A stretch of 64,000 nt of DNA from Eubacteriales bacterium (GTDB lineage: Bacteria; Bacillota; Clostridia; Lachnospirales; Lachnospiraceae), in assembly GCA_030537195.1 (NCBI GenBank), contig JAUNOK010000002.1, positions 21,632-85,631 on the forward strand, in the 5' to 3' direction. The notes beneath the pieces are model-generated. The model saw only the letters and a list, made by a program, of their open reading frames with translations, searched no databases and had not been told where the DNA came from. Made by a program: the position numbers and the translations under genes. This document shows positions 1 through 64,000 of this stretch, piece after piece; position 1 is the stretch's first letter; every line of letters begins with the position of its first letter.

Positions 1-1
1 A

Positions 2-1306
2 CTTATTTATCTGCTTTTTGGACGTTCTATAGTTACAAGGGCTGTAAAGAAAAGATTTAACTCAATAGAAGAATCCTATAAGAAATCCCTTTCACAGGAC
101 GAAGCTATTCTTAATGAGGTTAAAGATAAGGATATATACATTTATAACCAGTTCCATTATCTTAGTAACCATGAAGGCTATCCTGTATATAAGAATACGG
201 ATATAGAATTTTATTCAATAGGTGAGGAAGGTCTTGAGGCACAGCTTATAGAACTTGAAAAGGCTGAGAAATTCATTTTCATGGAATATCATGCTATTGA
301 AGAAGCTTCAAGCTTTGACAGAATTAAAGATGTTCTTATAAGAAAAGCCGCAGCAGGCGTTGAAGTCCGATTATTCTATGATGATGTCGGAAGTATCTTC
401 TTCCTTAACAAGGATTTCATCAAAGAAATGCGTGCAAATGGCATTGACTGCCGTGTATTCAATCCAATTAAGCTTGCCTTCAACATGTTTATGAATAACC
501 GTGACCACAGAAAGATAACTGTAATTGACGGTAAAGTCGGCTTCACTGGAGGCTACAATCTTGCCGATGAGTACTTTAATATTACCCATCCATACGGCGA
601 GTGGAAAGATACAGGTCTTAAACTCACTGGTGATGCTGTTAAGACTCTTACTATGCTGTTTCTTTCTATGTGGAATTCTATTAAAAAAACTGATGAGCCT
701 CAGGACGATTATGTCAAATATATCAAAGCCTCTGATTACGGCTACAAGGCTGTTAATAACAACCAGTATGTTGTTCCTTACGCTGACAGCCCGCTTAATA
801 ATAACAGGGTTGCTGAAAATGTTTATCTTAATATCATTAAGAGTGCAAAGCATTACCTTTACATTACAACACCATACCTTCTTATCACAGAAGAGATGTC
901 AAGAGAACTTGCAATGGCTGCCATGCGTGGTGTTGATGTAAGAATCGTAACTCCTGGTATTCCAGATAAGAAGCTTACTTACAGCCTTACAAGATCATAT
1001 TATGCAGACCTTGTAAGATATGGTGTAAGAATATACGAATACACACCTGGTTTCATTCATGCAAAGCAGTGGGTTAGCGACGGAGAAGTGTCCATTGTCG
1101 GTACAATCAACATGGATTTCAGAAGCCTTTATCTTCACTTTGAGAATGCAGCATATGTATACGGCAAGGAAACTGCTGCCGATGTACTTAATGATTTCTA
1201 CAACATTTTCAGAAGAAGCGAGGAAGTAACCGCCAAGTACATTAATAAGCCGAGAATCTTAAGAATCGGACAATGTATATTAAGACTGGTTGCACCTTTG
1301 TTCTAA
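2..1306 (+). CDS. cls: Cardiolipin synthase (phospholipase D superfamily), 5'-partial at the window edge
   Basis: The open frame runs from nt 2 (LIYLLFGRS...) and is continuous with track ORF 281..1306. It has two HKD motifs (HRKITVIDGKVGFTGGYN and HAKQWVSDGEVSIVGTINMD). Confidence 0.85.
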   Translation, partial: LIYLLFGRSIVTRAVKKRFNSIEESYKKSLSQDEAILNEVKDKDIYIYNQFHYLSNHEGYPVYKNTDIEFYSIGEEGLEAQLIELEKAEKFIFMEYHAIEEASSFDRIKDVLIRKAAAGVEVRLFYDDVGSIFFLNKDFIKEMRANGIDCRVFNPIKLAFNMFMNNRDHRKITVIDGKVGFTGGYNLADEYFNITHPYGEWKDTGLKLTGDAVKTLTMLFLSMWNSIKKTDEPQDDYVKYIKASDYGYKAVNNNQYVVPYADSPLNNNRVAENVYLNIIKSAKHYLYITTPYLLITEEMSRELAMAAMRGVDVRIVTPGIPDKKLTYSLTRSYYADLVRYGVRIYEYTPGFIHAKQWVSDGEVSIVGTINMDFRSLYLHFENAAYVYGKETAADVLNDFYNIFRRSEEVTAKYINKPRILRIGQCILRLVAPLF

Positions 1307-1316
1307 TTGGTGTATA

Positions 1317-1827
1317 TTCATATTTGTTATTGCGTGTGTGAGATTCAGCTTTTAATTATTTTGTCTGTGTCTGGCATATATGTTTGAACGATTCGTTAGA
1401 ATTGTGTTAATTTATCAGGTGTTATTTTCGGCTCATATGTTTGTGTACATTCGCCAGATGAACACTTTCACCTAGATGTACGCCTGAGACACACTCTCTC
1501 ATGAGTGTTTCGCTTAGTGGGAGTAAATGCTGCTATCTACAAAGTTTATTACGGTGCGGTAAATCAAACGCGCTCCGCTTGAACGTGCTTTCCCGCACCG
1601 CCCTTAAGTATATAGCGGCATTAACTCCCACACAGCTCACAATAAATCGAGAGTGTGTCTCAGACGAACAGCTTCGGAGAAAGTGTACAGCTGTCGAATG
1701 AACATAAACAATCGAAAGAGCCGAAAATAATACCGATAAATTAGCAATTCTTAACGTGTTCAAACACATATGCCAGACACAGATAAAATGACTACAATAA
1801 TGACTCACACACGCAATAACAAATATC
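1317..1827. repeat. ~510-bp imperfect palindrome (arms ~250 bp, ~80% complementary, nested sub-palindromes) filling the cls/Nudix intergenic gap
   Basis: 1321 atttgttattgcgtgtgtgag is the reverse complement of ...ctcacacacgcaataacaaatat at 1803-1825. 1363 gtctgtgtctggcatatatgtttgaacg pairs with 1755 cgtgttcaaacacatatgccagacacagat. 1483 gcctgagacacactctc pairs with 1649 gagagtgtgtctcagacg. The central ggtgcgg...ccgcacc lies at ~1553-1597. Confidence 0.7.
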
Positions 1828-1857
1828 AAGTTAATAAACATTTAACAAGGAGATATA

Positions 1858-2730
1858 ATGAAAGAAGAAACTGTAACCGTGAAAATCGATCACCCCTTAG
1901 GAAGTACTGATGACGATAACCCCTCGGTGGTCTATCCTATTAATTGTGGCTATGTAGACACTGAAAGAACTGTCGGTTTTTCCGAGCTTGATAAACAGAA
2001 GGTTTATCTGTTAGGTGTTGATGTTGCTGTTGACGAATATGTTGGCGAGCTTATTGCTATTGCAAGAAGACGTGATGATTCTGAGACTGTCTGGATAATT
2101 GCTCCTGAGAATATTACTTACACAATCCAGCAGATTGAAGAAATGATATATTTTGAAGAACAGTACTATGACAGCTATGTAGAGATAGTAGACGAAGAAT
2201 TATGGGATGCCTATGATGAGAATGAGCAGCTTCTCGGCTTTGATCTGAAGAGAAGTCAGGCTAAATCATTACCAGAAGGTGTATATCATGTAATTGTCAA
2301 TGTATATACTATGACTAAGGATGGCAAGCTTCTTACTACCGAGCGTTCCCGTAATAAAACTTACCCATTAAAATGGGAAGTTACAGGAGGTTCTATTCTT
2401 AAAGGTGAGACTGCTGCCGGGGGGGCTATCCGCGAGTTATATGAGGAGACTGGCATTAAGATTACAACCGATGACCTTATTCCTCTTTACAGCTATGTAG
2501 ACAAGCCTAAGCATGCCATATATCACAGTTACCTTAATTTAATAAAAGAAGAAGTCCATGTCACCCTTCAGGAAGGAGAGACCATGGACTACATGTATGT
2601 TCCATATAAGGAATTTGATGAACTTGTTAATTCTGACAGATTCGTTCCGTCAGAACAGCGACGCTATAAGAATCAGGCTGTTTTTACGATGCTTTCACGA
2701 TTCATTCCTGATTCAGCAGCTTCTACATAA
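1858..2730 (+). CDS. Fusion protein: N-terminal inorganic-pyrophosphatase-like domain plus C-terminal Nudix hydrolase
   Basis: The N-terminus (KIDHPLGS...YPINCGYV...FEEQYYDS) resembles the small Firmicute PPase family. The C-terminus carries a Nudix box (GGSILKGETAAGGAIRELYEETGI). RBS aaggagat lies upstream. Confidence 0.7.
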   Translation: MKEETVTVKIDHPLGSTDDDNPSVVYPINCGYVDTERTVGFSELDKQKVYLLGVDVAVDEYVGELIAIARRRDDSETVWIIAPENITYTIQQIEEMIYFEEQYYDSYVEIVDEELWDAYDENEQLLGFDLKRSQAKSLPEGVYHVIVNVYTMTKDGKLLTTERSRNKTYPLKWEVTGGSILKGETAAGGAIRELYEETGIKITTDDLIPLYSYVDKPKHAIYHSYLNLIKEEVHVTLQEGETMDYMYVPYKEFDELVNSDRFVPSEQRRYKNQAVFTMLSRFIPDSAAST

Positions 2731-3572
2731 GCAATTCCATATGTTCCCGGACCTACATGAGTTCCAACAGAACACCCAATAGAGCTTACACCAACATTTC
2801 CACTAACGTCTGATATGTAAGTAAGACTCTTATTAATAAATGTTTCTAAAGATTCAGAGCAGTTGATATGACCGAACATGAAATCTCTTGTAAGACTTAA
2901 TCCGTCTTCTGTGAGTTTATCATGCATAAGTTTTTCAGCTGCTTTTTTTCCTCTTGTCTTTCCAATTACAACAACTTTTCCGTCTTCAATACTTACAACT
3001 GGTGTTATATGAAGCATTGTTCCCGCTAATGCAGCAGCACCTGAAAGTCTTCCACCCATTTTAAGATATTTTAGTGAACCGACAACAGCAGTAAGTTTGA
3101 TATATTTTGCCATCTCTGTACATGCTGTAGCGATATCAGCCACATTTTTACCAGCATCTCTTAACTTAACAGCTTCTCTTATAAGAAGGGCAGTTCCAAT
3201 TGAAGCACTTCTTGAATCTACCATATATAATTTCTTTCCTGTTTCATCTTCAACATCAGAAGCAGCAAGACATGCACTCTGATATGTTCCTGACAAATCA
3301 GAAGATATGAATATTCCTAACACATCATCTCCGGCAGCAACAGCTTCATTGAATACTTTCATAAAAGTATCAGGGCTTGGCTGTGAAGTCTTAGGTAATT
3401 CATCACATTCAGCAAGTCTTTTATAGAATTCTTCGTGTGTAATCTCAACTCCATCTAAGAACTCCTCATCCCCAAACCTTACAGATATAGGAACAATCTG
3501 AACTCCCATCTTATTCGCATCTTCTTTAGATATATCACATGTACTATCAGCAATAATTCTTAACATAATCAT
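2673..3572 (-). CDS. DegV family fatty-acid-binding protein
   Basis: The N-terminal motif IIADSTCDISKE is typical of DegV/DAK2 lipid-binding proteins. Its 3' end overlaps the convergent Nudix gene by 58 nt. Confidence 0.85.
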   Translation of the reverse strand: MIMLRIIADSTCDISKEDANKMGVQIVPISVRFGDEEFLDGVEITHEEFYKRLAECDELPKTSQPSPDTFMKVFNEAVAAGDDVLGIFISSDLSGTYQSACLAASDVEDETGKKLYMVDSRSASIGTALLIREAVKLRDAGKNVADIATACTEMAKYIKLTAVVGSLKYLKMGGRLSGAAALAGTMLHITPVVSIEDGKVVVIGKTRGKKAAEKLMHDKLTEDGLSLTRDFMFGHINCSESLETFINKSLTYISDVSGNVGVSSIGCSVGTHVGPGTYGIAYVEAAESGMNRESIVKTA

Positions 3573-3686
3573 TCTCCTTTAAAACGCCTTAATATATTTT
3601 GATATTCAAAGCTTCTTTATGTGAATGGTAACATGATAATAAACAGTTGTCAATAGTAATTTGATTATCAAAGTATTAATCATTTC

Positions 3687-3715
3687 TTGACATAACAATT
3701 CTTAAAGGCTAAAAT
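3687..3715 (+). promoter_or_regulatory. Sigma-70-type promoter for the MATE gene (TTGACA, 17-nt spacer, TAAAAT)
   Basis: ttgacataacaattcttaaaggctaaaat has consensus-like -35 and -10 hexamers about 55 nt upstream of ATG 3772. Confidence 0.45.
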
Positions 3716-3771
3716 CTAACAGCTAGGGGACAGCCCCATCTACGAAATTCAAACAAGAGGTTTCATCAATT

Positions 3772-5109
3772 ATGGCAAAAGATCTTACGCAGGGCAGAAT
3801 CATGCCTATGTTAATTAAATTCACAATTCCGCTTATACTTGGAAATATATTTCAGCTTACATATAATGCAGTTGATTCTATTATTGTCGGAAGATTTGTT
3901 GGAAAGGAAGCACTTGCTGCGGTTGGTATATGTAATCCAATAACAACACTTATTATCCTTTTCCTTAATGGATTATGCATGGGTGCAAGTATTCTTATGG
4001 GTAATTATTTCGGCGGCAAGAAGATGGACACACTTTCCCGCCAGATAAGCACAACAATGATATCAGGTATGATATTCTCTCTGGCACTTACATTGCTGGC
4101 AATAGTATTTACAAGACCAATTCTTATGCTTGTTCAGGTTGACAAATCAATCATGACACTTACAACACAGTACTTAAGAATAATCATGTTAGGACTTGTA
4201 TTTACATTCCTTTATAACTTCTTCTCAAGCACATTAAGAGCATTAGGGGATAGCGCAACGCCGCTGTATTTCCTTATCATAAGTGCTGTTTTAAATGTAT
4301 TCGGAGACCTTTTCTTTGTTGTTGTCTTAAAAGCTGGAAGCAACGGATGTGCAATTGCAACTGTAGTAAGTGAAGCACTTTGCTGTGTATTCTGCATGAT
4401 ATATATTAAGTTCAAAGTACCTATTCTGTGTCTTGGTAAGAAGTGGCTTGTGTTTGACCGCTCACTGCTTAAGAAAACAATAAGCTACGGCTGGGCGTCT
4501 GCCATGCAGCAGGCTACAGTACAGCTTGGTAAAATAGGAATACAGGCTATTATTAATACAATGGGTGTTTCGGTTTCGGCCGCATTTGCAGTAGTAAACA
4601 GAATTGATGACTACGCATATACACCTGAGCAGAACATTGCACACGGAATGACAGCAATGATGGCACAGAACAAAGGTGCCGGAAGAGATGACAGAGTAAT
4701 CAAAGGCTTTAAAGCCGGTATTATTCTTGAAATCATATACGGAATATTCATATTCTTTGTATGTTTCGTATTTGCAAAACCGCTTATGAAGCTGTTCACT
4801 TCAGATACAGAAGTTATAAGACACGGTGTAATCTACCTTAAGCTTATCTCTGTAATGTACATACTTCCAGCTATTACTAATGGTATTCAGGGATATTTCC
4901 GAGGTATAGGTGACTTAAAGATTACCCTTCTTTCAAGCTTTATCAATATGGGAGTCCGCGTGCTTGCCGCAATCCCACTTGTATTTGCATTAGGAATGGG
5001 AATAGAAGCACTTCCTTTCTCTTACCTTGCCGGATGGATTGGCATGCTTATTGCGGAAGTTCCGTTGCTTGTTAAGAATTACAAAGCGTATATTAAAAGC
5101 ATGAGATAA
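3772..5109 (+). CDS. MATE family efflux transporter
   Basis: N-terminus IPLILGNIFQLTYNAVDSIIVGRFVG. 12-TM profile typical of MATE/NorM. Confidence 0.85.
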   Translation: MAKDLTQGRIMPMLIKFTIPLILGNIFQLTYNAVDSIIVGRFVGKEALAAVGICNPITTLIILFLNGLCMGASILMGNYFGGKKMDTLSRQISTTMISGMIFSLALTLLAIVFTRPILMLVQVDKSIMTLTTQYLRIIMLGLVFTFLYNFFSSTLRALGDSATPLYFLIISAVLNVFGDLFFVVVLKAGSNGCAIATVVSEALCCVFCMIYIKFKVPILCLGKKWLVFDRSLLKKTISYGWASAMQQATVQLGKIGIQAIINTMGVSVSAAFAVVNRIDDYAYTPEQNIAHGMTAMMAQNKGAGRDDRVIKGFKAGIILEIIYGIFIFFVCFVFAKPLMKLFTSDTEVIRHGVIYLKLISVMYILPAITNGIQGYFRGIGDLKITLLSSFINMGVRVLAAIPLVFALGMGIEALPFSYLAGWIGMLIAEVPLLVKNYKAYIKSMR

Positions 5110-5138
5110 TAAGAACAGAATTCCTAATCTGCGTTAAA

Positions 5139-5178
5139 TAATCCCCTCACAAAGCATCAACCTTGTGAGGGGATTATT
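5139..5178. terminator. Bidirectional hairpin terminator between convergent MATE and anti-sigma genes
   Basis: atcccctcacaa-agcatcaacc-ttgtgaggggat followed by ttattatt. Confidence 0.5.
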
Positions 5179-5179
5179 A

Positions 5180-6175
5180 TTATCTCATCTTCTGAACATT
5201 TTTCTTTCTCATTAACAACACACCAATACCTATAAGTACCAAACCTATTGCACAGCCAGACACTAAAGTAATGAAAAATATATTTCCATTAATACAAATA
5301 TTGGTCCTCCAGTCAGACAGGTTCATATGGCTTAATGTAAGCACATTATTTTTATAAATAATAAACTCAAGAAAATCATTAGCAAAAACAAACCATAGCA
5401 CTGATATTATTGTACTAATTCCAGCTCTTATCAGTCCATGGACAGGAAGATATCTGATTACAAGAAATACAAGCCATACACCAAGCAAAAGTACGGCTGC
5501 AACTGTATATCCGTCCTTCATGCCTACGAAACCTGAATGATAATACACTATAAACATAGTAAGGAACAGCCACAAAGTATCCCATGTCATTGTTATAAGT
5601 GCTTTCTTGTCACTAAGTACCGGTGGAAGTGATACAAGACATATCACAATTGGAAAGAGTACTATTGATATTCCGAATACTGTAGGTATAGCCCATAACA
5701 GGAAGTTGCCTCCACCATTCATCTGGTCAACGAAAAACAATATAAGCATAAGTGAAACAACTCCGGCAAGAATACATTTTAACAGACGGTTATTAGTGGA
5801 CATAAGCGGAACTACCGTAAGTGCTGCAACAAGCATCATAGAGGCAGTAACAACCGAAAATACGCCTAATCCCATGCCTGTAGCAAGCTGTACTATAAAT
5901 GTAATGACAATCGGAAGCAGAAGTATTGCCGCAATCACAACTCCAGCCTTGTATGCTGCATTACGCTCTTTTTTTGCATGTCTTTCAAGTACACCCTTTG
6001 ATTCTTTTGCAAGTACCTCATCGACGTTGTTTTCTTTTAATTCGTCATATATTTTCTGACAGTCACTGCAGCCTGCCAGATGCTTCTCAACAAATCTGCG
6101 GCTTTCTTCGCTGCATGCATTGTCATAATAAAGGGGCAGTAAATCCTGCACGATATTACATTCTTTATTACTCAT
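5180..6175 (-). CDS. Anti-sigma factor with N-terminal zinc-finger (zf-HC2-like) and polytopic membrane domain
   Basis: CSEESRRFVEKHLAGCSDCQ motif at the N-terminus, then about 8 predicted TM helices. Immediately downstream of the ECF sigma gene. Confidence 0.7.
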   Translation of the reverse strand: MSNKECNIVQDLLPLYYDNACSEESRRFVEKHLAGCSDCQKIYDELKENNVDEVLAKESKGVLERHAKKERNAAYKAGVVIAAILLLPIVITFIVQLATGMGLGVFSVVTASMMLVAALTVVPLMSTNNRLLKCILAGVVSLMLILFFVDQMNGGGNFLLWAIPTVFGISIVLFPIVICLVSLPPVLSDKKALITMTWDTLWLFLTMFIVYYHSGFVGMKDGYTVAAVLLLGVWLVFLVIRYLPVHGLIRAGISTIISVLWFVFANDFLEFIIYKNNVLTLSHMNLSDWRTNICINGNIFFITLVSGCAIGLVLIGIGVLLMRKKNVQKMR

Positions 6176-6177
6176 AT

Positions 6178-6633
6178 CTAATTAATCCTTTCTTTTATTT
6201 TCAGTCTGGCCCTATGATAAGTTACTCTGGCCCAGTTCTCAGTTTTTCCAAATACCATTCCAATCTGTGCAAATGTGAGTTCTCCGAAAACTCTTAACTG
6301 AAATACTTCCTTATACGGCTCTGGAAGTTCATGAAGAACCATATGAATCCGCAAAGCAGAATCCGTATCCGATACTTTATCCACCAGATCAGCCGTCTGC
6401 TGTGGCAATGTCTCGTCAAGTTCAGAAAATTTCTTATTCTTCCGGCACTCATCAATTGCCAGATTCTTTGCTATACTGCACAGCCATGTGAGCTCACCCG
6501 CCTTGCCTTCGTATTGTCTCTTGGCGGTCATGGCTTTGTAAAAAGTATTCTGCGTGATTTCCTCAGCGAGAGACTGATTCTTTACTATCGTAAACACATA
6601 AGAATACACCTGCATATAATAGGAATTGTACAA
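6178..6633 (-). CDS. ECF (sigma-24 type) RNA polymerase sigma factor
   Basis: Region 2 (LAEEITQNTFYKA) and region 4 (ELTFAQIGMVFGKTENWARVTYHRA) are present. The 5' end lacks an ATG; the start is probably TTG or CTG a few codons after RBS ggaggtg. Confidence 0.8.
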   Translation of the reverse strand: MYNSYYMQVYSYVFTIVKNQSLAEEITQNTFYKAMTAKRQYEGKAGELTWLCSIAKNLAIDECRKNKKFSELDETLPQQTADLVDKVSDTDSALRIHMVLHELPEPYKEVFQLRVFGELTFAQIGMVFGKTENWARVTYHRARLKIKERIN

Positions 6634-6826
6634 TTTCTCATAATTCAGAACTGGTCACCTCCTTCCGTCTTACATAGGTTAGACGTATGAAATGGATTTT
6701 CGTTACAACATTTTTCAAAATATTTTATAGAAATTTTTAAAATGTGTCAAAAAATGTATGCCAAAGGTACATGCAGATGTGTTATTATACATATTGAATT
6801 TGATTCAGGAGAATTTAGACAGATTA

Positions 6827-8091
6827 TGATTAGAAAAGAACAGATGCGTCTATACGCAATCACAGATACAAGCTGGCTTAATGGTGCCAGTCTCACGGAT
6901 GTTGTTGAAAATGTATTAAAAAACGGAGCTACATTTTTACAATTAAGAGAAAAGAATGCTACACATGAAGAAATTGTTGCCAAAGCAAAGGCAATTAAAC
7001 CAATTGCGCAAAAATATGGAGTTCCATTCGTTATTGATGATGATGTGCAGGCTGCGCTTGAAGCAGATGCAGACGGAGTACATATCGGACAAAGCGACAC
7101 TGACTATATGACTGCAAGAGGTATTCTTGGAGATAATAAAATTATTGGCATGACTGCCAAGACAGTAGAACAGGCGAAAGAAGCTGAAAGACTAGGTGCA
7201 GACTATATCGGCACCGGCGCTGTATTTGGCTCAAGCACCAAGAAGGATGCTGTATACATGCCGCGTGAACGACTAATTGAAGTTGCCGGTTCGGTTAATA
7301 TACCTGTCGTTGCAATCGGCGGCATTGATTACGATAACTGTGGTGAGCTTGCAGGTACTGGTGTTGACGGAATTGCCGTTGTTTCAGCTATATTTGCTGC
7401 AGATAATCCGGGACTTGCAACGAAAGAGCTTTACTTAAAGACAGGCAGTGTATTAAACTATCACAGAGATTTCATATTTGACATGGATGGTACTATTCTT
7501 GATTCCATGCCTTACTGGAGAAATGTTTCCAAAGAATATGCAATGCAGTATGTAGATAAGCTGCCTGATGATTTTGATGAGCGTACTTATGTAATGGATC
7601 TTGATGAATGTTCTGCTTATTTCCGTGATGAATTAGGCATAAGTACTGACGCAGCAACTATGCGACAGACTGCCGTGGATATTATGACAAAACACTACAG
7701 CAATGATATTCCGGCTAAAGACGGCATGCTTGAATTAATCAGACGTGAGCATGAAGCAGGTTCTCATATGTGTATATTTACAAGTTCTGACAGAGGCTGT
7801 GTTGATGCGGCACTTAACCGCCTTGGAATAGCTGACTGTTTTAACAACATTTTTACAGTATATGACATTCCATATAACAAGAAGAATCCAGAAAGCTACA
7901 AGCTTATCGCTGAAAAAATGCATTTTAAACCGGAAGATACATGGGTATATGAAGATGTTCTTCACGGCATAGAATCAGCCAAGCAGGGCGGATTCAAAAT
8001 ATGTGCCGTATATGATGAAGATTCCAAGAAGCATTGGCATGAAATCTGCGCGCTTGCAGATGAAATCAGGGATATAAGAAATAAGGAGTAA
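6827..8091 (+). CDS. thiE: Thiamine-phosphate synthase (ThiE) fused to a C-terminal HAD-superfamily hydrolase domain
   Basis: ThiE motifs: LYAITD, LQLREK, VHIGQSD, VVAIGGI. HAD motif I: [12 protein letters not shown]. The track ORF starts at 6742 but the likely start is the Met at 6827. Confidence 0.75.
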
Positions 8092-8093
8092 TA

Positions 8094-9161
8094 ATGAAGA
8101 AGAAAGTTGTTGTCGGTATGTCAGGGGGTGTTGATTCCTCTGTTGCCGCTTATCTATTAAAGGAACAGGGCTATGATGTAATCGGTGTGACTATGCAGAT
8201 ATGGCAGGACGATGCAACAGAAGCTGCTGAGAATGGCTGCTGCGGTATCAGTGCTGTTGATGACGCAAGGCGTGTTGCCGGTCAGCTTGACATTCCATAT
8301 TATGTAATGAATTTCAAGAATGAGTTCAAATGTAATGTAATTGACTACTTTGTTGACGAATATAAAAAGGGGCGTACACCTAATCCATGTATCGCCTGCA
8401 ACCGCTATGTAAAGTGGGAGTCACTTCTTAAGAGAAGCCTTGAAATAGGTGCTGATTACATTGCAACAGGACACTATGCAAGAATTCACCAGCTTCCTAA
8501 TGGAAGATATACTATATGTAATTCAGTAACTGCCAAGAAGGACCAGACTTACGCTCTCTATAATCTTACACAGGATCAGTTATCACACACACTTCTTCCT
8601 ATTGGTGATTATACTAAGGATCAGGTGCGTGAGATTGCCTCTAAGATTGGTATTACTGTTGCCAGGAAGCCGGACAGCATGGAAATATGCTTTATTCCTG
8701 ATAATGACTATGCAGGCTTTATAACCCGTGAAACAGGCTATACTTCTGTTCCCGGTAACTTTGTTGATGTCAACGGCAATGTAATTGGAAAGCATCAGGG
8801 CATTATCCACTACACAGTTGGTCAGAGAAAAGGTCTTGGACTTGCTCTTGGAAAGCCAGCATTTGTTGTTGCTATACGACCTGAAACCAATGAAGTTGTA
8901 ATTGGTGATAATTCAGATGTATTCTCACCTAAGCTTTATGCTAACAATCTTAATTTCATGTCTATACCTTCTCTTGAAGGTGAAATGCGTGCTAAAGGCA
9001 AAATCCGTTACAGCCATGAGGGTGCTATGTGTACTATAAGAATGTTCGATGAGAATACTCTTGAATGTACATTTGACGAGCCTGTTCGTGCCATAACACC
9101 GGGTCAGGCGCTTGTATTATATGACGGGGACAATGTTCTTGGCGGCGGAACTATTATTTAA
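8094..9161 (+). CDS. mnmA: tRNA 2-thiouridine(34) synthase MnmA
   Basis: PP-loop ([15 protein letters not shown]) and conserved C-terminal domain. Confidence 0.9.
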
Positions 9162-9191
9162 TTATATTATTTAATTAATAAGGACAATATT

Positions 9192-10346
9192 ATGGAAAAA
9201 CTTATATATATGGACAATGCAGCAACTACATCAACCTCACCAGAGGTTGTGTCTGCAATGCTTCCATTTTTTACTGAATATTATGGCAATCCTTCTTCTG
9301 TATATAATTTTGCACAGAAAAGCAAGATGGCTATTGAAGACGCAAGAGAAATTATAGCTGACAGTATTGGTGCTGCGAAAAGCAACGAAATATATTTTAC
9401 AGGTGGTGGAAGCGAGTCTGATAACTGGGCTTTAAAGTCTGCTGCATTCGGACTTAGAGATAAAGGAAACCATATAATAACAACTAAAATAGAACATCAT
9501 GCGATTCTTAATACATGTGCATATCTTGAAAAGCATGGATTTGAGGTAACTTACCTTGATGTTGACAGCGACGGCTTCGTCTCTTTAGAAGATGTCGAGA
9601 ATGCCATCACTGACAAAACAATCCTTATAAGTGTTATGTTTGCCAACAATGAAATCGGAACTATTGAACCTGTCCGTGAAATAGGCGAGATTGCACATAA
9701 GCATGGTATTCTTTTCCACACTGACGCTGTTCAGGCTATGTGCCATGTTCCAATCAATGTCACAGAGATGAACATTGACCTGTTAAGCGCAAGCGCACAT
9801 AAGTTTCACGGTCCTAAAGGTGTGGGCTTTATGTATATGAAGAATTCCGCCAAGTTAGAACCTTTCATCCATGGTGGGGCACAGGAGCGTGCAAGACGCG
9901 CCGGCACAAGCAATGTTCCTGGCATCGTCGGCATGGGACAGGCTGTAAAGCTTGCTTTAAGCACTCTTGATAAAGAGACACAGACAATTATTGATATGCG
10001 TAATTATATAGTTATCAGGATTCTTGGTGAGATTCCTGATGTAACTTTTGATGGTCCGGGAATTGACAGTCTCAATCGTCTGCCGTCTAATATGCATTTC
10101 TGCTTTAAAGATGTTTCCGGCGATTCTTTACTTATAATGCTTGATATGAATGGCATATGTGCATCAAGTGGTTCAGCATGCGCTGCAGGCTCAATTGACC
10201 CTTCACATGTACTTCTTGCCATAGGACGAAGCAGTGATGAAGCTAAAGGTGCTTTAAGATTAAGCATAGATAAGGATTTAACCAAGGAAGACGCTGACTA
10301 TGCAGTAGATTCACTGAAGTCCGCTGTTGCAAGGCTGCGTGGGTAA
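9192..10346 (+). CDS. nifS: Cysteine desulfurase (NifS/IscS class V aminotransferase)
   Basis: PLP-lysine region SASAHKFHGPKGVGFMY and catalytic Cys loop SSGSACAAGS. Paired with mnmA. Confidence 0.85.
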   Translation: MEKLIYMDNAATTSTSPEVVSAMLPFFTEYYGNPSSVYNFAQKSKMAIEDAREIIADSIGAAKSNEIYFTGGGSESDNWALKSAAFGLRDKGNHIITTKIEHHAILNTCAYLEKHGFEVTYLDVDSDGFVSLEDVENAITDKTILISVMFANNEIGTIEPVREIGEIAHKHGILFHTDAVQAMCHVPINVTEMNIDLLSASAHKFHGPKGVGFMYMKNSAKLEPFIHGGAQERARRAGTSNVPGIVGMGQAVKLALSTLDKETQTIIDMRNYIVIRILGEIPDVTFDGPGIDSLNRLPSNMHFCFKDVSGDSLLIMLDMNGICASSGSACAAGSIDPSHVLLAIGRSSDEAKGALRLSIDKDLTKEDADYAVDSLKSAVARLRG

Positions 10347-10474
10347 AATTTTCAAATTATTTTTAAAAAATCACACAAACCTATTGACATAGTAGGAATA
10401 AAGGTTTATATTATCATCAACATCAAGAAAGCAATACATTTTTTGAAATAAATTAAGAAGGATGGTAATTAACT

Positions 10475-11785
10475 ATGGCAAAGAAACCTTATTCAGAAAG
10501 AAATTTAAAGTTTGAAACATTACAGCTTCATGTAGGACAGGAACAGCCTGATCCAGTAACAGATGCTAGAGCAGTACCTATTTACCTTACATCATCATAT
10601 GTATTCCATAATAGCCAGCATGCTGCTGACAGATTTGGTCTTAAGGATGCAGGTAACATCTATGGACGTCTTACTAACCCAACAGAAGATGTATTCGAGA
10701 AGAGAATCGCAGCTCTTGAGGGTGGTGTAGCAGCACTTGCAGTTGGTTCTGGTGCAGCAGCTTTAGCTTATGCTTTCCAGGCACTTGCTCATGCAGGAGA
10801 TCACATCGTAGCAGCTAAGAACATCTACGGCGGAACATATAACCTTCTTGCCCACACACTTCCAGATTACGGAATTGAAGCTACATTCGTAGATCCTTTT
10901 GATTATGATGCTATCGAAGCAGCTATCAAGCCTAATACTAAGGCTGTTCAGATTGAGACACTTGGAAATCCTAATTCAGAAGTTGTTGATATCGAAAGAA
11001 TTGCTAAGATTGCACATGCACACAACATTCCACTTGTTGTTGATAACACATTCGCAACACCTTACCTTGTAAGACCTATCGAATATGGTGCTGATATCGT
11101 TGTTCATTCAGCTACTAAGTTCATCGGTGGTCACGGTACAACACTTGGTGGTGTAATCGTTGATAGTGGTAAGTTTGACTGGGTTGGAGCTGCTGATAAG
11201 TTCCCATGGCTTGTTGAACCAAATGTATCATATCACGGTGTAAGCTTTGCTAAGGATACAGCACCTGCTGCATTCGTTACATATATCAGAGCTATCCTTC
11301 TTCGTGATACAGGAGCTACAATTTCTCCAGTTCATTCATTCATCTTCCTTCAGGGACTTGAAACATTATCACTCAGAGTTGAGAGACATGTAGAGAACGC
11401 ATTAAAGGTTGTTCAGTACTTAAAGAATCAGCCATTAGTTGAGAAGGTAAATCATCCTTCAATCTCTACTAACGAGGAACAGCAGGCTCTTTATAAGAAA
11501 TACTTCCCTAACGGTGGTGGTTCAATCTTCACATTTGAAATCAAGGGCGGCGCTGCTGAAGCACAGAAGTTCATTGATAACCTTGAGTTATTCTCACTTC
11601 TTGCTAATGTTGCCGATGTTAAGTCATTAGCAATCCACCCAGCAAGCACAACTCACTCAGAGTGCAACGAAGCTGAGCTTCTTGACCAGGGAATTAAGCC
11701 TAACACAATCAGACTTTCAATTGGTACAGAGAATATTGATGATATCATTGAAGATCTTGATGAAGCATTCAAGGCTTTACAGTAA
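10475..11785 (+). CDS. metY: O-acetylhomoserine/O-acetylserine sulfhydrylase (Cys/Met metabolism PLP enzyme)
   Basis: KFETLQLHVGQE...YGRLTNPT...HSATKFIGGHGT. Confidence 0.85.
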   Translation: MAKKPYSERNLKFETLQLHVGQEQPDPVTDARAVPIYLTSSYVFHNSQHAADRFGLKDAGNIYGRLTNPTEDVFEKRIAALEGGVAALAVGSGAAALAYAFQALAHAGDHIVAAKNIYGGTYNLLAHTLPDYGIEATFVDPFDYDAIEAAIKPNTKAVQIETLGNPNSEVVDIERIAKIAHAHNIPLVVDNTFATPYLVRPIEYGADIVVHSATKFIGGHGTTLGGVIVDSGKFDWVGAADKFPWLVEPNVSYHGVSFAKDTAPAAFVTYIRAILLRDTGATISPVHSFIFLQGLETLSLRVERHVENALKVVQYLKNQPLVEKVNHPSISTNEEQQALYKKYFPNGGGSIFTFEIKGGAAEAQKFIDNLELFSLLANVADVKSLAIHPASTTHSECNEAELLDQGIKPNTIRLSIGTENIDDIIEDLDEAFKALQ

Positions 11786-11827
11786 TTTGCCATATATATC
11801 CTTTCCGGTATAATATATTTACATCAC

Positions 11828-11872
11828 AAAAGGGGACTGATATTAATTATCAGTCCCCTTTTGAATTAGATT
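11828..11872. terminator. Bidirectional rho-independent terminator
   Basis: aaaaggggactgata-ttaat-tatcagtcccctttt. Confidence 0.55.
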
Positions 11873-11899
11873 ATATTAATCAGCTTTTAATAGGTTATA

Positions 11900-12124
11900 T
11901 TATTTCTTTTTCTTAAAATGTACTTCCGGAACAGCTACACTATCATATGTCACATGTGTCTTATCGCTGTTCTCATCTGTAATCATATCAGAAGATATAT
12001 CAACATCGTCATCGTCGGAATCTCCCTTATGTATCTCTGGAATAGCCAGATTATCATATGACAGATTATAATCTTTCTTAGGAGTGTTACCTTTATTCTT
12101 AACTCTTTTAAATATATTAAACAT
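11900..12124 (-). CDS. Small acidic hypothetical protein (74 aa) with an internal repeat
   Basis: Start Met MFNIFKRV is preceded by RBS ggaggg. Repeated motif YDNLAIPEIHK / YDSVAVPEVHFK flanks a poly-Asp stretch. The longer track ORF overlaps gltS. Confidence 0.4.
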   Translation of the reverse strand: MFNIFKRVKNKGNTPKKDYNLSYDNLAIPEIHKGDSDDDDVDISSDMITDENSDKTHVTYDSVAVPEVHFKKKK

Positions 12125-12143
12125 AGCATTCCCTCCCCAATAA

Positions 12144-13337
12144 TTATAATATATTAATAAAGAATGTAATAACAAGACTGTTAAGGAAATCTGCAAAAAG
12201 GCTTCCTATAAGTGGAATAAGAAGATAAGCCTTAACTGACGGAACATATTTGTCACATACAGCCTGCATATTAGCCATGGCATTAGGAGTAGCACCCATA
12301 CCGAATCCGCAAGTTCCTGCAACAAGTACAGCCGCATCGTAATCTCTTCCCATAACATTGAATACAACAAAATAAGTAAATAAAACAATAACAATAACCT
12401 GTGCTCCAAGAAGTATAACAAGTGGAAAAGCAAGTGAAGCAAGCTGCCATAACTTAAGTGTAATCATCGCCATACCTAAGAACAATGATAAACAGATACC
12501 ACCAAGGTCATTGATTTCGCCCATGTGAATAACAAGCTTTCCATGACCTGCATATTCTGCAATATTACGCATAAGAGCAGCTGCAATCATGGCACCTATA
12601 TATATAGGAAAAGTAAGACCAGTCTTAGTAAGTGCCCATGAAAAGATTGTTCCTAAACCTATAGCAAGTATAAGCTGGAATACGGCTGAAGCATACATTC
12701 TTGAGTGTCTTTCATGCTTCTTCTCATCTTCAACAAGAAGGCTGTCATCCTCTGGAATAGCTGTAGATAAGAGATTCCTTTTTTCAATCAGTCTCTTACC
12801 CAATGGACCACCTACAAGACTTCCGAATATAAGTCCAAATGTAGCTGCGGCAGTACATATTGTCGTTGCACCCTGAACATTAAAATCTTCAAGTACCGGA
12901 CCAAATGCACCTGCTGTACCATGTCCACCGACCATAGGAATAGAACCTGTACACATACCTATAAGTGAATTAAGTCCAAGGACTTTAGACAAGCCAACTG
13001 CAACACAGTTCTGTGTAAATATAAGCACAATGACCAGTCCTAAGAATATAACCATTGACTTTCCGCCCTTCTTAAGTACCTTAAGATTAGCCTGGAAACC
13101 AACTGATGTAAAGAAGAATACCATGCATACTTCTTTAAGTGTGTCATCAAATGAGAATTCCAATATATGTGTTACATAACATATACATGTAAATATAGCA
13201 AATAACAGACCTCCGACAACCGGAGCTGGTATACAGAATCTTTCAAGGAATTTGATTTTCTTTCGTAAATAGCTGCCCAGAAGCAGTACAAGTACTGCGA
13301 TAGCAAGCGTCTGATACATATCTAACTGAACTTTCAT
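12144..13337 (-). CDS. gltS: Sodium/glutamate symporter GltS
   Basis: ESS-family membrane profile; N-terminus MKVQLDMYQTLAIAVLVLLLG. Confidence 0.85.
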   Translation of the reverse strand: MKVQLDMYQTLAIAVLVLLLGSYLRKKIKFLERFCIPAPVVGGLLFAIFTCICYVTHILEFSFDDTLKEVCMVFFFTSVGFQANLKVLKKGGKSMVIFLGLVIVLIFTQNCVAVGLSKVLGLNSLIGMCTGSIPMVGGHGTAGAFGPVLEDFNVQGATTICTAAATFGLIFGSLVGGPLGKRLIEKRNLLSTAIPEDDSLLVEDEKKHERHSRMYASAVFQLILAIGLGTIFSWALTKTGLTFPIYIGAMIAAALMRNIAEYAGHGKLVIHMGEINDLGGICLSLFLGMAMITLKLWQLASLAFPLVILLGAQVIVIVLFTYFVVFNVMGRDYDAAVLVAGTCGFGMGATPNAMANMQAVCDKYVPSVKAYLLIPLIGSLFADFLNSLVITFFINIL

Positions 13338-13383
13338 TAAATTTCTCCATTCTTTATTACATTAACCTGATATACAGAATTAA

Positions 13384-14343
13384 TTATTCTGTCAAAACTT
13401 TGATGCCATGCTCTGTATAATAAGCCGCCGCACCTGAATGAAATGGAATATCCACTCCACTGGATGCTTCATTAACATCGAATGTAATATCAAGAGAAGT
13501 AGCATACTTAAAGTCGTTAGTATGCTCGTATAAAGTCTTAGTCACATTCTTAATCACATCATCTGATAATGACTGCTTTGCAATCAGAACCGCTTTAACA
13601 CCTATTGTTGTAACATCAGCATCCTGTCCCTGATAAGTTCCTGCCGGAATAGTGTACTTTTCACAGAGGGAATATGCTGATAACATCTTATCAATACATT
13701 TGTCATCCAGACTTACAAGGCGTATATCACATTCTTTAGACAACTGATCAATAACTCCGGTTCTTGTTCCTGCAGTACAGAAAAATGCATCAATCTCTCC
13801 ATTCTTAAGTTTTTCTGCAGCTTCAGTATAATCCATATTAACCTTATTAATAAGCTCATCTGTAATGCCACTCATCTTTAATATCTGTTCTGCATTCTTC
13901 TCTGTACCTGATTCCGAAGCACCAACACTTACCGTCTTATTAATCAGATCATCAATACTTGTAATACCAGAATCTTTTCTTACAACAATCTGGCAACCTT
14001 CAGTATAAAGAGAAGCTACTGCTTTGTAGCCTTTCTGATACTTCTTATCAGCAAATGCTCCTGTTGCATTATAGGCATCACTTAACAGGTCTGCCTGAAC
14101 AATAGCAAGATCAATGTAGCCATCAGATATAAGTCTTAAATTGGCAACCGAACCAGCAGTAGTCGTAGTTTCAAATGTATATCCATCAATTTCTTTATCA
14201 GCAAGCTCTGTAAATGTGCTTGCAAACGAATAATACATTCCACCAATATCCGCTGCGCCAAATTTCAGGTTCTTACTATGTCCGCTGCAGCCTGCCATAA
14301 CAAACAACATACAGGACATTAATATACATAATATTTTCTTCAT
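13384..14343 (-). CDS. TRAP transporter solute receptor, TAXI family (lipoprotein), no adjacent permease
   Basis: Lipobox LFVMAGCSG. TAXI-like region TTTAGSVANLRLISDGYIDLAIVQADLL. Confidence 0.7.
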   Translation of the reverse strand: MKKILCILMSCMLFVMAGCSGHSKNLKFGAADIGGMYYSFASTFTELADKEIDGYTFETTTTAGSVANLRLISDGYIDLAIVQADLLSDAYNATGAFADKKYQKGYKAVASLYTEGCQIVVRKDSGITSIDDLINKTVSVGASESGTEKNAEQILKMSGITDELINKVNMDYTEAAEKLKNGEIDAFFCTAGTRTGVIDQLSKECDIRLVSLDDKCIDKMLSAYSLCEKYTIPAGTYQGQDADVTTIGVKAVLIAKQSLSDDVIKNVTKTLYEHTNDFKYATSLDITFDVNEASSGVDIPFHSGAAAYYTEHGIKVLTE

Positions 14344-14347
14344 TCAT

Positions 14348-15517
14348 TTATCCTCGTAATAATAATTCTTTCTCGTAAACTTTACCGTCCTTTATGTACA
14401 TTCTAGGAACACGCTTACTTACTGCACATGTAAGTTCGTATGGAATAGTTCCCGCAAGCTGTGCCATATGTTCAATGGGATTAGCTTTACCAAATATCTC
14501 AACTTCGCTTCCAACGTCCACGTTCATCTTGTCAGTAAGATCAATCATGCACATATCCATACATATCTTACCTCTCTGTGGAGCTGGTCCTTCCTCAGTC
14601 ATAAGTTCATATCTGTTAGAAAGACATCTGAAATATCCATCTGCATATCCATAAGGAACAACTCCCATTCTTGTCTTTCTCTCAGTCTTATATATTCCAC
14701 CATAACTTATTGCTGTTCCGGCAGGGTAAGTCTTAATTGTGCTTACAGTTGTCTTAAGAGACATAACAGGCTTAAGTCCAAGCTCCTGTGCGAAATCTCC
14801 ATAGCCATAGAGCAGAAGTCCCGGTCTTACCATATCAAGCCATGTTTCCGGATATCTTGCAACAGCACCAGTATTGGCACAGTGTCTTATCTTGAATTTC
14901 TTTCCAAGCTTTTCTTCAACCGCATCGATTACGCTTGTAAACAATTCAAACTGATGCTTTGTATAGGCTTCACATTCTTCTCCGAATTCATCAGATACAG
15001 CAAAATGTGTGAATATTCCCTCAGCATCAAGTCCCGGAAGCGAACATCCCTCACATATTCCTTCGACACCACTGTCAAAGTAATCACCATCACACAGATA
15101 TCCAAGTCTTGACATACCAGTATCAACCTTAATGTGAATCTTTAATGTACCGCCACATCTTACAGCTTCTTCACTGTATTCAAGTGCCTTGGCCTTACAT
15201 GTAACAGCCTGTGTTATATTATTCTTAATGAGCTGCTCAACCTCTTCCTTAGGAGTATGACCAAGTATAAGAATTGGCATTGTAATTGAATTATGTCTTA
15301 ATTCTATCGCTTCATCTATACTACTGACAGCAAGATAATCTGCTCCCAAATCCTGTAACAGTCTGCTCACCTGAACAGAACCATGTCCATAGGCATCAGC
15401 TTTAACTACACCTAAGAACTTAACGTTCTCTCCAATTCTTTTACGTAATGTTTCATAATTGTGTGCAAGTGCATCCATATCTATTTCAGCCCATGTTCTT
15501 CTTAATGTTGAATCCAT
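14348..15517 (-). CDS. alr: Alanine racemase
   Basis: PLP-lysine motif VVKADAYGHGSV. Confidence 0.9.
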   Translation of the reverse strand: MDSTLRRTWAEIDMDALAHNYETLRKRIGENVKFLGVVKADAYGHGSVQVSRLLQDLGADYLAVSSIDEAIELRHNSITMPILILGHTPKEEVEQLIKNNITQAVTCKAKALEYSEEAVRCGGTLKIHIKVDTGMSRLGYLCDGDYFDSGVEGICEGCSLPGLDAEGIFTHFAVSDEFGEECEAYTKHQFELFTSVIDAVEEKLGKKFKIRHCANTGAVARYPETWLDMVRPGLLLYGYGDFAQELGLKPVMSLKTTVSTIKTYPAGTAISYGGIYKTERKTRMGVVPYGYADGYFRCLSNRYELMTEEGPAPQRGKICMDMCMIDLTDKMNVDVGSEVEIFGKANPIEHMAQLAGTIPYELTCAVSKRVPRMYIKDGKVYEKELLLRG

Positions 15518-15662
15518 AATAATCTGCCTCCATTATCTAAACATACTTTGTTATTTTACCATTTAATTGATAAATAGTGAATAATTTTTAAATTAATTTT
15601 AGGTTGTCAATTTATGATATAATACATATAAATAGAAAGATGTATCAAAAGGAGAACTTACC

Positions 15663-16838
15663 ATGCATATATCAAAAAACTCAGCTACACATATTGTTGA
15701 AGAAATCTCCAAGCTCGTAAAACAGAATATTAACCTTATGGATGAAACCGGACATATTATTGCCAGCTGTGACAAATCAAGAATCGGTAACTTCCATTAT
15801 GGTGCATACAAGATTATATCTGAATGTCTTGATGAGTATATAATTGATGAAGATGATGCATCCAAGGGTATCAAAAAAGGAATCAATCTTCCGCTTGAAC
15901 TTGATGGTGAAATTGTAGGTGTTATCGGTATGACCGGAATGTATGATGAAGTTATCTCCTCAATCAAACTCGTTAAGAAAATGACTGAGATTCTTCTTAT
16001 GGAAAGCCGCGTCAGCTATCACCAGTTAATGGATAAGCGTGTGCGTAATGCATTTTTCGAAGAATGGCTTATTAACAGTGGGTACAAGAATACCGACGAG
16101 CTTGAGGACAGAGGTAAATCATTGGGTATTGATATCAATCGCCCAAGAAGAGTATTTATTGCAAGTATTGATGAACTTGATAATTACAAAGACTCCCAGG
16201 AAGGTCAGTCTAAGATTGCCAAATTCGAGAATGATGTTGCCGCATTTCTTAACCGTAATAACTGCAAGACACATTTTAGAAATGCATCAAGACAGATTAT
16301 TATTGTTGATGATAAGCCTACTGCTAATATCGTTGAATTTGCTAAAGAGCTTGCTGACTATATATGGAATAAAGAAAATGTTGAGTTAAATATAGGTATT
16401 GATGGCGGTTCAAGTGATGATATGCATATATCATATATTCAGGCACACAGAGCATGGAGTGCTGCAGCTACTGAACATGAACAGATAACCTGCTATGAGA
16501 ATATGAGTCTTGAACTTCTGCTCAGCAGCGTTCCAATGGAAGTGAAACTTGAATATCTCAAGAAAATATTCGGTAATTCTACTAATGAAGAGCTTGCTGA
16601 ACAGATATCGCTTCTTAAGGCATATTTTAATGCGCAGGGTTCTATCCAGACGGCAGCAGATAATCTGTATATTCACAAGAATACGCTGCAGTACAGAATT
16701 ACAAAGCTGAAAGAGCAGACTGGATACGATGTCAGAAAGCCATCTGAGTGTCCTGCACTCTTCCTCGCATACACTATTGCCGAAGAAATTGAGTCAGAAA
16801 ATTATGACTTAAATGTATTGTTACACAACACGAAATAA
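15663..16838 (+). CDS. cdaR: CdaR/SdaR-family sugar diacid regulator (PucR-type C-terminal HTH)
   Basis: C-terminus TAADNLYIHKNTLQYRITKLKEQTGYD; N-terminal diacid-recognition-like domain. tgatataat extended -10 at ~15612-15625. Confidence 0.8.
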   Translation: MHISKNSATHIVEEISKLVKQNINLMDETGHIIASCDKSRIGNFHYGAYKIISECLDEYIIDEDDASKGIKKGINLPLELDGEIVGVIGMTGMYDEVISSIKLVKKMTEILLMESRVSYHQLMDKRVRNAFFEEWLINSGYKNTDELEDRGKSLGIDINRPRRVFIASIDELDNYKDSQEGQSKIAKFENDVAAFLNRNNCKTHFRNASRQIIIVDDKPTANIVEFAKELADYIWNKENVELNIGIDGGSSDDMHISYIQAHRAWSAAATEHEQITCYENMSLELLLSSVPMEVKLEYLKKIFGNSTNEELAEQISLLKAYFNAQGSIQTAADNLYIHKNTLQYRITKLKEQTGYDVRKPSECPALFLAYTIAEEIESENYDLNVLLHNTK

Positions 16839-16960
16839 TTTTATTTTTTATAGTTCCTATACCATACCATTAATAACACCCTCATGTTATGATTGCATCA
16901 TACAAAGCACAAGGAATTGTGCAGTTCGTACAAATATCATATGAAAAGGGGGTGTTTTTT

Positions 16961-18352
16961 ATGTCAGGTATACCACTGATAATCGCATTCGTCTTAGCTA
17001 TCATTGTAATGATAGTGGCCATCTCTAAGTTTAAGGTTCATCCTTTCTTAGCAATTATGGCAATTTCCCTTATTCTTGCAATCATTGCAGGAATTCCTTT
17101 CGTTGACACAGTAACGGAAGATGGAAAAACAATCGCCGGAATTCCAACCGTAATCGGCTCCGGCTTCTCAGGAACATTCAGCAGCATCGGTATTGTTATT
17201 ATATTAGGTGCATTAATTGGATCAGTTCTTGAAAAAACAGGTGCAGCTTTAAAGCTTGCAGATATGGTAATTAAAGTTGTAGGTAAAAAGAGACCTGAAC
17301 TTGCCATTGAACTTATGGGATGGGTTGTTTCAATCCCAGTATTCTGTGATAGTGGTTTCGTAATTCTTAACCCTATCAGAAAAGCCCTTGTAAAGAGAAC
17401 AGCAGCATCAAGTGTTGCCATGACTGTTGCATTGTCAGCAGGTCTTTACATATCACATGTATTTATTCCACCAACACCTGGTCCAATAGCAGCTGCTAAT
17501 ACTCTTGGAGTTGGCGACAACCTTTTACTTGTAATGGGTCTTGGTGTTGTTTGTTCAATATTCCCTCTTATTGCCGGTCTTATCTATGCCAAGTTCATCG
17601 GTAAGAAAGTTAAGAGTGCAGATGAGACAACAGACAACGGTGAAGTAACTAAGACATATGAAGAACTTGTAGCTGAGTACGGCAAGCTTCCTAACGGATT
17701 CAATGCTCTTGCTCCAATCCTTGTTCCTATTATCCTTATGGCTTTAGGTTCAATTTCTTCTATGGCTGGATGGACAGGCCCAATTGATATTGCCTGCACA
17801 TTCTTAGGAAAACCTATTATCGCTTTAGCAGTTGGTACTATATTCGCAGTTATCCAGCTTGCTACAGCACATAAGATGTCAGATTTCTACAACATTACTA
17901 ATGAAACATTAAAGACTGTTGGTCCTATTCTTTTCGTAACAGCAGCAGGTGGAGTTTTAGGAAAGGTTATCTCTTCAAGCTCAATGGTAAGCTTTATTAC
18001 ACAGCATGCAGAAGTTCTCTCTGCAGTTGGTATATTCTTCCCATTCCTCCTTGCAGCTATCTTAAAGACAGCACAGGGTTCTTCAACAGTTGCCATCACA
18101 ACTACAGCAGGTATTATTGCTCCTTTACTTTCAGCACTTGGACTTGCAACTCCAGCAAGAACAGTACTCTGCGTAATGGCTATCGGCGCTGGTGCCATGA
18201 CTGTATCACATGCTAATGATTCATACTTCTGGGTTGTTACTAACTTTGGTGAGATGGATCCTGAACAGGGATATAAGACACAGACAATGTGTACTTTAAT
18301 AATGGGTATTGCAGCAATGATTGAGATATTTGTTCTCTCATTATTCCTGTAA
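16961..18352 (+). CDS. gntP: GntP-family permease (gluconate/glycerate:H+ symporter)
   Basis: Start chosen at ATG 16961 after RBS aaaggggg. GntP-like hydrophobic profile. Confidence 0.85.
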   Translation: MSGIPLIIAFVLAIIVMIVAISKFKVHPFLAIMAISLILAIIAGIPFVDTVTEDGKTIAGIPTVIGSGFSGTFSSIGIVIILGALIGSVLEKTGAALKLADMVIKVVGKKRPELAIELMGWVVSIPVFCDSGFVILNPIRKALVKRTAASSVAMTVALSAGLYISHVFIPPTPGPIAAANTLGVGDNLLLVMGLGVVCSIFPLIAGLIYAKFIGKKVKSADETTDNGEVTKTYEELVAEYGKLPNGFNALAPILVPIILMALGSISSMAGWTGPIDIACTFLGKPIIALAVGTIFAVIQLATAHKMSDFYNITNETLKTVGPILFVTAAGGVLGKVISSSSMVSFITQHAEVLSAVGIFFPFLLAAILKTAQGSSTVAITTTAGIIAPLLSALGLATPARTVLCVMAIGAGAMTVSHANDSYFWVVTNFGEMDPEQGYKTQTMCTLIMGIAAMIEIFVLSLFL

Positions 18353-18396
18353 TCCTGTGTAACCTATAAAGGCTGTTATGCAAAAGGTGGTTAATT

Positions 18397-19632
18397 ATGA
18401 ATAAAGAGTTACGAAATATATCTGATAAAATAATTGATTCTGCCATTAAAGCCGTTCTACCTGATTCCGCAGTTAAAAGAGCGTTAGAAGGTCAGAATTT
18501 CACTGGCAAAATAATTCTGATTGCAGCAGGAAAAGCAGCATGGCAGATGGCATATGCAGCAAGTGAATACCTTGGTGACCGCATAGATAATGGTGTTGTT
18601 GTTACGAAATACGGACATGTTAAGGGAGATATACCACATATTACATGCTATGAAGCAGGACATCCTGTTCCTGATGAGAATTCTTTCAAAGGAACTCAGG
18701 CTGCACTTGAAGCAGTAAGTGGACTTTCGAAGGATGATACCGTTCTGTTCTTATTATCAGGGGGCGGAAGTGCTCTGTTTGAAAAGCCTAAGATCAGTGG
18801 TGAAGAATTGCAGGATATAACAGGTCAGCTTCTTGCTTGTGGAGCTGATATTGTAGAGATTAATACAATCCGTAAGCGCCTGTCTGAAGTAAAAGGCGGT
18901 CGTTTTGCCAAATTATGTGAACCAGCTCATGTATTCTCAATTGTTCTTTCTGATATATTAGGAGATCCTCTTGATATGATTGCCTCTGGTCCTGCCTGCC
19001 CTGATTCATCAACATGTGCAGACGCAAGACATATAATTGAGAAATACAATATCAGAATCTCTGACAAAGCTAATGAATTGATAGATATTGAGACACCTAA
19101 AGAACTTACCAATGTTACAACACATATCAACGGTAGTGTTAAGGAATTATGCCGTGCAGTAGCTGATGAATGTACTGCATATGGATTTGAACCGGTTATA
19201 CTTACAGACCAGTTATGCTGTCAGGCAAAAGAAGCAGGAAGTTTTCTTGCATCAATTGCCAAGACACACGCACAGTCTGGAAAGAAACTTGCCTATATTG
19301 CCGGTGGTGAAACTGTCGTTAATCTTACAGGACACGGAAAAGGCGGACGTAATCAGGAGATTGCTTTATCTGCTGCCGACGGAATTAAAGGCATGACCAA
19401 TGTAGCGGTATTCAGCGTTGGAAGTGACGGAACTGATGGGCCTACAGATGCTGCCGGCGGATATTCAGATGGCGATACATATACAGAATTACATTCTAAA
19501 GGCATAGATATATTCGAGGTTCTCAAGAACAACGATGCATATAATGCACTTAAAGAATGTGGCGGACTCATTATAACAGGTCCGACAGGAACTAATGTTA
19601 ATGATGTTGCTGTCCTGCTTATTGATTCATAA
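18397..19632 (+). CDS. Glycerate 2-kinase, MOFRL family
   Basis: IILIAAGKAAWQMA...LLSGGGSALFE...FSVGSDGTDGPTDAAGGY. Confidence 0.8.
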   Translation: MNKELRNISDKIIDSAIKAVLPDSAVKRALEGQNFTGKIILIAAGKAAWQMAYAASEYLGDRIDNGVVVTKYGHVKGDIPHITCYEAGHPVPDENSFKGTQAALEAVSGLSKDDTVLFLLSGGGSALFEKPKISGEELQDITGQLLACGADIVEINTIRKRLSEVKGGRFAKLCEPAHVFSIVLSDILGDPLDMIASGPACPDSSTCADARHIIEKYNIRISDKANELIDIETPKELTNVTTHINGSVKELCRAVADECTAYGFEPVILTDQLCCQAKEAGSFLASIAKTHAQSGKKLAYIAGGETVVNLTGHGKGGRNQEIALSAADGIKGMTNVAVFSVGSDGTDGPTDAAGGYSDGDTYTELHSKGIDIFEVLKNNDAYNALKECGGLIITGPTGTNVNDVAVLLIDS

Positions 19633-19774
19633 AATATCAAAATAATATTAATTTCTTATATTTATTTTTTAAAAAAGAATAATATGCTATAATAAAAAAG
19701 AATTTAGTGTAATGCTAAATTCTTTTTTATTTTTTAGTAGAGTGGAGAATTTAATACGAGGGGAGAAATCAATT

Positions 19775-20950
19775 ATGGAGCCAGATTACCAGAACAACTA
19801 TCAGAACAGTTATCAGCCTGACTATCGTAACAATTATCAGAACGATAGTTTTCAGGACGACCTTCATCTGGATGATGAAGTATATGAGATTAAGTCCGAC
19901 AGGATTAATCCGGAATATCTTAACAATCCGCCAAGAAGGAAGAAAAGATACTCTGAAACCAATCCTAAAAACATGCCGGTTATACTTATCATTATTCTTG
20001 CCAATTTCATTGCAGGAGTAATGTGTATAATAGCTAACAGCGACCATTTTGACACAGGTGGTCTTAATTACCAGTATATTCACAATAATAAAGAGTATAT
20101 AAGACTTCTTACTTATATGTTCCTGCATGCTAACATACCACATTTTGTTAATAATATGGTTGCACTTTATATATTCGGTTCAAGACTTGAACCCCGTGTC
20201 GGTTCACTTCGTACTGCAATTATATATTTCGGTTCAGGAATTGCATCAGGTCTTGTATCTGTATATGTATCACACCTTATCAATCCAGATGTCATCCGTT
20301 TTGCAGCCGGTGCATCAGGTGCTATATTTGGTGTAATGTGTGCAACTCTGTTTACCAATTTCAGTTCCAAGACTGATTCTAACAAGACAACTGTAATCGT
20401 ATCTATTGCGTTAATTGTTGTATATGCACTCATATCCAACGGTGCTAATGTTGATATTCTCGGTCACTTGGGCGGTGGTATCGCAGGTGGAATTCTTATA
20501 TTCATTCTGTACCATGACAATCTTGATGATGCATTTGAAAGCACTGTATCAACGATAATTGCAATTGTGCTTACCATAATTATAAGTTTTGTTGGTGTCA
20601 GCAGTGCGGGTATTGGAACTAAAGCTAACCCTATGCAGGATTCCCGCATTGATACTGTTAAGTCACAACAGATATTCAAGGATTATACCGTAACCTATGG
20701 AGAGTGCCTTGATAACAAATGTACTGACCCTGAATGGACTATATTCAGTTCTACTGATGACAAGAAAGTTGTAGAATTCAACGGTAATGTAGTATATAAT
20801 AACCTGAATTCTTCATTAACAATTCAATTTGTATATAATGATTCTGATGATTACTGGGCTCTAAGCTATATGGCCCTTAACGGCACTGCAATGGATAGTA
20901 ACGGTGCAGCTCTGCTTCTTAACTATCTATGCAGCGATTACTTCAATTAG
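19775..20950 (+). CDS. Rhomboid-family intramembrane serine protease with low-complexity YQN-repeat N-terminus and C-terminal extracytoplasmic domain
   Basis: Catalytic GASGAIFG serine motif and the later histidine motif GHLGG. Start at ATG 19775 after RBS gaggggag. Confidence 0.75.
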   Translation: MEPDYQNNYQNSYQPDYRNNYQNDSFQDDLHLDDEVYEIKSDRINPEYLNNPPRRKKRYSETNPKNMPVILIIILANFIAGVMCIIANSDHFDTGGLNYQYIHNNKEYIRLLTYMFLHANIPHFVNNMVALYIFGSRLEPRVGSLRTAIIYFGSGIASGLVSVYVSHLINPDVIRFAAGASGAIFGVMCATLFTNFSSKTDSNKTTVIVSIALIVVYALISNGANVDILGHLGGGIAGGILIFILYHDNLDDAFESTVSTIIAIVLTIIISFVGVSSAGIGTKANPMQDSRIDTVKSQQIFKDYTVTYGECLDNKCTDPEWTIFSSTDDKKVVEFNGNVVYNNLNSSLTIQFVYNDSDDYWALSYMALNGTAMDSNGAALLLNYLCSDYFN

Positions 20951-20962
20951 GAGGCGATGTTT

Positions 20963-22486
20963 ATGTCTAAGCTGTTTGATTCTGATGACGATGATCTTGG
21001 GTATCTTGATGATACTGTGCATATTAACTGGAAGAAAATACTGCCTGCAATCATAATTGTTGCAGTAGCAGTAATTGCATTAATCATTGTACTTATTGTT
21101 TCTTTCGGTCATAGAGGGAAAAAAGTACCTGCAAATGCATCATCAACTGAAGAAACTTCATCTGTCAGCGGAACAGATGCCGATGGCAATAATACCTTAA
21201 GCGATAAAGACGAGAAAGAACAGGATCCACAGTACTCCGACAATGATGGTTCAATGAATCAGTCAGCCGGTAATGGTGCTTCTGTAATCCTTTCTAACAG
21301 CACTAATGAAACATCAGATATTACAATAGGTATAGATGTATCAAAGTTTCAGGGAACTATAGACTGGGCACAGGTTGCTTCATCAGGTGTTGATTATGCA
21401 ATGATAAGAGTCGGCTACAGAGCCCAGAAAACAGGCGTTATCTATGCTGACACCAATGCAAAGTACAACATGCAGCAGGCTGCCGCTAACGGAATCAAAG
21501 TCGGAGCATACTTCTTCTCATCAGCAGTTAATGAGACTGAAGCAGTTGAAGAAGCGGACTGGGTTACAGATTTCATAGCAGATTACAGCATAACTTATCC
21601 TGTAGCATTTGACTGTGAAGGCTTCAATACATCTGAAAGCAGGCAGAGGAGCATGACTAAGGCTGAAAGAACTGCCGTTGCCACCGCATTTTTACAGGAA
21701 ATATATAATAAAGGCTATACACCTATGTTCTATGCAGCTTCCTCTGAGCTTACCAATAACAGCCAGTGGAACACTGCCAGCTTGGAAAGTTCATTTAAGA
21801 TATGGGTTGCACAATATCCGTCAACACCTTACCCGCAGACTCCTTCCACATCATATGCAGGAACATGCAGCATGTGGCAGTACACTAATCAGGGCAGGGT
21901 AGCAGGAATTGGTACAAATGTTGATATCAATGTTGCGTATTTCGGTTATTCTGAAAGTAACGGCTCTCTAAGCGGTGAAACTGCAGCCGCTGCATCACCT
22001 GATGTAGAAGCAGGCATGGTATTCACATCTGTTAATGATACTGTTACTGCCAAAGATGAAGTAAGACTGCGCGACAAGCCTAGTCAGGATACTGACGCAA
22101 CAGTAATTGCAACTCTTGTTAATGGTGAAACAGTCACCCGAACAGGTACAAGCAGCAGCGGATGGTCAAGACTTGTCTATAACGGTCAGACTGTATATGC
22201 TGTTACAAGTTACCTGACAACAGACCTTACACCTAAGACAACTGAAAGTCCAACAGCCGGATTTAACACGAAATTCACGGACTGTAACGACACAGTAACA
22301 CCAAAGGATGAAGTTAATCTGAGAAACAAGCCAAGCGTAACGGATGAAGATTCTGTTGTTGTAGCAACAGTTAAAAAAGGTGAGCTTTTCACCAGAACCG
22401 GCTATAATACAGAGGTTGGCTGGTCAAGGGTTGTCTATAACGGGCAGACACTTTACTGTGTGACAAGCCTGCTGTCGGTTCAATAA
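20963..22486 (+). CDS. Membrane-anchored GH25 muramidase (lysozyme) with two C-terminal SH3b-like repeats
   Basis: N-terminal TM helix. GH25 core GIDVSKFQGTIDWAQV...GAYFF. Two ~65-aa repeats ending W-S-R-(L/V)-V-Y-N-G-Q-T-(V/L)-Y. Confidence 0.75.
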   Translation: MSKLFDSDDDDLGYLDDTVHINWKKILPAIIIVAVAVIALIIVLIVSFGHRGKKVPANASSTEETSSVSGTDADGNNTLSDKDEKEQDPQYSDNDGSMNQSAGNGASVILSNSTNETSDITIGIDVSKFQGTIDWAQVASSGVDYAMIRVGYRAQKTGVIYADTNAKYNMQQAAANGIKVGAYFFSSAVNETEAVEEADWVTDFIADYSITYPVAFDCEGFNTSESRQRSMTKAERTAVATAFLQEIYNKGYTPMFYAASSELTNNSQWNTASLESSFKIWVAQYPSTPYPQTPSTSYAGTCSMWQYTNQGRVAGIGTNVDINVAYFGYSESNGSLSGETAAAASPDVEAGMVFTSVNDTVTAKDEVRLRDKPSQDTDATVIATLVNGETVTRTGTSSSGWSRLVYNGQTVYAVTSYLTTDLTPKTTESPTAGFNTKFTDCNDTVTPKDEVNLRNKPSVTDEDSVVVATVKKGELFTRTGYNTEVGWSRVVYNGQTLYCVTSLLSVQ

Positions 22487-22512
22487 ATACTATAAATATC
22501 AGGAGAATTATT

Positions 22513-23088
22513 GTGAGTATTATAATCACAGATTTATGCAAAAATTTTGATGATAACCGGGTTCTTAATAATGTTAATATATCACTTGAAGATAATTCCA
22601 TATATTGTCTTATGGGAGCTTCCGGCATTGGAAAAACAACGCTTTTAAGAATTCTAATGGGTCTTGAACATGCAGATTCAGGCAGTATATCCGGTATAGA
22701 TACCAAAAACATATCCTGTATGTTTCAGGAGGACAGGCTTATTCCTGACCTTTCAGCAATAGATAATGTCAGAATAGTGCTTCGCGGCAAACCCAATAAA
22801 CAAGAAATCCGCAATAATCTATTATCAATTCTACCTGACGACAGTCTTGATATGCCTGTAAGTTCATTATCCGGAGGAATGAAAAGGCGGGTTGCCCTTG
22901 CAAGAGCATTATCATATCCTGGAAAACTTATTATACTTGATGAGCCATTTACAGGCTTAGATAATGATACTAAGTTAAATGTAATAGATTATATTCTAAA
23001 AATGCGTAATAACCGCACTTTACTTATTGCAACTCACGGAACTGATGATGCTGATTTGCTGGGTGCCAAAATAATAAAGCTTGATTAA
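22513..23088 (+). CDS. Compact ABC transporter ATP-binding protein (191 aa, GTG start), orphan
   Basis: Walker A GASGIGKTT, signature LSGGMKRRVALARAL, Walker B LIILDEPF. No permease gene adjacent. Confidence 0.75.
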   Translation: MSIIITDLCKNFDDNRVLNNVNISLEDNSIYCLMGASGIGKTTLLRILMGLEHADSGSISGIDTKNISCMFQEDRLIPDLSAIDNVRIVLRGKPNKQEIRNNLLSILPDDSLDMPVSSLSGGMKRRVALARALSYPGKLIILDEPFTGLDNDTKLNVIDYILKMRNNRTLLIATHGTDDADLLGAKIIKLD

Positions 23089-23094
23089 ATACTA

Positions 23095-23125
23095 AAGGGA
23101 GACTGTCTTAATGACAATCTCCCTT
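23095..23125. terminator. Bidirectional hairpin between convergent ABC ATPase and FAD oxidoreductase genes
   Basis: aagggagactgtc-ttaa-tgacaatctccctt followed by attatt. Confidence 0.45.
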
Positions 23126-23146
23126 ATTATTAATATTATCATGCTA

Positions 23147-24517
23147 TTATATTTCTTCGATAATCTTTCTTGCAACATATACGCCACTGGCAGAAGCGTG
23201 TGATAATGAATGTGTAACGCCACTTCCGTCGCCAATTATGTATAAGCCTTTATATCTTGTCTCAAGATTGTGGTCAATCTCAACTTCCATGTTGTAGAAC
23301 TTAACCTCAACACCGTACAGAAGTGTATCATCATTGGCTGTTCCCGGTGCAATCTTATCAAGTGCATAAATCATCTCTATAATTCCATCAAGAATTCTCT
23401 TAGGAAGTACAAGACTTAAATCACCCGGAGTAGCAGCAAGAGTAGGCTTTACAAGTCCCTCCTCAATTCGCTTCTCTGTACTTCTTCTGCCTCTCATAAG
23501 GTCGCCGAATCTCTGAACAATAACGCCGCCGCCAAGCATGTTAGAAAGTCTGGCAATACTTTCACCGTATCCGTTACTGTCCTTGAATGGCTCTGAAAAA
23601 TGCTTTGCAACAAGAAGCGCAAAGTTGGTGTTCTCTGTCTGCTTCTCAGCACCTTCATAGCTGTGTCCGTTAACTGTTACAATTCCGTTAGTGTTCTCAT
23701 TAACTACGATTCCATTAGGATTCATACAGAAGGTTCTGACAAGATCCTCGAATTTCTCTGTTCTGTATACAATCTTGCTTTCGTACAGTTCATCTGTAAG
23801 ATGTGCAAATATAACTGCTGGAAGTTCAACTCGAACACCGATATCAACACGGTTAGACTTAGTTGGAATCTCAAGATTCTGACAGACATTTTCAATCCAT
23901 TTGCTTCCGCTTCGACCAACGGAAACAATACATTTGTCACAATCCATGTACTCGTCCTTATAGAATACTCTGTAACCGCCTTCAATCACCTCAATGTTGC
24001 TTACAGGAGTGTTAAAGTAGAAGTCTATATGGTCTTTCATCTCATTGTACATATTCTCAAGAACAATATAGTTAATGTCTGTTCCAAGATGTCTTACCGA
24101 TGCATCAAGAAGCTTTAACTTGTTCTGCATGCATAAAGTCTTGAACTTAGTACCCGCTGTCGAATACATGTGAGTCTCTTCACCGCCATGTGATGTATTG
24201 ATTGTATCAACATACTTCATCAGGTCAATTGCCTCATCCCTGCCAATATATTCGTAAAGAGTTCCACCGAAATCATTAGTTATATTGTATTTACCATCTG
24301 AAAATGCACCAGCACCGCCAAATCCATTCATAATCGCACATGTTGGACATTTGATACATGATTTAACTTTCTTGCCATCTATAGGACATTTTCTCTTCTC
24401 TAATGTATTGCCTTCCTCAAACACAGCCACTCTTGTTTCCGGTGACTTCTTCATAAGCTCGTACGCAGAAAAGATTCCACCTGGTCCTGCTCCAATAATA
24501 ATTACATCGTATTTCAT
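23147..24517 (-). CDS. FAD-dependent oxidoreductase (COG2509-like uncharacterized FAD dehydrogenase)
   Basis: Rossmann dinucleotide motif DVIIIGAGPGG at the N-terminus; CxxC pairs after it. Confidence 0.75.
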   Translation of the reverse strand: MKYDVIIIGAGPGGIFSAYELMKKSPETRVAVFEEGNTLEKRKCPIDGKKVKSCIKCPTCAIMNGFGGAGAFSDGKYNITNDFGGTLYEYIGRDEAIDLMKYVDTINTSHGGEETHMYSTAGTKFKTLCMQNKLKLLDASVRHLGTDINYIVLENMYNEMKDHIDFYFNTPVSNIEVIEGGYRVFYKDEYMDCDKCIVSVGRSGSKWIENVCQNLEIPTKSNRVDIGVRVELPAVIFAHLTDELYESKIVYRTEKFEDLVRTFCMNPNGIVVNENTNGIVTVNGHSYEGAEKQTENTNFALLVAKHFSEPFKDSNGYGESIARLSNMLGGGVIVQRFGDLMRGRRSTEKRIEEGLVKPTLAATPGDLSLVLPKRILDGIIEMIYALDKIAPGTANDDTLLYGVEVKFYNMEVEIDHNLETRYKGLYIIGDGSGVTHSLSHASASGVYVARKIIEEI

Positions 24518-24620
24518 ACATTATCCTCCTAAGGGAAATTTCTTAGGATATTATATCATAGAATCGGGGTTATGTGTTATAGTGTAGGTATTAAGTTAAT
24601 GCAAAATGGAGGAACCGGAC

Positions 24621-25076
24621 ATGTTAGAAGTTGGAACAAAAGCACCTGATTTTGAATTACCAGATCAGAATGGAGATATGCACAAGCTCAGTGATTACAC
24701 AGGAAAGAAAGTTATATTATATTTCTACCCAAAAGACAATACGGCGGGCTGCACCAAACAGGCATGCGGCTTTTCAGACAGATATCCTCAATTCACTGAA
24801 AAAGGGGCAGTTATACTCGGTGTCAGCAAGGATTCTGTTGCTTCACATAAGAAATTCGAAGAAAAATATGGATTAGCGTTCACTCTCTTAGCAGACCCTG
24901 AGCGTAAAGTAATCGAGGCATATGATGTGTGGAAAGAAAAGAAGAATTACGGCAAAGTGTCTATGGGTGTTGTAAGAACTACATACCTCATTGATGAGCA
25001 GGGTATTATTGTTAAGGCAAATGATAAGGTCAAGGCTGCAGATGACGCTGAAAATATGCTTAAGGAATTAAATTAA
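24621..25076 (+). CDS. bcp: Thiol peroxidase Bcp/PrxQ (peroxiredoxin)
   Basis: FYPKDNTAGCTKQACGF peroxidatic Cys motif. ATG 24621 follows RBS ggagga. Confidence 0.85.
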   Translation: MLEVGTKAPDFELPDQNGDMHKLSDYTGKKVILYFYPKDNTAGCTKQACGFSDRYPQFTEKGAVILGVSKDSVASHKKFEEKYGLAFTLLADPERKVIEAYDVWKEKKNYGKVSMGVVRTTYLIDEQGIIVKANDKVKAADDAENMLKELN

Positions 25077-25691
25077 ATGACAGAAAAAGATTGGGAAAAG
25101 CTCCTTAGAATAAAGACTACCGGCAGGGATGACTCAAGATCCGATACATACAGATATCCGTATGAACCAACTTCTTACGAAGTGCTTAACAGGCTGGCTA
25201 ACACCGGAATCATCGGCAAGAACAATACTCTGCTTGATTATGGCTGTGGAAAAGGACGCGTCAGTCTGTTCATGGCTTACCAGACCAAATGTCACTCTAT
25301 TGGCATAGAATACGACAACCGTATATTTGAGCGTGCCATGACCAATAAAGATGACAGTATATCCGGTGGAAGAGTCACATTTATAAATGAGGACGCACTT
25401 AAATATAATATTCCTAAAGAAGCTGACAGATTTTTCTTCTTTAATCCATTCTCTGTCGAAATCTTTAAGGGCGTACTTGCTAATATTATGAACAGCTTTT
25501 ATGACAATCCACGGGAAATGTATATGATTTTCTATTACCCTTCCGATGAGTACCTTATGTGTCTGTCTCAGGAGTACGGCGTGAGTCTGTATGATGAGAT
25601 TGACTGCAGTGATATATCTGGTGGGGAAGCCCGGAGGGAGAGAGTGATGGTGTATAAAGTTGGAGAGAACACGGAGGAGAAAGATATATGA
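25077..25691 (+). CDS. Class I SAM-dependent methyltransferase
   Basis: LDYGCGKGR glycine-rich SAM-binding motif. Confidence 0.6.
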   Translation: MTEKDWEKLLRIKTTGRDDSRSDTYRYPYEPTSYEVLNRLANTGIIGKNNTLLDYGCGKGRVSLFMAYQTKCHSIGIEYDNRIFERAMTNKDDSISGGRVTFINEDALKYNIPKEADRFFFFNPFSVEIFKGVLANIMNSFYDNPREMYMIFYYPSDEYLMCLSQEYGVSLYDEIDCSDISGGEARRERVMVYKVGENTEEKDI

Positions 25692-26209
25692 CATTTGAAG
25701 CAGCCCACCCAGACGATTTTACTGAAATACAAAATCTCTACTGGGATTTAATAGATAAAAGCAAAGATGAGCTATCTTTTCCTGACTGGAAAAAGGGCGA
25801 ACACCCATCTTCTGATTTTTTAATACAAAGCATTGCCAATAATCAGTTATTAATTCTAAGAGATGAGGGCATAATTAAAGCCTGTGCCATAGTAAACAGC
25901 ATTTCTAATAAAGAATATGCAAATGTAGCATGGCAGGTTAAAGAAAAAGACAACAATGTATGGATTCTGCATGCTCTTGCGGTACGATTCGAGTACAGAG
26001 GTATGGGACTTGGCACACTTCTTATCAGGCACATTTTATCATATGCAAAGGCAAAAAATATTGAAGCAATCCACCTTGACGTAATTGATAAGAACACTGT
26101 GGCTGATAAGCTGTATATCAAGGCTGAATTTAAGTATATAAGCACTGAAAAGATATTTTATGAGGTTGTTGGTACCAGGGAGTTTCGAATGTATGAGTAT
26201 GTGGTATAA
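25688..26209 (+). CDS. GNAT family N-acetyltransferase
   Basis: R-G-MGLGTLL acetyl-CoA binding motif. Overlaps the upstream gene by 4 nt (operon). Confidence 0.8.
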   Translation: MTFEAAHPDDFTEIQNLYWDLIDKSKDELSFPDWKKGEHPSSDFLIQSIANNQLLILRDEGIIKACAIVNSISNKEYANVAWQVKEKDNNVWILHALAVRFEYRGMGLGTLLIRHILSYAKAKNIEAIHLDVIDKNTVADKLYIKAEFKYISTEKIFYEVVGTREFRMYEYVV

Positions 26210-26217
26210 TAATACCC

Positions 26218-27543
26218 ATGAAAACAAATGATTTAACTAAGGGAAATATAACAAAGGGGCTGTGGGGATTCGCGATACCGTTAATGTTCGGAAATGTCCT
26301 GCAGCAGCTATACAATCTTGTCGATACGTGGGTAGTAGGCAGATATGTTGGTGACAACGCGCTCGCCGCGGTCGGCTCGTCTTATACGCTTATGACATTT
26401 CTTACATCAATAATTATAGGACTGTGTCTGGGAAGCAGTTCATTTATATCAATGGCATATGGCAAAAGAAAAGACGACACTATAAGAAACGGCATATTCA
26501 TTTCATCAATTATGATAGGACTGCTTACTGTTTTAATAGTTGTATTGTTCTATCTGCTGATTAATCCTATCATCACAATACTGCAGGTACCTGACGAGAT
26601 ATTTTGTGATATGAGAATGTATCTAGTGTATGTATTTATAGGATTTGTCGCAATCTACATATATAATTATGTTGCAAATGTGTTAAGAGGTCTTGGTAAT
26701 TCCGTTATACCACTTATATTTTTGTCGGTATCCGTTATATTAAATATTGTTCTTGACTTACTTTTTGTCGCAGGATTTTCAATGGGAATAAAAGGAGCTG
26801 CGATAGCAACAGTAATAGCACAGTATATTTCGGGTATTGGAATACTTATATATTTCATTGCAGCTTATCCGGTGTATCGGGTTAAGAAAAAGGATATGCA
26901 TTTTGACAGTTCCAATATGCACAATATATTGTCATTATCTGGATTTACATGCCTGCAGCAGTCAGTCATGAATTTCGGTATACTCTGTGTACAGGGCATT
27001 GTAAACAGCTTCGGTACAAATGTAATGGCTGCATTTGCTGTCGCTGTCAAGATAGACACAATAGCTTATATGCCGGTACAAGACTTTGGAAATGCATTTT
27101 CAGTATTCGTTGCACAGAATTTCGGTGCTGAGAAACATGACCGTATCAAATCCGGTATCAGACAGGCTGGAATCAGCGTTATTGTCTTTTGCTTATGCAT
27201 AAGTGCAATAGTATTCACATTTGCAAGAACATTCATGAGTATATTTGTTGACAGTACAAGTGTTGAAGTCATCAATACCGGAGTTCAGTATCTTCACATA
27301 GAAGGTGCATTTTACATAGGAATCGGTATTCTCTTTATGCTGTATGGCTATTACAGAGCGGTTAATAAACCTGTGATGTCGGTTGTATTAACTATCATAT
27401 CACTTGGCACAAGAGTGCTTCTTGCGTATGTGTTATCGACTGTTCCGGCAATTGGAGTTGTTGGAATATGGGCAGCAATTCCGATAGGCTGGTTTCTGGC
27501 TGACGCTGTGGGAATTGTAATTTACTGGATAAAAAGGAAATGA
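26218..27543 (+). CDS. MATE family efflux transporter (second copy)
   Basis: N-terminus GFAIPLMFGNVLQQLYNLVDTWVVGRYVG. Confidence 0.85.
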   Translation: MKTNDLTKGNITKGLWGFAIPLMFGNVLQQLYNLVDTWVVGRYVGDNALAAVGSSYTLMTFLTSIIIGLCLGSSSFISMAYGKRKDDTIRNGIFISSIMIGLLTVLIVVLFYLLINPIITILQVPDEIFCDMRMYLVYVFIGFVAIYIYNYVANVLRGLGNSVIPLIFLSVSVILNIVLDLLFVAGFSMGIKGAAIATVIAQYISGIGILIYFIAAYPVYRVKKKDMHFDSSNMHNILSLSGFTCLQQSVMNFGILCVQGIVNSFGTNVMAAFAVAVKIDTIAYMPVQDFGNAFSVFVAQNFGAEKHDRIKSGIRQAGISVIVFCLCISAIVFTFARTFMSIFVDSTSVEVINTGVQYLHIEGAFYIGIGILFMLYGYYRAVNKPVMSVVLTIISLGTRVLLAYVLSTVPAIGVVGIWAAIPIGWFLADAVGIVIYWIKRK

Positions 27544-27719
27544 TTTCTTTGTGTTGTGGTTTAAACTTAATTAAATAAATAAAAATCATTAAAATACAAT
27601 TAATAATTTAGTGTAAGCCTATTTATCATTATTATATTTATATATTATAATAGCATCTGATTGCAAAAATTTAAAAAGGATGTTTAGCTATATTATCAAA
27701 TAGTGAATAGGTACAAAAA

Positions 27720-28472
27720 ATGAGTATAGGAATGTTTATTCTCGTATGTGCTCTTGTATTTTTAGCTGGTTTTGTCGATTCTATAGGCGGTGGCGGCGGA
27801 TTAATTTCGTTGCCCTCCTATTTATTTGCCGGAATACCAGCTCATAATGCAATTGCTACTAATAAACTGTCATCGTCTACCGGAACACTTGTATCCACAT
27901 TTCGTCTTGTAAAGAACAAGCATGTAGACTTCGGTCTGGTGCCGGGAACGGTGATTTGTGCACTGGTGGGCTCAGTTATAGGATCAAATCTTGCATTGCT
28001 GGTTACAGATAAGATTTTAAAGATTGTGTTAATCTTTGTATTACCAGTTGTAGCATTTGGTGTGTTGAAAGATAAAAAAATGGAAACCGTTATTCCAGAA
28101 GGATTTTCAAGAAAAAGGCAGTACATAATCATGGCAGTATGTTCCCTCGGAATTGGTATTTATGATGGATTTTACGGTCCCGGAACAGGCACATTTTTAC
28201 TGCTGGCATTCACCAAGCTTGGAAAAATGGATATGGAAAAAGCCACCGGAAATGTAAAGGTTGTGAATCTGTCATCTAATCTGTCAGCACTTGTAACATT
28301 CATTCTGGCTGGACAGATACTGTGGAAAGTCGGGCTTGCAGCATCCGCATTCAGTATTCTTGGACATTATGTTGGTGCAGGCATGGTTATGAGCAATGGT
28401 GTCAAAATTATAAAACCTATTATAATTGTTGTCCTGTTACTTTTAATAATAAAGATTATAACTGGCATCTGA
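27720..28472 (+). CDS. TauE/SafE (DUF81) family sulfite/anion exporter
   Basis: GGGGGLISLP motif and repeated 4-TM halves. Confidence 0.85.
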   Translation: MSIGMFILVCALVFLAGFVDSIGGGGGLISLPSYLFAGIPAHNAIATNKLSSSTGTLVSTFRLVKNKHVDFGLVPGTVICALVGSVIGSNLALLVTDKILKIVLIFVLPVVAFGVLKDKKMETVIPEGFSRKRQYIIMAVCSLGIGIYDGFYGPGTGTFLLLAFTKLGKMDMEKATGNVKVVNLSSNLSALVTFILAGQILWKVGLAASAFSILGHYVGAGMVMSNGVKIIKPIIIVVLLLLIIKIITGI

Positions 28473-28517
28473 ATTTAATATTAGAAATCGTGAATTACTT
28501 GAAATGGAGAAATTATT

Positions 28518-29756
28518 ATGAGTAAATAAAAGAAGAAACTTCCCTTAGCAGCACAGATATTTATTTCGTTAATCCTGGCAATTATCGTTGGTCTGCTGAT
28601 TCAGAAATATGCTGCATTTGCAGAAACTTACATCAAACCGTTTGGTACAATCTTTCTTAATCTTATTAAATTTATAGTTGGACCTATCGTACTGTTTTCA
28701 ATCATGTGCGGAATAATTTCCATGAAGGACATTAAGAAAGTCGGTTCAATCGGCTTAAAAACAGTTGTTTACTATATGTGTACAACGGCATTTGCAATTA
28801 CATTTGGACTGATTGGCGGTAATTTATTTAAAGGCCTTTTCCCTGTTGTCACAACAACAGACCTCGCCTATGAAACATCATCAAAAATGTCTATTATGGA
28901 CACAATTGTTAATATTTTTCCATCAAACTTTCTTGCACCTATAGCAGAATCCAACATGCTTCAGGTCATTGTTATGGCTCTGTTATTAGGTTTTGCAATC
29001 ATACTTATCGGAGATGAAAAGAATCAGGGCATTGTAAAGGCCTGCAACCGCCTGAATGATGTATTCATGAAATGTATGGAGATGATACTAAAACTATCTC
29101 CAATAGGTGTATTTTGTCTTCTGTGTCCGGTTGTTGCAAGTAATGGAGCAGTAATTATCGGCTCGCTGGCAATGGTTCTGCTTACTGCGTATGTCTGCTA
29201 TATTGTACACGGTCTTGTAGTATATTCTATAGCCGTAAAAACTGTTGGCGGAACAAGCCCTGTAAAATTCTTTAAAGAAATGCTACCAGCAATTATGTTT
29301 GCCTTCTCAAGTGCATCTTCAGTAGGAACTCTTCCTATTAATATGGAATGTGTTGAGAAAGTAGGAGCGAAAAAAGAAATATCATCCTTCGTCCTCCCAC
29401 TTGGAGCTACTATTAATATGGATGGAACAGCAATTTATCAGGGTGTGTGTGCAATATTTATCGCATCATGCTATGGAATTAATCTGACATTTTCACAGAT
29501 GATAACGATTATTCTAACTGCAACTCTTGCCTCAATAGGGACAGCCGGCGTTCCTGGTGCAGGAATGGTTATGCTTGCAATGGTACTTACATCTGTTGGA
29601 CTTCCAGTTGATGGTATTGCCCTGGTTGCCGGAATTGACCGTATATTCGATATGGGACGTACTGTTGTCAATATTACTGGTGACGCAAGCTGCTGTGTTG
29701 TAGTAACCAATCTTGAGCGCAAACGTGACATTAGAAAAGCTAAGAAAATGCAATAA
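28518..29756 (+). pseudogene. Dicarboxylate/amino acid:cation symporter (DAACS/GltP family) interrupted by an in-frame TAA at codon 4
   Basis: RBS ggaga + ATG 28518, then AGT AAA TAA (stop 28527-28529). The frame then stays open (KKKLPLAAQIFISLILAII...) into track ORF 28704..29756. The first usable downstream ATG (28704) would delete TM1. Confidence 0.5.
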
Positions 29757-29827
29757 GTATTAATCAGAATAGAAATTATGTATTATAATTAGTGATATCA
29801 TATAAGAAAAATGTATGGAGGAATATC

Positions 29828-30220
29828 ATGGAAAAAGTACTTAATTTTTTAAAAGAAGCTGAGACATATTATTTAGCAACAGTTGAAGGCGACCAGCCAC
29901 GAGTAAGACCTTTTGGAACAGCACACATTTTTGAAGGTAAGCTTTATATACAGACTGGTAAGTCAAAAGATGTATCTAAGCAGATTCACAAGAATCCAAA
30001 GGTTGAGATATGTGCATTTAAGAACGGAGAGTGGCTTCGTGTTGCTGGTGAACTTGTAGAAGATGACAGAAGAGAAGCCAGACAGTCTATGCTTGACGCA
30101 TATCCTTCATTACAGAAAATGTATTCTGCTGATGATGGCAACACAGAGGTTTTCTATTTTAAAAATGCAACTGCTACATTTTCAGCATTTACACACGAAC
30201 CAGAAGTCGTTGAATTCTAA
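29828..30220 (+). CDS. Pyridoxamine 5'-phosphate oxidase-like FMN-binding (split-barrel) protein
   Basis: YLATVEGDQPRVRPFG...KLYIQTGKSK. ATG 29828 follows RBS ggagg. Confidence 0.7.
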   Translation: MEKVLNFLKEAETYYLATVEGDQPRVRPFGTAHIFEGKLYIQTGKSKDVSKQIHKNPKVEICAFKNGEWLRVAGELVEDDRREARQSMLDAYPSLQKMYSADDGNTEVFYFKNATATFSAFTHEPEVVEF

Positions 30221-30252
30221 TTATAACGACAGATAATTCTACATATTTTAAA

Positions 30253-30291
30253 TAGGCTGTTGCATTAGCAAATATTTTTGTTGGCGACAGC
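30253..30291 (+). terminator. Hairpin terminator 1 downstream of the PNPOx-like gene
   Basis: ggctgttgc-(loop)-gcgacagcc. Confidence 0.4.
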
Positions 30292-30308
30292 CCTGCTTTA
30301 TTCCTAAA

Positions 30309-30345
30309 TGGCATCGAAATCGGTTGTGGTTTCGATGCCATTTCT
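30309..30345 (+). terminator. Rho-independent terminator 2
   Basis: ggcatcgaaa-tcggttgtgg-tttcgatgcc followed by atttctt. Confidence 0.55.
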
Positions 30346-30887
30346 TATAACCGCATTTCATTCCCAGCCATCCCTTTTGGCATTCCTTATTTCAAACTGT
30401 TTTATTTAAAATCTATACCATCTTTAATAAAAAAAGATGGCTTCCAGTCTTAATCCTGCAATATAAAGCTTATTTATATTCTATCCCATTGCCATAATGA
30501 CGCTCTATGCCAGTGCATTTGATTTTCCATGGTACAAATATCTCCGAAAATTCATGCCTTATTTTGCATCTCCAGTTTCAATTAATCTTTGGGTAATCAT
30601 TCTTATGGATTCACGTATTCTTTTGCAGATATCCTCTTCAATAAGTGCACATCTGTAACCAATATTAGTTCCCGACAGCTTGTGATTTGCAAACATTGTA
30701 TTATAAAACGCTTACATTATTGCTGTCGATTTTGTTGATAATAATTGTTTATATTTATAAAATATGATAGAATACATATGTATTCATTATTTGTGTCAAA
30801 AAATACATATTTTGAAAAAGACCAAATTAAATTGACACATTCTTTAATAAACAAATTAACAGTTTAATAAATAAAAGAGGAAAGTTG

Positions 30888-31079
30888 ATGAGCGATATAT
30901 TAAGAATCGAAGCAAAGAAATATGTAGAAGAATCAATAGTTATATCTTCCAGAATTCCAAAGGACATGTTGCAAGATATAGATTTTGTCGCAAAGAAATC
31001 GGGAAGAACACGAAACGAGGTTGTAACTATGTTTTTAGAATATTCATTAAAACATACAGAAATAATTAACAAACAGTAA
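30888..31079 (+). CDS. Ribbon-helix-helix (CopG/Arc-type) DNA-binding protein, first gene of the TIR cassette
   Basis: RIPKDMLQDIDFVAKKSGRTRNEVVTMFLEYSL has the RHH beta-strand + two-helix pattern. RBS aagagg lies 7 nt upstream. Confidence 0.6.
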   Translation: MSDILRIEAKKYVEESIVISSRIPKDMLQDIDFVAKKSGRTRNEVVTMFLEYSLKHTEIINKQ

Positions 31080-31099
31080 AAGTAGGAAGGTGTAGTGAT

Positions 31100-32902
31100 A
31101 TGGGAAAGTTTGCGATTGAATGTCCGGTTTGCGGAAAATATGCGGAAGCAAGTACAGGATTTTTTTCCAAAAAGAAAATTGAATGTGCATGTGGAAATGT
31201 AATTAATGTTAGAACTGATAAGTATGCATCAAGAAAATGCGTACATTGTGGCAATCAGGTAATTTTCGATCAAACGAAGGGGGAAGATGCTTTATGTCCG
31301 GTTTGCCATGCAAAGATAAATACCATGGCAGACAATCAAAAGACACAGGAGTTTTCATGCGGACAGTGTGGCATTCGTTTGACAACGGTTACAAGTGCAA
31401 AAACATATGTGTGTCCGATATGCGATTTCGAAAATGATATTCAGGAACGCTTTATGTCAGAAAAAATTAAGAATGATGGTATGGCAAGCATCATAAAGTA
31501 TGAGGGAGATAATTCGACATTCATATGGAAGCATCCAATTGAGGATTTCAATTATGGTTCTCAGCTCATTGTTCATGAGAGTCAGGAAGCAATCTTCTTT
31601 AAGGATGGACAGGCATTAGATTTATTTGGACCAGGTCGTTATACATTAGAGACACAACAACTTCCATTGTTGGAAAAGACATATAGTTTGCCAACTGATA
31701 CCCAGAGAACATTTCATTCAGAGGTTTATTTTATAAATAAAACAGTTCAGATGGCTATTAAGTGGGGAACTCCAGATAAGGTTAGATTCATTGACCCGTT
31801 AACAGGAACACCCCTTGCTCTTGGAGCATCTGGTGAGATGAATATTCAAGTTTCTAATGCAAGAAAGCTTTTAATTAAGTTGGTTGGAACTATGAAAGGG
31901 ATTTCATGGGAAGAAGATCCCGAATTTACGAAATCCTTACAGTCATCATTCCGTCCGTTGATTGTAAACGCGGTAAAGACAAACCTTTCAGCAGTAATAA
32001 AAAATGAAGCAATCGATATTTTAGAGATAGATGAAAAACTGGATATAATCTCTGACAATTTACGTGAAAAAATATTGCCGGGATTAGAAGAATATGGTCT
32101 TACAGTACCTCAGTTTTATGTAACAAATATTGTTTTGCCAGAAGATGACCCTAACTTTAAGAGAATTAGGGAATTACATACAATCACACTTCAGACAAGA
32201 GTAATACAAGCGGAAGCAACCGTAAAAACAGTGCAGGCTCAGGCTCAGACTCAATACAGAATGGCAGAGGAGCAGAGCAAAGCCGCAATTGAAGCTGCTC
32301 ATAGAGAGGCTGAATTGCAACGTCAGACAACCGAAACTGAAATTGCGAAGATGAAAGCAGAGAGGGAGCTTATTGCGGCACAGGCAGCAGCACAGGCGAA
32401 ACGCATGGATGGTATTACTGAAGCTGAGATTATGCAGGCAAAGGGATACAATCAAAAGGATGTCCTTCAGGTAGATGTACAGAAGGCATATGCGGAAGCT
32501 ATCGGAAATATGGGACCAGCTATTTCCTCTGGTGGTGGAAGCGGCATAGTAGGTGATATGCTTGGCTTGGGGGTTGGAATGGCAGCTATGAATGCAGTAG
32601 CACCGCAGGTAGGCGGAATGATAAGTGGAATGGGAAACCAGATGAATCAGGCTATGAATAATGGTACAACTTTGCCATCATTTGCTGAACAGCAGACTAT
32701 GAATACAAATATAACTAGGGCAGTCAATGCTTCGAACACATGGGATTGTAAATGTGGCAATAGAGGAGTGATTGGCAATTTCTGTAATAACTGCGGAGCT
32801 AAGAAACCAGAGCCAGTATCAGCAACATGGGATTGTTCTTGTGGAAATAAGGGAATAATAGGAAACTTCTGCAATAACTGTGGTGCGAAGAGAGGAGAAT
32901 AA
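31100..32902 (+). CDS. Multi-zinc-ribbon protein fused to an SPFH/Band-7 domain (COG4260, B. subtilis YdjI-like) with coiled coil and tandem C-terminal zinc ribbons
   Basis: Five N-terminal CxxC...CxC/CxxC pairs. SPFH core (IIKYEGDNSTFIWKHPIEDFNYGSQLIVHESQEAIFF...AIKWGTP). QAQAQ coiled coil. Two repeats WDCxCGNxGxIGNFCNNCGAK. Confidence 0.75.
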   Translation: MGKFAIECPVCGKYAEASTGFFSKKKIECACGNVINVRTDKYASRKCVHCGNQVIFDQTKGEDALCPVCHAKINTMADNQKTQEFSCGQCGIRLTTVTSAKTYVCPICDFENDIQERFMSEKIKNDGMASIIKYEGDNSTFIWKHPIEDFNYGSQLIVHESQEAIFFKDGQALDLFGPGRYTLETQQLPLLEKTYSLPTDTQRTFHSEVYFINKTVQMAIKWGTPDKVRFIDPLTGTPLALGASGEMNIQVSNARKLLIKLVGTMKGISWEEDPEFTKSLQSSFRPLIVNAVKTNLSAVIKNEAIDILEIDEKLDIISDNLREKILPGLEEYGLTVPQFYVTNIVLPEDDPNFKRIRELHTITLQTRVIQAEATVKTVQAQAQTQYRMAEEQSKAAIEAAHREAELQRQTTETEIAKMKAERELIAAQAAAQAKRMDGITEAEIMQAKGYNQKDVLQVDVQKAYAEAIGNMGPAISSGGGSGIVGDMLGLGVGMAAMNAVAPQVGGMISGMGNQMNQAMNNGTTLPSFAEQQTMNTNITRAVNASNTWDCKCGNRGVIGNFCNNCGAKKPEPVSATWDCSCGNKGIIGNFCNNCGAKRGE

Positions 32903-32904
32903 AT

Positions 32905-33594
32905 ATGGGGCAAAATAATATTAGAGGATACATTGTTGATGCAATATTATTTGTTGTGTTTAGCGTCATTGCTTTTGCGGCACCATTTAAAATGACTGGA
33001 GTATTTTGGTTAGGATATATATTTGGTGTAATTGCAATAGTGTCACAAATATATTTTATAAAGATATCTTTTTTGAATGGTAAAGATGTAAAGAGTAAGT
33101 TTTATGGATTTCCTATAGCAAAGATAGGAGTGTTCTATCTTGGAATACAAGTTGGTTTGAGTTTGGCAGAATTTATTACTGCTGGATTCCTGCCAGTCTG
33201 GATAGCACTTATTGTTAATACGCTTATGATAGCATTTGCTGCGATTGGTACAATAGCTGCAGATGTAATGCGTAATGAAATTGTAAAGCAGGATGTTCAG
33301 ATAAAAATGAATGTAAAAAATATCCGTGCATTACAGTCTCAGACGGTTTCGTTTGTAGATATGTGCCAAGATGCGGATATAAAGAAGCAGTTGCAAGGGT
33401 TGGCAGATGATTTTAAATATAGTGATCCGGTATCATCGGAAGATACTCAAGAAATGGAAACAGAACTGAAATTCCTTGTAAACGAAATCCAGCGAGCACT
33501 TGTAGATGGGGATATGAAATCTGTTGAAAGCTTTTGTGTACGTGTGAAAGCTAGCTTGGCAGAGAGAAACAGAATTTGCAAGTTGGCGAAGTAG
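32905..33594 (+). CDS. Membrane protein with four N-terminal TM helices and ~100-aa cytoplasmic helical tail, translationally coupled to the SPFH gene
   Basis: Hydrophobic segments at about residues 10-30, 35-55, 70-95, 100-125. Stop/start are 2 nt from the upstream gene. No family recognised. Confidence 0.55.
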   Translation: MGQNNIRGYIVDAILFVVFSVIAFAAPFKMTGVFWLGYIFGVIAIVSQIYFIKISFLNGKDVKSKFYGFPIAKIGVFYLGIQVGLSLAEFITAGFLPVWIALIVNTLMIAFAAIGTIAADVMRNEIVKQDVQIKMNVKNIRALQSQTVSFVDMCQDADIKKQLQGLADDFKYSDPVSSEDTQEMETELKFLVNEIQRALVDGDMKSVESFCVRVKASLAERNRICKLAK

Positions 33595-33612
33595 GAGAAT
33601 TAAAGCATATGA

Positions 33613-34300
33613 AAAAATGCACTTGAAGAGATTAATAGTTTTTATAATGATGATCTGGTATGTAAATTAAAAAAGGCAGAGTATTTTGATAAAATTGCAG
33701 GAAGCAGAAAACTGGCAAAAGTGTATTACGATATCGAAAATAAAGTGGCCTTTTCCGGTGCAATAAATGAAAATATAACCATAATGCTTGATGAGGCAAA
33801 TAATAAGCAAAAAGAGGTATTTAACATACAGGCAGCAGATACAGGAAGTTTTTCAGAAGTTAAGGATATAATTGCGGTGATAGGGATTACAAAAGAGGCA
33901 GGAAGCTCTCTTATGAATGTTTTGCTATTTGCTGCAACTGCAATCGGAATTATCGGCACTGACGTTGTGAGGGATGAAGTACAGCATAAGGAAGTGAAAA
34001 TTGAGATAAACACAAGTAGCATGATGAAAATGCGAAATATGGTTGAAACATTGGTGGAAAGTGCTCAGATTCAGAAGCCAGAAGGGCTGTGCAGGAATTG
34101 GCAGCGGAGTTTAAGTTTAGTGATCCGGTGAGTAATGATGGTTTAAAAATTATTGAGATAGAAATAGAAAATTCAATGGAATAACTTCAAAAATGTGTTT
34201 TTAGTGACAATACAGAAGAAGTTATAGAAATGACCAAGAGGACAGTTGCATTGTTAATTGAAAGAAATCAGCAATGTAAACAGTATAAGAAAATATAATG
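33613..34300 (+). pseudogene. Decayed tandem partial duplicate of the 3' two-thirds of gene 32905..33594 (frameshifts and stops)
   Basis: LLFAATAIGIIGTDVVRDEVQHKEVKIEIN parallels LMIAFAAIGTIAADVMRNEIVKQDVQIKMN. After a frameshift, AVQELAAEFKFSDPVS parallels LQGLADDFKYSDPVS. The final segment ALLIERNQQCKQYKK parallels ASLAERNRICKLAK. Confidence 0.55.
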
Positions 34301-34309
34301 AGGTTACTT

Positions 34310-34951
34310 ATGGATAAAGGAATTGTTAGAGAAGTCCTTGAGAGAGGAAAGTACGAGATAGTATTAGAAAAAAGATTTAAAAAATACGCTTGGCGGTTCA
34401 AATTAAGTAATGGAACATCAGTGTACTGTGGAGATAATGAAAAAGTATGGACACAGGGAAAAGCTGGAGTCGATGTAAAACGGTTTCTTGATTTGAATTT
34501 ACCTATCATGTCTAACAATAAAGTTTTTATAGTATATGGGCATGATACAGCTGCGAAAGATGAACTTGTTCACATGCTGCACACTTGGGGAATTGATGCT
34601 TTAGCTATTGATGCCTTGCCTACACAGGGACGTACTATTATCGAACAATTGGAGCATTATATTCCGCAGACAAATTATGGGGTAGTATTGGCTACACCAG
34701 ATGACATTGCTTGTTCTAAAGAGAATCGCACTGTGATGCAGTGCAGGGCACGACAAAATGTTGTACTAGAATTAGGAATGCTTTTGTCAAAGTTAGGAAG
34801 GTCTCGCGTTGCGATTTTGATGAAGGAATGTGAAAATTTTGAAATTCCATCAGATATTGATGGAATTCTTTATATTAGATTTTCCAATTCTGTAACAGAA
34901 GCGGAGAACAGTTTAAAAAGAGAATTGAATTCACATGGATATAATATTTAG
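34310..34951 (+). CDS. TIR-like nucleotide-binding domain protein (COG4271 / CAP12-PycTIR-type TIR-like) with ~70-aa N-terminal domain of unknown function
   Basis: KVFIVYGHD...GRTIIEQLE...GVVLATPDD...ARQNVVLELGMLLSKLGRSRVAILMK...IPSDIDGILYI matches the conserved pattern of this TIR-like family. Start at ATG 34310 after RBS tgagg. Confidence 0.7.
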   Translation: MDKGIVREVLERGKYEIVLEKRFKKYAWRFKLSNGTSVYCGDNEKVWTQGKAGVDVKRFLDLNLPIMSNNKVFIVYGHDTAAKDELVHMLHTWGIDALAIDALPTQGRTIIEQLEHYIPQTNYGVVLATPDDIACSKENRTVMQCRARQNVVLELGMLLSKLGRSRVAILMKECENFEIPSDIDGILYIRFSNSVTEAENSLKRELNSHGYNI

Positions 34952-34975
34952 TAATAATACGAGGGGAGAAGAAAA

Positions 34976-37351
34976 ATGACAATCTTTAGATGCAAAATGT
35001 GTGGCGGTGATTTGGAAATTGCAGAAGGAATTTCTTTCTGCACCTGTGAGTTTTGTGGTACAAAGCAGACAATTCCAACTGTAAAAGATGAAGATCTGCA
35101 GACATTGTTTAACAGGGCTAATGTTCTGCGTATGAAGTCTGAGTTTGATAAGGCGGCAGAGATATATGAAAAGATTCTGTTAAAAAATGAAAGTGAAGCA
35201 GAGGCATACTGGGGATTGATACTCTGTAAGTACGGAATAGAGTATGTGGAGGATCCGGCTACATTCAAGCGCGTGCCTACTTGTCATAGAGCTTCTTATG
35301 ATCCAGTGGTGTCTGATGAAGATTATAAGAGTGCGCTAAATTATGCTGATGCGGTTCAGCGAAACATTTATAAACAGCAAGCTGCTGAAATTGACACAAT
35401 ACAGAAAGGCATTTTAGCACTTGCGCAAAAGGAAGATCCCTACGATATTTTTATCTGCTACAAAGAAACAGATGAATTAGGACAGAGAACACAGGACAGT
35501 GCGATTGCCAATGATATCTATCATCAGTTGACTATAGAAGGCTTTAAGGTGTTCTATGCGGCAATTACGCTGGAAGATAAGCTTGGCACAGAGTATGAGC
35601 CATATATCTTTTCTGCCTTAAATACAGCAAAAGTTATGCTTTCTATAGGCACAAAACCGGAATACTTCAATGCTGTATGGGTTAAAAACGAGTGGTCCAG
35701 ATTCTTGAAAATCATGAAAAAGGATCGTAGTAAACTTCTTATTCCTTGCTATCGCGAAATGGATCCTTATGAGCTTCCAGAGGAGTTCGCCCATCTGCAG
35801 GCACAAGATATGAGTAAGATCGGATTTATCAATGACATTGTGCGTGGTATCAAGAAGGTGATCACCAAAGATTCGCCTAAAACACAGAGTCAGGAAACTG
35901 TAGTTGTACAGCAGGGCGGTTCCGGAACAACCGTAAATGCGCAAATAAAGCGTGGTAATATGGCTCTTGAGGATTGCGATTGGGATAGGGCAGAAAGCTT
36001 TTTTGAAGAGGCGTTAAATCTTGATCCAGAATGTGCAGAGGCGTATCTTGGTCTTTATATGGTAGAACAAGAATTGCCATATATGTTGGATGTACAAGAC
36101 TCATATATATATGATGATGATTATTTTACACATCATCGCTATTGGAAACGCGTGAAACAGTATGCTACAGGAAACCTTGCTAAAACACTAAATAAATGGG
36201 ATCGCATGCGAAGTGCACGACTTCAAAGAGAAAAGGATGATGAGTTTAGAAAAAAGGATGCTGAGCGCAGAGAAGCGGAACAGAAAAAGAAGATAGCTGA
36301 AGATGATAGAAAGAAAAAACTGGAAGTGATTAGACCATTGCAAGAGCAATTGCGAGAAATTGCTGAAGAGGAACGGGAAGAGCTGGAAAAGTTGAATGCG
36401 AATGCAAAAGCGGCATTGGAAATCCTTCAGAATGCGAAGTCGCATGAAAAAACAGAGGTTCAGGAATTTCACAAGTTGGAAGAATTGATTTCATCAAAAA
36501 AAGCAGAGCTATTAGAAATGGGATTTTTAAAGCGAAAAGAAAAGAAAGAATTAAAATCACAAATTGAAAACCTTAGTGAAAATTTATTGAAAGCAAAAAA
36601 TAAAGTTTCCGAAGCAGACGCTAGTATTATTCGATTGAAAAATCAAGCAGAGAAAGCCGAGAAACATATTAAGGAATACAGTGAAAAAGTTGTGAATGGT
36701 AAAAAGAAAAAGATTTTGGAGCAGATATTCAGAATTTTAGAGCTAGATTTTGACGGAGATAAGGTTAAATTTGGTTCTTATAAGAAAGGAGAGGAGGAAA
36801 AAGAACCAATTGAATGGCTTGTATTGGAAATATCGGATAAAGGGATTTTTTTGCTTGCTAAACATATAATTGATACAAAAAAATACCATAATAAGATGGA
36901 TGGCTCTATAACATGGGAGACATGTGACTTGCGGAAGTGGTTGAATAGTGAATTTCTGAATTCAGCATTTGATGATAGTCAGCGAATGATGATTGCACAT
37001 ACGAAGTGTCATACTGATGATAATCCGATGTATGAAACCGAAGGAGGAAATGATACGAAAGATCAGATTTTTCTTCTTAGTATAGATGAAGTAGAGAAGT
37101 ATTTTCCTTCAGATAGTGATATTGAAGAAAAGTTAGAAAACTACGGTTTTGGTAGAAGCCGGTGGTGGCTGCGCTCCCCTGGCGAAAGTAGCAATTACGC
37201 TGCGGGTGTTTATGATGACGGCTCGGTCGACTACGATGGCTGCGAGGTCAACTACCAGCTTAAAAGCGGCTGGGAGGAAGACTATAGTGACCCGGTTTAC
37301 TATATTTATGATTGTGTGCGTCCCGCTTTGTGGATTAATCTGGAATCATGA
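34976..37351 (+). CDS. 791-aa multidomain protein: N-terminal zinc ribbon, TPR-like repeats, TIR domain, long charged coiled coil, C-terminal DUF6273-like domain
   Basis: CKMCGG...CTCEFCG. TIR core DIFICYKETDE...KVFYAAITLE...SALNTAKVMLSIGT...WVKNEWSRF. KEKKELK-type charged helix. C-terminus IEWLVLE...TWETCDLRKWLNSEFLNSAF...WWLRSPG...CVRPALWINL typical of DUF6273. RBS gagggga lies upstream. Confidence 0.75.
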   Translation: MTIFRCKMCGGDLEIAEGISFCTCEFCGTKQTIPTVKDEDLQTLFNRANVLRMKSEFDKAAEIYEKILLKNESEAEAYWGLILCKYGIEYVEDPATFKRVPTCHRASYDPVVSDEDYKSALNYADAVQRNIYKQQAAEIDTIQKGILALAQKEDPYDIFICYKETDELGQRTQDSAIANDIYHQLTIEGFKVFYAAITLEDKLGTEYEPYIFSALNTAKVMLSIGTKPEYFNAVWVKNEWSRFLKIMKKDRSKLLIPCYREMDPYELPEEFAHLQAQDMSKIGFINDIVRGIKKVITKDSPKTQSQETVVVQQGGSGTTVNAQIKRGNMALEDCDWDRAESFFEEALNLDPECAEAYLGLYMVEQELPYMLDVQDSYIYDDDYFTHHRYWKRVKQYATGNLAKTLNKWDRMRSARLQREKDDEFRKKDAERREAEQKKKIAEDDRKKKLEVIRPLQEQLREIAEEEREELEKLNANAKAALEILQNAKSHEKTEVQEFHKLEELISSKKAELLEMGFLKRKEKKELKSQIENLSENLLKAKNKVSEADASIIRLKNQAEKAEKHIKEYSEKVVNGKKKKILEQIFRILELDFDGDKVKFGSYKKGEEEKEPIEWLVLEISDKGIFLLAKHIIDTKKYHNKMDGSITWETCDLRKWLNSEFLNSAFDDSQRMMIAHTKCHTDDNPMYETEGGNDTKDQIFLLSIDEVEKYFPSDSDIEEKLENYGFGRSRWWLRSPGESSNYAAGVYDDGSVDYDGCEVNYQLKSGWEEDYSDPVYYIYDCVRPALWINLES

Positions 37352-38669
37352 TTCTTTATATCTGAAATCAACCACTCAGCGCCATAGGTGCAATCCTTCT
37401 TCCAAGGGGAAGGTGGCACGCGGTAGCGTGACGGATGGGGAACTTTAAGCCACCGACAGGCGGTCAAGTGAAGTTTTTACTATGTGTTCTCCATTATCCT
37501 AAATATGTGATATCAGGGGATATTAATTTAATTTGTGATGAGGTAGGTAATTTGAGTAATTATGTATGGTGTGAATAGTCATGGAACGAAGATAAAGAAT
37601 TAAAGGTCGTAAACAAGGCTAAAGATTTGTGTTCCTATGTTATGAATGTAGAAAAGAAATCTCCCAAAGTATTATCGTTATACATTTGTGAGCCATTTAC
37701 AGAATTTATCATTGTCGGTGATTGAAACATATTATCCGGGCAAATGATGTTTTGCCCAAAAGGGTGATACCATCACGATGGAGAACGATGCATTTTACCT
37801 AAACAGTACGAACTGATAGAGCCATCCAGATAATGGATTGTCAGAACTTGCTTGGTGCTTGGATGAAAAGTGAGAGGAAGAGATTACAACCGTAGGGCTT
37901 AATCAGGGAATTTGATTGAATGGGTAGTCAGCTGGTGGTGGTTGTAATCCCTGTTTTTATATTGACAGGTTGCAAAACGAATTTACCTTTCAAAACAGTA
38001 AAACACAGATAAGTAGTTGCCTTTAACATGAAGCTGTGAGAATATAATTATAGTTATTTGTTTTATATTTTAATTCCTATGTAGGAGTTTGGTTGATTTC
38101 TCTTTAAGATGTTAAGAGAAAACGGAAGAGTCGTGTCTTCAGAGTTATTTGTAATATTCATATAAATGATTGTGAAGACACGGCATGAGCTGCCGCGAGC
38201 AGTAACCGGTATGCCAGTGGGCAAAAATGGACGTGAAGTGTGAAAACACAAATAAAATGGTGGAGAGGGCAGTAAGATGAGTTGCGAATCATCGAGCTGC
38301 TTTTTTCGTTGCAAAGTTTCTAAATGTCGGAACATAAATATATCCCCGACAAACCAATAACTTCTCCCCGCTAAAATTTCTCAAAAGCTGAAATCTGATA
38401 TAATAATTTTAGTTAGATAAAAATGGAGTAACGAATGATTGAAAAAGTTGTATTCATGAACATGTCTGCAGACCATAACGGAAGATGGAATAATTGCAAA
38501 AATACAATAAAAAGTCCTGTCTATGTATATCAAGCAACAGGAGCAATGAAAGCGTTTCAAAACTACAGAACAGCAATTAATGAATAACAGAACCACGCAA
38601 AATGTATATTTTAATCACTTCGCTAAATCACCGTTTAACGAAGTGATTACCACATGACATAGTCTACTA

Positions 38670-39470
38670 TTAAAAGGCGTACCATTCGCACCTTCTCAAA
38701 TCAGTATAAGGCTTGCTTTTTCTTATTCGCTTGCTTTCCATCAAGTCCATATCCGCATATATTATCTGCTCATTATCATCAGCCTTTACAATCACATTAC
38801 CTGATGCATCAACCAATATTGATTCTCCTGAGAATTCCATTTTATCCTCAGTTCCAACTCTGTTGCACATTGCAATTGCGACGCTGTTCTGGAATGCCTG
38901 CACACGAAGTTCCCATTCAAACATTTCAGATGGTTCTGATTTGGTATTTATAGTAGGAATAAGTATTAAGTCCGCGTCCATTAAAGTTTCTGTACGGATA
39001 CTTTCAGGATAATGTCTGTCAAAGCATACAACAATTCCAATCTTGCCAAAAGCTGTGTCGAACACCTTAAATCCATCATCAGATGGTGTATAATAATCCT
39101 GCTCATAAAATTGTTCTGCCTGTGCAACATGTACCATTTTCTGTATTCCCTGAATTTCACCCTTATGATTAATAAAAATGCTTGCATCATATGCTTTTCC
39201 ATTTTCATTCAGATATATATTAGGGACTGCCGATATACCATATTTTTCGCATGTATCTTGAAACTGATGAGCTTCTCTGGAATCAATTGTCAGACAATAT
39301 GCCGACACATCTTTCTTTTCATATTGTGGAAAGAATTCTGTAAGCTGAACCTCTGGAAATAATATTAAGTCTGCACCGTTTTCCGCTGCCTGACGGATAT
39401 ATTCTATACTCTTATTAAGATTAGCTTCCATATTCCCTTCATTTTTCATCTGTGCTAATGCAATTCGCAT
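38670..39470 (-). CDS. Carbon-nitrogen hydrolase (nitrilase superfamily) protein
   Basis: MRIALAQM...ADLILFPE...catalytic triad context (E, K, C in VAIAMCNRVG). Confidence 0.8.
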   Translation of the reverse strand: MRIALAQMKNEGNMEANLNKSIEYIRQAAENGADLILFPEVQLTEFFPQYEKKDVSAYCLTIDSREAHQFQDTCEKYGISAVPNIYLNENGKAYDASIFINHKGEIQGIQKMVHVAQAEQFYEQDYYTPSDDGFKVFDTAFGKIGIVVCFDRHYPESIRTETLMDADLILIPTINTKSEPSEMFEWELRVQAFQNSVAIAMCNRVGTEDKMEFSGESILVDASGNVIVKADDNEQIIYADMDLMESKRIRKSKPYTDLRRCEWYAF

Positions 39471-39627
39471 AATTCCTCCTCTTCCCGATATGTTTTCTTG
39501 ATAATATCAACATATATTTTTCTAATTAAAAAGTCAAGAAGTACTAAACATTACCCTCAATTTGATTTACACCTATATGCCATCATGCTATAATAATTTT
39601 ATATTATTTATTGTAAAGGCAGACATC

Positions 39628-40581
39628 ATGAACAAAACATTAGATGCAACACATTTAAAAATTATAGCAATTATTTCTATGGTTATTGACCATTTTGCAT
39701 GGGGATTCTTAGATTTCTATTCGTGGCAGGGTCAGGTTCTTCATGTATGCGGCAGACTCACAATACCAATCATGTGTTTCTTTATTGCACAGGGATACAG
39801 CAAGACATCAAACCTTCACCGCTATATTGGACGAATGATTATATTCTGGCTTTTGTCCATCGTACCTTTTTATCTATTTTTTCATGAAGAATACGGATTC
39901 AGACAGAATATTATATTCGATCTGTTACTAGGCTTACTTTTCCTTGTCTGTCTTAATAGCAGGAAACTTGCTGTATGGCACAAGGTTTTAATCAGTATAT
40001 TGTTATTCACAGTATCTCTCGTCATTGGCGGCTGGCCGGTTCTTCCTATGGTTTACATAGCAATCTTTTATTTTATTAAGAACTGGAAAAAACAGGTGAC
40101 ATGGTTCTGCATCGCTACTGTATCACTAGTTTTATTCATGATGGCTGCAATCAGCCTGAATCAGATATATCATTTTTCTCACTATAACTGGATATGGTAC
40201 GAAAAAACATATTTCCTTGGATTCATGCTTGCTCTTCCATTGCTTGCCAGATATAACGGTCAGAAAGGCCGTTATCCTATTGGAAAATATTTCTTTTACT
40301 GCTTTTATCCAATACATTTTCTGGTTTTGTATGCATTTAAACAAATGTATCATATATACTCAGGCTATACAGTATATGTAGCTTTACAGGTTTTGACACT
40401 TATACTTGCAATGTATGTTATATATAAAATGAATGTTTCAACAACGTCCATCCAAAGCACAGACTGGCAGTATTCTTTTCGGATGTGCAACAATTATTTA
40501 CATGTATGGATTTCTTCTGGAAGTGACAACTACTACTCTCAGTGGTGTTTATCAGGCTGTAAAAGTCGAATATTTTGGTGA
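39628..40581 (+). CDS. TraX-family membrane protein (C-terminal ~50 aa probably not genuine)
   Basis: LKIIAIISMVIDHFAW is the TraX signature. The 3' tail overlaps the next ORF by 149 nt in another frame and looks like out-of-frame translation (Cys/Trp-rich). Confidence 0.55.
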   Translation: MNKTLDATHLKIIAIISMVIDHFAWGFLDFYSWQGQVLHVCGRLTIPIMCFFIAQGYSKTSNLHRYIGRMIIFWLLSIVPFYLFFHEEYGFRQNIIFDLLLGLLFLVCLNSRKLAVWHKVLISILLFTVSLVIGGWPVLPMVYIAIFYFIKNWKKQVTWFCIATVSLVLFMMAAISLNQIYHFSHYNWIWYEKTYFLGFMLALPLLARYNGQKGRYPIGKYFFYCFYPIHFLVLYAFKQMYHIYSGYTVYVALQVLTLILAMYVIYKMNVSTTSIQSTDWQYSFRMCNNYLHVWISSGSDNYYSQWCLSGCKSRIFW

Positions 40582-41956
40582 ATGCTTCGTTGTTGTAGGA
40601 TTTACATTGTTTTTATCAGAATTCTGTAAAATCCGTATATCCAAATGGCTGTATTTTGTAGAACATATTGTTTCATTTGTGATTATGTATCTTATATTTA
40701 CAACACAGCAGAATCATATATTTTACAGAGATATGCGTATAGTTAATTCTGCGCCACACTCACGTCTTGTTCTTGAATATGGCCCGGGTTTTTATTTCTT
40801 CTTCTGCTATCTTGGTATATTGACTATTGGAACTATCTTGGTGTTTATTAAATCAATGAAAAAAACTACAGCTCTTGGAAAAGCAAGAATCAGACTGATT
40901 ATATATGCCCTTGCCTGTCCATGGATTCCGCTTATTATCCGTGCATCCGGCATTACAGGAGGATATGAAGTATCATTTCTTGGAGTTGCTGCAAGCTCAA
41001 TACTGATTATGACAGCACTTGTAAAATATGGCTATCTTGATTCTGTACAACTTGCCGGAACTAATGCCCTTTTCAATGCAGATGAAGGCCTTATGGTAAT
41101 TGATACTAATAACCAGATTCTTTACTGTAATAAGCGCTTGAACGAATGGTTCCCTGCTGCTGAAAAATACAGTGATGCAACTGACTATATTAATATTAAC
41201 GATGTTCAGCATGGCAATTTCCTAAGGGTCGAATTAGGCGGCTGCATATGTGACATTATTTCAGAGCCAATAATAGAGATGAATGAAATTCAGGGTTATC
41301 TTATTCGTATTATAGACATGACTGAACATTACCAACAGCTTGAACTCGCTGAGAAATCCGCACATATTGATGCATTAACTGGTCTTTGGGATCGTGAATT
41401 ATTCAAACTTACAATGATGGACTATCTTAAGAATAATGGTAATGGAACAATGTTCATGATGGATATTGATAATTTCAAAGGAATTAATGATAACCACGGT
41501 CATGATACCGGAGACAAGGTTCTTATAACGCTTGGTAAGACTCTTACACAAATATGCAATGAAACACACCTGTGCTGTAGAATCGGCGGCGATGAATTTG
41601 GATTATTTCTGAAAGATATTACTACATCAGATGAAATCAGAGAGTACTCTGAGACAATAAGTAACCTATATAAGAAGCTTATTTCAGAAACTGATTCTTA
41701 TGTTAATTCATCTATATCCATCGGTGGAACAATAATTAACAACGAATCTCATAATATAACCATTGATTCATTTGAAGAAATATACTGTAAAGCTGATGAA
41801 GCTATGTATGCTGCTAAGAAAGGCGGTAAAGACAGATATTTTGTGAATAAACTATCAAAAATAAAAATCCGTAACTGCTATTATGTTAAATGCATAGCAG
41901 CTACGGATTTTTATTTTTCAATTATTTCTGATGTGATTTCTTCTCTCTTTTTATAA
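40433..41956 (+). CDS. Membrane-sensor diguanylate cyclase (GGDEF domain)
   Basis: About 6 TM helices at the N-terminus. GGDEF core ALTGLWDRE...MFMMDIDNFKGINDNHGHDTGD...RIGGDEFGLFL. Confidence 0.75.
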   Translation: MFQQRPSKAQTGSILFGCATIIYMYGFLLEVTTTTLSGVYQAVKVEYFGECFVVVGFTLFLSEFCKIRISKWLYFVEHIVSFVIMYLIFTTQQNHIFYRDMRIVNSAPHSRLVLEYGPGFYFFFCYLGILTIGTILVFIKSMKKTTALGKARIRLIIYALACPWIPLIIRASGITGGYEVSFLGVAASSILIMTALVKYGYLDSVQLAGTNALFNADEGLMVIDTNNQILYCNKRLNEWFPAAEKYSDATDYININDVQHGNFLRVELGGCICDIISEPIIEMNEIQGYLIRIIDMTEHYQQLELAEKSAHIDALTGLWDRELFKLTMMDYLKNNGNGTMFMMDIDNFKGINDNHGHDTGDKVLITLGKTLTQICNETHLCCRIGGDEFGLFLKDITTSDEIREYSETISNLYKKLISETDSYVNSSISIGGTIINNESHNITIDSFEEIYCKADEAMYAAKKGGKDRYFVNKLSKIKIRNCYYVKCIAATDFYFSIISDVISSLFL

Positions 41957-42614
41957 AAAGACAGACACATAAAGCTGCAAAAATAATTGTTGCAGCTATA
42001 AGTATTGGCCACACTGGAATCGGACAGACAGAAGCCTTTATAAGCTTAAGTCCCTGATAAAGTGTGAACACACCGAATATCGAGAATATTGCGAATGCAA
42101 GTGTATTAAGAAGCCCTTCAGGCGTCTTGCTCTTTAACAGATATCCGACTAACATACCAAGAATGTCCGCTGCAAAAAGTCCGAGTGAACATCCAATCCA
42201 CACAATAAGTGCTGCGCTCATACCTTCATTAGCGCCAAATGTTATGGCTGTAAGCTGGGTTTTATCACCAAGCTCTGCAACGAAAAATGTACAGAAAACA
42301 GCAAGTGGTGCAAACTTAATCTTTGTTTTGCCGCTGCCCTCTTCTTCATCGTCATCATCACCAGCAATAGTTGATGCAGCAAAATAAAGAAATGCAAGTG
42401 CTGCAATAGTCTTTATAAGCCAGTCAGGAATGAATTCGCTGACAAGTCCGCCTGCTAAAACTGCAAGTCCGTTAAGTACAAGAATTGCAGCAGCAGTTCC
42501 TAATATAATGTCTCTTAACTTGTATTTTGAAGTAAGAGCAATAAGCATAAGCTGGGTTTTATCTCCCATCTCTGCTATGAATTCAGTAAAAAATACTTTT
42601 AAAAATAATAACAT
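41922..42614 (-). CDS. GDT1/TMEM165 (UPF0016) family cation (Ca2+/Mn2+):H+ antiporter
   Basis: Two E-x-G-D-K-T-Q repeats (EMGDKTQL and ELGDKTQL) separated by an acidic loop. Confidence 0.8.
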   Translation of the reverse strand: MLLFLKVFFTEFIAEMGDKTQLMLIALTSKYKLRDIILGTAAAILVLNGLAVLAGGLVSEFIPDWLIKTIAALAFLYFAASTIAGDDDDEEEGSGKTKIKFAPLAVFCTFFVAELGDKTQLTAITFGANEGMSAALIVWIGCSLGLFAADILGMLVGYLLKSKTPEGLLNTLAFAIFSIFGVFTLYQGLKLIKASVCPIPVWPILIAATIIFAALCVCLFIKREKKSHQK

Positions 42615-42630
42615 TTGTCTGATACCTCAT

Positions 42631-43632
42631 TTATCTTATTATGATATACGCTGCATATATTGCGTAAAGCGCAACCATTGAGAAACCTTCGACTCTTCCG
42701 ATTTTCTTCTTCGTTCCCGCAAATATCCATACACATATTGTAAATACAATAAGCACACAAAGATCAATAATATTCTCAGTAATGATTGTGATTGGGCTGA
42801 TTGCTGATGCGATACCAAGTACCATAAGTATATTAAATACATTTGAACCAATCGCATTACCAAGTGCCATATCGACTTCGTTCTTTCTGGCTGCAACGAT
42901 TGAAGTTACAAGCTCTGGAAGTGATGTTCCAATTGATACAATTGTAAGTCCGATAAGTGTCTGACTCATTCCAAGGTCACTTGCTATTCTAGAAGCAGCA
43001 TCTACAGTGATGTCCCCGCCAACTGCAATCGCAGCTGCACCGCCAACGATGAACAGAATACTAAGCGGAACTGATATTAACTTGATATCTTCATCAGAAC
43101 CACCCTCAATCTCGACCTTCTTACCTTCCCTGCTTGCCTTCAATGCAATCTTAATCATGTAAAAAATGTAGCCTGCAAACGCACCAAGGAATATTACACC
43201 GTCAAGATGCCCCAATGTCATACCTGATTTATCACCAAATCCAAGAATACCTAAAAGCAATAAAAGTCCTGCACAGATTAGTGAAAATGGGATATCTCTC
43301 TTTATTGTTTCTTTTGCAACATTTACTGTGGCAATCATTGCACACACACCAATAACAACCATCAGATTAAATATATTGGAACCAACTACATTACTTACTG
43401 CAAGCTCATTGTTACCTGTGAGTGATGCCGATACACTGACCGCTGTTTCTGGGAGCGATGTTCCCATTGCAACAATTGTAAGTCCGATTATTATAGACGG
43501 AACATGCAGTCTCTTTGCTACACTTGAACTTCCCTCTACGAAAAAGTCTGCACCTTTGATAAGAAGTACAAAGCCTACTACAAGACATACAAGTACAAGA
43601 GCAAATGGGGCGTTGTTAATGAATTTTTCCAT
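42631..43632 (-). CDS. CaCA-family sodium/calcium exchanger (YrbG-like)
   Basis: Alpha-repeat motifs GSNIFNLMVVIG and GTSLPELVTSIVAARKNEVDMALGNAIGSNVFNIL. Confidence 0.85.
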   Translation of the reverse strand: MEKFINNAPFALVLVCLVVGFVLLIKGADFFVEGSSSVAKRLHVPSIIIGLTIVAMGTSLPETAVSVSASLTGNNELAVSNVVGSNIFNLMVVIGVCAMIATVNVAKETIKRDIPFSLICAGLLLLLGILGFGDKSGMTLGHLDGVIFLGAFAGYIFYMIKIALKASREGKKVEIEGGSDEDIKLISVPLSILFIVGGAAAIAVGGDITVDAASRIASDLGMSQTLIGLTIVSIGTSLPELVTSIVAARKNEVDMALGNAIGSNVFNILMVLGIASAISPITIITENIIDLCVLIVFTICVWIFAGTKKKIGRVEGFSMVALYAIYAAYIIIR

Positions 43633-43922
43633 GTTTTCCTCCTTTTTCTCTCTCCATAATAAGTGCCGTCAGCCGAAAAACCGCTTTTACAAGTATAACC
43701 AGCAGATAAAAAAAGACTCATGTATATCAACTACCCGTCGTGTACAACACTAACTGTTAATCGATATACATGAGTCTCATTATTTAAGATTTGCCAGATT
43801 ATACTCTTTAATTATAATCAGAATGTTGACAAATCACACTTTCGCGCTAACTACTCCCTCATGGAATATTAAGTTACTTGATAAATAATATCAAATGCGT
43901 GCATGTGTGTCAATAACTAATT

Positions 43923-45410
43923 TTAATTCTTATGAAATCTCTTCTCTTCCTCATATGCCGGCTCACATGTAAGATTCATGCCAAGTCTCTTGAATGTATC
44001 CTTATCAACTGACGAAAGAATAACTGTTGAATGGACATCACAACCGTAAAGCTTAGGAATCTGCTTTAATGCCTTGTCAGCTAAAGGATTGGCTACAACT
44101 GATGATGAAAGCGCAATAAGGATTTCATCAGTATGAAGTCTTGGATTCCTGCTGCCAAGATAATTAGTCTTTAATGTCTGGATTGGGCTGATTGACTCAG
44201 GTGATAATAAATCTACTGAATCATCAATTCCTGCAAGCTGTTTTAATGCATTAAGCAATGCTGATGATGCAGCACCTAACAGGTCTCCTGTCTTTCCAGT
44301 AACAATAGTTCCGTCTTCCAGCTCAATTGCAACTGCAGGCTTGTCACCGCTTTTTGCTGACTTTTCAAGTGCAGCATTAACAACTGGTCTTGAAGAAGTT
44401 GTTATTCCAGCCTGATTCATTAAAAGCTCAATCTTGTATATTTCCTGACTGTTTACGCCAGTTTTCTTCTGGTCGCACAAGCATTTGTAATATCTTCTGA
44501 TAATCTCCATATTAGAAGCATAACGGCATGCCTCATCATCAACAATACAGTTACCAGCCATATTAACGCCCATATCTGTTGGTGACTTATATGGGCTCTC
44601 ACCGGCGATAAGCTCGAACATTGCATTAAGTACAGGGAATATCTCAATATCTCTGTTATAATTAACTGTTGTCTTTCCGTATGCTTCGAGATGGAATGGA
44701 TCAATCATATTAACATCGTTAAGGTCTGCTGTTGCTGCCTCATAAGCGAGATTAACTGGGTGCTTAAGTGGAATATTCCAGATTGGGAATGTTTCAAACT
44801 TCGCATATCCAGCCTTAACTCCATGCTTATATTCATGGTAAAGCTGTGAAAGGCATGTAGCCATCTTTCCACTTCCAGGTCCAGGTGCAGTAACAACTAC
44901 AAGTGGTCTGCTTGTCTCAATGAATTCATTCTTTCCATATCCTTCGTCACTTACAATCTTGGCAACATCATTAGGATATCCTGCAATCTTGTAATGCTTG
45001 AAATTCTTGATTCCATGTGCATCTAACACCTTAATGAAATTGTCAACATCCGGCTGCTGGAAATACTTTGTAATACATACGCTTCCAACGAAAAGTCCAT
45101 ATTCTGTAAATGCGTCAATAAGTCTTAACACTTCCTGATCATAAGTAATACCATAATCACCACGAATCTTATTGCTTGCAATATCTTCTGCGCTAATTGC
45201 TATAACAACCTCCGCCTGATCCTTTAACTGTAAAAGCATCTGAAGCTTTGAATCCGGCTTAAATCCTGGAAGGACTCTTGATGCATGGTAATCATCAAAC
45301 AGCTTTCCACCAAATTCAAGGTATAACTTATTGTCAAACTTGGCAATTCTCTCCTTAATATGCTCAGACTGCATTTTTAAATATTTGTCGTTATCAAATC
45401 CTATCTTCAT
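43923..45410 (-). CDS. DUF1846 (UPF0371) family protein
   Basis: About 495 aa with the conserved N-terminus MKIGFDNDKYLKMQSEHIKERI...RVLPGF characteristic of this Firmicute family. Confidence 0.7.
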   Translation of the reverse strand: MKIGFDNDKYLKMQSEHIKERIAKFDNKLYLEFGGKLFDDYHASRVLPGFKPDSKLQMLLQLKDQAEVVIAISAEDIASNKIRGDYGITYDQEVLRLIDAFTEYGLFVGSVCITKYFQQPDVDNFIKVLDAHGIKNFKHYKIAGYPNDVAKIVSDEGYGKNEFIETSRPLVVVTAPGPGSGKMATCLSQLYHEYKHGVKAGYAKFETFPIWNIPLKHPVNLAYEAATADLNDVNMIDPFHLEAYGKTTVNYNRDIEIFPVLNAMFELIAGESPYKSPTDMGVNMAGNCIVDDEACRYASNMEIIRRYYKCLCDQKKTGVNSQEIYKIELLMNQAGITTSSRPVVNAALEKSAKSGDKPAVAIELEDGTIVTGKTGDLLGAASSALLNALKQLAGIDDSVDLLSPESISPIQTLKTNYLGSRNPRLHTDEILIALSSSVVANPLADKALKQIPKLYGCDVHSTVILSSVDKDTFKRLGMNLTCEPAYEEEKRFHKN

Positions 45411-45445
45411 AATCTTATTCCTTTAAGTAAAATTCTTTAATAAAA

Positions 45446-46735
45446 TTAACATAAATCGCAAAATTTATCCAGTTCTTTAGTGACAATATTTTTCGTTTTA
45501 AACTTCGGATTATTGTACAATCTGCCTCGTGCCATGACTAAATCCACATTACGAAGCGCCCTGAGGTCATCTAACGGATTATTCTTAGTCACAATCAGGT
45601 CAGCACATTTGCCGGCTTCAACGGAACCCGTCACATCTCCGATGCCTGCCATTACTGCACTGTTAAGCGTAGCTGTGTATAGTGCAAATGCATTGCTCAC
45701 ACCGACATATTTGTGGAAATAATAAAGTTCTCTCCAGAAATCATACTGTGTAATCCATGGACATCCGACATCATTACCAAGAACAACCGGAATGTCATTG
45801 GCAATTGCTGCCTTGGCACATTCTTTGATTCCCTCAAACACGATATTGCCATTGTACTGTTCAACCTCTGACGCATTAGATACGCTTCTGTCAAAAAGTG
45901 CATATGGCAGAGCCGGAGATAAAGTTGTGCATAAAAATGCATTATTCTCCTTAAACAAATGTATTATCTCATCATCAGGCTTTGCTCCATGCTCAATTGA
46001 ATCAACGCCATTTTCAAGTGCAACCTTTACACCCTCTGGAGATTCAACATGAGCAGCAACCTTGTAACCAAGAGCATGTGCCTTATCACATACTGCCTTG
46101 ACCATCTCTGGTTTCATCTTAAGCTCACCCGGAACGCCCTTAGCCTTGGCATCAAGCACGCCTCCTGTAATCATAAGCTTTATAAGGTCAACATTCTGGC
46201 TCTTTGCAATATCAACCTGCACAAGTGCTTCATCAATACTGTTTGCAGCCACCGCAACCGAACCAGCCATATGTCCACCCGGCACAGAAATTCCTTCATT
46301 AGCTGCAAGTATTCTTGGTCCGTCAGCCTTGCCATTTCTGATATCGTCCCTTACTCTTGTATCATAATCAGCCAGACCACCAACAGTTCTTATTGTAGTT
46401 ACTCCACTCATAAGCTCAGTCTTTGCAAAATCCTTTACAACCTTATATGTCACAGCCCTTGAAAGTGATGTTCCCATAAGCATCTTAACAGTCTTTTCAT
46501 TATCACTCTGTTTCTTCTGCGGCTTTCCATTGCCTGCAAGATGAACATGCATATTAATAAGTCCCGGCATAAGGTACTTTCCCTCAAGATTAATCTCCTT
46601 AAAACCGTCCGGTACAGTGTTACCCTTTACAATACCAGTAATCTTGTCATCTTCAACAAGCACAGAATGACCATCTAACACTTTCATATCCTTAGTTCCA
46701 TCAAGGATATGTCCATTAGTAAAAATGTATTTCAT
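45446..46735 (-). CDS. Amidohydrolase-superfamily metal-dependent hydrolase
   Basis: GLINMHVHL metal-binding HxH motif. TIM-barrel amidohydrolase pattern. Confidence 0.75.
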   Translation of the reverse strand: MKYIFTNGHILDGTKDMKVLDGHSVLVEDDKITGIVKGNTVPDGFKEINLEGKYLMPGLINMHVHLAGNGKPQKKQSDNEKTVKMLMGTSLSRAVTYKVVKDFAKTELMSGVTTIRTVGGLADYDTRVRDDIRNGKADGPRILAANEGISVPGGHMAGSVAVAANSIDEALVQVDIAKSQNVDLIKLMITGGVLDAKAKGVPGELKMKPEMVKAVCDKAHALGYKVAAHVESPEGVKVALENGVDSIEHGAKPDDEIIHLFKENNAFLCTTLSPALPYALFDRSVSNASEVEQYNGNIVFEGIKECAKAAIANDIPVVLGNDVGCPWITQYDFWRELYYFHKYVGVSNAFALYTATLNSAVMAGIGDVTGSVEAGKCADLIVTKNNPLDDLRALRNVDLVMARGRLYNNPKFKTKNIVTKELDKFCDLC

Positions 46736-46770
46736 AACCCGTCGCTCCTTGCTTTTAGCATAATCTTAAG

Positions 46771-47760
46771 TTATTTTACCACATTTTCACCAGTAATGTC
46801 ACCTGAAATAAATGCTTTCGCGTTCTTTAATGTTGTTTCGCTTATGGCGTCAAGCGCTTCTTCTGTAAGAAAGCCCTGATGTGAGGTTACGATAACATTA
46901 GGGAATGACAGAAGCCTTGCAGTTATTGAATGCTGCAGTATGTCGTCTTCAAGATTTTCAAATACATAATCTGACTCTTCCTCATACACATCTAGTCCTA
47001 CAGCATGAAACTTCATATCCCTGATGCCCTTGATAAGTGCATCAGTATTGACTATCGCTCCTCTTGAGGTATTGACTAATATAACACCGTTTTTCATCAT
47101 ATCTATTGTTCTTTCATCAATCAGATGATATGTCGTGTCATCAAGCGGACAATGAAGAGATATAAGGTCACTTTCAGAAAGCAGCCTGTCAAGCTCCACA
47201 TACTCAACAAAATCAAGGCTTTCATTATGATATTTGTCATATGCAATAACCTTCATTCCAAAGCCCCTGCATATACGGCACATAGCCGCACCAATCTTGC
47301 CAGTTCCGACAATTCCAGCAGTTTTCCCATAAAGTGTTACACCTGTAAGCCCCTGAAGGCTGAAATTATTCTCCCTTACTTTAATATACGCTTTATGAAT
47401 CCTTCTCTGTGCAGCGAGTGCAAGCCCCATAGCAAGTTCCGCAACCGCCTCCGGTGAATATCCCGGAACTCTCATCACAGTTATTCCCAGCCTGTCAGCC
47501 TCATTAACATCAACATTATTAAATCCTGCACACCGCATAAGTACAAGTCCGATTCCATTATCATAAAGAATCTTTAACACATCTGCATCAATAACAGAAT
47601 TAACAAATGCGCACACAGCATCATACCCCTTGCTGTACACCGCTGTCCTCGCATCTAAGTCAGCAACCATATACTCAATAGATATATCACTAAAATGCCT
47701 CAACGCCTTATCAAAAGACTGCTTGTCGTAACTTTTCGAATCATAAAAAATAATACGCAT
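46771..47760 (-). CDS. ldhA: D-isomer-specific 2-hydroxyacid (D-lactate) dehydrogenase
   Basis: GKTAGIVGTGKIGAAM NAD motif. Start set at MRIIFYD (47760) after RBS aggaga. The longer track ORF overlaps feoB. Confidence 0.8.
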   Translation of the reverse strand: MRIIFYDSKSYDKQSFDKALRHFSDISIEYMVADLDARTAVYSKGYDAVCAFVNSVIDADVLKILYDNGIGLVLMRCAGFNNVDVNEADRLGITVMRVPGYSPEAVAELAMGLALAAQRRIHKAYIKVRENNFSLQGLTGVTLYGKTAGIVGTGKIGAAMCRICRGFGMKVIAYDKYHNESLDFVEYVELDRLLSESDLISLHCPLDDTTYHLIDERTIDMMKNGVILVNTSRGAIVNTDALIKGIRDMKFHAVGLDVYEEESDYVFENLEDDILQHSITARLLSFPNVIVTSHQGFLTEEALDAISETTLKNAKAFISGDITGENVVK

Positions 47761-47822
47761 ATTATATGTCTCCTTGTGATTAAAGATACATATAATATGC
47801 GTATTTTCTGTTTTATTTATAC

Positions 47823-50162
47823 TTAAGAAAACATCATCACCACACCATGTACAACAAATGCCATCACCCACGCAATCAGGCACTGCCATACAACCATTAT
47901 AACAGCCCATTTTCCACCAAGTTCACGCTTTACAGAAGCAATGGCTGCGATACAAGGAGTGTACAAGAGGCTGAATACAAGCATTGCGGCTGCACCGGCT
48001 GTTGAAAGTGCTGCCTGTATGCCTGTTCCGAAAAGTATCTGCATTGTTGATACGACACTTTCCTTTGCCATGACACCGCATAGAAGAGATGTACATATTC
48101 TCCAGTCGCCAAGTCCCAAAGGTGCAAATACAGGTGCGATTATTCCTGCAATAAGTGCAAGTATGCTGTCCTTTGAATCTGTAACAAGATTAAGATGCAG
48201 ATTAAAGCTCTGTAAAAACCAGACAATTACAGTTGCAACAAATATAACTGTGAATGCTCTCTGCAGGAAATCCCTTGCTTTCTCCCATAATAACTGCAAA
48301 ACATTTTTCATGCCGGGAAGTCTGTAATTAGGAAGCTCCATAACGAAAGGCACAGCTTCGCCTTTGAATAATGTTCCCTTATAAAGGAGTGCCACAAGAA
48401 TTCCCATAATAATTCCGAAGAAATACAGTCCACCCATTATAAGCGCGCCCTTTCCCGGGAAAAATGCACTGACAAAAAATGAATATATTGGCAGCTTGGC
48501 TGAACAGCTCATAAAAGGAGTAAGAAGAATTGTCATCTTCCTGTCTCTCTCACTTGGGAGAGTTCTTGTTGCCATAACCGCAGGAACAGTACATCCGAAT
48601 CCAATAAGCATAGGCACTATACTTCTGCCGGACAGACCAATCTTTCTTAACAGCTTATCCATAAAAAATGCTACTCTTGCAATATAACCGCTGTCTTCCA
48701 TAAGAGAGAGGAAGAAAAACAGCGTAACAATAATTGGCAGGAATGAAAGCACAGAACCTACACCCGCAAATATTCCATCAATTACAAGACTGTGAATAAC
48801 CTTATTCACGCCTGCTGCCGCAAGTGCATTATCAACAATGCCAGTGAGCGCATCAATTCCCATCTGAAGCAGATTCTGTAAAAATGCACCTATCACATTA
48901 AATGTAAGAAAGAATATTGCAAGCATAATCGCCACAAAGCAAGGTATCGCCGTATATTTTCCAGTAAGAATCTTATCAATCTTCTGGCTTCGTATTCTTT
49001 CCCTGCTCGCCTTTGGCTTAACAACGTTAGCTTCGCATATCTTCTCAATAAATGTAAATCTCATATCCGCGATTGCTGCGCTTCTGTCAAGACCTCGCTC
49101 AGTCTCCATCTGAAGGACGATATGCTCAAGCATTTCTTTCTCATTCTCATCAAGCTGCAACAGCTTTAATATAAGAGGATCGCCTTCAATAATCTTGCTT
49201 GCTGCAAATCTTACCGGTATATCAGCTCTTTTTGCATGATCCTCGATAAGATGAATAACTGCATGAATACATCTGTGTACTGCGCCGCCGAAATCATTCT
49301 CATCACAGTAATCCTTTCTTGCCGGCTTCTCCTGATATTCTGCAATATGAAGTGCGTGCCTTATAAGCTCGTCAACGCCTTCATTCTTAGCAGCAGATAT
49401 AGGAATAACCGGTATTCCAAGCATATTTTCCATGCCGTTAATATCAATAGAACCTGAATTGCCTACTACCTCATCCATCATATTAAGTGCAAGCACCATA
49501 GGCACATCCATCTCTAAGAGCTGCATTGTAAGATACATGTTTCTTTCAATATTAGTTGCATCAACAATATTAATAATTGCCTTTGGCTTCTCATTAAGCA
49601 CGAAATTTCTGGAAACAATCTCCTCACTGCTGTATGGAGACATAGAGTATATCCCCGGCAGATCCGTTACTGATGTATTCTCATGTCCTTTAATCATTCC
49701 GCTTTTACAGTCAACCGTAACGCCTGGGAAATTGCCGACATGCTGGTTAGAACCAGTAAGCTGGTTAAACAACGTCGTCTTTCCACAATTCTGATTACCA
49801 ACAAGTGCAAATGTAAGCTTTGTTCCTTCTGGAAGCTTTTCTCCATCTCCCTTAGCATGGTATTTACCAGTCTCACCAAGGCCTGGATGGTCAGACTTAT
49901 ATATACGGTCTGGTCTTTCGTGTTTTCTTGTACGCTCATCAATTGGATCAATAGTAATCTCTCCTGCATCAGCAACACGAAGTGTGAGTTCATAACCATG
50001 TATCTGTAATTCCATCGGATCACCCATAGGGGCCAGCTTTACGAGTGTAACTTCCGCTCCCGGTATTACGCCCATATCAAGAAAATGCTGTCTTAATGCG
50101 CCTTCACCACCAACTTTAGTAATTCTTGCACACTGTCCAATCTTAAGTTCATTTAATTTCAT
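47823..50162 (-). CDS. feoB: Ferrous iron transporter FeoB with fused N-terminal FeoA domain
   Basis: FeoA-like SH3 N-terminus (LKIGQCARITKV). G-domain (GNQNCGKTTLFNQLTG). Polytopic C-terminus. Confidence 0.9.
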   Translation of the reverse strand: MKLNELKIGQCARITKVGGEGALRQHFLDMGVIPGAEVTLVKLAPMGDPMELQIHGYELTLRVADAGEITIDPIDERTRKHERPDRIYKSDHPGLGETGKYHAKGDGEKLPEGTKLTFALVGNQNCGKTTLFNQLTGSNQHVGNFPGVTVDCKSGMIKGHENTSVTDLPGIYSMSPYSSEEIVSRNFVLNEKPKAIINIVDATNIERNMYLTMQLLEMDVPMVLALNMMDEVVGNSGSIDINGMENMLGIPVIPISAAKNEGVDELIRHALHIAEYQEKPARKDYCDENDFGGAVHRCIHAVIHLIEDHAKRADIPVRFAASKIIEGDPLILKLLQLDENEKEMLEHIVLQMETERGLDRSAAIADMRFTFIEKICEANVVKPKASRERIRSQKIDKILTGKYTAIPCFVAIMLAIFFLTFNVIGAFLQNLLQMGIDALTGIVDNALAAAGVNKVIHSLVIDGIFAGVGSVLSFLPIIVTLFFFLSLMEDSGYIARVAFFMDKLLRKIGLSGRSIVPMLIGFGCTVPAVMATRTLPSERDRKMTILLTPFMSCSAKLPIYSFFVSAFFPGKGALIMGGLYFFGIIMGILVALLYKGTLFKGEAVPFVMELPNYRLPGMKNVLQLLWEKARDFLQRAFTVIFVATVIVWFLQSFNLHLNLVTDSKDSILALIAGIIAPVFAPLGLGDWRICTSLLCGVMAKESVVSTMQILFGTGIQAALSTAGAAAMLVFSLLYTPCIAAIASVKRELGGKWAVIMVVWQCLIAWVMAFVVHGVVMMFS

Positions 50163-50242
50163 GTGTGTTTTCCTTTTCTAAATAATCCGCCCAAATCATT
50201 ATTGATAATTCTTCTCAATAAACATTGTATCACACATGACAA

Positions 50243-50282
50243 GTGCAGGACACCCCTAATTAGGTATCCTGCACATTTTTCT
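50243..50282. terminator. Hairpin between rbsK and feoB (T-run on + strand only)
   Basis: gtgcagga...tcctgcac followed by atttttctt. Confidence 0.3.
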
Positions 50283-51157
50283 TAATATTCAACTTCACTT
50301 CTGTATGGAATTGAAGGTATCGCACCTTTTCTTGTAACTGCAATCGAAGAAGCCTTTGCACTCATTCTTAAAATGTTCTCAACAGGCATGCCTTCTATGA
50401 TTCCGGCAAGGAAATAACCTGTAAATGTATCTCCTGCAGCGGTTGTGTCAACTGCATCAACCTTGAATACCGGCTGTGTAAGTTTTGTATCTTTGTCCGC
50501 ATATACAGCCCCATCACCTCCAAGAGTAAGAACTATTCTTGCCCCTGGGAAATGTTCAAGTAGACTCTTTATTATCTCATCAGGCTCTTTCTTTCCAGTA
50601 ATCTGTTCTCCTTCAACCTCATTAAGAAGAAAGATACTTATTTTACTCATATCAACCGCATCTAACTTTTCATTGTAAGGTGAAGGATTAAGTGCAATAG
50701 TAAGACCTTTTTCATATGCCTTATCGACAATATAAGCAATGTCATTGACCTCATTCTGTAAAAGCAATATGTCGCCTTTATCAAATTTATCAATTACATC
50801 ATCTATGAACTCCTTAGTAAGCTGCTGGTTAGCACCACCATATATCAGAATACAGTTCTGGGCATTGTCATCTATCTGTATTATTGCATGTCCTGTCTTG
50901 GTATCTGTCTGCTTTATATAGTCTGAATTAACACCGAATTCTTTGCACGCATCTAAAAATACTGTACCATCATCACCAATCATTCCACAGTGATATACAT
51001 TTGCGCCAGCTTTAGCCAATGCAATTGACTGGTTAATTCCCTTGCCGCCAAGATATACATTCATATCACGGCTTGCAAGTGTTTCTCCCGCACCTACAAT
51101 GTGCGGAACTGAATATACATAATCAAGGTTTAATGAACCTATATTTAATACTTTCAT
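50282..51157 (-). CDS. rbsK: Ribokinase
   Basis: GGKGINQS and GAGDTFTGYF signatures. Confidence 0.85.
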   Translation of the reverse strand: MKVLNIGSLNLDYVYSVPHIVGAGETLASRDMNVYLGGKGINQSIALAKAGANVYHCGMIGDDGTVFLDACKEFGVNSDYIKQTDTKTGHAIIQIDDNAQNCILIYGGANQQLTKEFIDDVIDKFDKGDILLLQNEVNDIAYIVDKAYEKGLTIALNPSPYNEKLDAVDMSKISIFLLNEVEGEQITGKKEPDEIIKSLLEHFPGARIVLTLGGDGAVYADKDTKLTQPVFKVDAVDTTAAGDTFTGYFLAGIIEGMPVENILRMSAKASSIAVTRKGAIPSIPYRSEVEY

Positions 51158-51166
51158 ATTGCCTCC

Positions 51167-52105
51167 TTAAGATGCATTGTCCTTAGTGATAAGTGTTACT
51201 TCAACCGGAATTGATTCAGGAATTGTCTCGCCATTGATAAGCTTTATTGCATTCTCAACTGCGGTCTTTCCGATAAGTTCTGGCTGCTGTGCAACTGTCG
51301 CTGCCATTCTTCCTGCCTTAATAGCCGCAATAGCATCGTCTGTCGCATCAAATCCGACAACCATTACATTTTTACCTGCTCCTGAAATTGCTTCAACCGC
51401 ACCAAGTGCCATCTCATCATTGGCTGCAAATACTGCCTTGATATCACCATCTGCCTGAAGCATATTCTCCATAACTGTCATTCCTTCTGTTCTGTTGAAG
51501 TTAGCTGTCTGGCTTGCCACAACTTTCAGTTTATCATCTGCAACATTATGGAAGCCTGCAGACCTGTCAATGGCAGCAGATGCACCTGATGTTCCGACAA
51601 GTTCTGCTGTCTTAACGCCTTCACCCAACTTCTCAACTATATAAAGAGTTGCAAGCTGTGCTCCGGCTACATTATCTGAAGCTATCTGGCAGTCAATATC
51701 TACATTATTAACAACACGGTCAACTGATATTACTGCAACGCCCTGATTCTTGGCAGCCTGTACAGCTCCTGTAACAGCATCTGAATCAACCGGATTAACA
51801 ATAAGTACACTGATATTCTTAGATACAAGGTCCTCTATATCACTTACCTGCTTAGTTGCATCATCACCTGCATCAACTATCGTAAGGCTGACACCTGCAG
51901 CATCAGCAGCCTTCTTTGCACCCTCTGCCAGTGTAACAAAGAACGGATTATTCTGTGTTGATATGGAAAGTCCGATTGCGCCGCTTTTCTTAGTGTTCTT
52001 TCCTGATGAAGAACCTTCACCTTCTATTACAATTCCACAGCCTGTCATGCCAAGCACAAGCAGCAGGCTTAATAATAATGCTGATAATCTCTTAAACATT
52101 TTCAT
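51167..52105 (-). CDS. rbsB: Ribose ABC transporter substrate-binding lipoprotein
   Basis: Lipobox LVLGMTGC. Periplasmic-binding-protein type I fold pattern. Confidence 0.8.
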   Translation of the reverse strand: MKMFKRLSALLLSLLLVLGMTGCGIVIEGEGSSSGKNTKKSGAIGLSISTQNNPFFVTLAEGAKKAADAAGVSLTIVDAGDDATKQVSDIEDLVSKNISVLIVNPVDSDAVTGAVQAAKNQGVAVISVDRVVNNVDIDCQIASDNVAGAQLATLYIVEKLGEGVKTAELVGTSGASAAIDRSAGFHNVADDKLKVVASQTANFNRTEGMTVMENMLQADGDIKAVFAANDEMALGAVEAISGAGKNVMVVGFDATDDAIAAIKAGRMAATVAQQPELIGKTAVENAIKLINGETIPESIPVEVTLITKDNAS

Positions 52106-52123
52106 CTATAATACCCCGCTTTC

Positions 52124-53107
52124 TTAACGCTTACGGTCTGATAATACTGCGACAAGAATAACAACTGCTTTAATTACCTGCTGATAATATGTAGATACAC
52201 CAAGAATATTAAGTCCGTTGTTAAGTACCGCAATAATCATTACACCTGCAATAGTTCCTGCTATCTTACCGCGTCCGCCGCTCATACTTGTTCCGCCAAG
52301 TGCAACTGCTGCAATAGCATCAAGCTCATAACCCTCACCAAGTGTAGGCTGGGCTGAGTCAACTCGTGATATCATGATAAGACCTGCAAGTGCAGCCATA
52401 AAGCCAGATATCGCATATACTGCAATCTTAATTCTTGCAGTATTAACACCTGCTAATCTCGCACATTTTTCATTACTTCCTGTAGCATATATTCTCTTGC
52501 CAAATGTTGTGTGATGCAGAACAAAGTAAAATACTGCAAACGCAACGACAAGAATTATAACAGGAATAGGAATTGATATAATATCATTAGGTCCTAATAC
52601 AAGCTTTCCTTTTCCAAGTACCTTGAATAAAAATGCTCCTGCTGAACTGTCTATATTGGCTGCAAGTCTTGAAACCGGCTTTCCGTTAGTAAGAATAAGT
52701 GCAAATCCTCTGTAAGCTGTCATTGTAATAAGTGTTGCAATGAATGGCTGTAATCTTCCCTTAGTTACAAGGATTCCGCTTACCATACCAAGAAGTGTTC
52801 CTGCAATAAGTGATAAAAGAATTGCAAGCGGTGCAGGAACTGAATGCATGATAAGTTCTGCACATATAATTGCTGATAATGCAAATGTTGAACCAACCGA
52901 CAGGTCAATTCCATCAGAAAGGATAACGCATGTCATACCAAATGCGATAAGGCCGTTAAATGATGCCTGTCTTAAAAGATTAAGAAAATTGTTAGCTGTT
53001 CTGAATTCCGGACTGATACAGCTTATAATAATTACAAGCAGTGCCAGTGCTATAAATGCTCCATACTCACCAAGTATAGCTCCTATGCTTTTTTTATTTT
53101 TCTCCAT
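52124..53107 (-). CDS. rbsC: Ribose ABC transporter permease
   Basis: Polytopic BPD-type permease adjacent to rbsA/rbsB. Confidence 0.85.
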   Translation of the reverse strand: MEKNKKSIGAILGEYGAFIALALLVIIISCISPEFRTANNFLNLLRQASFNGLIAFGMTCVILSDGIDLSVGSTFALSAIICAELIMHSVPAPLAILLSLIAGTLLGMVSGILVTKGRLQPFIATLITMTAYRGFALILTNGKPVSRLAANIDSSAGAFLFKVLGKGKLVLGPNDIISIPIPVIILVVAFAVFYFVLHHTTFGKRIYATGSNEKCARLAGVNTARIKIAVYAISGFMAALAGLIMISRVDSAQPTLGEGYELDAIAAVALGGTSMSGGRGKIAGTIAGVMIIAVLNNGLNILGVSTYYQQVIKAVVILVAVLSDRKR

Positions 53108-53145
53108 GTGAGTTAAACCTCCATTCCATTGTATTCTGGCTGACT

Positions 53146-54630
53146 TTAAAGACTTCCGCCTGTAGCAAGAGTCATTATCATTGACTGGTCAGCATCTTTT
53201 CCGTCTATGATTCCCATAACCTTACCTTCTCTGACAACCATTATGCGGTCGCTCATTCCAAGCACTTCAGGAAGCTCTGATGAAACCATGATTACCGCAA
53301 CTCCCTTGGCTGCCATATCATTAATTACATTGTATATCTCTTTCTTGGCTCCAATATCAACACCTCTTGTCGGTTCATCAAGAATAAGAATCTTAGGATC
53401 TGTATGTACCCATTTTGCAAGTACAACCTTCTGCTGGTTACCACCGCTTAGGCTTCCACATTCCTGTGCGTCGTTAAAGCATTTGATTCTGAACTCCTCA
53501 ATCGACTGGGAAACAAGCGATTTCTTCTTGTTTTTCTTAATTACACCCTTATCAGATACTTTCCCAAGATTAGCAATCTCAATATTGTCGGCTATGCTCT
53601 TTTCAAGAAGAAGTCCTTCTGTCTTTCTGTCCTCAGTTATGAAACCAATTCCTGCTTTAATAGCCTGTGCCGGTTTCTTAATAACAACCTTCTGACCATC
53701 AATATATATGTCGCCCTTCTCGCAAGGCAGATTGCCGAATATTGCCTGCATAATCTCAGTTCTTCCGGCTCCCATAAGTCCTGCAACACCAAGTACCTCA
53801 CCTGCTCTTACACTAAAGCTTACATCTGCAAATGCTTTCTTATGTGTAAGGTGTTCTACCTTAAGAACCTCATCGCCTATAGTTACATTTCTCTTAGGAA
53901 ATCTTTCTCCGATTTCCCTTCCAATCATCATCTGGACTATATCGTCCATCGTAATCTCGCTTATATTTCTTGTGCCTATGTATTCACCATCTCTAAGCAC
54001 TGTGATTCTGTCACACAGTTCAAATATTTCTTCCATACGGTGCGATATATAGACAATTGACACGCCTTTTGCCTTGAGTGACTTTATTACCTGAAACAGC
54101 ACCTGTGTCTCACTTTCTGTAAGTGCTGCTGTAGGCTCATCCATGATAATTACCTTCGCATCTACCATAAGTGCCTTACATATCTCAACCATCTGCTGCT
54201 GGCCAACCGAAAGCTCTGACATAACTGCATCTACAGGAATATGTACTCCCATTTTGTCCATTATCTCCTGTGCTTTCGCCCTCATTGCCTTTTTATCACA
54301 TATACCGAATCTCTTCGTAATCTCTTTTCCCATAAAAAGGTTATCAACGACGGTCAGGTCAAACATTACATTTAACTCCTGATAGATAAATACGATTCCT
54401 GCCTTCTCCGCTTCCTTAGGTGACTTATATACAACCTCCTTGCCATCTACAATGACAGTTCCCGCATCTTTAGTATAGACACCTGTAAGAATCTTCATGA
54501 GTGTTGACTTTCCGGCACCGTTCTCGCCCATAAGTGCATGAACTTCACCATCCGCCAGCTCAAATCCGGCATTCTTAAGCACTTTGTTACTTCCAAATGC
54601 TTTATCAATGCCTTTCATTACAATATTCAT
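53146..54630 (-). CDS. rbsA: Ribose import ATP-binding protein (two tandem ABC NBDs)
   Basis: Two Walker A boxes (GENGAGKST and GAGRTE), two signature motifs. Confidence 0.85.
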   Translation of the reverse strand: MNIVMKGIDKAFGSNKVLKNAGFELADGEVHALMGENGAGKSTLMKILTGVYTKDAGTVIVDGKEVVYKSPKEAEKAGIVFIYQELNVMFDLTVVDNLFMGKEITKRFGICDKKAMRAKAQEIMDKMGVHIPVDAVMSELSVGQQQMVEICKALMVDAKVIIMDEPTAALTESETQVLFQVIKSLKAKGVSIVYISHRMEEIFELCDRITVLRDGEYIGTRNISEITMDDIVQMMIGREIGERFPKRNVTIGDEVLKVEHLTHKKAFADVSFSVRAGEVLGVAGLMGAGRTEIMQAIFGNLPCEKGDIYIDGQKVVIKKPAQAIKAGIGFITEDRKTEGLLLEKSIADNIEIANLGKVSDKGVIKKNKKKSLVSQSIEEFRIKCFNDAQECGSLSGGNQQKVVLAKWVHTDPKILILDEPTRGVDIGAKKEIYNVINDMAAKGVAVIMVSSELPEVLGMSDRIMVVREGKVMGIIDGKDADQSMIMTLATGGSL

Positions 54631-54650
54631 TCACGACACCCCCTTGTCAC

Positions 54651-55055
54651 TCAGGCAAATATGCAGCCGGACTGAAGAATTATATTGGCATAAGGTGTTG
54701 TCTCTCCTGTTCTTATAACAGCCTTGCAATCCTTAGTCTGTCTCTTTAATTCTTCATGCGGTACAAAACATATCTCTACACCTGTTTCTTTAAATATATC
54801 CTCAACCTGTGCTAACATTTCTTTGTTCTGCTCTTTAATCTCTTCTGCTAATGTAATCTTTTCCACTTTGCAGTCTGAAACAACACATTTTAACACATCA
54901 ATAAATGATGGCACTCCAAATGTAAGTGCAAGGTCAATTCTTTCTGTCTCATCCGGAATCGGAAGTCCACAGTCACCTATCGCAATAGTATCTGTGTGTC
55001 CCATGTAAGATAAAACCCTTGAAATGTCGCTGTTTAAAATCCCATTTTTCTTCAT
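54651..55055 (-). CDS. rbsD: D-ribose pyranase
   Basis: MKKNGILNSDISRVLSYMGHTDTIAIGDCGLPIP; ~134 aa RbsD/FucU family. Confidence 0.85.
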   Translation of the reverse strand: MKKNGILNSDISRVLSYMGHTDTIAIGDCGLPIPDETERIDLALTFGVPSFIDVLKCVVSDCKVEKITLAEEIKEQNKEMLAQVEDIFKETGVEICFVPHEELKRQTKDCKAVIRTGETTPYANIILQSGCIFA

Positions 55056-55105
55056 AACTCATCTCTCCTTTTTATTTTTCTATGTCTTGCTTTTATCTCT
55101 TTGCT

Positions 55106-56074
55106 TTATTTCGTTGTTTCACGCTTTATTAACTCTGGTTTGTAAACAACCGCTTTCTGTGAAATCTGTTCTCCTGTTATAAGCTTTACCGCCATTCTTC
55201 CCATCTTATCAATTGGCTGTGATATTGTCGTAATCTCTGGTGTAACCAGCTTCGAAAGCATAACATTATCAAAACCTACAATTGAAATATCCTGCGGAAC
55301 TTTTATTTCCTTCTGGGTAAGCTGCTTGTATAGCGATAATGCCATCATGTCATTACATGCAAATACGCCATCAGCCTGCGGGCTTACTTTCATAATTGCT
55401 GTAACAATATCTCCTTCAAATGTAAAATCATGTTCACAGTCAATACAGCCAATCTTCAAGCCTTTCTCCGTGCACACATCAGAAAAACCAAGAAATCTTT
55501 CTCTTGCACTTGAAATGCTCTGTTCACCACGGATACAGACTATATCCTTACATCCACTATCTATAAGACACTGTGCTGCCAGCCGTCCGCCATAATAATG
55601 ATCACTTGTTATGAGTGTGTATGTACTTTCTGAAGACATGTTTCTGTCAATCATGACAACTGACATACCGCTTTTATCAATCACATCAATTAGTTCCTCA
55701 TTATTCGATGTTATTATTATTCCATCTGCGTTCATGGACTTTAACATTCCAACCGCATTTTTCTCTTTCTCTGGATTGTTGTCTGTATTATAGTAAACAA
55801 CTCTGAAACCGCTTTCATCAGCAGCCTTCTCTACCGCATCTGCAAGCTCTGTAAAAAATGGATTCGTTATGCTTGGTATAATAAGTCCTATCAGCTTGGC
55901 TGATTTCTTAAAAAGCGACCTCGCCACTTCATTAGGAACAAACCCCGTTTTCCTGATTGCATCATAAACCCTCTGCCTTTTCTCAGCATCAACATTGGCT
56001 GTTCCGTTCATAACCCTTGACACTGTTGCCGGCGATACTCCTGCAATCTTCGCTACATCTCTTATACTTGCCAT
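55106..56074 (-). CDS. rbsR: LacI-family transcriptional repressor of the ribose operon
   Basis: HTH MASIRDVAKIAGVSPATVSRVMNG. First gene of the rbs cluster. Confidence 0.8.
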   Translation of the reverse strand: MASIRDVAKIAGVSPATVSRVMNGTANVDAEKRQRVYDAIRKTGFVPNEVARSLFKKSAKLIGLIIPSITNPFFTELADAVEKAADESGFRVVYYNTDNNPEKEKNAVGMLKSMNADGIIITSNNEELIDVIDKSGMSVVMIDRNMSSESTYTLITSDHYYGGRLAAQCLIDSGCKDIVCIRGEQSISSARERFLGFSDVCTEKGLKIGCIDCEHDFTFEGDIVTAIMKVSPQADGVFACNDMMALSLYKQLTQKEIKVPQDISIVGFDNVMLSKLVTPEITTISQPIDKMGRMAVKLITGEQISQKAVVYKPELIKRETTK

Positions 56075-56166
56075 AGGCATATCTCCTGTTAAATCTGTGA
56101 TTTCATAACCAATGCACTTTTATCACGCACCACCCCTGAATACATTATTTTGTGCATATATTCTTT

Positions 56167-56180
56167 TGAAACCCGTTTCA
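56167..56180. promoter_or_regulatory. Candidate LacI-family operator / cre-like palindrome upstream of rbsR
   Basis: tgaaacccgtttca is a 14-bp near-perfect palindrome (TGAAAC-CC-GTTTCA) about 95 nt upstream of the rbsR start. Confidence 0.35.
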
Positions 56181-56260
56181 AGTTAATTACATTGTAACAT
56201 TTATATATAAAAATGCAAGCGTTTTATTTTTATCAATGTAAATATATACTGACAAGATGT

Positions 56261-56296
56261 AAAAACTCCACCAGTTATATGTCTCTGGTGGAGTTA
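56261..56296 (-). terminator. Rho-independent terminator (minus strand) after gene 56326..57492
   Basis: On the minus strand: ctccaccagagacatataactggtggag followed by ttttt. Confidence 0.5.
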
Positions 56297-56325
56297 GTGT
56301 TATACATATTAAATTGGTATATAAA

Positions 56326-57492
56326 TTACTTCGTAGTCGCAATCATATCCGCAATCACCCATTTTCCCTCATATTTCACGAAATAGAATGTCGAATCAAT
56401 AACATCTTTTCTCGCTCCACCTGAGGTAAGCGTCATATTCTTTGTAAATGCAATATGACATGAATAGCAGTCGTCATTATATTCAATATAATTATCAACT
56501 GTCACACCTGTATATGGATTATCTGAAAGTCTGTGGTCACTGATAAATGTAATATCAGCACTTGAAGCATAATCTTTCGCAAGATTCCAGTAATAAGAAT
56601 CCTCAATAAGATACTGCTGCACTGTTGCAAGACCATGACCTGAACCGCTTAAATCATTAGTGAGGAAATTATCCCATATTTTAGCCATATTAAGAGCCTC
56701 TTCTTTTCTTTCAGATGGCATATCAGAGACTTCGCCACCTACGGCCAATACTACATTGCCCTTAGCGTCAACATTTGCAGCAACTTCACTGCCTGAGGCA
56801 TTATATATTTTGATTTCCGGCTTGTTGACAAATCCTGTCAGCTTATACTCAACTGATTTTGGCATTGTGACATATTTAGAAACATTTGCAAAATCAGGAT
56901 TCTCTATAACTTTGCCAGTCTTATAATCATCTGACACTGTAATTCCATTAACTGTAAATGTATATCCTTCCGGAATTGAAACAGTATAATCAGTGGTCTT
57001 TGCTGAAAATACAGGCTCAATCGACTTAATCTTCCAGTCAAGCACTGTAAGTATTCCAAGAACAACATGCTGGTCTTTGGCTTCAAGTGTCATTCTTGCG
57101 ACCTTCTTGTCATCAGCATATATGTCATACATAGGCTCTTCTGTATTATAGCTTCCCTCTGATTTCTTATATGTATAGTCTGTTGTTCCATCTAATTCAG
57201 ACATGTACATATTGACAAATGTATCTTTTCCCTCAAACTCACTGCTGGCTGGAAGCTCAATATTATCAGCTAATGTCTTATCATCAGCCATCTTTGTAAA
57301 GTCATTAAGGAAATCATTCATAACCTTGTCTGACTGCGAATTCTCATATTTCTTAAGGCATGAACCCGTATATACAATCATACAGATTGCAAGAATAAGA
57401 AGAATCACTGCATATACAGCAAGGCCTGTCCAGTAATTCAATGATATATTGATTTTGCCTATCTTTATAGACTTCTTAGCATTATTTTTCAT
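56326..57492 (-). CDS. Hypothetical membrane-anchored extracytoplasmic protein
   Basis: Single N-terminal TM helix (LAVYAVILLILAICMIVY). No recognisable family. Confidence 0.5.
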   Translation of the reverse strand: MKNNAKKSIKIGKINISLNYWTGLAVYAVILLILAICMIVYTGSCLKKYENSQSDKVMNDFLNDFTKMADDKTLADNIELPASSEFEGKDTFVNMYMSELDGTTDYTYKKSEGSYNTEEPMYDIYADDKKVARMTLEAKDQHVVLGILTVLDWKIKSIEPVFSAKTTDYTVSIPEGYTFTVNGITVSDDYKTGKVIENPDFANVSKYVTMPKSVEYKLTGFVNKPEIKIYNASGSEVAANVDAKGNVVLAVGGEVSDMPSERKEEALNMAKIWDNFLTNDLSGSGHGLATVQQYLIEDSYYWNLAKDYASSADITFISDHRLSDNPYTGVTVDNYIEYNDDCYSCHIAFTKNMTLTSGGARKDVIDSTFYFVKYEGKWVIADMIATTK

Positions 57493-57514
57493 ATCTATAC
57501 AGTTCTCCTTCCAA

Positions 57515-58597
57515 TTACTTAGGCATTACAACAAATGCTGTTGGCAGCTTCCATGATGAATTCTGATAATAAAATGTTACACTTGTCATCTCATAGCCGC
57601 CGTTATAGACCATTGTTGAAGAACTTCCTCCATCTAGGTTTGCTGCATTGACTGCCCCATATTCCTGCATAACTGATATCAGGTCTGACGCAGTTGCACC
57701 AAGATGTCCTGAAGCACCTCTTCCGTCAGTAACTAAAAGAAGTATTGCACCATCAGCTCTCTGTCCGATTGCTGTTCTTGGATTAGCTCCGCTTCCCTGT
57801 CCTTTTAACACTCTTGCTTCGTTGTTAATAATAAGCGGAACAAAATGATTGTTAGAGTCGGAGCTTTCCTCCTGAAAAGCTACAGCGTCCCTGATTCCGG
57901 CTTCATTAACATAGCTTTCAAAATCTGCTGCCGACATGCCGTCTATATCCTTAACAACAAGAAGGTTATCCTTATTAAGACCTATTAAGTAAAGACCTGA
58001 AAGCGCTGATGGACTGTTATATGTAATCTTTCCGTCCTGTACGACAATTCCAAGCGGTGAACCTCCTCTGTTTCCAGATGATACATACAGTCCGCCATTA
58101 ACTCCTGCAACAGCCCCTGCTCCGCTTACGATCTCATCAAGCTCTTTTCCGTAATCTCCCCAAGGATATGTAGTTCCGACTTTAACCTGTGACGGATCTT
58201 TTATAATCAGCATTTTTCCAAAGAATGACCTTCCTGAAATCTCAACCATTCTTATTCCATTCTCGTCAAACTGCTCTATCTCTCCATTATTATCCACTGT
58301 CGGTGTATCTGTATCTGTTGATATATTAATAAGTGATGTGTCAATATCTGAATCCATTGACTCCATCTTATTAGCATTAATTACCTCATTAATCTGCTCA
58401 TCTGTACAGAACCACGAAGCCAGAAACTTCATCTGACCTGATTCAAGAACTGTTGATATGAAAAGATTTCTGGCAGCAGGTGCTGAATCGCTGCATATTC
58501 TCTTAATCATAATAAATAAAGTTCCTACAAGCATTACTATAGTAACAAGTACCACCAGTAACACCCTGCCTATAATTCTGGCAATCTTCTTTCCCAT
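57515..58597 (-). CDS. Phosphodiester glycosidase family protein (NAGPA/DUF2233-like), membrane anchored
   Basis: N-terminal TM. GVNGGLY...LIGLNKD...DGRGASGHLGAT...ANLDGGSSSTM pattern. Confidence 0.6.
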   Translation of the reverse strand: MGKKIARIIGRVLLVVLVTIVMLVGTLFIMIKRICSDSAPAARNLFISTVLESGQMKFLASWFCTDEQINEVINANKMESMDSDIDTSLINISTDTDTPTVDNNGEIEQFDENGIRMVEISGRSFFGKMLIIKDPSQVKVGTTYPWGDYGKELDEIVSGAGAVAGVNGGLYVSSGNRGGSPLGIVVQDGKITYNSPSALSGLYLIGLNKDNLLVVKDIDGMSAADFESYVNEAGIRDAVAFQEESSDSNNHFVPLIINNEARVLKGQGSGANPRTAIGQRADGAILLLVTDGRGASGHLGATASDLISVMQEYGAVNAANLDGGSSSTMVYNGGYEMTSVTFYYQNSSWKLPTAFVVMPK

Positions 58598-58739
58598 AAT
58601 TTTCTCCCATTCTGCGTTATATGTTATTCCCGCCTCATTGATTTAGATATCCCTGAACATGAAATACTGAAAATATTAATCATTATACCACTAATATGGC
58701 AGTGTTTACCATATATGATTTCTAAATTGCTTTAACAAA

Positions 58740-59378
58740 TCACTTTCTGACTTCTAATAAATCCATAGGACTACAGCATAAAACCTGTGCCAGTTTTATC
58801 ACATATTCTGCCTGTGCTTTATTAATGTCTTTTCTCCCCTGTTCATATTGCTGTATCGTCTTTACAGGTATTCCCGTTTCTTCGGATAACTGGCTCTGTG
58901 TAAGTCCTGCCAGCTTTCTGAATTTCTTAAGATAAGTTTCCATTCGTGTCTGCTGGCTTAACTCTATAATCCTGTCAACCGACTGTGATATATCCATTTC
59001 ATGATAAGGATTATACATATCTCTTATTCTTTCAATCGGAACCTCTTTCTGAATTATCCTGAAAGACTTTCCTGTATACCACTGATAATATGCTAATATC
59101 CAGCCAGTCCAGTATTCCTGGCTTCTCCCATCATATACTCCCGGCATAATTATCTTATCATCTGGAATGTCCAGCACTTTTATAGCAAGTTCTGCACCTG
59201 ACATTCCGGCTATAACAAATATATCTCCCTTTCCAAAACGCTCCGAATAACCTGATTCAAGAAATATATTATAATATTCAGATAATTCATAACCACAATC
59301 ATATACTGCATAATTAAGCATATTTCCCATTACTCTCTGTGCCATATTAAAATAGACCTTGTCATATGCGCAAATCAT
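58740..59378 (-). CDS. DUF3791-like domain protein with C-terminal XRE-type HTH
   Basis: C-terminus LAGLTQSQLSEETGIPVKTIQQYEQGRKDINKAQ. Partner of the downstream DUF3990 gene. Confidence 0.55.
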   Translation of the reverse strand: MICAYDKVYFNMAQRVMGNMLNYAVYDCGYELSEYYNIFLESGYSERFGKGDIFVIAGMSGAELAIKVLDIPDDKIIMPGVYDGRSQEYWTGWILAYYQWYTGKSFRIIQKEVPIERIRDMYNPYHEMDISQSVDRIIELSQQTRMETYLKKFRKLAGLTQSQLSEETGIPVKTIQQYEQGRKDINKAQAEYVIKLAQVLCCSPMDLLEVRK

Positions 59379-60030
59379 CTGCTTTCAACTCCTCATCTAT
59401 AATCTTAGTAATATATAATTCACCTTTTCTATAGTTCTCTTTTTCCATTGCTTTATAACCATTTCTTGCATACATGTCTCTTGACATTTTCTTTGGGTAC
59501 CATTCATTATAATCAACTTTCTGATAACCTGAAAATGTAATTAATTCAAATGCTTTCTCACTCTTAAGACATATCTGTTCACCAAGATTACCTAACACTA
59601 TTGCTTTGCATAACTGTTCATAGGATATTATGCCGCTTATAAAATCTCTTGCATAAGAAAAATAACTATCATCCGCCCTGTATCCCTTAATAATATCTGC
59701 ATTATCAGTGTCTATATTAAACTCCTGTGTAATATATCTTTTAGCCTCACGTTCAAGCGGGGTTGAACAGTCAAATATCCTGTTATTAATTAATATATTA
59801 AGCCAGTGCATTATTGTATAATCCTGACCGTTGATATCCAGAATATTCAATCCATCAGTATTCATATCATATATATTAACATATCCATCCAGATTATCTG
59901 ATACAGACCATTCTTTTGCAAGCTCTATATTTTCTGTGCAATAAAATCCAATGCCATAATCATTGTGTATCTTTCCCGCTCCGTACAGTGGCTTATCTAT
60001 TATATGATTAGAACCATGATATAAAATCAT
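59362..60030 (-). CDS. DUF3990 domain protein
   Basis: Characteristic N-terminus MILYHGSNHIIDKP...GFYCTEN. Confidence 0.7.
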   Translation of the reverse strand: MILYHGSNHIIDKPLYGAGKIHNDYGIGFYCTENIELAKEWSVSDNLDGYVNIYDMNTDGLNILDINGQDYTIMHWLNILINNRIFDCSTPLEREAKRYITQEFNIDTDNADIIKGYRADDSYFSYARDFISGIISYEQLCKAIVLGNLGEQICLKSEKAFELITFSGYQKVDYNEWYPKKMSRDMYARNGYKAMEKENYRKGELYITKIIDEELKADDLRI

Positions 60031-60102
60031 AAAAACTCCTCCTACAGATGTATAAATATATTATACGCCTGTGGGCGGAGTTGTCAACTTATATATTTTC
60101 TT

Positions 60103-60304
60103 CGTATATTCTCATCGCTGTCCGCGCAGACAGCTCATATGCCAGAACGCAGTTCTGGCATTGTCGCGACGCTCCTCGAATATACAAAAAACAAGCTCCA
60201 GCCCATGCTGGCATGGCTGTCACTTGTTCTCGTACATTCTCATCGCTGTCCGCGCAAAAAAAGAGCGACGGCAAATCAACTCTGCCATCGCTCTCTTTAA
60301 AAAA
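60103..60304. repeat. Two copies of a 26-nt direct repeat (25/26 identical, 128 nt apart), each followed by a perfect hairpin, the second terminator-like
   Basis: cgtatattctcatcgctgtccgcgca (60103-60128) and cgtacattctcatcgctgtccgcgca (60231-60256). Hairpins tgccagaacgcagttctggca (60141-60161) and aaaaaaagagcgacggca-aatcaactc-tgccatcgctctctttaaaaaa (60256-60304). Confidence 0.45.
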
Positions 60305-60417
60305 TATGAGGGAGAAAAAATGTTTTCTTTACTCCATCATAATACAACACCAACTGCGATATGTTAATATATATTATATAAAGTGTTTATAAAAAAAATA
60401 TAAACTCATATATAAAC

Positions 60418-61125
60418 TTAGTTAGGCCGTCCAAGATAAAATCCCTGAACAAGGTCTATTCCATTGTCTCTTAAAAATTCATATTCTTCTCTTGTTTCCA
60501 CACCTTCAGCTAATACTTTTATGCCTCTTTTATGAAAACTGTCTCTATAATAGAAATAATACTCCTGTTTATCAACATCATCTTCAATATCTCTTATAAG
60601 GCTTCTGTCCAGCTTAACAATATGTGGTGCAAATATATCAACTGCCATCATGTTATTATTGCCTGTTCCAAAATCATCAAGTGCAATATTGAATCTGCTT
60701 CTGTTAATTGTATTCTTCTTGGACTGCCATTTATCAATATCAAGAGCTGTATACTCAAGTATCTCAATTATCCCTTTATCACCAAGAACATCAGCATAAA
60801 ATTCATCAAAAATTGCCTGTTCCTCATCCGAAAAAGATTCCGCAGGGAATGAATTAATTGCTATATATGAATGATATCCACGCTTTGCATAGCACTGTAC
60901 TGCTCCAAATATCGTTGCAACTTCAAGTGTATGTAAATCATCCTTTGCACGAAATTCTTCTATTAAATCAGTCACTGATATATTCTTTGGTCTCATTAAA
61001 GCTTCATGCGCATATATCTCCTTACCATCTGGAAAGAAAATAGGCTGAAATGCATAGCTTATTTCTAACTTTGCAAGCTTGTCTTTAATCTCTTCATCAA
61101 GCGGAAAAATGCTGTAATCAACCAT
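60418..61125 (-). CDS. Stand-alone EAL-domain c-di-GMP phosphodiesterase
   Basis: YAHEALMRP and LDDFGTGNNNM motifs. Confidence 0.8.
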   Translation of the reverse strand: MVDYSIFPLDEEIKDKLAKLEISYAFQPIFFPDGKEIYAHEALMRPKNISVTDLIEEFRAKDDLHTLEVATIFGAVQCYAKRGYHSYIAINSFPAESFSDEEQAIFDEFYADVLGDKGIIEILEYTALDIDKWQSKKNTINRSRFNIALDDFGTGNNNMMAVDIFAPHIVKLDRSLIRDIEDDVDKQEYYFYYRDSFHKRGIKVLAEGVETREEYEFLRDNGIDLVQGFYLGRPN

Positions 61126-61220
61126 ACTTTTATTAAAACCCTCTCATCTAGTTTACAAAACATACCTAAAAGATTTTACAGCTTTGTTACATTCTTTGCA
61201 ACTGTTATATTCGGTCATAT

Positions 61221-62624
61221 TCATTCAAACTGCTTCAAATCTATCAGCTTATTACAGGCCTCCCTGAACTTATTAATAACGATATCAGAATAGCTTATAA
61301 CGAATCTGTGGCTGATACTTTCTGCTTTATTGTGATAATATTCTGATAACGCATTGATATGGATACCTTCTGCTTCAAGTTTCTGCTTTACTTCCTGGTC
61401 AGTATATTCCGTGTTTAACTCAAGGATAAAATGTAATCCTGAATCAGCTTCATTAACTTTTCCAACACATTTATACTTATCTTCTTTAAGGACAGATAAA
61501 ACTTCTTCTCTCTGTTTCATATAATAATGTCTCATTCTGTTAAGATGTTTTTCAAAATATCCTTCTTCAATAAATGATGCCAATGTATACTGTTCAAAAT
61601 TAGAAACCGTACATGCATAGAAATTAAGTTTTTCATGGTAAAGCGCTGCAAGATGCGGAGGTAACACCATATAACTGATTCGGATTGTTGGTGTCAGTGT
61701 TCTTGAAAATGTATTCATATATATAACCTTTTCGCTTATATCTATGCTCTTCATTGTTGGAATTGTCTTTCCTGTCATACGGAATTCCGAATCATAATCA
61801 TCTTCAATAATATATCTGTCAGACTGTTCATTAGCCCATGCAAGAAGTTCAAAACGTCTGCTTACTGGCATAGTTATTCCTGTAGGATAATGATGTGTAG
61901 GACTTATATGTACAATATCAGCATTACATTGTCTCACTGCATCAGGCTTAATTCCTTCATCATCCATATCTGCATAACAACATTTTACATTGTTGCTTGC
62001 ATATATTCGTGCTATCTTGGAATACCCCGGGTCCTCAACACAATATACCTTATCCCTGCCAAGAAGCTGGATAAGAAGACTGTACATATATTCTGTTCCG
62101 GCACCTACAACAATCTGTTCTGGCATAACCTGCATATCACGGAATGATGCCAGATGATTAGCTATTGCGCGTCTTAATTCATATGTTCCTTCACTGGGTG
62201 ATATCTTCATAAGTGCTTCCTTCTTATCAGTTATCACTCTACGCATAAGTTTTGCCCATGTTGCAAATGGAAAACTGTCCGGATCAGTCCTGTTTGACGA
62301 CAGATCTGATTCATACTTAGTCTGCTCTTTAACTATAATTCTTGGTATTTCATGCTTTACCGGCTTTATTTTCGCCACACCGGAAATATCTGCAACATAA
62401 TACCCTTTCTTGGGAACAGAGTATATATATCCTTCGCTCATAAGCTGGCCATATGAGTTTTCCACTGTTATCGTACTTATTCCCAGATTGACAGCAAGTG
62501 TACGTTTTGATGGAAGATGCTCACCTGTGGCGAGTTTTCCTTCAATTATATCTTTCTTGATGCATTTGTATAAATATTCATATATAGATTCTTTTCCTAT
62601 ATTTTCAAATGAGTATGTTAACAT
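61221..62624 (-). CDS. MocR/PdxR-type regulator (GntR HTH fused to aminotransferase class I/II domain)
   Basis: LPSKRTLAVNLGISTITVENSY HTH, then a PLP fold-type I domain. Confidence 0.85.
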   Translation of the reverse strand: MLTYSFENIGKESIYEYLYKCIKKDIIEGKLATGEHLPSKRTLAVNLGISTITVENSYGQLMSEGYIYSVPKKGYYVADISGVAKIKPVKHEIPRIIVKEQTKYESDLSSNRTDPDSFPFATWAKLMRRVITDKKEALMKISPSEGTYELRRAIANHLASFRDMQVMPEQIVVGAGTEYMYSLLIQLLGRDKVYCVEDPGYSKIARIYASNNVKCCYADMDDEGIKPDAVRQCNADIVHISPTHHYPTGITMPVSRRFELLAWANEQSDRYIIEDDYDSEFRMTGKTIPTMKSIDISEKVIYMNTFSRTLTPTIRISYMVLPPHLAALYHEKLNFYACTVSNFEQYTLASFIEEGYFEKHLNRMRHYYMKQREEVLSVLKEDKYKCVGKVNEADSGLHFILELNTEYTDQEVKQKLEAEGIHINALSEYYHNKAESISHRFVISYSDIVINKFREACNKLIDLKQFE

Positions 62625-62731
62625 AATCTGACCTTATACCTTTATCGTATATCTTTCTTGATATTAATGTCAGATATTATAACATACGTTATATTTTGTG
62701 ACAATCTGTCAACAATTATATTATTAATATA

Positions 62732-63649
62732 TTACAGACTCCAGTTAGCAGCTGTAAGCTGAGTCTTTACCATAGCTGCATATATTCCGGATTTTTCCAT
62801 AAGTTCTGATGGGGTACCGGTTTCGGCTACTTTGCCTTCTTTTAGCACTACTATCTTGTCGGCGTCTGCTACTGTTCTCATTCTGTGGGCTATTATCATT
62901 ACTGTCTTATTCATCACAATGTGCCAATTTTGCTGCTGCTATAACTTCTTCGTCTGTCGCATCCATTTTTCCTATCCTGATGTTCTCCATAACTGTATTG
63001 TTATACAGTGTAACATCCTGAAATACAAGAGAATAAAGTGACATCATTGTTTCAGAATCAATCTTTGATATATCCATTCCACCAACTGTTATCTTTCCCT
63101 TATCAGCATCCCAGAAACGTGCTGCAAGTCGTGAAATTGTTGTCTTACCACCTCCTGATGGTCCGATGAGTGCTGTTACCTCTCCCTGTTTTGCAGTAAA
63201 AGACACATCTTTTAATACATCATCGCCTGTATCATATGAGAATCCAACATTAGAAAACTCTATATCGTAGCCCTTGTTATCAAGCTTCTCAGCAAGCCCT
63301 TTCATATACTCTTCCTGAGTATTATATGCCTGAATGTCTCTTACACTTTCGAGGCACTTCTGAAGGCTGACAGATGTGAGCACATCAATGCACCTATGTA
63401 TATAAGCATTGCTCCTATTGCAAATGCAACGGCACTCCAGCCATATACTGACAGGTTCTGCGCATTGACATAATCAGGTGCAACATGAAGCACCTCTTTA
63501 ATCAATCTCCATATAAAATAAAATGGTACAAGTGCAACGAAAGCACTTATCGCAGCAAGTACCCATGACGCAATTGTCAGATACCTGTAATTACCAGCAT
63601 ATTCAAACAACTGCTTAATTGTATCTGGCTTTTCATCTTTCTTTGCCAT
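62732..63649 (-). pseudogene. Fragmented ABC exporter (fused TMD-NBD type): N-terminal TM fragment, NBD and C-terminal tail in three frames
   Basis: 63649..63341 covers TM1-2 only. 63383..62907 is the NBD (GPSGGGKTT, frame-shifted). 62917..62732 is the C-terminus. Together they span ~0.9 kb versus ~1.7 kb expected. Confidence 0.6.
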
Positions 63650-63831
63650 AATAATCCTCCTTGCTTTACTGCTTTGTTATACAACACTATTCAGAGTAAG
63701 GCATCACTGACTTCTACTTTTAAATAAAGGCTGCCATTTCTGACAACCATATATTTTTTGTATATTATCTTTAAAATTCTATGTCAATATTTCACATTTC
63801 AAAACGCGATTATTGATATTTATTATCATTA

Positions 63832-64000
63832 GTCGTTGTATTTTGCCTTATTTTTTCTGTTACACCAGATATAGAATACCACATTTAACACAATTCCGAA
63901 AATAGTTGCCACTGGCGCAGCTAAACCAATCTTAGTAAGACTCGCATCTGGCTGGATACTCATAAAGTACGCAAATGGCAGACGGACAAGCAATGTCTGT
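63832..64000 (-). CDS. 3' end of a membrane protein gene (partial at the window edge)
   Basis: Open frame ...LLVRLPFAYFMSIQPDASLTKIGLAAPVATIFGIVLNVVFYIWCNRKNKAKYND ends at TAA (63829-63831 complement). Confidence 0.3.

Follow-up and report, generated by a model that had tools for sequence, protein, structure and literature searches.

Gene content of the locus

The window (the whole 64 kb stretch of DNA analysed here) carries an ORF of 791 codons with an ATG start and, about 8 nt upstream, a Shine-Dalgarno sequence, GAGGGGAG. The product is identical to the NCBI entry MDO5338768.1 ([quoted passage not shown]). Homologues match it over its full length at E=0, which excludes a chance origin of the ORF, and the gene is intact and probably expressed. 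A promoter scan was uninformative (27 sites against 29 expected).

The flanking genes encode an SPFH protein, a transmembrane (TM) protein referred to here as TM229, a small TIR protein (PCTIR) and a CN hydrolase, and a 1.3 kb stretch without genes lies downstream of the 791-aa gene (Table 1). Homologues of the 64-aa ORF are found directly 5′ of the SPFH gene or the TIR gene in 17 other loci. TM229 matches no Pfam family and has no TPM domain. In the TM229-like remnant, the match (34062–34289) is in a different frame from the ORF at 33721–34131, and such a remnant is also found 5′ of the two TIR genes in the homologous loci L001 and L002.

Table 1. Features of the locus around the 791-aa gene (positions within the window).
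Feature	Position	Strand	Evidence or remarks
64-aa ribbon-helix-helix-like ORF, possible operon regulator	30885..31079	+	Arc-like Pfam match, E=0.005, under cutoff
600-aa multi-zinc-ribbon SPFH protein, MDO5338764.1	31100..32902	+	Pfam Band_7_1, E=3.1e-36
TM229, 229 aa, 4 predicted TM helices and helical C-terminal domain	32905..33594	+	Conserved neighbour
Second TM229-like gene, frameshifted remnant	33721..34289	+	tblastn of TM229 residues 154–229
217-aa CAP12/Pycsar-type TIR protein	34298..34951	+	Pfam CAP12-PCTIR_TIR, E=9.8e-34
791-aa Zn-ribbon-TPR-TIR-TPR-helical stalk-DUF6273 protein	34976..37351	+	Pfam, AlphaFold2, homologues, NCBI match
Signalling head, aa 1–365: CxxC...CxxC ribbon, TPR, GIEYV..PTCHR hairpin, TIR, TPR	34976..36070	+	Conserved among homologues
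TIR domain, aa 156–295; putative catalytic Glu239 codon at 35690–35692	35441..35860	+	Pfam TIR_2, Foldseek
Helical stalk, aa 399–587	36170..36736	+	AlphaFold2 helices 399–514 and 520–587; alignment with relatives; TM census
DUF6273, C-type-lectin-fold binding domain, aa 591–788	36746..37339	+	Predicted fold
Putative former DGR variable region (VR), aa 730–786, WWLRSPG...VRPALW	37163..37333	+	Codon-by-codon alignment with VR/TR of L008 and L045
Post-VR conserved non-coding element: GCGCC-NNN-GGYGC hairpin and 2–3 more hairpins	37352..37475	+	Cross-locus conservation
avd pseudogene (DGR accessory variability determinant)	37585..37892	+	tblastn with Avd of L008, L045 and L054, E=2e-19
DGR template repeat (TR) stub, 22 nt, AGCTGGTGGTGGTTGTAATCCC	37930..37951	+	Direct repeat D4 of VR start 37157–37178

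The 217-aa TIR protein matches a single-gene PADLOC candidate defence system, PDC-S35 (PDLC05006, E=2.5e-68); the 791-aa protein does not. The two genes lie on the same strand with a gap of 25 bp, and they move jointly, with 95–98% identity, to another genomic context in L001 and L002, where the block is found among ParE/Phd toxin-antitoxin genes, an integrase and a UvrD-like helicase. This arrangement would suit a two-component pair in which one TIR protein senses or produces a nucleotide signal and the other executes the response. Such a pair is very unlikely, given that the small TIR belongs to a single-gene candidate, has no nucleotide-binding sensor domain recognisable by Pfam, and is missing from L083–L087 and from all 79 genome loci. 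Linkage to the 791-aa gene is seen in L001–L003 only, which rules out the small TIR as an obligate partner; the initial annotation had proposed a check of co-occurrence with the upstream genes. The partners that are conserved are the SPFH protein and the 4-TM protein.

Domain organisation of the 791-aa protein

Together, Pfam and AlphaFold2 recover the domain order that the initial annotation had read from the sequence (zinc ribbon, TPR, TIR, helical region, DUF6273), and all of its motifs are present in the ORF: DIFICYKETDE (from aa 157), WVKNEWSRF (235), KEKKELK (521), EKAEKHIKE (559), IEWLVLE (612), WWLRSPG (730) and RPALWINL (782). TIR_2 (aa 158–280, E=7.8e-11, 43 bits against a cutoff of 28) and DUF6273 (aa 624–788, E=1.6e-27, 96.9 bits against 23.5) both score above their Pfam cutoffs, and TPR_1/TPR_2 matches at aa 43–71 and 322–352 flank the TIR domain, which had been described as sandwiched between TPR-like repeats. 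The AlphaFold2 model (mean pLDDT 82) has zinc-ribbon strands (2–32), TPR helices (39–85), an alpha/beta TIR domain (158–295), a disordered linker (299–317), further TPR helices (320–396), the two very long helices of the stalk and a C-terminal globular domain. The long helices, about 190 aa in all, correspond to what had been annotated as a coiled coil of about 200 aa.

Among homologues, the four cysteines of the N-terminal CxxC...CxxC ribbon (C6, C9, C24 and C27) are invariant or almost so. The N-terminus shows nothing resembling a signal peptide, as noted previously, and the protein is also devoid of a hydrophobic segment, its highest 19-residue Kyte-Doolittle mean being 1.15 compared to about 3 in TM-bearing relatives. 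In an alignment with relatives, the stalk falls where most of them have a TM helix. No NTPase domain was detected in the protein (Pfam, NCBIfam) or in the flanking genes (Pfam), be it a central NTPase of the NACHT, nSTAND or AAA+ type, and neither was a MoxR-vWA partner.

Foldseek confirms the TIR fold, with matches to RPS4, MyD88, TRIF and SPARTA TIRs (probability 1.0, TMt 0.24–0.71). The glutamate of WVKNEW (E239) pairs with the E of WCLMEL in the flax L6/L7 TIR, although this alignment is weak (E=0.068 over 113 residues), and it is invariant in 38 of 38 homologues. The WCLMEL glutamate of flax L6 is the catalytic residue of the plant TIR. The TIR domain of the window protein retains E239 as its putative catalytic glutamate, the residue on whose presence the initial annotation had made its reading depend.

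DUF6273 and its variable region

A PDB sequence search with the 791-aa protein returned only TPR matches and one IgA-peptidase DUF6273-like domain, so that a comparison of folds was needed. The C-terminal domain is predicted to adopt a C-type-lectin fold with a VR at its C-terminal end, as expected of DGR target proteins. Across 110 proteins of the family, the VR footprint consists of invariant scaffold columns (below 1 bit) alternating with about 18 hypervariable columns (3–3.8 bits), and in most of the latter K, E, Q, M and W account for at most 9% of residues, which agrees with the expectation for AAY codons. The VR of the window has a lineage-specific insertion of 54 nt that confounds a global alignment of the whole VR, and adenine bias was tested on the first 95 nt, where the alignment is unambiguous. 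Mismatches to heterologous TRs were enriched at TR adenines with moderate significance (p=0.005–0.04). We lean towards DUF6273 being the variable protein domain of a DGR. [quoted passage not shown]

Ongoing diversification of the VR was not seen among close relatives (seven 791-aa variants on at least 16 contigs). Six sister variants share one identical VR, from which the window copy departs at three scaffold positions only (A742V, V758A and D770G), indicating that its VR is frozen.

DGRs at homologous loci and their remnants in the window

The DUF6273-TIR homologues in L008, L045 and L086 are DGR targets. Just downstream of the L008 homologue lies a cassette of bAvd (12676–13089), TR (13117–13243) and RT (13368–14477), and TR adenines account for 16 of the 17 VR/TR mismatches; the corresponding count in L045 is 19 of 20. 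A single cassette in L086 serves two TIR-DUF6273 genes, with 17 of 21 and 18 of 24 mismatches at TR adenines. One of these targets, P0003, is TM-less and of the same build as the window protein, to which it shows 51% full-length identity. The Avd of L086 is intact and its RT is split over two reading frames. In L008, L045 and L054 the RT scores above the RVT_1 cutoff, and Avd is represented by bAvd and 23S_rRNA_IVP matches that fall under the gathering cutoffs. L087 and L011 have decayed cassettes as well. Among at least 32 genome loci of the DUF6273 type, an intact DGR adjoins the gene in only 3, implying that most members work without local hypermutation.

In the window the DGR cassette has decayed. 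The avd pseudogene is spread over three frames (37585–37668, 37664–37783 with a stop, and 37821–37892) and has an internal deletion, and the TR stub aligns with the start of the L008 and L045 TRs, the likeness ending where the stub ends. Beyond this 22-nt stub, no cognate TR differing from the VR at adenines was found in the window by repeat search, pairwise alignment or blastn of the VR against the 64 kb, and a tblastn search of the window with three DGR RTs found no RT (best E=0.15). A live DGR within the window is ruled out by the absent TR and RT; only fossils are left, and the receptor of the window would consequently have one fixed specificity. The segment 37476–37956 is absent from L001, and homology to that locus picks up again at 37957. 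The cassette lies directly downstream of the ORF, beyond the coordinates covered by the initial annotation, and was missed there.

The post-VR element is kept in the window, L001, L008, L045, L054 and at both L086 targets, the proteins being only 40–60% identical. The IMH-like 3′ end of the VR and the GCGCC-NNN-GGYGC hairpin are conserved across loci, with one G-T pair in the window stem. RNAalifold recovered the first hairpin only, the others having been misaligned by MAFFT; these appear in individual folds with differing stem sequences, and single-sequence z-scores are modest (−0.8 to −3.65). The element may be a target-recognition or cis element of the DGR, and it is presented here as an observation only. 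Rfam identified no relevant RNA family between positions 28 and 42 kb in the window or in L008, L045 and L086, and a mir-549 match at 41857–41918, far under the gathering score, was rejected as spurious.

The loss of the RT, the remains of avd and of the TR, the TM229-like pseudogene and the gene-free 1.3 kb could together mean that the 791-aa gene is itself a relic, inert once its DGR and, compared with most of its kin, its TM helix were gone, and on the way to becoming a pseudogene, and an insertion within the VR could be read in the same way. The insertion, however, is accommodated in a loop modelled with low confidence, with the scaffold strands (pLDDT 88.7) unbroken, and the ORF is uninterrupted with a good RBS. 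The seven near-identical variants are all in frame, with few and scattered substitutions, the head is 100% identical in protein sequence to that of a relative with a different tail, and live DGR targeting persists in TM-less relatives, P0003 among them. Decay of the gene itself is accordingly improbable.

Modularity, distribution and conserved neighbours

Over the head (aa 1–365), identity to the top-listed representatives is 60–78%; the C-terminal halves of these proteins differ. Compared with L001, the window shows 99.7% nucleotide identity to about position 36098 and then a sharp drop, placing a mosaic boundary at about 36099. Alternative C-termini on the same head are LRR_5 (BspA-type LRR, as in L023 and L036) or an RCC1 propeller. 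The head module is represented by at least 4,178 clusters at 50% identity (E<=1e-30) and by at least 592 species-representative genome loci, mostly of Clostridia. The combination of domains had been called unusual, but nearly all of the top 120 matches (E<1e-199) have both TIR_2 and DUF6273. On balance, the family appears to be a very large Clostridial set of modular TIR receptors that join a conserved cytoplasmic head, through a TM helix or a long helical stalk, to an exchangeable C-terminal binding domain.

A phage origin was rejected. IMG/VR holds 3 loci against the at least 592 in genomes, and a tblastn search of 50,697 phage records matched only 17–19% of the query, inside the DUF6273 part. 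By these comparisons the family is seen to be cellular, not phage-borne. No description of a family combining DUF6273, TIR, DGR and SPFH was found in the literature, where subscription papers were thinly covered, so an earlier description is possible.

A TM helix is present in 97 of the top 120 matches and places DUF6273 outside the cell. The cytoplasmic sensor-effector of the initial annotation is thus reasonable for the window copy, which has neither a TM segment nor a signal peptide, and holds only for a minority subfamily. SPFH and/or TM229 genes are found on the strand of the TIR gene within 10 kb in 55 of 79 genome loci, and both are co-oriented with it in 43 of the 79, TM229 usually lying between the SPFH and TIR genes. 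In Bacillus subtilis, an SPFH protein and a membrane protein act together in envelope-stress signalling (YdjGHI/SamGHI; PMC8581546; bioRxiv 10.64898/2026.02.06.704340).

Because the strongest linkage of the family is to this pairing, it counts against an immune role. The receptors might instead respond to envelope or environmental cues (glycans, host mucus or neighbouring cells) together with SPFH and the 4-TM protein, the TIR domain being a regulatory scaffold or a source of second messengers and not an agent of abortive infection. Surface exposure or adhesion is typical of DUF6273, LRR_5 and RCC1 domains, which are mostly extracellular in this family, and sensing of the environment or of host glycans fits them equally well. 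Cellular DGR targets are mostly membrane-anchored binders of extracellular substrates (Roux et al., PMC8144416). Searched with PADLOC and NCBIfam defence models, the 791-aa protein gave only coiled-coil noise (LmuB, Rad50 and SMC, E>0.02), a result also counted against immunity. On the other side, the putative catalytic glutamate is invariant, and it would be dispensable in a TIR that served only as a scaffold. The related block is mosaic and mobile, and lies among toxin-antitoxin, integrase and PDC-S35 genes. The pairing of a constant head with swapped tails and hypermutation is a common trait of conflict systems. As for YdjG-YdjH-YdjI, the resemblance is an analogy from the literature; no PspA gene is found nearby, and TM229 has no TPM domain. 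A purely non-immune receptor is regarded as rather doubtful.

Proposed function and relation to known systems

The adjoining PDC-S35 gene and the toxin-antitoxin and integrase context of L001 and L002 give the locus the flavour of a defence island, and the function we somewhat favour is ligand-triggered TIR NADase immunity. In this scheme the variable face of the lectin fold would bind a ligand in the cytoplasm, the most plausible candidates being phage or other foreign macromolecules, and binding would cluster or re-orient the helical stalks. The TIR domains would then meet to form the composite active site that TIR NADases require, and Glu239-dependent cleavage of NAD+, or synthesis of a signalling nucleotide, would arrest the infected cell. 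At the membrane, the conserved SPFH and 4-TM neighbours would probably serve the receptor as a scaffold or a restraint. In relatives, about 18 codons of the ligand-binding face would be rewritten by the Avd-TR-RT cassette next to the gene, through adenine-specific mutagenic retrohoming. Ligand binding by the window copy is putative, and the absence of a TM helix and of a DGR and the 54-nt insertion in its VR weigh against the scheme.

To our knowledge, the purpose of DGRs in cellular genomes is largely unknown, and the sole immune role proposed for them concerns NTPase-based systems of multicellular bacteria.

The literature already contains the idea of lectin sensors diversified by DGRs and linked to TIR or peptidase effectors, described as putative antigen sensors in multicellular bacteria by Dore et al. 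2024 (PMC10907252) and Kaur et al. 2020 (PMC7159879) and for multidomain variable proteins of cyanobacteria (PMC7517822). Those sensors likewise combine a hypermutable C-type lectin with a conflict effector, occasionally a TIR, and share the idea that a DGR tunes an immune sensor. They are built on STAND/NACHT NTPases or MoxR-vWA triads and have been reported as a trait of multicellular cyanobacteria, Chromatiales and similar organisms, whereas the family described here has no NTPase, joins sensor and TIR merely by a TM helix or coiled coil, and is found in unicellular gut Clostridia with SPFH and 4-TM partners. PMC10907252 does not mention Firmicutes, Clostridia, SPFH or zinc ribbons. Here the variable domain is fused to a cytoplasmic TIR head, in place of the tail fibre, Ig domains or lipoprotein anchor of known DGR targets. 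Compared to known phage-borne DGRs, the family is cellular and its window copy has lost TR and RT.

The TIR proteins of established defence systems (Thoeris ThsB, SPARTA TIR-APAZ, CBASS Cap12 and Pycsar PycTIR) share with the window protein the TIR fold, the conserved glutamate and a fused sensor. The window protein differs in having no ThsA, Argonaute, SAVED or cNMP partner, in its hypervariable lectin-fold sensor and in giving no PADLOC match to a ThsB or TIR-effector model (nor is there one to ThsA), and its activity is putative. Animal Toll-like receptors offer an analogy for the TM paralogues, which similarly link an extracellular binder (LRR_5 or lectin fold) to a cytoplasmic TIR through a single TM helix. 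Their topology is reversed (N-in, C-out), the BspA-type LRR is not the LRR of Toll-like receptors, the window protein has no TM helix, and the analogy is not meant to suggest shared descent of the architecture as a whole.

A wider proposal is offered only tentatively: the family would comprise NTPase-independent, DGR-programmable TIR receptors in which a hypermutable lectin-fold domain, exposed outside the cell in TM forms and cytosolic in the window protein, gates the TIR NADase directly on an SPFH/4-TM scaffold, LRR and RCC1 ectodomains would be hard-wired alternatives, and the VR of the window would have been fixed for a useful specificity after loss of the DGR. If true, the logic of Toll-like receptors with an "adaptive" VR would exist in unicellular gut Clostridia. 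A hypermutated lectin domain wired directly to a TIR with a catalytic-type glutamate makes NAD+ cleavage an easily assayed candidate output, and the family supplies natural controls (DGR-on against DGR-dead, as in the window; TM against TM-less; a common head with LRR or RCC1 tails). With these, it can be tested whether targeted hypermutation tunes a bacterial immune receptor, a role that would reach beyond multicellular lineages. Current defence-finder models miss the SPFH-TM-TIR triad, a candidate system for defence or signalling, and we recommend that DUF6273 be annotated as a C-type-lectin variable domain of the DGR type.

Domain architecture of the 791-aa protein

A ribosome binding site (GAGGGGAG) lies about 8 nt 5′ of the ATG start of the 791-codon ORF, and its product has the same sequence as a Eubacteriales MAG protein, NCBI MDO5338768.1. 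The ORF and all motifs quoted in the initial annotation were present, each at the expected residues, and the TIR and DUF6273 assignments were upheld by Pfam (see table). An AlphaFold2 model using 38 homologues as input (mean pLDDT 82) gave the domain order listed in the table, in which the N-terminal CxxC...CxxC motif forms a zinc ribbon. The TIR part matched the TIR domains of RPS4, MyD88, TRIF and SPARTA (Foldseek, probability 1.0). The putative catalytic glutamate is in place, as E239 (WVKNEW) stands opposite the glutamate of WCLMEL in the flax L6/L7 TIR (phmmer alignment) and is invariant in 38/38 homologues. No TM segment was found in the protein, the highest 19-residue hydropathy being 1.15. 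A near-invariant hairpin (GIEYVxDPxT...PTCHR) separates the first TPR block from the TIR domain; C84, C103 and H104 are conserved, and could make up a second metal or interaction site.

Features of the window, the 791-aa protein and homologous loci (L numbers; genomes or metagenomic contigs). VR, variable region; TR, template repeat; RT, reverse transcriptase; Avd, accessory variability determinant; TM229, 229-aa protein with four predicted TM helices
Sequence	Feature	Position	Evidence or remark
Window	RHH-like ORF, 64 aa	30885-31079	Ahead of SPFH/TM229/TIR module in 17 loci
Window	SPFH (Band_7_1) protein, 600 aa, multi-zinc-ribbon	31100-32902	
Window	TM229	32905-33594	
Window	Frameshifted second TM229-like gene	33721-34289	Just upstream of 217-aa TIR gene; same remnant in L001/L002
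Window	CAP12/Pycsar-type TIR gene, 217 aa	34298-34951	25 bp upstream of 791-aa gene; E=9.8e-34
Window	791-aa gene	34976-37351 (+)	
Window	VR	37163-37333	
Window	Conserved non-coding (post-VR) element, ~120 nt	37352-37475	Directly after VR/stop codon
Window	avd pseudogene	37585-37892	tblastn with three intact Avd proteins, E=2e-19
Window	TR stub, 22 nt, AGCTGGTGGTGGTTGTAATCCC	37930-37951	Matches start of VR and TRs, no similarity beyond
791-aa protein	Zinc ribbon, four strands	C6/C9/C24/C27 (invariant)	AlphaFold2 model
791-aa protein	TPR helices, first block	N-terminal to TIR	AlphaFold2 model
791-aa protein	TPR units	aa 43-71 and 322-352	Pfam
791-aa protein	Conserved beta-hairpin GIEYV..PTCHR	aa 87-105 (nt 35234-35290)	AlphaFold2 model
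791-aa protein	TIR_2	aa 158-280	Pfam E=7.8e-11
791-aa protein	Alpha/beta TIR domain	aa 158-295	AlphaFold2 model
791-aa protein	Disordered linker	aa 299-317	AlphaFold2 model
791-aa protein	Second TPR block	aa 320-396	AlphaFold2 model
791-aa protein	Two very long helices	aa 399-514 and 520-587	AlphaFold2 model
791-aa protein	Globular domain	C-terminal	AlphaFold2 model
791-aa protein	DUF6273	aa 624-788	Pfam E=1.6e-27
L008 (Eubacteriales MAG)	Homologous gene	10001-12571	
L008	Post-VR element	12572-12680	
L008	Avd-like gene	12676-13089	Best Pfam bAvd, E=9e-10, just under gathering cutoff
L008	TR, 127 nt, repeating the 3′ end of the gene	13117-13243	
L008	RT	13368-14477	RVT_1 E=4.7e-22
L045	Post-VR element	12593-12700	
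L054	Post-VR element	5820-5955	
L086 (metagenomic contig)	Post-VR element, both targets	7818-7940 and 12395-12520	
L086	Avd	14177-14560	
L086	TR	14601-14727	
L086	RT	14958-15988	

A large family with a conserved head and divergent tails

The architecture had been described as unusual, but it is common. A database search with the 791-aa protein gave at least 8,000 matches, and nearly all of the best 120 (each E<1e-199) carry TIR_2 and DUF6273. When one genome from each species was scanned with a sequence pattern, at least 592 loci were confirmed, almost all in Clostridia, including Oscillospiraceae, Lachnospiraceae, Ruminococcaceae and Acutalibacteraceae. The earlier reading of a sensor-effector with an intact, catalytic-type TIR was retained, while a link to diversity-generating retroelements (DGRs) had been overlooked. 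An exhaustive phmmer search with the head (aa 1-365) recovered 4,178 representatives of 50%-identity clusters (E<=1e-30); among the 150 matches listed, lengths are 436-1,591 aa and the heads are 56-78% identical to the query, the family pattern being a conserved head with divergent tails. Only three loci were found in 2.9 million viral contigs, and matches in phage genomes are confined to the DUF6273 part, so the family is cellular.

In 97 of the 120 best matches, a strong TM helix separates the second TPR block from the C-terminal domain, and is preceded by a Lys/Arg cluster (in L008, KRAKRNIK-IAIVTMSIVCVVLAVVLLINSVII-PNGKYN). By the positive-inside rule, this cluster would place the TIR head in the cytoplasm and the variable lectin domain outside the cell. 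In a minority of members, among them the window protein, L001, L012, L075 and the homologous proteins P0003 and P0013, a charged helical stalk stands in for the TM helix. The same head is also found with BspA-type LRR (LRR_5) tails (L023, L036, L044), with RCC1 propeller tails (L019, L030, L041, L047, L071), and fused to domains without an assigned family. LRR and RCC1 tails are mostly joined to the head through a TM helix; those that combine TIR, TM and LRR match Toll-like receptors in domain composition, with the topology reversed.

The window and its closest relative, L001 (89% aa identity), share ~99.7% nucleotide identity over 34899-36098 (head). Past nt ~36099 (L001 ~3416) identity falls sharply to ~93%, then to ~83% in the VR, and this abrupt fall indicates exchange of tails by recombination at the end of the conserved head, in addition to a fast-evolving VR.

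DGR targeting in homologues

The classic DGR variable proteins are TvpA, Mtd and TaqVP. In L008, an Avd-like gene, a TR and an RT all lie downstream of the TIR-DUF6273 gene, and TR adenines account for 16/17 VR/TR mismatches. L045 is arranged likewise (19/20 at adenines), and L054 also carries Avd and RT; all three genome loci with intact DGRs are of the TM type. The single cassette of L086 matches two TIR-DUF6273 genes, one encoding the TM-bearing P0006 (18/24 mismatches at TR adenines) and the other P0003 (17/21), which has no TM helix, carries the same helical stalk, and aligns over its full length with the window protein at 51% identity. As P0003 matches this cassette, DGRs also target the soluble subfamily, of which the window protein is a member. 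The L086 paralogues (ENA ERZ27234663 k141_56575, 1-16000), one TM-bearing and one soluble, are separated by 4.6 kb. The RT there is divided between two reading frames, and besides a second RVT_1 fragment the island holds DUF4869, nSTAND3-like and AAA genes.

Across 110 family members, the WWLRSPG-to-VRPALW stretch consists of near-invariant scaffold columns (<1 bit) interleaved with ~18 columns of 3.0-3.8 bits. K, E, Q, M and W together make up <=9% of residues in the majority of these ~18 columns, compared with 20-70% in variable columns just upstream of the VR, the signature expected of AAY template codons mutated at adenines.

A decayed cassette in the window

The 1.3 kb downstream of the 791-aa stop codon is without ORFs, and no RT was detectable across the whole 64 kb. 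The avd pseudogene is broken into three segments, each in a different frame, and contains an in-frame stop and an internal deletion; its terminus (...CQNLLGAWMKSERKRLQP) is like that of intact Avd proteins. L001 lacks window 37476-37956, homology resuming at 37957, so cassette decay is one step further there. DGR-type RT fragments without an intact cassette lie directly downstream of TIR-DUF6273 genes in L087 (8224-8811) and L011 (11117-11290), and DGR decay beside such genes appears recurrent.

The post-VR element is kept in all DGR-linked loci and in L001, whose DGR is dead like that of the window. A GCGCC-NNN-GGYGC hairpin comes first; the 2-3 hairpins after it keep one arrangement in all loci but differ between them in stem sequence, and GNRA-like loops are frequent. 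The element is conserved between loci with proteins just 40-60% identical, has no match in Rfam, and is probably a DGR target-recognition or transcript element.

The window VR aligns codon for codon with the VR/TR pairs of L008 and L045, and has a 54-nt insertion in common with L001. Over its first 95 nt, which align unambiguously, mismatches to three heterologous TRs occur at 45-50% of adenines and 17-29% of other positions (Fisher p=0.005-0.04). Seven distinct variants of the 791-aa protein were found, on at least 16 contigs. One VR is common to the six sisters, and three substitutions (A742V, V758A and D770G), each in a scaffold or insertion position, are all that sets the window VR apart from it. 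The window VR is frozen, the state predicted once a DGR is dead. The window protein has the fold of a DGR variable protein but lacks a TR, an RT and ongoing diversification, and is best called a former DGR target.

Neighbouring genes and possible function

Co-occurrence with the upstream genes, proposed previously as a check, failed for the adjoining 217-aa TIR gene, which outside the window is found with the 791-aa gene only in L001-L003, its closest relatives, and in 0/79 genome loci. The small TIR gene is therefore taken to be an independent passenger of a defence island or an addition specific to the lineage. In PADLOC its product matches PDC-S35, a single-gene candidate (E=2.5e-68), and the first ~70 residues have no assigned domain. 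In the window, this gene and the TM229-like remnant stand between TM229 and the 791-aa gene. The block from the remnant to ~38386 is common to the window and L001/L002; in the latter its surroundings include an integrase, a UvrD-like helicase and ParE/Phd toxin-antitoxin genes. The remnant itself suggests that the TIR-pair block was inserted via recombination within TM229 genes.

Co-occurrence did hold for SPFH and/or TM229, found on the same strand and <=10 kb from the TIR gene in 55/79 loci (both in 43/79), usually in the order SPFH-TM229-TIR or TIR-SPFH-TM229 and irrespective of C-terminal domain type. No defence-system model covers the RHH-like/SPFH/TM229 module. In layout, the SPFH protein is analogous to B. 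subtilis YdjI/SamI. The conserved SPFH linkage, the surface type of the C-terminal domains, and the lack of a match to the defence models searched favour the main rival reading, a non-immune receptor for envelope or environment acting with the SPFH complex, which we consider rather unlikely. Hypermutation, the pattern of conserved head and swapped tail, a mosaic block that is mobile and neighbours of defence type make an anti-phage or anti-invader function the likeliest one, with about an even chance of being correct.

Enzymatic TIRs form their active site only on self-association. From this established biology, a ligand bound by the variable lectin face would cluster the stalks (or, in TM forms, the receptors within the membrane), the TIR domains would assemble, and NAD+ would be cleaved or a signal nucleotide produced.

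DGR-diversified lectin sensors with conflict effectors, occasionally TIR, occur in cyanobacteria and purple sulphur bacteria, and have been interpreted as antigen sensors of multicellular bacteria, always centred on an NTPase (STAND, MoxR-vWA) (PMC10907252, PMC7159879, PMC7517822). In contrast, the Clostridial family has no NTPase, its sensor is joined directly to the TIR by one TM helix or coiled coil, it has alternative LRR or RCC1 tails and SPFH/4-TM partners, and its hosts are unicellular gut Clostridia. A global DGR survey does not mention TIR (PMC8144416), and an incomplete coverage of the literature yielded no published description of the Clostridial TIR-DUF6273 family. Though itself a fossil, the window copy draws attention to a large family, amenable to experiment, that couples targeted hypermutation to a TIR output.

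Other features of the window

An Rfam match to mir-549 (41857-41918), at the 3′ end of a GGDEF gene, is almost certainly spurious (38 bits against a gathering score of 93, in a bacterial genome). Cumulative GC skew rises from ~24 kb, peaks at ~38-42 kb and then declines, coinciding with the gene-free DGR-remnant region, where genes turn from mostly plus to mostly minus strand. This turn could be a mere change in gene orientation or a replication-related landmark.
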